A stretch of 62,302 nt of DNA, the filler included, from Collodictyon triciliatum (Eukaryota), in the NCBI GenBank assembly GCA_043381765.1. It is 5 parts of 5 records of this genome, joined end to end, with 100 filler letters (N's around TTAATTAATTAA, not from the genome) between each part and the next. Parts side by side here need not be neighbours in the genome. Positions count along the whole stretch, not along the records: positions 13,632 to 27,161 come from JBHJMP010001973.1; 4 more parts are not named here. One strand, written 5' to 3'. Made by a program: the position numbers and the translations under genes. The notes beneath the pieces were generated by a model. It did no database searches and was not told the DNA's origin. It saw nothing but the letters and a program-made list of their open reading frames with translations. This document shows positions 1 through 62,302 of the stretch, piece after piece. How positions within the stretch are numbered: position 1 is the first letter of the stretch; the number at the start of each line of letters is the position of its first letter.

Positions 1-200
<200 letters not shown>

Positions 201-291
201 ACAACAACGAAAACTAGCAAAGAATATCTACTGTGGAATAAAAGTTAATAATTTCACGTGTCCTTTTCTCCCAGAAAATATGAGTGCTTAC

Positions 292-6409
<6,118 letters not shown>

Positions 6410-6560
6410 GGCAGTATAAACAAACTATCATAACAAAACTGCCGTGTGAATCAAGAAGCAAAGCTGAGCGCGAAGCAAACCTCCCAAAAAAAAACCCCAA
6501 ACGCAGGGACACAGCGCAACAAACTGTAAAGCGCCCACTCTAAAATCAGCCCGTGATAGG

Positions 6561-9391
6561 ATGCCCATCCGCCGATTCTACCGAGTCTCGAGCATCGCAG
6601 CTCATCAGCTGCAGCGTCTCTCAGCCTTTCTTCCGAACCCAACACCCGAGTTGAAGCTTGAGTGGTGCTACTACGTCCAGTTTGACGAGTCGCCTCGAGC
6701 AGAAGACGCAGAAGCCTCACAGGAGGGTGACTTGACAAAGGATGAATACTCTGTTCTGATGTGGCTCTTGGCAGAGACATTTCTTCCTCAGGAGTTTGGA
6801 ACGGTGTCCTTCCTTAGCGAGGAGCAAGGTATGCACATTTTTTTGTTATCCTTTTTCTTAGCACTTTTTTTTTTATTAAATATAACAATTCTCTATCTTT
6901 TGATTGCTTTGCTTCTTTGTTTGCTTACATAAAAGCTGGTATTTAACCATAATTTTTTGGATTTTCATTTCCCTTCACATAATATCTTATACATCTTTTC
7001 AACATTATAATGCTGAGTTATTTCTACGTTTTCGACCTCACTTTTCAACTTTCACACTTTTCATAATACCTTCGTTCGCCTCATACATTATCCCTTCATT
7101 CACTTACTCTTTTCCCCTTCGTCGCTCATATATGATATTTCGTTTACTTCGATTCACAAATCCAACATTCCCTCCCCTTCAGTCTTATTTATTTTGCAAA
7201 CCACAAAAAAAAAAAAAACCCTGTGCTTATACATGTATTCTAAAAACTCATATGCTTTTGCAAATGTCTTTTGATACGAATATCCTCATTCAATAAAACA
7301 ACGAAAAAATGTGTTGAATCATACTAGGGTCAGTTGTCGAAGTCGGACCCCGAATGAACTTCACCACAGCCTGGTCAACCAACGCAGTCTCTATTTGCCA
7401 CTCATGCGGCCTCCAGCGCATTAATCGTATTGAGCGTTCGCGTCGATATTTGATTGGCGACAAACAAATTCCCCTCACTGAAGAACAACGCAGACTCTTT
7501 CTCTCCACGGTATTTATCCCTTAAACCCTGTGTTCTATATCTTATTTCAAACCACATATTATCATTACTACACTAGTACTATCGAACCAGGGTTGATTGA
7601 ATATGTATGATACCATAACCGAGCATGTCAAGCCATGCACGTTAATGAGATTCTCAATTCAATTACTTGCGCAATATGCATTCCAACGTCCTTCCACACG
7701 CAGATCCACGACCAAATGACAGAGTGTGAGTATCGCCAACCCTTGCAAACCTTTGAAACTGGTATCAAACCAGAGGCTGTTTTTGAAATCCCCATAATGG
7801 AACAAGGAAAAGCAGCTCTGCAAGAGATCAACACTAAAATGGGTCTTGCCTTTGATGATTGGGACATCGAGTACTATACAGATTTGTTTCTCAACAAATA
7901 CAAGAGAAACCCGACAAATGTGGAGTGCTTCGATATTGCCCAGTCAAATAGCGAGCACAGCCGCCATTGGTTCTTCCGTGGAAAACTGCTCATTGATGGA
8001 GAAGAAGTAATTTTTTTCTGGCTTATACACTTGACGTAATGAAATGTTCACTATTAGCTATGTATTGTTCACTTTTTAGATTTTTCCGGTATTTATCTTA
8101 AATATCTTGTTATCTGATGTTTTGAATACACCCTTTTCATTTACAGATTCCAACATCTTTGATGAAAATTGTGAAATCCACACTCGATGCTGACCCTGAA
8201 AATAACAGTGTTATTGCATTCAAAGGTTTTTTTTCCCTCAGCAAACAATGAAATAGAAATAGAAAATACAAACTTAACGCAAAAGTTCATCCATATACAT
8301 TCCCTCTCTTTTTGCCAATCGTCAATGCTATTTACAGAAATTAAACACACAATATATCATTTCCCGAGTCATTTATATTTGACATTTTTTACAATTTTAA
8401 AAAAACCCATCACATGGCCATCTGTGATACTTTTCTTGAACATGATGAACCATGAGCTCTTTAAATCACAAAAATTCAGATAATTCCAGCGCCATTCGCG
8501 GATATCCCATCAAAACAATTCTACCAGAAGAGCCAGGGAAACCTTCAACTATGACTGTGAAGGACGCTATTTATCACTTGATCTTCACAGCCGAAACACA
8601 CAAGTAATTATCACGTTTAAGGGGAGGAAATGCGAATCTCAGCATCGAAATTATAAGACTATTATTTCATTCTCATGAGCACCCCCCATCAGCTTCCCAT
8701 CAGGTGTTGCCCCATTCCCTGGAGCAGAGACCGGAACTGGTGGACGAATCCGTGATGGTTCAGCCACAGGAACAGGCTCGCTCCCAGTAGCTGGTACAGC
8801 TGCTTATTGTGTGGGAAATCTACACATTCCTGGATACAAGTTACCCTGGGAAGACGAGTCCTTCATTTACCCAGAGAATCTTGCTTCGCCACTGCGTATT
8901 GAAATCGAAGCTAGTAATGGAGCATCCGACTATGGCAATAAATACGGAGAGCCTGTTATTCAAGGATTCACTCGCTCTTTTGGTAAAACTGATTCACTGT
9001 GATATTTCATTTACTTTGCTTTAATCATCCAAGTATTTATTCATCGATCTACTTACCTTAGCCACGAAGTCTCTTTCTCATTCTACATCCCTTTTTTTTA
9101 TTTTTATTTTATTTTATTTGCAAGGTCTTCGACTTCCCAATGGCGAGCGACGAGAATATGTCAAGCCCATCATGTTCAGTGGAGGCGTTGGTCAAATTGA
9201 TGCTCGCCACACCAGCAAAATGCCTCCAGAGAAGGTTGCCATTCACTTTAATTTCAATAATTGACACCCGATAGAAAGCCTTTGGGACCAATCCTATATG
9301 CTCCTTTAACATCGAAATCAAGCGTTGCACGAAAACGCCTCAAAAGAATACATTTCTTGATCAAAAGATAGACCACCATTTTGAAGTTCCC

Positions 9392-9447
<56 letters not shown>

Positions 9448-12400
9448 TTTATTTTGAATATGACTAAAACAGCATATCTGTCTACATACTCACAAACGAT
9501 TTATAATGCTATTCCCTCTTCGATGATAGGATATGATTGTTGTCAAACTCGGAGGTCCAGCATATCGCATTGGTATCGGAGGCGGTGCTGCATCAAGCAT
9601 GCTTTCAGGTTTCTTTATCATCTCACTCCAACTGCTCGTGAACTCAGCAATCAGCTAACAAATTATGCCTTCTCTTTCGAATGGGGTTACACATATTCTG
9701 TTCACTAGTAGCATACAATTATTATTATTATTTTCCTAAAAAATTGCTGACGTGTGTTATTAGGGGCGAACGATGCATCTTTGGATTTTAATGCAGTGCA
9801 AAGGGGTGACGCAGAGATGGAGCAAAAATTCAACAGGTATGTTTTCCACAGAGACTGTACATCCTTCTTATTATTCAGTCGACTCACACAAAAGTCTTGT
9901 TGGTCAACGAGCGATTGATACTATTGATGTAGTCTATTACACATTTCGCAAGTAAAACAAACAATTTCTTTTCTTAAAAACAGAGTCATTCGGGCCTGTG
10001 TTGAGTTGGGGGAAAATAACCCAATTATATCAATTCACGACCAGGTTGAATGTTATTATGATTCACGCACTTAATCTTTTATTTGTTGTGGTTATTAATT
10101 TTTGTGGCAGAAAATCCAGCGGAAATTTGTGATTTAGTTAATTTTCTCACGTTACCACCATGATGTATTCCGAGCAAGTCATCTTATTTCTCTGAGTATT
10201 CCCTTTACTTACGGGTATTCTGATAAAGGGAGCTGGAGGCAATTGCAATGTTTTGAAGGAGATTGTGGACCCTGCCGGAGCTGTCATTGACATTCGAAAG
10301 ATACCTGTGGGAGACAAAACGTAGTCATGAATACATTTCTCGTAGCTTGAATATCTTTCTCTTACTATTTGTTCAGTTTGGTATTCAGATGTATATGAAG
10401 GAAGTCGATTGACTTTGAATAGAACGAATAATTGTGAATTATATACCAATCCTAGACTATCTGTAATGGAACTATGGGGTGCCGAGTACCAAGAAAACTC
10501 AGCCTTGCTAATCAAACCGGAGCATGCGAAGCTCTTTGCCGATATATGCCAGCGTGAAAGAGTGCCCCATTTCTTCTAAATATTACTATATCTACCCACT
10601 CACCTACAAGTTTTCCAGTGGCAATAATAATGACGAAAGTTCATCAATTAACCACCACCCCGCCCCACCCAAAAATTCCACAAGTACTATGCTTTCTTTG
10701 ACTCTGTATCTCGACTGGCTTTCTAGGCAACGTTCGCCTACGTCGGAAGAGTAACAGGTGACGGACGAATTATTGTCCAAGATTCACTGGATAACACAAC
10801 GCCCGTGGATATGGACTTGTCAAGGTATCTAGATTTACTTACTTCACACAGCAACAATTACATTTCCAATTTGTTCCTTGATTATACTTTATGGACTATT
10901 CACCAACTGAGCTTATCTATAATCTGCTCGTTAGTGTCCTAGGTGATATGCCCCAGAAGACCTTTACTTTCACTCGCATTCCACCAGTCCTGAATCCTCT
11001 TGCTATCCCCGAAAACACGTGTGTTGCTGATGTATGTATACCCAATCAACCAATCTCACCCATCCCTTGCATTATGATGTATCCAGAAAGCAAACAAAAA
11101 ACATAAAAACTTCAACCATATTTATACCATCGAGTTTCCTGTACCTTCACTTATTAATTCATTGAGTAAATAACATTCTAAATCTCTCTTTCGTTCGATC
11201 TTCTTTTTAGGCGCTCAACCTGATATTCCGCCTTGTCTCTGTCGGGTCCAAACGCTTCCTGACAAACAAGGTTGACCGAAGTGTCACCGGGCTGATCGCT
11301 CGTCAACAATGCGTCGGACCTCTTCAACTACCATTGTCCGATGTTGCCGTCATGGCACAAAGTCACTTCAGCAATACGGGCGCAGCCATTTCAATCGGTG
11401 ATTTTTTTATGAAGTTCAATCACTTTTTATTGAGCAAAATTATTTCTGTAAGATATTCAAATGAATATTCGATACTTTTTTTTCTTAAGAAATAAAGAAA
11501 AAGAAAAGCTTTCATCATGGTATCACCTTCGTAGAATTCAAAGTAATCTGAATGAGATAATCATCCTAATGGTAACTACTTATCCCATCAACTCCAAATT
11601 TCATGCAGGAGAGCAGCCCATCAAAGGACTAATTAGTGCCCCTGCAATGGGCCGCCTTTGTGTCGGAGAAGCTGTCACAAACCTAATGTGGGCTGCGGTC
11701 ACAGCCTTGAAAGACACAAAATGTTCTGGTAATTGGATGTGGGCGGCAAAGGTTTTTTTTCTCATACAAAAATATTCTTAGCTATGTTGTTAAAAAATTG
11801 ATGTGGTTAGAAAATGTGATGCCCTTCCGTTGAAACAACTATTAGATCACATTTTTTTGAAAAAAAGGGGAAGAAAAATAGCAATACTAATAATTCATCT
11901 TTAATTATTGGCCAGCTGCCTGGTGAAGGAGCACTCCTCTATGATGCATGTCGCGCAATGTCGGATGCCATGATTGCTCTTGGAATTGCTATTGATGGGG
12001 GCAAAGACAGTCTTTCCATGGCTGCCAGAACAAAGTGGAAGTTCAATTATTGCTCAATTTGATTCCTTCTCTTTTTGATTTCTTTCCTTTCTTGCTTTCT
12101 TTGCGGTTCAATCAATGGCTTCTCGGTCTTATTTTTCGTTTTCTTTCAATTACTTACTCGCTTAATCAATTTTGACATCCTGACAGAGATGAGATTATCA
12201 AGGCACCAGGGACTCTTGTTGTTTCATGCTATGCATCATGCTACGATATTACAAAAGTCGGTCTGAAAAAAAAAACATTGTGATACTTGCCAATACTACA
12301 AAAAGAAAAGAAGATTGGGGAATGAAACTGAATTATTCACAATATTATAGACGGTTACACCCGACATCAAACACGCTGGAAGCTCCATTTTCTTTGTCGA

Positions 12401-13269
12401 TCTTGCAAAGGGTCAAATGCGCCTCGGTGGTTCCTCGCTGGCTCAAGTGTTTAAACAAATAGGAAATGACGTCCCTGACCTTGAGGACACTGCACTTCTC
12501 CTGAATGCATTTAACGTCATTCAAGACTTAATTCGTCAAGGCCTTGTGAGTGCCCGCCGATTGTTTACTTCATCCATAATTCCGACACACTTCTACAGTG
12601 CTGGGAAGCTAGCAGCAATTCAAAGTGATATCGCTCAATTATCGGTATTTACTTTTAATTTTTTTTTATTATAATTATGTAATGCCTCATTTATAGGTTA
12701 GCGCTGGGCACGACCGCAGCGACGGCGGCCTCATCACCACCATCCTCGAGATGGCTTTTCCGGCTCTCATGGGCCTGGACATCGACATTCCCATCAACTC
12801 CGAAGCTGTTGAGCCGCTCCAGGTTTTGTTCAATGAGGAGCTCGGCTTTGTTTTCGAAGTATCAGTTGGTAATGATGAAGTAGTCAAAAGTACTTTCGCA
12901 AAAGCGGGTGTGCCACTTCAATACGTGAGTAAAGACAAATCCACAATAAAAATAAATATATAAGGAGGAACGATATCATCTATGTCAGAAGTATATTTCT
13001 TTCAATTCCTTTCGTTTTTTTTTTTTTTTTGCGATAATCTGACTCTTTCAGACTCGCTTTCTATTTCTTTGTAATTCATACAATTTGAAATAATCAAACA
13101 GATTGGAAAGTCTACAAACTCTGGCAACATAAATATCCGCATCAACGGCCAACTGGTTTTGGACACGGGTGTGCGTGATGCCTTGCTCCTTTGGGAAGAA
13201 ACAAGCTATCAACTAGACCGCCTACAAGCAAACCCATCCTGTGTAGACGAAGACAGAGAAGGACTCAAG
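6561..13269 (+). CDS. PFAS: Phosphoribosylformylglycinamidine (FGAM) synthase, large eukaryotic-type PurL; multi-exon, truncated by the contig end before the glutaminase domain
   Basis: Diagnostic motifs in order across exons: [139 protein letters not shown]. Confidence 0.97.
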
Positions 13270-13346
13270 TGAGATTTCATTCTAACATCAAGACTACCTG
13301 ATGTCTTTGGGTTGATTATAATGAAATAGTTTAGATAAATGAAGAA

Positions 13347-13531
13347 GACAAAAGAAAGAGACAAAAGAAAGAGACAAAAGAAAGAGACAAAAGAAAGAGA
13401 CAAAAGAAAGAGACAAAAGAAAGAGACAAAAGAAAGAGACAAAAGAAAGAGACAAAAGAAAGAGACAAAAGAAAGAGACAAAAGAAAGAGACAAAAGAAA
13501 GAGACAAAAGAAAGAGACAAAAGAAAGAGAC
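13347..13531 (+). repeat. 13-nt tandem repeat (AAAAGAAAGAGAC)n in a PFAS intron, ending at the contig break
   Basis: About 14 near-perfect copies, read directly. Confidence 0.9.
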
Positions 13532-13631
13532 NNNNNNNNNNNNNNNNNNNNNNNNNNNNNNNNNNNNNNNNNNNNTTAATTAATTAANNNNNNNNNNNNN
13601 NNNNNNNNNNNNNNNNNNNNNNNNNNNNNNN
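13532..13631. other. Artificial contig spacer N44-TTAATTAATTAA-N44
   Basis: The same 100-nt spacer, with stops in all six frames, occurs four times. Confidence 0.97.
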
Positions 13632-14434
13632 TTTTCTTTTCTTTTCTTTTCTTTTCTTTTCTTTTCTTTTCTTTTCTTTTCTTTTCTTTTCTTTTCTTTT
13701 CTTTTCTTTTCTTTTCTTTTCTTTTTCCTTTCTCCTGGGTCTTATTCGGCCTGTGACTAGATAAGCTTTATTACAAAGGTTGTGACGAACTTGGTTTTAT
13801 CGCTTTCAAAGCACAACAATTTTTATACAACGAAAGTGTACCGACATATACATAGCAATTTATTGCACAGACAACCATCGAATTAAACCCGGGTTGAAGA
13901 AAGCAGGAGCTTTGATGAATCCAAGAGACAACCTGAATAATATAGCTGTATGGTTAGTATATATAATAAGGTTAAAATTACTTAATAATCGCATTCTATT
14001 CCTATAATCTATTTATTTTTTTTTATCATTTATCTAATATAATCATTAAAATTTAAAAAATTACAAACAAACCCTTGCCTTGGCCCAGACAGAACCCACC
14101 CTATAAACCCGCCACCAAACATGCATTTCCAAAAAGCATCCTATCGACACTTGCAGCGGTAATCATGATGTTTGGGGCCGATATGTTGACTTTCAGTCAC
14201 AACGACTATACCGCCGTCCCTTCGAACTCGCCGAATCGGCTCTCGGCGTTTTGTCTCAAATCACTTGTAAAAAAAATTTTGTGCGTTTGTTTGCCACAAT
14301 GTGCACATTTTGAAAGTCTCGGTGGATGCTTCATTTTACATAAATTGAATTTATGCAGTTTTTTTTTTTTTATTATTATTAAATTGGCTGGTTGACTTGA
14401 GTTTTATTAAAATTGATAACTAAGTAGTTTTCTA

Positions 14435-16295
14435 ATGGAAAAAGTAAAACAAAGACTTTCAGATGAAGAAAAGAAAATGTCTTGAGTCTGAGAATCTAAA
14501 GTCTCTAAAACCATACTATCGAAATGTGAAGACATCTTTAAAGTCGATTGTAAAGAATGCAGATGACTATGACAAAATCAACGATTCGGCTTTTTCGTGT
14601 CATAATTTGGTTGCCGACACTTATCTGTTTGCAAGATGTTACATATTGAAATCACAACAACTCCCAACAATCGATGAAAAGTCTTTTTTTGTACTCTTTA
14701 AAGCCAGTCAGAGTAGTTTCACAAGATAGACCCACAAGATTAAAAAAAAAACTAGATTTGAGTAAAGAGATGATGACTTTTTATCTCAATGATTTTCGAT
14801 TCTTTTAGTCCCAAGAACGCTTTCCGTTGGTTGGGCTGTCTCATGTATTACCGTACTTGGCGAAGCAAATGTTAACAGCTTATCATAATAACACTAAGGA
14901 ACATTTTGTAAAGAGTTTATCGCGCTTTATAAATCAAAAAGTTCCTAAAGATGTGAATATGACGGAAGCAATTAAAAAGGCAGGGTTACGAAAATTAAAA
15001 AAAAAAGCCATCTTCAAGAATCTCGAAATACTGGAGCAATATAAAGAATGAGCTACAATCGCATTTGCATCATATCATTCCCAGCAATATTGTAAATGGT
15101 ATCGAATATATGGTCAAAGTCAATCCGAAGAAGTACATTCCATGTCTGATTTACATGAATCCCATTTTTGAGGACATTGGAGCCCAAACTGTGTCAACCA
15201 ATTTGTATAAGGACTATCAATATACAATGTCATATTAATCTAGATATTGCATGTTCGATAGGTCTATTAGTATCATCTGGAAAACATCATTACTGAAGAA
15301 TATATCAGGATGCAAAAAGACCATGTGGGATGAGTTCTTTGAAATGAAGAGGGTCTTTCATCAAAGAGACTAAAATTTCAAATGCAGGATACAAACAGAT
15401 GGGTGGGCGGTGTCATTATTCTTTAAGATAGGTATCTCAGATTCAAAATTCCAATTTAATCAAAAAAAAAAACTCAAGAATATGTTTATATAGATGAGCT
15501 TTCCGAAGAGCAGTTATTTTTATTAGCGAAAAAAATAGATGGAGTGGACGCTGGCAAGATTAATTTGGTTTACATGGTGTGTGAGACAGGTAAGAAATTA
15601 CGTTACACGACACATCAAAGAAGACATGATAGCAAATCTCTTGAAAATCACAAAATACTTTTGCGCGAGAAAAAAAGAAAAGTACGAAGCTTCAGGGATT
15701 ACATGGCAACAAATTTACAAAGTGCTGTTTCTTTTGGTCTCAGGACTTTTGAAGAGAATCAGCAGTTTGAGACATTAAGAGTATCTTTAATCGTTTTAGA
15801 GACAGAACTGAGTAAACATAATTCATGCACGGCCGATTATGAAAAATTTCGAGAATATGTATCTATGATATCAAGACACCAGATAGAACTATCCAGATTT
15901 TATGAACAAGTAACTTTTCGAAAGATGATATGGAGACAGTATGTTATTACAGAAAGAAGTGAATAGTTGTTTATGGATCGAATCGAAAAGACATTTGGCA
16001 AGGATGTTGTACTGGCGAATGGAGACTGGAGCAGAAAATCTCAGATGAAACATTTTACGCCAACAATTGGAAGAGCATTACGAAAAATACTATCCAAACG
16101 TTTTGAACCGGTTTGTGTAGATGAATCTAGAACCTCCAAGGTGTGTTGTAACTGCGAAAAAGAACTGGAATATATGAAACTGAAAGGAAACTCAAAAAAT
16201 GTATAGATTTCTCATATTTAAAGAATGCAATTCCTTAGAAAACAAACAAAGTGTATTCTTGACAAGAGACTTTAACAGCGCTTAAAAATATTCTC
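14435..16295 (+). pseudogene. Fanzor1 (eukaryotic TnpB-family RNA-guided endonuclease), disrupted by frameshifts and stops
   Basis: Reconstructs to about 620 codons. N-terminal VKTSLKSI, then YLAKQMLTAYHNNTKEHF, YMVKVNPKKYIPCLIYMN, RIQTDGWAVSLFF. RuvC-I GVDAG (Asp codon 15547). GDWS..MKHFTPTIG. RuvC-II VDESRTSKVCCNC (Glu codon 16123). RuvC-III RDFNSA (Asp codon 16268). Confidence 0.88.
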
Positions 16296-16344
16296 AAGAA
16301 AGTTCTTTTAATCCTTCAAAATATGCATACACCTCTCTTTTAAA

Positions 16345-16470
16345 AAAACAGGCTGTCGGGTCTTTCCTGGCAGCCTTCACTACTACACAATCTTTGTGAA
16401 ACAAGTGGCGGTGAGACCTTGGATACTGGCGCACAAGGTTTACCAATCGAAAGATGGTATACTCCTTCTA
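16345..16470 (+). ncRNA. Putative Fanzor omegaRNA scaffold (may extend to ~16585)
   Basis: Lies immediately 3' of the Fanzor ORF. 10-bp stem GGCTGTCGGG/CCTGGCAGCC (16351-16375, two G-U pairs). CACAA/TTGTG hairpin. GGTGAGACCTTG/CAAGGTTTACC stem (16410-16444). GAAA-tetraloop hairpin TACCAATC-GAAA-GATGGTA (16441-16459). Confidence 0.65.
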
Positions 16471-16489
16471 TTATGAGACTGAAATGAGA

Positions 16490-18790
16490 ACCAAAAGCTT
16501 CTTTTTTTACTCGAATTCTGAGTGAAATGTTTATATTATTATTTTCTCTCGCAAGAAGGTCAGAAATGATTATCTGAGAGTTAAGGAACTTTGAATATAA
16601 TAAATAGGTATGGGAATTGGGAAAGTTCTTCGTTTACGGCTTCAGCTTCTTGTGTGGGTATTTTACTTGCGATAAAATATTTGTGTAATCTCATTTGTCC
16701 ATATTTTCTCTTCGTTGGTTGCTCTGGATACTTTATCTATAATTTCTTTCATTACTCTTTTTTGAGCGTGTCCATGTACTCCATCAGATGCGCCTAATGT
16801 GCAGTTGGAGCTCGCGTTTTTCTTGGATGAGTTATCGTCTCCAGATATAACATATGAGAGGGACACTGCTCTCATCCAATCCTTCTTGGCTAACTCTTCT
16901 TAGAGTCTCATATATACTAACTGTATTGTTTTTGTTCCTATTTGGCTTGGTCTCTTGGCATCACAACTGCCATATCGATTATGTATACAGTTTTTGCGCA
17001 TTCTATAATGAACTTCTGATTCAGGTCTTATGGTCGATTTTTGGACTTTGAGCTCAAAGTTACTGTCGGAGCGTGTCATGGCGTATTGTTTTACCACTAC
17101 TTTTTCTATTTTGTTCCTTTTTCTTGTTATGTCTCTTGATGTTTTTTAGACTAAGATGTTTGCAAATACATGAAATAACTTCGTTGTGACGTCTGGCGTA
17201 GTGTGGTAGGTTTAGAGTGCATGGTTTGGCTTCATGGGAGAGTTCCTTTGTGCCCTAGAAGCGTAGTTTATATGTATGCCGTTACATAATACGATGCAGT
17301 CTTGTCGGATGGCACATGCAAGTGCTTTCTTTATAGAGCGTGTTCCTTTTCTGGGCCATTTGCTGGACTCTTGGTTGTAGATAGCTTCTTCCAGAGACAT
17401 GCCAAATAGAGCGCAGGGTGTTTTCTTCCTGCTATTTTCATTAAATTACTGGATTTGAGAGTATTTGTAACTGTGTGTTACTAAACACTCTCGATGCAGA
17501 TTTTCGTGTATTTGGCCATTAGTATTTCCTCAATTCGAGTGGTTAGGAATGTTTCTTTTGCCTTTTTCTCCATTGTGGGGATAGCAGTCTTCGTATGGAT
17601 TTTTAATATGTCACTAGGGTTAAAGCAAAAATCTATAAGCAGCCTTTTTGCTCGGTGTCGAATGCTGAATAGACCTCCTCCATTTTCATATATAGCCAAG
17701 TGGAGTCGGTAAACATGCAGCATTAAAAATACTCTCCCGCTTTTGATGAAATTTCTCCTTATCAAGTCCATATTTCTGAACTAATTCATACTCTAATGAA
17801 CAAGACCGATATGATAGTTCATTACTGACGGAGCAAATTGATTGATAGCTTAGAAGAGGCGTATGCAGCTTAGGTTTGATGCGCATAGTTTTTTTTTCTT
17901 GTATTCTTCTCTTCCTGTGCCCTTGTATTGGTTGTCTTAAATATTTAGTCTCTTTGGTCTTTTTAGATTCTTAGATGCCTGTAAGCTTCTTGTTGCCTGG
18001 CATATTAGTTATGACACGAGCATGTCTGGCTGTTGGCTGCTGATTTTCCTTGTTTATCTTGAGCTCTTTCTTAAATTCACTGTCTGTTGTATCTAGCAAT
18101 TTTTTCAAGCCACTCTTTGTTGGTTGCATTTAACTTTATACCGTTCACGAATAGAAATCGATTTGGCTTCTTTTCCTCGTGTTCACTGTATACACTTAGT
18201 CAGAGGACCCTCACTGGATTTTAGTTTACTTGTTATGGGTTGTATATTCAGGATGAGCAGCAGGAGCGAAAATGTGTCTCCCTGCAATATGCCATGTTTC
18301 ATTTTATCCATTCTCAGTATTTTTCCTTGGTGATTGATATTGGACGTCGCTTCTTTGTTGTGATTTCCATAAACTTTGCTATCTGTGAGGGTGCTTTTAC
18401 TCATGCGTTGTGTAAGTCTGAATTGCGATGCATCGTTCCCGTTCCTTTTTCTTTGGAATGAAGCAGATATTTTCTTTCGAGAAACGTCTGGATGACTCTC
18501 CAAGCCTCTCTGTTGTTCAATTCATGGCTTCCATTAGATATGATTGGTAAGTGTTCGTTTGTTTATGAAGAATCAATGTATCGGGTCGATTCCAGTCGCT
18601 TTTTGGCGGGGAGTGGCTTTAATCTTTCCAAAAGCCCATCTTTGTAAAATATCATCCACTCGCGGGAGGCCTTGCAATCTACACATTGTTCTCTTGCTCT
18701 CTACATTTTTGCGCATATACAATACAATTATTATTTTTCGAATACATAGGTTCAAGGTTTTGCGTATTATCGCGAGCATCGTATCATAAC
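16490..18790 (-). mobile_element. Degraded non-LTR retrotransposon (reverse transcriptase + CCHC knuckle + probable restriction-like endonuclease)
   Basis: Minus-strand fragments in the expected order: KATGIDPI (RT domain 0), GILQGDTFSLLLLILNIQP (QGD motif), TKYL, YRLHLAIYENGGGL (thumb), QCPSHMLYLETITH..SSNC (decayed CCHC), then FPYLFII / IIISDL..ENNNIN (decayed PD..D-like). Many stops and frameshifts. Confidence 0.72.
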
Positions 18791-19244
18791 CTATCATTTC
18801 CAGATGTATGAAACGCCAATGAAATTATTGGAATCTGTTTCTTGTATTGTTCCCACCCACCAGCCGAGCTCATTCAGCCAAAAGCGAGCGTCACAGAAAT
18901 AAAATGACACGGAAGAGAAAAGAAAAAACATGACACCACCGCAGATAATATGTAGAGTGCAAGGAAGGAAGAAAGAAAACAGCAAACAAAAGCAGCATCG
19001 CTATAAAGACTGCGCCCACGAACAAGGCGAATGCTTTTCTCCTCTCGACATATCTTTACGCAGCTGGAAGCTCTGTGTTTGTAGCTGTGTTGATCGATAG
19101 GCCTCCCCCCTAAAGAAAAAAAAAGTAAAAGTAAAAGTAAAAGTAAAAGGAATATGATTAATCAAGCATCTGACAAACCCAAACAACTCTGGTTGCTTTA
19201 CACTGTGCAACAGGGCGAAAAGCAGAAGGATAGCAAAGCAGGAA

Positions 19245-22200
19245 ATGTTCTTTCGCAAAAACAGTGTGGACGGCATCAGTCCAAACGCTTCTCCGATTTC
19301 ATCCCCGGTGCGTCGATCGCCGTCGATAGTCTCTTCAAACGCATCGAGTCCCGAACGTTCTGGTAGTGTTGGAGACGGGGCTAAGAGCCAACAGAATGTA
19401 CCCTCTGCAGATGTGAGTCGACTCGCTTTGCTTTATGATATAATCTATGCTTATATTTATGTTTTCATCTGGCAATATTTTCTTTCTCCCAAACCAGTGC
19501 CTGTGCTTATGGATGCACATGCATTATCTCTAGCAAATTACAGAAATCACAGAGGATGTTCTGCGAAAAATGCTCAAGGGAAAAGATCCAAAGACTGCTC
19601 GGCATCCGGTCGATCTTGTGATGAGTGGTCCTGCTTTCTCACTCGAGACAATCGACCCTGTCTTCAGTATCGTACCACTAAAAGCCCTGAGCTCAATGGA
19701 TATATCGTTCGTTTTATATATATATATATTGGTATTATTGCGATTAAACCCCTTTCATATCACAAACCCTGTATCCTTTACAGTTTAAAACGATAAGGCA
19801 TATCAACTAAACGCGGTTATATTTGTTCAATTTCGAATAGAAATAACCGCATCAGATCGCTAGTGATTGATAATAGGGATTGCTTACTCAAGTACATCAC
19901 TGCAAGTAACAACCAGATATCAGTTTTGAAACTTGAACTGCCACACCTCCTTGAGCTGGACTTAAGTCAAAACAATGTATTTATGAACACTTATTTTCAA
20001 AAAAAAAATTGTCCAAAAATTAAGTGTCTAATCTGATGACGAACATCACATGCTTCATCTGATACGCAGATTTATCAGTTAATTAATTCATATAGCTCAC
20101 CGAAATCGTTGATGTGCGGTTACCGGAGCTATTGACTCTTAACTTGCGGCAAAATAAGCTGACGCATGTATCATCCATTTTGATGTATTTGACAAAACTA
20201 AAGAAACTAGATATATCTGAAAATGGAGCACGATTTTCAAATGCAGAATTCACGCAGGTAACAGTAATAATAACTGGATCGCTACCGGCAAAAAAAAAAA
20301 AATCACATTTTAGCATCTATTTTTTAATCTACATTATATTCTAAACTGTACTTTTTTTTTTTGATAGTTTGTTCAAGCGATCGCCCAACTAAAAAATTTG
20401 AGTGAAATATATATCGAAGGGAATGACTTTTTCGAACTAGAAATCGATTACAGAGTCATTTTTGCCCGATTTTGCCAAAAACTGAAGGCAAGAAAAATAT
20501 CATGTCTTATTCAGTTATAATCTTGTCTATATTGTCGTTTACCCCTTATTGTAAAAGATAATTTAATATCTCAAATCACATTAACCCAAGTAACTCGATA
20601 CCCCTTTGGTAGACAATCGACGGCCGTCCAATAACGCAAGAGGAACGAAGATATGCAAAGAAATTCCTTGCGCAGTCATCCGTCCTATCCACTGCTGAGC
20701 TGTATCAAACCATCTCTGTTGCTGGTTCAGAGATTTCAAGAAGGTAGCCCTACACATCGCGTCAAATTATCTTGTGTACAAGTTGAAAGCAATCATCAAG
20801 TAGCCAACGTTGCAAGAAATTACTTTTCGTCTCCATTTATCTTTATCTTTTTCTTTATCTTTTTCTTTATCTTTTTCTTTATCTTTTTCTTTATCTTTTT
20901 CTTTATCTTTTTCTTTATCTTTTTCTTTATCTTTTTCTTTTTCTTTATCTTTATCTTTTTCTTTATCTTTTTCTTTATCTTTATCTTTTTCTTTATCTTT
21001 TTCTTTATCTTTTTCTTTATCTTTTTCTTTATCTTTTTCTTTATCTTTATCTTTTTCTTTATCTTTTTCTTTATCTTTATCTTTATCTTTTTCTTTATCT
21101 TTTTCTTTATCTTTTTCTTTATCTTTTTCTTTATCTTTTTCTTTATCTTTTTCTTTATCTTTTTCCCTGAGAAATAATGTTCAAATATAGGCCTTCGATA
21201 GCAGAGTCGGCAAAGACTGGGTTTACCTTCTTGGGTCGCAAAGCATCTGCGGGCACGTTTGCACCATCTTATGCAGAGTCTGTTGGAGATGCCATGGCAG
21301 AGGATAAAATCGAAACACTACAGTTCCAATCACTATATTCGATTTTTGATGAAATCGTTGCTTTGGGTCAGACATCCGAAGTGATCATTCAAAAACTTTG
21401 TGAATTCGAGGTGGCGTATGACCATCACTTATTTCCTTTTCGATATTTTATTATCATTTCTTTATCTTGATTGATATAGGACTAATTTCCTGTTTATTTA
21501 TTGAATCGCGCTTTTGCTTACTCTCTTGCAGGGAATGCTAATTAAATATCCTGTTGATGTCGAGATGCAAAATCCCCCAGCCGATGAACTCTCTCAGAAG
21601 ATAAAAACGATGTATGAGCGTTTATTCAAATACCACGAAGAAAACACCGACGACCGTTTATTGCGGTGTATTATTCGCTTCACATGTCTCCTTCACAACC
21701 ACGACATACTACCAAATACTATTGTCGATGAGTTTCATTCGCGCTTCATTCTCTACGGCCCTTCATTTGACAAGTCGATTGAAGAAGTCATAACTCATTC
21801 TCTATTGGTACGAAATAGTATATCCCTTATAATAGCTGTTGACCGTATCATTTATAAAACATTTTGAGCCTGTAATAAAAAAATTTTGTTTTTAACTACG
21901 TCACCTTAATTTTACTATGTTCTTTTTTTTAAAAAAAAAAAAAAAAAGAGTGTTGAGGTCACAAATGACGGAAAGTACAAATTAATGCGCCTGTTGGATG
22001 ATATTTCCTACGATGGGAGCATAGCCTCGGGCTTGAAGCCAATCGCAACCAAGATATGGGCAGATATGTCTGATGTCACCTTGGCATATCCTTTGGCATT
22101 TCTTAGTTTGGTCATAGGAGAACGTGATGCAGTGGAGCAGATTGGGATTCAAAGTCTCTTGGACAAATTGATCGAATTAAACCTCCAAAAAACGTGTGTA

Positions 22201-25200
22201 CTATTTTCATACCTCACAATATTCTAAACTAAATCAAATTTCATGAATGTTTCCATAGGGAAATGCCTTTTAATAGAATAAAATATTTTTAATTTCTTGT
22301 TATTTTCTCTTTTATTCCCTCTCGAATTGACATAAATCTATATTTTTTATTTTTGGTCTTCAATAGACTACCTGGTGAATACCAATCTCCATACATTCTC
22401 ATTACCCTTGCATATGGTTGCCAGTTCTACTCTGAGTTTTACGAAAGGTGTAGAGCAGAAATCACTATATCAAGTGTGATTACGCAACTAGAGCAATACA
22501 TTACCTCGCCATTATCAACTATCACAGGGGAATCCAAGCTCCAGTTGGTATCTCTCATCGAACTTGCGATTGGTTTGATTGGTGGAGTAACGGACTCTTC
22601 ATTGGGTCTTTCTGTTCGATCAGATGCTGAAGTTTCTTCAGAACACTATGCCAAATTGAACATATTCTTGAGCAAGGTAAAAAAAAACCATCCCAAAAAT
22701 ATGATGATCCTTGAAACATTATGATTCTTGTACTTAGGACTCCGCATTAATTGTGATATAAATTGGAATATCTTAGGGAATAGGTTCGATCATGAACGAT
22801 ACTCTTTCAATTCATTTTGTAAGACTCTTCAAGTGTCTCCTTGTGCATTGCTTGAGGAAACATCGAGCAGATGACATAGTCATGAACTTTTCGACTGTTG
22901 TAACAAGTATTAGAGATCCCAGAGCAGTTTCTGTGCGGAACAGAGCGGGCTCTCTTTTTTACAGCAACTTGATATCCTTCCTTGTAAGTCCATAAAGTAA
23001 AACAAAACAACTCTGTACTTAATAATTGTCCTGTAATTCCCTATTAGATCTTCGTTCACAATAACAAAGAGGATTTCATGAAAAAATTTTCTCAATCGGG
23101 GTCTATGGAGAACATCCCAACTGATATTTGGGGGGCTCTCTCGTCTCTTTTGTTGGTGGGAGATCGATATTTGCAGAGTCGAATTCTGGAAAACATGCTT
23201 TCTTTGGCACAGAAGAATCCAGCGTAAAGAAAATAATAAAATACATCTTTTTTTTATTAACGCATTCATCATCTATCCGGTCATAATTGCTTATCTTGCT
23301 GGTTTTATTTCTTCTTGAGCACAGTACAATTTCATGCATGCATCATAGGGCGATGACTCCCGAAGCCATGGATAGAATTATATCAATATATCGGTCCTTC
23401 AACTCATTTGCCAAGTCAGATGTGATACTGATTCATATTTTGGGGATCTTGAGTGTCGCCAGCAATCGAGGTGGCCCACATTTACTTAATTTTCATTTTA
23501 AATTTCATTTCAGTGCACCTATTATCTTTAAAAATATGGAAATTAAAGTAAATGCACCCCTAATATAAACGATAGCCCCAAAATCAATTGAACACCGCAC
23601 TGATTTGATTTCAACAACATACAAATTATTTGATTGGAACTGGAGGACTCAAAAACGGTCCCACAACTCTATTACAATCAGGTATGCTCATTTACTCACT
23701 ATTATATTGGATGAAGCAGACCATTATTTTTTTTAAAAGAAAAAAGTCTGGGGAGTCAGATATATTCAGATAAGGAGAATAATTATTTATTTCTAGGGAT
23801 ATGTGCATCGATGTTATAAATGCAACTTATAACATATATCCATCATCTCTGACGATACCTGCCTTGGCTGATATAACGGAAATGGCCCAAAACATGTTTG
23901 TTAAGGAAGAAAAAGATGAGTCCAATTTTTTCCCTTCTTTTATTGAGCACACAACACCGATAGGATTGAATGTAGAGGTACTGATTATTTTGGAGTTATA
24001 ATTGAAGCATCGAGTCTTCCACAGTTATTTCAGTTTAATTACAATTATTATTCCAAAAAGAATATTCACTTGACGACTCGATTGTTTTCTTCTCCAAGTT
24101 TCTTATCAGAGCATTTGACACTGCCGAGCCCAGTGGCAATCTAATGTGGAGAGTGATTCGACAACTCGCATTCTGCATAGATGATAGACTGAGTAAGTTA
24201 AAACCAATGCTTAAATTGTTTGACAACCACTTCAATATGTTTATCCATTCATCCATTATATTAATATCATTAGTTAATTATTGAACATAATGCTCTGTAT
24301 ACACAGAACCCGATGCTTACTTTGGCGATAGTGACTCTATATCCGTAAATATTAGTCTGATGAGCAATCAGGGTCAGTCCATAGTAAATTAAATTCCGTG
24401 ATGGTGTTTTCCTTTTGATTGATACAATAATGAAGTATAATTAAATCATTAGAATTGATCATAGCCTTCGTCATTACTCAGACTTCTCATTTTTAATAAA
24501 AGCATACATGTGATAATATATCAGATGGACTAGAACCAAAGAGAAGGGAACGCCAAGCGCGTTTGTATGAGTCTGGAATCAGCTCTAAACTCATCGAGCG
24601 CATTCTAACTGGCGGAAATCGTACTAAAGCTCGAAACCTAATGGATTTGATTTCTCAAAATACTGAAGAAATCGCTCGTGTGAGACAGAAGGAAGAGGAT
24701 GATAAGAACCCATTATTGGCTCTCGACAAAAACCATGGTGCACCGGTATATGTGGATGAACAGCTAGAGCTTTCGAATGCTGAGCGGACGGCAAGGCAGA
24801 AACTGATGCGTTGCTTCGATAATGATGATGTATATGGACATTATTTTCCTTTCGATATGCCTGTTTTTTCGAAGCATGACGATACCATTGAGAAATATCG
24901 GATCGATTTCATTTATTTTTTTCTGTTGTGGGAGTAATTTATTTTAAATAATAAAGTCTAATTTAAATTCAATGGACGCAGGAAAAAGAAGAGAAAGTAG
25001 AAGATTTGGCTGATGTTTCAAAGCGCAAGACCATGGCAGGATACAAGTCAATGCACCATACACATTTGTCAAACAGAGAAAATTTATTATCGGAGTGCTT
25101 ATCGTATCTCCTACGACTGCTTTGGTACAGCTCTGATACTCAAAAGGTATCCTTTTCTTTTCTTTTTCTTTTACTTATGTATTTTTCCTGTTGAACACCA

Positions 25201-27050
25201 CTTACATCCACAAATTTAAAGGAACATCTGACAACTGTATGTATTTTCTGAAATTAGTATAGATTATAGCAGAGATATCTTGTTTCATAAGCGAAAAAAA
25301 AATAAGTGTCTAATATTTTTGTTTCATTCTTTCAGAAAGACATAAGGAACCGTCTTCGCTCTGAGCTGGGCACGATAGAGGGTCTTGTTGGAGAGACCTT
25401 AGGCTGCGACTTTATGATTAACAACATAGGTGCTATGCTGTTTGCACTCCTTGGTATGTTTCAAGATATGTGACTTTTTTGTATTTCTTCATCCCAGTAA
25501 TTCATGTTCGGATTGTTTTATAGATGTTTCTCATTTCATCCCAAACACCTGAGACTCATCTTTTTTCTAAAAAAAAAAAAAACACAAAATATTATAATAT
25601 TAATATGTAAACTCCAGAGGAGGTTCTGCATTATGAGTATACCGCAGAAGAATGTAATGTCATCGTAAACATGATGGATGTGGCGATGCAAGCAAGCGAG
25701 GTTAATCAGTGCTTTCTTAAAATCCTTAATCTGTCGGTTAACGCCCTCACATTTTTTTAGAGTTATTTCAAAAAAAAATGTTCAAAATCTTTTTGTTTCC
25801 TTTGGTGATGACTAATATATATGTAGAGAATTACAAAAAAGTTCCACGGCCAGTTAGGCGAGAATGAGTCACTGACGCCTCAGCAACATTTACTTCTTGT
25901 TCATTTGTCTGCTCTTGGGCGTTCAGTCAGCAAACAACTCGCTTTGATTTCGTATAATGGAGATAGTCCATACCTGAACAAGTACTTCCGTGAAAAGGTC
26001 TTTGAGAGACTCTTTCCTGTGGCCAACATGAACCGACTAATTCAGCTTTTATATTACGATCAAAAATGCGCTGAGTTGTCAGAACGGTCGAAGACGAAAA
26101 GTCTCATAGTACACTCCAGTATCGTTGAAATCCTTGGCGAGCATCTTATTGTTTATGACTATCTTGAGTATGAAATATTGGAGTACATCAACAGACTGGA
26201 GGTCTATATTTATCAAATTAGATAAATTGGTGGTTTTTTATTATGTCTGATACCTCAGTTTCTACTTCTTTTTTTTTTTTTACTTCTTTTATTTCCTCTA
26301 ATAACTATGTTAAAAATATGAAAGGTTCAAAAAAGAACGACACTGCGTCCTTCTAGTTTGAACGGACTTCTTTCGTCGCAGCGCGATTTGCGCTATTACT
26401 ATGGATTGATTCGGTATTTGGCTCAGAATGAGCGACAAGACTTTAATTCCAAGGAGAAACTCATCCTTCAAACACGTGTATCTATGTATTACCCGGAAGA
26501 AAAGGTTCTTGTCAGTGGTTTCATATTTCTTGTATTATAATCCCTTAGAACGAAATGGAATGATTTATAATGCAGCGAAATAAAATAAATTGATATTTAC
26601 AGCCTTTCATTGTCGTAATTGGGAAAAACAAGCTCTATTTTCTGCGGAAATCGATGCAACCACCGTGCCCAGGTTGTCCACCAGAGGAGTTCTGTCCCGC
26701 TGGACCTGCCCTTGTTTACAAGATTGCGTACGAAGATATCGCAAGCCTATCTATATGCTACGATATGCGTCGTGTGGTCGTTTGCGGTGGTCGCCAAACT
26801 TTCATATTTGCATGCCCTACAAAAGAAAGCTCCTACCAGATTTTGATGCTGATTCGCCAGGCTGTGTTGGAAGCTCGGGGGGCAGACTTGGAGGTTCACC
26901 AAGATTTGCATATTCGACCAGCACTACCTTCACTCTTCCATACAAAGGATGAACGAATCATTCTTTGCTCTGCCCTAACGAAGGTATTTTGTTCATCAAA
27001 TCATGGATGTCAACGTGCAGAGTATTTTTTATAAGGGATACCTTGCCAGA
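19245..27050 (+). CDS. Large multi-exon protein with N-terminal SDS22-like LRRs and LRRcap, long helical middle, possible PH-like C-terminal region; 3' truncated by the contig end
   Basis: LELDLSQNN, LTLNLRQNKL, LKKLDISEN, LSEIYIEGNDFF..DYRVIFARFCQKLK|TIDGRPITQEER (LRRcap). More than 25 GT-AG exons with continuous protein-like composition. Confidence 0.72.
20835..21165 (+). repeat. Intronic compound repeat (TTTTTCTTTATC)n / (TTTATC)n
   Basis: Read directly. It produces the FFIF/SLSF pseudo-ORFs. Confidence 0.9.
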
Positions 27051-27161
27051 GAATCTAAAATACTCTTTTCTTTTTTCTTTTTTCTTTTTTCTTTTTTCTT
27101 TTTTCTTTTTTCTTTTTTCTTTTTTCTTTTTTCTTTTTTCTTTTTTCTTTTTTCTTTTTTC

Positions 27162-27261
27162 NNNNNNNNNNNNNNNNNNNNNNNNNNNNNNNNNNNNNNN
27201 NNNNNTTAATTAATTAANNNNNNNNNNNNNNNNNNNNNNNNNNNNNNNNNNNNNNNNNNNN
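27162..27261. other. Artificial contig spacer
   Basis: N44-TTAATTAATTAA-N44. Confidence 0.97.
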
Positions 27262-29129
27262 GTATAGTAATTTGTGGTGTTTGTAAATGTTGAGCTGGTG
27301 GGGAAGAAGGCAATTTTGGAAGTTTTTTTTAAAAAAAAAAAAGTAAAAACCCCCCCCCCCCCCCCCCATGCGCACACACACATATGATTTTATTATTTAA
27401 ACCGCACCAATTTTACCATTAACAATAGTATATGTAAATCCTATTGTCATTGAATGTTATCGAGGGAGAAAAAAACTAAGGGATACAAGATTACCTATGA
27501 AACTAGTTACATTCGGACGGATGGGGAATCCCTATGGATTTATACTACTTTTTTCTTTTAAGTTTTTTCGTCACTGCTATCCTGCATAACAATATTGATC
27601 CAGTAAATACGGAAAAATCTGTTATGAAATTACAAGGAGACAAAATCTCTGTGACTATGTCCTCAAAGGCGTAGACGTGCACAACTCCACCCAGCACGAA
27701 TGGGTATGTTTTTGAAAAGAGATAACATTGATTAGTTAGTTATATCTCATAATATCAATACTATTAAATAACATGACTTATGCCTTAAAAGAACAACCCT
27801 TTCAAAAAGGAAGAAATAATGACATTTATTCGACTTTTTAAACACTCATATATTTTTATTTGATGGAGGTGCAATCGGAAGTCTACCTGGCTGAAGCGGA
27901 TTATTTTTTTTTTTACTGTTATATAATCTTCATATAAATGCACCCGAGTCATATACAGGTCAGTAAGGCAAGAAAGGTTGGCACTAATTAATATATTAAC
28001 TTTTTTGCTCACATTTTACTAAACTGACACATATTTCATGAAAAAAAAATACAATCAGCAAATGACAGTAATTATTACTAAGAAACCATGCTTCGTTTCA
28101 TACATTCTTAATTTTCTGCTACAAATAATCAATTAATAACAATTTATTTTCTGTAAATGGATAAAGCATGCATGATGTTTTCTAGTGCATTAGAAATAAA
28201 GTAACATGCATATTAAGACAGAACGCAAATATGTTATGCCATCGAGCGCATATATGATTTTGAATCACTATTACTTTATGCAAATTGAAAAAAAAAACCA
28301 CAGAACCTACATTAGAAAACATTTTTGCAGACTTTTTCTCACAACGAATCATAAATTGAATGAATTATCCTTCTTACCTGTGATTTTTGAGAGATGATGT
28401 AATTATAAGGAATTTTTGATTAAAGAGTCATTTCATAGTAGGATAAAAACTCAATCGTTTCCCTTATTTTTCATTATTTCTCTCCATTTGTGTATTTTTT
28501 GTAAAAATGAAACTTAAGAATAATTACCAGCAACAAACCAAATAAAACATGCAGGGCTAAAGTTGCTTACACACAAAATGATACAAATTTGGAGAACTAA
28601 CAAATGAATTTTAATTTTCTCTTGATCAATAGCATCGATTTTCAGATATATTTGCGCAAAGAGTCAATAAAAAAAAGTAAATTTTAATCGGGAAATCCTT
28701 ACAAAAGGCCAGGGCGTATTACTGAGGATTGAAATATGAACAAATATTATAAATCTCATGGAACTAAGATCAAACACATATAGAGTTATGTCTGCAATTA
28801 AGAGACCTTTTTTGCTTTTCAGTGGAATTGCAACAAGGTTTTTAAAAATGAATATTTTAATATCACTAATTTTTTGAAACACCTGTATCATGTATGTTTC
28901 CCTACGATATTTTTGATTTCGTATATATATAGAATATTTTAAATATTTATTATCTTTTCCAAACTATAACGTTTCAGGTGGACATACAGAAAAGAAAAAG
29001 ACCTTTTAAAAAAGAAAATTGCACGAAAAATAAGCATTCACTCTCAAAAACAAAGTTTTGAATGGTTAGCTACACCATAATCATCATTTCGAGACATGCA
29101 CAAATTATGCGAATTTTTTTCAAATCAAT

Positions 29130-32100
29130 GGAATTCAATGCCAATATTTAAAAATCAGGATTACGGTGGCATTTATTGGAGTTTTTCTGATGATATCATC
29201 GGGCAAGGCACATTCAATTACCAGGTAATCACATTTGATATTTAACCCTTTGATTTTCCTGATTAACGATTTCCATGAAATTTAGATGTGAGCATAGTAA
29301 AGAAGATTTGCGCTCGATGGATTTGAAAGAGGCCTTTCAAATATTACTTCGATTTTATCAGGATTCTTGTTATTCAAGTCTAGATGATGAATTTGAATAC
29401 CATCACTCACATGTAATGACAAATTCAAATACTGTTGATTACATAAAGAATGATCAAGTCTATTTGGATATGAATCTCTCAAACAATATTTTTTTGCAGG
29501 ATGTCTTTTACTCAGATTATATTTCAGTAAGTATACGAGACATGTATAAAGAGATTAAGAGGGAAAATGATGATATCCTGTTTAAAACACTCGCGCAATT
29601 TTACGACAAACTTGGCGGTGATGGTTGGTTCTTCAATTTTGGATGGAAAGATAAGGATGTGCCGATTTGTAAATGGTACGGAGTTGAATGTAATTCGGAA
29701 TGCACCGACGAAGAAAATTGGGCACATGTATGAAAAATTCATTCTAAAATAATCTTTATCATTTATTGCATCATCATAATCAAATTTCCCATTCCATGTT
29801 TTTTTATTCATTAATTGATAGGGTCAAATGTGCCCTGTAATTGGCTTGTCGATGTCCTTCAATAATATTCAAGGCGACATTGGGGAGACTGACCTTTTGG
29901 CTGGAAGCCTTCCAACTCTTAGATTTTTGGGTTTGGAAGGCAATCATCTGACTGGTAATTTTATTTTTTGAAAAATTCCTTTAAGTCATCCGGTCTCAAG
30001 ACTTCGATGATGTAACAGGAACATTCCCAGAATGCCACAACGCTCCAGTACTCGAATATTTGTGGCTGGGATCCAACCAACTGAGAGGTGATTTATAAAC
30101 TCTTTCATCGGTATAAATTTATAAGAACTATTTCATATCACAATTTAAAATACAAGGAACTGTTCCCGAATTTCAATACACCCCAATTCTCAAAGACTTG
30201 AGGTCAGGCGACAACCATCTAAGCGGTGATTTTTAAAATTATTCTATTAATTATACAAAACATCTTCGGGCTAAATATTGATAAAATAATAGGGACTTTA
30301 CCAGAATTCAGATATACTTCGATGCTTTATTATTTGGACTTAACAGCGAATCAGTTGAGAGGCAATTTTTTTCATTTTTGTAGATACTTGATTTGATTAA
30401 GGATTTATTTTCATTAATTTAAAATATTTCTTTATTCGATTTAAAGTTATTAATTCAAAAATAAAACGGGAAATGTTCCAGAATTTCCATTAACAAAATT
30501 GCCTCCAAGTATTATATTTGGCATTCAACCATCTAAGTGGAAATTTTATGAATTTTTATTGGTGATATTGATTCATATACATTAGTTTATAGCTAAATTG
30601 ACAACAATTACAGGAACATCTCCAGAATTTCAATTCACTCCGAGGCTCCAAAAGTTGTACCTGGCATATAACCTTCTAGAAGGTGTTTTTTTTTTTTAAA
30701 AAAAAGGTGCATCTTATTTGAAAATTGCGTATATCAACCTCTGTTAAAATCATAGGGGCTACCCATGAATTTCAATACACACCAGAACTTCAAGAATTGA
30801 TTTTGAGAGGAAACCAGCTAACCGGTTCTTTTTATTATTTTGTGCTAATTTGCTACACGGACACGTTCATTTCTTATCATCTAAATACATCTGAAAAAAA
30901 AGGAACAGCTCCAGAGTTTCAACTTACGCCAATTCTCAAAGTATTAGGCTTGGGAAACAACAAGCTGAGCGGTAAGTGTTATTGTTGGTTCACTGGGAAA
31001 ATTCGATACATATCAAACCGTTCTAAAAATTATAGGAACAGTTCCGGAATTTCGATTTACTCCTATTCTTCAATCATTATCATTGGACAATAACCAACTT
31101 CAAGGTAAGTAAAAATTTATATATTTGTCATTAATAAATAATGAAAACAAGTAGGAACCAAGATCTTCATAAATCGTAGGAAAGGTCCCAGATTTCCAAT
31201 ATACTTCTCTACTCCAACTATTGTGGATGGCAACTAACCAGTTAGATGGTAATTTCGATACTTTCGTAGCATTTTGCATTTAATTAAAGTATATTCTACA
31301 TTTTAGGAACTGTTCCGAAATTTAGCGGGTTAAAAAATATCATAGAAATGATAATTTCATCAAACAAATTAAGCGGTTTGTTGTATTTTATGATCTTTTC
31401 TGGAAAACCCATTAAATTAGAGTCGTATTTAGGAACGATACCGGATTTCAGAGACTCTAATAATATCGAGATTTTGGTTCTTGTTGATAATCATTTAAGT
31501 GGTGAGCAGAAAAATTTGGAGATATACAAACATTTTTGTTAAAAAAAATAATATGAATTTTATTAGGTCAAATTCCCGCCTTTCATAATTGTTTGAAGTT
31601 AGAACAAATTTGGTTATTCAAAAATCATCTGAATCAATCCTTTCCCTCACTCAATTTGCCATTATTGAAGATCCTTGATGTTAGCTTAAATCGAATTACT
31701 GGCACTATACCCAAAGACTGGATTTCTCCGTTAATCGAACTATTGGACTTATCGAATAATCAAATGAACGGGACCATACCAATCACTTTTGAGAAGCTTG
31801 ACAAACTGAAATCAGTAACCCTTTCCAACAATCGCTTCCATGGAAGTATGCCTACTATGTTATGGAATCTTCCTAATCTCATATCCATAGACTTGAGAAA
31901 TAATTCATTCTCAGGAGATGTCAATTTATTTATATCACCCTGGAGCGCACATGACAAGTATAATTACAATTACGAGACACTGATTCTAGATAACAACTAT
32001 CTTCACGGGGAGCTTAACTACAAAATTTTTGATCGTGTGACCAATGCGAGGACAATTAGTCTAAAGAACAATATGATATCGAAATTGGGCGACTTGGGAT

Positions 32101-52342: not shown

Positions 52343-55300
52343 TCACAGTGCGTAGCTGCTGACGATATTGGCGAACTTTTCCTCGTAAGCTTCTAATTTT
52401 TCTCTGAACTGTGATTTTTCCTTCCTGCCAAGCCCAAAATTGATTCTGGAAGAACAGCTTAATAGAGGTTTCAGTATAGCCCATGCAAAAGGAACAATGA
52501 AAGTGGTAATAAAAACGGAATTTAATCCAATAATCGCATAGGATATCCAATCGTTTCCTGGGATAAGTTTTTGAACAAGAGCTGCAAAGAATGAGATGTA
52601 AAGCAGCAACCAACAATTAGTGGAGAAAGTGTCATCCGAATCGAGAATGTATGGCTGGTACCGATTCTGCATCGATAACGAGAACTGCACAAGATAAAAT
52701 TGATGAATAATAAACATTTACCAAAAAGAACAATAAACAATAAACAAAAAAACAAACCAAATATCGATTTTTGTCTTGAAAAATGGCATACCTGTATCAA
52801 AATGAAGAAGATAAAGTAGAGAATAGCCGAGTATGTGTAGGGAACGACAAAAGCTGTCAAACTGAAGAGAACGGATTGGATAACTCGAATCATGACCCAC
52901 CAGTCGCATTTCTTACATAAGAAAAGCGAATTAGTATCTCCATTCAACTTTTGTTTTGTGCTTGAAATATCATCATTACCTCCTCATAAATATCAGCGAA
53001 TCGATCAATCAGAATCTGGCATGCTACTTCAAATGGATTTATTGGCAAATTCGCATGATTATTCGATGATGCCTGATGGGACATAGCTATTTGTCTCCCT
53101 GAATCACTTGGTCCGGCTTCACCAACAACCTTTTCAGAGGAATATACACCAGTTGCCTGAATCTCTCCATTAGCACCGATACTCTTCAGCTTTTCCATCG
53201 GGATATCATTTTCTGACAACTTTGTGGCGATTCATATTAGTTAATATTGCAAGACAATATGATATTATTTTATTGAAAAACAAAGTTTTAAAGGGATATT
53301 AAGAAAGATATCTACTCACATCGATGCCATTTTCTTTTCCCTTAAGTCTTCTGGCTCTTAAGACGATGTACCACAGAAAGCTGGGATACATGAATATGTA
53401 AATCAAGCCAGGAATAGCGGAGAGAAGCATGTTAAGGTAATTCTCTGTCACCGGGCTGCACTGAATCCAAGGATACAAATTTACGAACCATCTACCCAAT
53501 CCTTCATCATAGAGGGTGCAACCAAATGCACCAACTACATCTCGTACAACAGAGAAATATGTAGCTTCCAAGAATGTAAATGTAATAGCAACAACCTAAG
53601 ATTAAATATGATTCATTAGAGTATGCTATAAAGAAATATGACTGGTTGAGATAGAAAACTACGCGATGCTTATATTACCTTCCCAATATTTTTTGTATCT
53701 TTCTTCGCAAGTGTTCTCTTTAGGACAAGGAAAGCAACAAAAGCAATAAAAGGAATGCGGGCAAGATTAAGAATCGACGTAATATGTGGTTTGTTGCCGA
53801 CGACACACTCAAGGGAAGGTAACTTCAGTGAGAACAAGTTGCTAACAAATCTCCCAGCAGATGTAATGATAGATATAGAGACAACGTTCCCCAATACTTG
53901 CAGGATTTGAGTATAAAATAGAAAAATGTCCAAGGAGGCTGCCATTACACATTATTATGAAAGAAGGATTTAGCAGGGGCTGAATAGTAAAAAAAAGAAA
54001 AAGATTTCATTGCGAAACAAAATGGAATTACCCGAATCATGCTCATCTTCATTTCTTTCATCGTCTCTACTATCATCCATGCTTTCTTCAATCCATGCCA
54101 TCGCAATCTGATACATTCCACCAATAAACAAAAGCACAATAAAAGCAATCACTTTGATGAATGAGTAATCTGAAGAGCATTCGTTGCATTCTCCGCTCTC
54201 GAACAAGTATCCATCCTCACAAATAGAGCAACTTCTCCCCTTGTACCCTTTCTCGCACGGGAAATCATATGTATTGTTGCTTATGAGCATTCTTTTAGAT
54301 ATTGATTCTGGAATATGAAATCTGCACACGTCTGGATTCATGCACGGAATCATCTGGACTATTCTAAGAATATCTGGCGTAAAGTAGCACTTCTCCAAAG
54401 AAACACCGTCATTACAATCACAATCTCTTGGGCACTTCACGCAGCGATTTCCGAATCCAAAGTATCCAGGCAAGCATTTGCACATTCCATACTCGTGATA
54501 TTTTGGATCAATATCTACCTCCATCTCAACCAAACCTGAGCGAGAGACAATAGAAGGACATGAATATCTATCCATGGACCTCTCCAACTTGTAGGACTCT
54601 GTGATACCCATAAAAGAAGGAATAAAATCTAAAGAGTCATGTTTCATACCCGTATTTTTCAACCCTAAGTACTCAAGCTTTGAGAATCCGCCATAAGATT
54701 TTGGTATGCTTCCAACGATTGGATTTCCAGTAAGGTCGAGGGAAGTCCATTTCAATAGATTTGTGAGGTCATCCAACTTGAAAATGTTGTTGTTTCTTAT
54801 GCTCAATACCTTAACATTGAGGACGTATTCATATATCCTCCAGTTTAATTCTCCAAACAGTTGGTTATCATCAAGTAGAAGATTTTCATAAAAATAATTG
54901 AAATTTTCTGGGTTTGGAACAACAAAAATGCCAAGATCACCAGAAAATGAGTTGTTTCTCAAATCAATTGTTACTAAATTCGGCAGATTCCAAAAATAAT
55001 CAGGCAGGTTTCCAGAAAAATGATTGTGTGATAAAACGAGTGACTTGAGCTCTGACAAATTTTGAAAATATTTTGGGACAATACCATTCATTCTGTTCCA
55101 AGACAAGTCGATGTATTTGATTGAGGGTAATTTCCACGATTTAGTTATCGAGCCGCTAATCTGATTTTCGCTTACATCAAGTATTTTCAACATAGGCAAA
55201 TCAAACGTAGGGAGAGAACCATTTAGATTGTTTCTAAACAGCAAAACTTCCCTCAAGTTCAAGCATTCACGAAAAGAAGGGACGTTTCCTAGTCATGCAT

Positions 55301-57770
55301 CATTCATTTTAGTAAACACGTATACATATTTGTAAACATTATTTCTCACCACTCAAATTATTATTAACAAAATCCAAGGACGTGATGTGATGAAGGTCGC
55401 TAAAATCTGGTATTGGCCCTGGAGATATAGCAATTTAAGAGCTTTTTTTTTTATCGAAAATACGTGAACAATCAAACAGACCGCTTAATCTATTGGATGA
55501 AATTTTCAACAACTGGATACTTTGGATTTGACCGAATTTTGGAACTGTTCCTGAATGTAATGCTTAGTACTCCACCAATTACTTAAATGATAATACAAAA
55601 AAAAACCTGTCAATTGATTCAAGTGAAGATAAATCCGTTCGATATTCGAAATACCAGTAAAGTTCGGAATCTTTCCTATAATATTTGGTCAGTATTTCAT
55701 AAACAATTCTAAAAAAAATAATACAAATTCACCAGTTAATTGATTGCTGGAAAGAGAAATCGTTTTCACAACTGGAAAACCACTGAAGTTTGGAATGGTC
55801 CCTGCGATATGAAGTTAATTTCAATCAATGATGCAGAAATACTTATAAAAGGCACCTGTCAATTTGTTGCTGTACAGGTAAAACTGAGAAACATTTGGAA
55901 TGCCGCTTAAGTTTGGAACCGTTCCTGTAATTTATTCTTAGAATTTTGTCTGAATAGAAGATAATATAAAAAAAAAGCTCACCTATCAATTGATTGCTCG
56001 AGAGATAGACCTCAAAAACGTTTGGAATTTCACTGAAGTTTGGCACTGTCCCTGTGAGAAAATGTTAGTTCATTTAATTATATATATAAAGTAATCACGA
56101 AGCTTACCATCCAGCAGATTATTACCAAGATACATTAAGTTCAGATATGGAATACCACTGAAGTTTGGAACCAATCCTGTAATTCAGCTTTAGATTGTTT
56201 CATAATAATATAAAACATCATAAAATATACCATTCAGTCGGTTATTGTATAGAGAAATCCCAAAAAGATTAGGAATTTTGCTGAAGTTTGGGACCGTACC
56301 TATAATATAAATGTGTTATTTTGCCTTCAGAGCAGATGTAATAATAATAATAATAAAAAAATCACCAGTCAATTGATTGCTATTGAGATATATATCGAAA
56401 ACGTTAGGAAATCCACTGAAGTTTGGAACTGCCCCTGTTATACAAAGTTAGTGGCCGTCCAAAATATATTAAAAAAAAACCATAAAATATACCTGTCAAC
56501 TGGTTATTCTGAAGAAAAATCTTCAATATATTTGACAAGCCACTGAAGTTTGGAATCATTCCTAAAATCTGAATCATACATTGTTTCGTTCACATAAAAA
56601 ATTGAAATTTGATAAAAACATACCATGAACATTACAATCAGAAATTGAAAGAATTTGAACACTTGGTAATCCCGAGAAATCAGGCAAAATCCCTTTAAAA
56701 TATTTTTCGTTAAAAACTCAAAATATACTTCAAAAAATAAAAAAATACCAGTGAGTTTATCACTCATGCCTAATCGCAGTTCTTTTATTCTTGAAATCCC
56801 AGAAAAATCAGGAATAGTTCCTTCTAGTTTGTTCCCATATATCTGAATATGTTCAATATTGGGAACTCCTTTGAAGTTTGGAATCGTTCCAGTAATTCGA
56901 TTCATGTACAGGTCCAAATGTGAAATAGTTGGAAAATTGAAATCTGGAAGATTTCCATGAATAAAATTGTAGGTCAAGTCTAAATTATCCAATAGTGGCA
57001 GCTTCTCAAAAATCACAGAGGCAGCTTCGATGTCACCGTTGATATTGTTTCCTGGCATTCTGATTTCAACGACGGGGCATGTGTTGTTCTATGTAAAGCG
57101 ATATTAAAATAAAAGCAAAAAAAAAAAAAAAAGAGCAAAAAAATTATGGAAATCACCTCATAATTTTCACTCAGACAACTGTGGTGACAAGATATTCCAT
57201 ACCACTCACAAATCGGAATATTATGATTTTTCCATCCCGTATTCTGATACCAATCATCACCACCAAGATAATCGTAAAGTTTAACAAGGAGATTGTATTG
57301 AGTCCCGTTATTACTATTGTCATTATCACGTTTCCCTTCGTTTCTCAAAATAAATTCGTCACTTTCGTTTCGTTCTGGTGAATTACTTTCATGCAAATCT
57401 GCCTCAGCAACAGATTTTTTACCTTCATTAAGACACTCCACATCGTCCTCGTATGTGAGCAAACATTCTCTGCTAATATTACTATTCGTGGATTCAGAAA
57501 ATTCTCTATTCTCTCTAAGTACGAGACATGTTTCATCATAGTAATCCAACAGAATTTGGAATGCATCCTCTACTTTCATGCCCAGCAACACATCTCTTGA
57601 ATACTGGCATCTGTTTCAGTTATTTGAGTACAAATCGTGCTATCTGAAGTTTTTTTTTTTTAAAAAAATAATCAAAACATACCTTTGAGAAGGATGTATG
57701 GAAGATGTTGATAAAACCATGAAAGCAAGGGCGATTAATGTAACCAGTAGCTTTGAATTTCTGGCCGCAT
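52343..57770 (-). CDS. LRR receptor-like multipass membrane protein, paralog B
   Basis: Same architecture and intron positions as 29130-34454. Near-identical TM-region peptides (EATYFSVVRDV, WFVNLYPWIQCSP, SMQNRYQPYILDSDD, SLDIFLFYTQILQVLG). Start approximate. Confidence 0.85.
55350..56692 (-). repeat. Array of eleven 69-nt LRR exons
   Basis: Exons at 56624-56692, 56493-56561, 56366-56434, 56231-56299, 56108-56176, 55983-56051, 55856-55924, 55733-55801, 55607-55675, 55482-55550, 55350-55418. All are GT-AG flanked and phase 1. Confidence 0.88.
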
Positions 57771-60700
57771 ATACGTGATCAGCAAACTTATATATACATG
57801 CTTAAATATTGAAAAATGTAGCGCACCTTGCAGAGTTTTTTAGATAAAGTCTTTTCCATGCCAAATGGTCATGACATCGGGGAGGGATTCTTTTTTCTTC
57901 TGACTCTGTCATTTCTTGTCTAATGCTTTTAGTTAATCATTACATAAGCATTCAAGATTGTAAGTTTTACTGATTTTTCTATTAACCAGAGAAAGAAAGG
58001 TTCATGATTATATTTTGGGAAGCTCCTTTGAATCGAATAAAGGAAAAAAATATTTCGGAAGGCTAAACAACTAATAAAAGAACGTCCAGATTGAAGATTC
58101 ATGATTACACATGGGAAATTTTATAATTTATCATAATTTCATAAAATAGGTTGCATTTAATGGCGTACCTCTTATAGAATAATTCAAACAAAATTAAGTA
58201 GAATTTGCTTTTTATAACCATGTATATAAATTTGCATGCTATTTTTTAAAGTTATTCGTGATCTAATTTTTACTTTTTTTTCCCATATATAAACACACTA
58301 TAAAATTTTTCCCATCATATTAAATCTCTATCTATCTATCCATTTATTTATGCTGCCATCAGTCTAAAATCACCATTCGATGTATTGAGTGTTTCCTTAT
58401 CGCTTTTCTTCCAGTAAACCAGATAAAAGTAAAAAAAAAAAACTGAACATTGAATTTATATTTTACATTAAAAATAAAATTTTACTGTTGTCTGATTTTT
58501 GGTTATTTTTCATATCCCTTGTATGTTTGTACTTGATGAAATAAATGAAAGAAAATTTGGAAAATTTTCTAATGTCAGATTCATTATTGCATCGATGTTA
58601 TTTACACAGAAGACTACACAATTAGCCTATATCCGTGACATACCTCCAAGACTATTGTTTTAAATTTGAATTGTTGGTTTCATTAGAAATCACTGGATTA
58701 TGTTATTTGAATATTTCGAATAGACCAATTTTTTTTTTAAAAAAAAAAGAAGTTCGTATCATAGACAACCTCTACAATTCAAATTTTTTTAATCGGTGTA
58801 TGTTTGGTTTCGACTTATTGATATATAATTTTTGAGTGAGTACAATACTAATGGGTGTTTTTCTAAAAGCAAAACATGAAATATTGATAAACCATCATCA
58901 TAAAGAGCATATGGATATTGAGAATGACGGTCAGAACAATCATTTTTTTACAATTATTCATTTTAATTCCAAATAATACCAATTGGATAAGACAAGTATA
59001 TAAAAATCCGTATTTAAATGGGAAAAATGAATGAAAACATAAAACTATGCAGGCTTTCTAGATTGGAAGCCATTTTTTCCTGTTAATTTTTTCGTCGGAC
59101 TATGTCAATAAATTATCTAATATAGTATGTAATCATGAAATTAGTTTCTTGAAAAAGGTGTTTGATTCTTCAGACATCTAGAGTTTGAGTGATTTCAACT
59201 CAGTGATACGGTTAGGCAGAAAAATTCTTTACAAGATGTACTTATATTTTATATTAATGATACTTTATTTGAAGTTTAGAATAAACAATTTAAAAAATTT
59301 AATGATTGGGTCTAATTTACGTCTTTTTTAAATGCCATTATGTATGCAGCTTTCAGAAAATGACAACAGAACAAATAATCGCTTCTCTATTTGTAAGCCC
59401 TAATGTGTAAACATACTAATGCACTCCGAAGGCTATTTTGTGATTTTAATAATGAAGAGTTTAGAGTTAAAATATACATATATATTAAAGTAAATTCGGA
59501 TAAATAATTCAGAAAAGAGCTTTCTCTTTTGAAAAAAGCTCGATAACTTCAGTAATAAACAACATCAATATGGTACATCATATTTACTCATTATATATAA
59601 ATGATGATGCAATAAGTCTGAGATTTCATTATTCAAATTCAAGCAATTCACTATGAGATAACATTTCAGCTTATTTGTAAAAAAAAAAAATAATCATAGG
59701 AAAGGTTGAAGATATCACATAAAATGCGACAAAGTTGTATTTTCGTAAAGTAATCTGAAAAAAAGAATACATTTTCATAATAAATAGACAAGTAAATACT
59801 GACTTTGTAAAAGCGCTGAAATATTCATTTCGAGAAAAAAAATTAGTTTTTGAGAACTTTAACCGCTTGCGATGCCCAAATGAAGTTGGTAGAACTAGAT
59901 TTGATTATGTAAAATCATCATTTTGATTGAGTGAATCGATGGTATAGTATGACACATATGCCATTTGATATGATAAATAGCCTTAAAACTGGGCACGAAT
60001 TTGATTTAGTAATTGTCTTTTATTTTGAAACTCAAATCTAAAAATAAATATTTTTCTATCACTTTTTCATTTGACACACCAGGGAATAATAATGAAGAGA
60101 TTTTGGAAATTTACAAAACATTAATGCAATCAAGAAAAAAAATCCACAAAAGTAAAAGGACATGTAAGCATACTAAAGTAAATATATGTAACAGAACATA
60201 CCTTACTAAATAGACGAATTCGATGTGTTTTCAAAAGTCTCAAACTCTGGGGAACATTAACCTTCCACCAGATTTTGTAGTATGTCCTTTGCATTTTTAA
60301 TCGTACTTAGATATACCTGATAATTGGATGATTTTGCTCATTTTCTATTCAAAAAATATTGGAAGTATGAAGAGCTGAATTGATAAACATTTTATGACAC
60401 CTTGGCAGAAGTAGCGTGAGCGATTTTATCGAAAATTGAAGGGAACTCGTTGATACTATAATGAAGTATTAATCTGGCTGATGATTATATTTCAATACGT
60501 AAATGAATCATGAAAATGCATGATAATTGTGTATCATTTGATGTCATTTATAACAAAAGAATATTTCAACACCAAACAGGTACATAAAAATATGCATTGA
60601 TGCTGTTTATGGTTTTCATAATCATAAAAATTGCGTGAAGCAGAAACAAAATATAAATTTCATTCATAACACAGTTAAACGATCAGAATCCCTGTGAACT

Positions 60701-60992
60701 CTGTATTTTGTACTCCTACTTCATGACCTACGAAAATTTGTTGGTTTTCAGGATGTAGTGGACGTTTATCCGATATACGAGAGTTTTTATTATTTTCTTA
60801 TTATTGTTATTAATTAATTAATTATAATAATAGTAATGATAAAATAATAATAAAATAATAATAAAATAATAATAAAATAATAATAAAATAATAATAAATA
60901 ATAATAAAATAATAATAAAATAATAATAATAATAAAATAATAAAATAATAAAATAATAAAATAATAAAATAATAATAATAATAAAATAATAA

Positions 60993-61078
<86 letters not shown>

Positions 61079-62302
61079 CTGTCTTTTTTTTTTTTTTTTT
61101 GTAATTGATGCAGTCACGTACCAGGTCTCTTTAATTTTCTAAGCATTATCTCTTTTTCCTATTGTCAATGAAAGTACGTCGGGATTGAGTTTCTGCTTTC
61201 AAATATGCTATAAGAGACAAAAGGAATAAAAATTATTTCATATATAAGGATGCGACTCTTAGTAAATGAGAATTCAATAGTTTGTCGTGTGTCTTTTTAA
61301 ATACGTTGAAATAAAAAGTGTGCCACCCAACAAGATACGCTATTGAGCTTCAATCGACTGCAATTGGCCATTTACAGTGGAAAATCACAACGTTTCAGAA
61401 TCTTCTTTTTTTTTTAAATCAAAGTGCGTATGCGTGATTTTGATGAAGTTGCCAATATATGATATAATGATGGAATAATAAACAGAAGTATATAAATATT
61501 ATTCTTTATTTTGACTAGAAATAAAAAAACTCTTATCACGATTAATATGTGAATCTTGCAAAAAAAAAGAAGTAAATAGTCCAGCAAAGTAAAACAATGA
61601 ATAAAGTACATATCAGAACGACCGACCTGAAAGAGAGGAGGTAAAATCTGACAAAGTCGATACCACTGTCTATCCTCACTAGAAGTGCATCTTATTAACA
61701 TTAATTTGTGCCATATAAAAATAGGGTTCTGGTTGCCAACACGTCTGGGAAAAGATACATACTACATGAGGGATGAGATAATCAGATAAGAACAAATCCA
61801 AGTGATAAACAATACACAGTTGGTTCCAGCTTTAAATATGAAGGTTGGGGAAAACGAGAAAAAAAAGGGATATGATTAAAACATGACAAGTAAGATACAT
61901 ACGCAAGGATATTGAGACAAGGTGGGATGTGCTAAACATGAAGTTCTAAAGGAATGATTAGTTGTCAGGCAATTCCAATGCTCCTTGCTGATGTTAGCTG
62001 TGAAAAAAAAAACCTAATAAAATAGCAGAGACTATGTAAATAGTGAGCTGTATAACTCATTGAATTGTGTATGTAATAATGTTCTGGACACTATTTTACT
62101 ATTGGTCGGTAGTTTTTTTTTATTCTTCTTTTCAAATTTGTGCAGGATGGTGAAAGTATTGGTCGGTAAATAAACATATTTGAATTCAACGGGCATGCAA
62201 TCTAAACAAAAGAAGCACTAGAAATAAAGGGATAAGTTGAATGGGCTCCTTTTGCTAGGTTTAGATGCTTTATTGAGTGTTATTCTTTGTTGGTTTTTTT
62301 TT

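Follow-up and report, generated by a model that had tools for sequence, protein, structure and literature searches.

A decayed Fanzor1 nuclease copy in a repeat unit of Collodictyon triciliatum

The plus-strand interval 14463–16343 of the window (i.e. the whole 62,302-nucleotide stretch of Collodictyon triciliatum DNA analysed here, assembly GCA_043381765.1) is, with high probability, a pseudogene copy of a Fanzor1 nuclease. It lies within a repeat unit of at least 2.6 kb that has many diverged copies in related public sequencing data. This reading draws on homology, motif positions, lesions and other copies, all of which were observed directly. Fanzor1 nucleases are eukaryotic RNA-guided DNA cutters carried on mobile elements; they correspond to TnpB and Cas12, and work is under way to develop them as compact genome editors. 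Because Fanzor1 is already a well-described family, the find is real but ordinary: what it contributes is a decayed representative of a subfamily that has apparently multiplied within a single AT-rich eukaryote with intron-dense genes. By itself the dead copy is of no use, and its value is as a probe for other copies in the full genome.

Features are given below relative to P0007, the closest intact relative (634 aa) and the reference for our lesion calls.

13750–14462 (+): upstream part of the repeat unit, non-coding as far as tested; contigs bridge from it into the open reading frame
14463–16343 (+): Fanzor1 coding reading, starting with the ATG at 14463 and ending with the TAA at 16341
15392–15403 (+): QTDG of RIQTDGWAVS, aligned with T318, D319 and G320 of P0007, which are present at ≥90% in the family
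15547–15549 (+): RuvC-I Asp of GVDAGK, paired with the invariant D372 of P0007; the next residue is Ala in place of Pro
15682–15783 (+): in-frame insertion of ∼34 residues in the RuvC helical region, also in frame in P0006, P0077, P0088 and P0121
16021–16032 (+): GDWS, with its Gly at the family-invariant G496, in line with published descriptions of an inert residue where the canonical RuvC-II Glu would stand
16123–16125 (+): relocated RuvC-II Glu of VDESRTS, paired with the invariant E530
16144–16155 (+): first Cys pair (CxxC) of the C4 zinc finger, preserved in the P0007 alignment
16208–16219 (+): second zinc-finger CxxC, lost, with both Cys replaced by Phe (TTT at 16208 and 16217)
16265–16270 (+): RuvC-III Arg-Asp of TRDFNSA, with the Asp at 16268 (P0007 alignment)
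16344–16450 (+): 3′ tail of the repeat; four runs cover the bin 16306–16447, and the listed pieces end at 16378, 16386 and 16387

Coding reading and catalytic motifs

A profile of 30 full-length relatives (hereafter the family profile) matches nine to ten stop-to-stop pieces of the plus strand, in order, over profile positions 8–573 of 606. The frames of these pieces run 3, 1, 1, 2, 3, 2, 2, 1, 1, 2, and the four top-scoring pieces reach E values of 6.6e-32, 7.4e-32, 4.8e-13 and 6.8e-13. Elsewhere in the 62-kb window, on both strands, the same profile has no good match (best E 0.15). Frameshift-aware alignment to P0007 covers DNA 14463–16379 and residues 1–616, with 261/591 identical (44%). 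The first-pass annotation had joined several open reading frame fragments into one intronless protein, and the collinear piece matches and the P0007 read-through bear this out: the reading is collinear, free of introns and covers ∼616 of 634 residues. Its remark that the host is intron-dense also stands: the coding sequence of the neighbour upstream in the window, an FGAM-synthase-like host gene, is broken into 13 or more pieces over 7327–13263, whereas the Fanzor reading has no gaps.

The three RuvC acidic residues named by the first-pass annotation (D 15547, E 16123 and D 16268) lie exactly where it had placed them, and the TDG motif that it reported is present as QTDG. The positions of its proposed Fanzor-type rearranged site (i.e. 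GDWS, the relocated Glu in VDESRTS and the CxxC that follows) are likewise confirmed. The Gly at 16021 and the Glu at 16123 are 34 residues apart; both are invariant in 30/30 relatives, and both motifs align with the same motifs of SpuFz1 and PpFz1. The rearranged RuvC site described in PMC10530073 has an inert residue where the canonical RuvC-II Glu would stand, together with a relocated Glu, and Bao & Jurka (PMC3627910) give the G500/E536 pair as the extra conserved Gly/Glu of SPu-1-1p. On the basis of these two papers, the Gly of the window would occupy the canonical Glu position in space. Overall, the reading keeps the family invariants D372, G496, E530, T533 and D581, while P373 is not kept.

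The Fanzor1 motif, as stated by Bao & Jurka (2013; PMC3627910), is D-X(125,275)-[TS]-[TS]-X-X-[C4 zinc finger]-X(5,50)-RD. The window copy follows it with D 15547, T-S at 16132–16137 (194 residues on), K-V, the CxxC at 16144–16155 and RD at 16265–16270. Within this motif, the second Cys pair has become Phe-x-x-Phe (RFLIFKEC in the window versus RCLVCNGC in P0007), with a single frameshift between this pair and the first.

Neither P0007 nor P0003 nor any of the other full-length relatives has the ∼34-residue insertion, which is, judging from these alignments, specific to the subfamily. An intron was considered for this segment and rejected: it starts with GT, but nearby AG sites would give lengths of 98, 100 or 118 nt, none a multiple of three, and three protein fragments of other copies keep the segment in frame with a one-codon difference.

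Repeat unit, relatives and carriage

Other copies of the unit were seen as contigs from four public sequencing runs. These contigs cover the unit from 13750 or further left to about 16390–16450, where its right edge probably lies. Over 13750 to ∼16450 there are 454 contigs in X2 and 447 in X3, at 80–100% likeness, with up to 24 different run contigs over one position, contig depth not being equal to copy number. All ten runs matched contain only 5–8% of the sampled words and may represent relatives rather than the same species; no RNA run is among those listed, and the matches bear on neither expression nor habitat. The span 16590–18000 has no contig, and such uncovered sequence provides no evidence. 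Bridging contigs tie the upstream part to the coding reading (13812–14182, 14071–14463, 14131–14552 and 14209–14570), and Pfam finds nothing on six open reading frame pieces of this upstream part. Some contigs continue left of 13750; those running over the end of the part compared number 4 (X2), 7 (X3) and 2 (X4). An N gap occupies 13532–13631, and the unit may begin inside this gap or further left.

The suggestion in the first-pass annotation that this lineage hosts its own Fanzor family gains support from the many diverged copies in public runs and from short open reading frame fragments of other copies, six of seven of which are 78–84% identical. Several sites broken in the window are unbroken elsewhere. 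Some contigs have +A behind 15280, −1 at 16282 or +4 behind 16199, i.e. the unbroken states at three frameshifts; all X2 and X3 contigs have T at 14807, which turns the TAG into TTG; and another copy (an X2 loose end behind 16199) keeps TGT at both second-pair Cys sites. Among 1.84 billion representatives, no full-length relative exceeds 50% identity, and no intact close copy was found. A broader reading is that the host lineage carries its own Fanzor1 subfamily (marked by DAG and the 34-residue insertion), descended from the Mariner-type Fanzor1 radiation abundant in freshwater giant viruses, that this subfamily multiplied in the host without a transposase of its own and that some copies may still be intact and active. 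We regard this combination as conceivable but rather unlikely. Were it correct, the lineage would naturally contain, in many copies, a eukaryotic RNA-guided nuclease whose RuvC-I motif is unusual.

By analogy with the layout of the SpuFz1 element (PMC10432273), the 3′ tail might contain the omega-RNA scaffold and the right end of the element. The tail includes a hairpin with an 11-bp stem at 16350–16376. The predicted fold of 16200–16450 is not significant on either strand (z −1.5 on the plus strand, with 19/200 shuffles as good, and z −0.28 on the minus strand), and Rfam returns only a chance-level MS2 hairpin (E 0.45) over 13000–17500.

Two related loci, L004 and L010, share a common 3341-nt unit (80.6% identity, 32-bp inverted ends) in which a DDE_3+HTH transposase (Pfam E 1.3e-13) lies beside the Fanzor1 gene. 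A DDE transposase gene lies beside the Fanzor gene in 30/160 of the relatives' loci, as seen in flanks of 3–6 kb, with many contigs short. A search of the window for a transposase remnant found none: tblastn gives a best E of 0.69 and a profile built from 11 transposases a best E of 0.83, and neither match is near the element. No inverted pair links 13734–14100 with 16340–16560 (score 21, with 50/200 shuffles as good), no inverted or direct repeats bounding the element were found in the window, and neither was the end sequence of L004 and L010. Bao & Jurka (PMC3627910) describe elements with Fanzor1 alone between Mariner ends. Most likely, the window copy is a derivative, either truncated or non-autonomous, that has decayed at its present site.

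The relatives themselves sit on short contigs. In a midpoint-rooted tree of loci chosen by their likeness to the query, the window copy falls in a 12-leaf clade with L004, L010 and P0007 (support 0.78), which is nested in a 131-leaf clade with all 64 viral leaves. Such nesting could indicate that the window copy is a relic of integrated giant-virus DNA rather than a copy of a cellular transposon. Two further points agree with that origin: 268 of 362 IMG/VR stretches found with a pattern from the 9-row alignment A3 encode relatives, with many of their contigs named as giant-virus MAGs, and both Bao & Jurka (PMC3627910) and Saito et al. (PMC10432273) propose viruses as spreaders of Fanzor1. However, the nesting is weak evidence because the loci were query-selected and the root is a midpoint; what recurs is a short unit in hundreds of diverged contigs, with no long viral block; the upstream neighbour is an intron-rich host gene; and a Pfam scan of ten open reading frame pieces over 14057–19796, within the 62-kb window, finds no viral family. 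We therefore consider a viral relic improbable. If the family came from viruses and then spread in the host, this would be compatible with a decayed copy of a repeated Fanzor1 element, which remains our preferred reading. The Tc1/mariner-like carriage of intact relatives in giant viruses fits the published idea of spread by viruses and does not extend it.

Lesions and loss of function

Relative to P0007, the coding reading has ∼7 frameshifts (near 14682, 15061, 15185, 15285, 15425, 16186 and 16283) and five in-frame stops (14806 TAG, 15049 TGA, 15371 TAA, 15457 TAA and 15964 TAG); the frameshift positions are approximate, shifting by up to ∼80 nt against P0003, against which four stops are counted. 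Directly after the RuvC-III RD, a frameshift is accompanied by a TAA at 16283, and the motif resumes as LKNIL in the next frame. There is no open frame for the full protein, and the window copy is a pseudogene unable to make Fanzor1 protein. An alternative genetic code was considered and rejected, given that TAG, TGA and TAA are each found in frame and that other copies have TTG in place of a TAG here.

The lesion list of the first-pass annotation stands in part. The broken frame and the internal stop at 15964 are retained, the latter in the P0007 alignment, and further lesions are added, including the loss of the second Cys pair. Two entries fall away. No frameshift near 14480 is needed because the reading already opens at the ATG at 14463 (MKKRKC...), which pairs with Met1 of P0007. 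The change from DPG to DAG is not a private lesion because DAG is common to other copies (P0106, P0121 and one X2 contig, at 15532); DAG in place of DPG is thus, on present alignments, a trait of the subfamily.

Some of these breaks have features expected if the gene were intact in the organism and the interruptions were assembly errors (e.g. homopolymer miscounts) or unrecognized introns. Several frameshifts fall at or near A-runs (14743–14752, 14996–15006, 15464–15474 and 16195–16200), and some run contigs differ by a single base in length at 15280 and 16282. Length errors cannot, however, yield five internal stops of all three kinds; both Cys of the second pair in the zinc finger are replaced; successive pieces overlap or adjoin, which leaves no room for introns; and an X4 contig that is 99% identical to the window keeps the A of the TAG at 14806–14808. 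An intact gene is therefore very improbable.

Family assignment and known systems

Assignment of the window copy to Fanzor1 is supported by the agreement of three comparisons. First, the RuvC piece of the window, searched with phmmer against the PDB, matches PpFz1 best (E 1.5e-11), followed by SpuFz1 (7.2e-07) and GtFz1 (0.16). Secondly, the family profile aligns along almost all of its length with the same three Fanzor1 proteins of solved structure (PpFz1 E 1.5e-93, SpuFz1 4.8e-90 and GtFz1 5.8e-76). Its other matches at E ≤ 0.01 are only two TranC chains, near 5e-4, and no Fanzor2 or TnpB chain matches at E ≤ 0.01. Thirdly, the fold predicted by AlphaFold for P0007 rather than for the broken window copy (pLDDT 84.8) resembles SpuFz1 with TM 0.78/0.81, compared with 0.22 for ApmFz2, 0.21 for TnpB 8h1j and 0.23 for Cas12f. 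Searches at E ≤ 1e-3 return 1622 homologous representatives, typically of 600–700 aa.

A Fanzor2, an IS607-type TnpB or a bacterial TnpB (as contaminant or recent transfer) is a negligible alternative: the RuvC and zinc-finger core is common to all and PF07282 occurs in relatives, but the family profile finds no such chain at E ≤ 0.01, the modelled fold gives TM 0.21–0.22 for ApmFz2 and TnpB against 0.78 for SpuFz1, a protein of ∼630 aa with a long N-terminal half is of Fanzor1 type, and the context is eukaryotic (i.e. the intron-split FGAM-synthase-like neighbour). No recombinase domain (IS607 serine recombinase) was found among the scanned neighbouring open reading frame pieces.

The intact ancestor of this Fanzor1 copy was a Fanzor1-type protein of ∼630 aa, with a basic N-terminus, one RuvC site (Asp, relocated Glu and Asp) and a nuclease lobe bearing a C4 zinc finger. 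By homology to SpuFz1, PpFz1 and GtFz1, it would have bound an omega-RNA transcribed at the 3′ end of the element that encoded it and cut guide-matching double-stranded DNA next to a short TAM. The closest intact relatives of the window copy are carried in 3.3-kb Tc1/mariner-IS630-like transposons bounded by inverted ends of 32 bp, and many of these transposons lie in giant-virus contigs.

Comparison with known systems places the copy as follows. TnpB (ISDra2, 8H1J) and Fanzor2 (ApmFz2, 9B0L) resemble it in the RuvC nuclease with a zinc-finger lobe and, for the window family by homology, probably also in the omega-RNA-guided mechanism and carriage by transposons. They differ in profile and fold, as above, and in being much shorter proteins, and TnpB keeps the canonical RuvC-II Glu. 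Among Mariner/Tc1-type Fanzor1 elements (PGv-1, PUl-1, PUl-4 and HMa-1; Bao & Jurka 2013; and L004/L010), the window copy groups with L004, L010 and P0007, but these are only 47–50% identical to it in protein sequence, and neither a transposase remnant nor inverted ends nor a TA duplication was found in the window.

SpuFz1 (Spizellomyces punctatus, element SPu-1; PDB 8GKH and 9CEU–9CEZ) belongs to the same family by profile and by the P0007 fold; GDWS and D-E-x-x-T-S-x-x-C align directly, and both have a C4 zinc finger. In contrast, P0007 is only 22–23% identical to SpuFz1 in structural alignment, the window copy is dead and has DAG where SpuFz1 has DP-x at RuvC-I, it carries the 34-residue RuvC helical insertion, and the 30-nt inverted repeats are not seen in the window. 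At the level of Pfam, the six pieces of the window itself have no relevant family, and only 16/30 full-length relatives reach PF07282 (Cas12f1-like TNB) at E ≤ 0.001. PpFz1 (Parasitella parasitica; PDB 9CF0–9CF3) is the best PDB match of the RuvC piece (query residues 151–244) and the best profile match; it is longer, with ∼720 residues modelled, and its fold match to the P0007 model is lower (TM 0.69–0.73).

A single Fanzor1 copy in the window

The window DNA is eukaryotic, about 35% G+C and rich in microsatellites, with several runs of N; TnpB/Fanzor motifs are recognisable in stop-to-stop pieces of its + strand at 14448–16285. A search profile built from 30 full-length relatives (alignment A1) was run on the entire window in six-frame translation. 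Nine to ten collinear pieces, every one on the + strand, match profile positions 8–573 of 606, the strongest four with E values of 6.6e-32, 7.4e-32, 4.8e-13 and 6.8e-13. Because these matches are strong and collinear and the best E elsewhere in the six frames is only 0.15, the window contains exactly one Fanzor1 copy, with a signal far above chance; self-comparison of the window also revealed no second copy. A frameshift-aware alignment pairs DNA 14463–16379 with residues 1–616 of P0007 (634 aa, the closest intact relative), 261 of 591 aligned residues being identical. Both the collinear matches and this read-through confirm the first-pass annotation, which had joined four ORFs and the frames between them into one protein. 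The frameshift that it placed near 14480 is unnecessary, because the ATG at 14463 (MKKRKC...) already pairs with Met1 of P0007.

Pfam does not recognise the pieces of the window copy. Among all PDB sequences, its RuvC piece matches best the Fanzor1 proteins of Parasitella parasitica (PpFz1, E 1.5e-11) and Spizellomyces punctatus (SpuFz1, 7.2e-07), followed by that of Guillardia theta (GtFz1, 0.16). Among 1.84 billion representatives, 1622 relatives were found at E ≤ 1e-3, of which 647 also pass E ≤ 1e-10 and 21 pass E ≤ 1e-30; most are 600–700 aa long, and the nearest full-length one is P0007 (50% identical). The comparison with Fanzor and TnpB proposed in the first-pass annotation came out on the Fanzor1 side: the 30-relative profile covers the three solved Fanzor1 proteins nearly end to end (E 1.5e-93, 4.8e-90 and 5.8e-76), its only further matches are two TranC chains (E near 5e-4), and no Fanzor2, TnpB or Cas12 chain matches at E 0.01. 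The proposed structural comparison was made with an AlphaFold2 model of P0007 (pLDDT 84.8, pTM 0.82) and agrees with SpuFz1 (TM 0.78/0.81). The model also fits PpFz1 (0.69–0.73, by query length) and GtFz1 (0.67/0.70); TM is 0.21–0.23 for Fanzor2, TnpB and Cas12f.

In the published definitions, the Fanzor motif of Bao & Jurka is D-X(125,275)-[TS][TS]-X-X-C4-X(5,50)-RD, with Fanzor1-specific G500/E536 (PMC3627910); the rearranged RuvC-II carries an inert Pro or Gly for the canonical Glu and another Glu downstream (PMC10530073); and SpuFz1 has metal ligands E541, D383, N385 and D606 and a CCCC zinc finger (PMC10432273). The motif pattern of the window copy fits these definitions; the spatial placement of its Gly where the canonical Glu would be follows the first two papers. 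Sequence comparison shows that the window copy is homologous to RNA-guided Fanzor1 nucleases and retains the catalytic triad positions in a decayed frame. The first-pass annotation thus read the hidden Fanzor1 pseudogene correctly; it is a member of an already known family.

Lesions and subfamily traits

Features of the window copy
15547, + strand: RuvC Asp, pairs with invariant D372 of relatives
15682–15783, + strand: 34-residue insertion, in frame in related proteins P0006, P0077, P0088 and P0121; full-length relatives are without it
16021–16032, + strand: GDWS, contains invariant Gly (G496)
16123, + strand: relocated Glu, pairs with invariant E530
16144–16155, + strand: first CxxC, retained
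16208 and 16217, + strand: second CxxC pair, both Cys replaced by Phe
16268, + strand: last catalytic Asp, pairs with invariant D581

The three catalytic positions are exactly where the first-pass annotation had put them, its GDWS lies at 16021–16032, and its TAG at 15964 is an in-frame stop in the P0007 read-through. Its list of lesions was incomplete, omitting the loss of the second Cys pair and the frameshifts near 16186 and 16283. Relative to P0007 the reading frame shifts some seven times (near 14682, 15061, 15185, 15285, 15425, 16186 and 16283) and meets five internal in-frame stops (14806 TAG, 15049 TGA, 15371 TAA, 15457 TAA and 15964 TAG), while the TAA at 16341 lies close to the natural end of the coding region. 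The frameshift positions are approximate, since they move by up to ~80 nt when another relative, P0003, is the reference, with which four stops are counted. Several frameshifts coincide with A-runs, a hint that frame breaks could be assembly errors, but such error could not produce five stops of all three kinds together with the lost cysteines.

All 30 full-length relatives have Pro in the RuvC-I motif DPG, which reads DAG in the window copy. The first-pass annotation counted this as a lesion; it recurs in fragments P0106 and P0121 and in contigs of public sequencing runs, and is therefore a trait shared with other copies. A synonymous GCA is found in every contig across 15552 (six from run X2, nine from X3); in the consensus of one contig the codons are GAC GCA GGC. 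An intron at 15682–15783 was rejected: the insertion does begin with GT, but nearby AG sites give lengths of 98, 100 or 118 nt, none a multiple of three, and in three protein fragments of other copies it stays in frame with a difference of one codon.

Other copies, relatives and mobility

A run search listed ten public runs, each sharing only 5–8% of the sampled words: freshwater and lake metagenomes, plus two runs of organisms A and B (one study). Contigs of four runs were placed on 13750–18000 at 80% likeness: 454 from X2 (50/93/160/151 per likeness class), 447 from X3 (33/104/140/170), 15 from X1 and 37 from X4. At the deepest overlap, 24 different contigs cover one position (X3, 14110), and the window copy is shown to belong to a multi-copy unit. 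Contigs join the upstream 700 nt with the ORF (placement records 9, 10, 11, 16, 17 and 23), so 13750–14462 is part of this unit. Cover begins at 13750, the first letter examined, and contigs continue beyond that end (four from X2, seven from X3, two from X4), which places the left edge of the unit before 13750, in the direction of the N gap at 13532–13631. Cover reaches bin 16306–16447, and the longest contig pieces listed end 3′ at 16378, 16386 and 16387. We infer a right edge at ~16390–16450 from the end of cover, which in itself is no evidence.

Differences at the lesions were taken from the best-supported rows of longer lists (777 and 133 further rows). Position 14807 is T in 5/5 X2 and 6/6 X3 contigs, turning the window's TAG into TTG. 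Among the rows listed, an extra A follows 15280 in three X2 and three X3 contigs, a base is missing at 16282 in four X2 contigs and one X4 contig, and four letters are added behind 16199 in one X2 and one X3 contig; other copies have frameshifts of their own at 15670 and 16050 and three-letter in-frame differences at 14654, 14812 and 15345. Both TGT codons of the second Cys pair are kept in a loose-end consensus. A word-index search gave seven short ORF fragments on contigs of 500–631 nt, six of them at 78–84% identity. Sequence searches, including the 1.84 billion representatives, found no intact close relative.

Pattern scans with the conserved C-terminal part of a nine-row alignment (A3) found at least 501 relatives among at least 598 matched stretches of metagenome contigs, and 268 among 362 in IMG/VR, where many contigs are named giant-virus MAGs. 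Eighty loci were kept from each scan; most of the metagenome ones have a single open intron-free frame of ~595–700 codons, and an ORF covers profile positions 340–570 in 134 of the 160. In a FastTree of 196 sequences and 211 columns (identical sequences and proteins <560 aa dropped, P0006 excepted), the window copy forms a pair with fragment P0006 (support 0.96) within a 12-leaf clade (0.78) with P0007 and loci L002–L004, L010, L012, L025, L033, L050 and L051, itself nested in a 131-leaf clade (0.86) holding 64/64 viral leaves. This nesting is only suggestive, because loci were picked by query likeness and the root is a midpoint one.

Two loci of the near clade share a 3341-nt unit (80.6% nucleotide identity) bounded by 32-bp inverted repeats, with a Fanzor1 gene and, in divergent orientation to it, a DDE_3+HTH transposase (Pfam E 1.3e-13).

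Tc1/mariner-IS630-like 3.3-kb transposon, Fanzor1 gene intact
L004: 174–3503
L010: 3203–6518

The right repeat begins 17 nt past the stop codon. L010 (the L082 contig) lies on a contig of 254 kb whose name marks it as a giant-virus MAG (35% G+C in the fetched part), L004 on one of 4.2 kb (47% G+C). A relative of this transposase occurs within the fetched flank of 30/160 loci. The arrangement is the Mariner-type Fanzor1 one described in 2013 (Bao & Jurka, PMC3627910). There is a hairpin just within the right end of the transposon, and the L004 transposase falls into two separate tblastn pieces, which may reflect a frameshift. Some metagenome contigs (L038, L060) have two Fanzor1 genes a few kb apart, with ORFs at 4525–6432 and 9665–11140 and two transposase relatives in L038, which suggests tandem or nested insertions of one transposon family.

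In the window we found no remnant of this transposase, no L004/L010 end sequence and no inverted pair of the copy's own. The unit may derive from a Mariner-type element, being non-autonomous and moved in trans, or it may have had another carrier; Saito et al. (PMC10432273) also describe Fanzor loci without inverted repeats or transposase. By analogy with SpuFz1 in that study, the ancestor's omega-RNA would have been transcribed from the 3′ end, and the repeat-conserved tail past TAA 16341, with an 11-bp hairpin at 16350–16376, may be comparable in layout. The tail folds no better than shuffles (z −1.5) and has no Rfam match.

According to PMC10530073, Fanzors are found across eukaryotes and in giant viruses; a genome can carry as many as 122 copies, and the mean length is 620 aa. 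Decayed copies are expected, and this host's family may already be in the host tables of Fanzor surveys. It seems unlikely that giant-virus Mariner-type elements gave rise to a high-copy subfamily, marked by DAG and the insertion, that is intact and active.

Elsewhere in the window

An FGAM synthase-like (PurL type) host gene at 7327–13263 (+) has at least 13 coding pieces matching E. coli PurL residues 72–1008. The C-terminal glutamine-amidotransferase part (residues 1009–1295) is absent from the whole window and the final piece ends ~270 nt short of the N gap at 13532–13631, which points either to a break in the assembly at this place or to interruption of the gene by the repeat and microsatellites. 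The N blocks at 13532–13631, 27162–27261, 37247–37346 and 50895–50994 (6247–6279 is listed alongside) share a layout of 44 N, 12 letters and 44 N, with microsatellites around each; repeats flanking the first (13433–13730) are mutually inverted, with arms 74% complementary. The blocks look like joins made by masking or scaffolding, and the sequences on either side of one cannot safely be taken as adjacent.

Paralogous multi-exon genes in opposite orientation at 29263–34454 (+) and 52343–57615 (−) code for leucine-rich-repeat proteins whose tails are Cys-rich and transmembrane. Judged by eye, ORF pieces 31557–32843 and 53970–55292 are alike, as are 34068–34454 and 52343–52717, and the pair is, on that likeness, a putative large inverted gene duplication. 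At 43122–44959 (−), adjoining a 421-aa ORF, long ORF pieces carry repeated 'HEKALEYYHKSLEIRLKIFG'-type units that resemble tetratricopeptide repeats by the look of the ORF listing and are broken up by in-frame poly-pyrimidine microsatellites.
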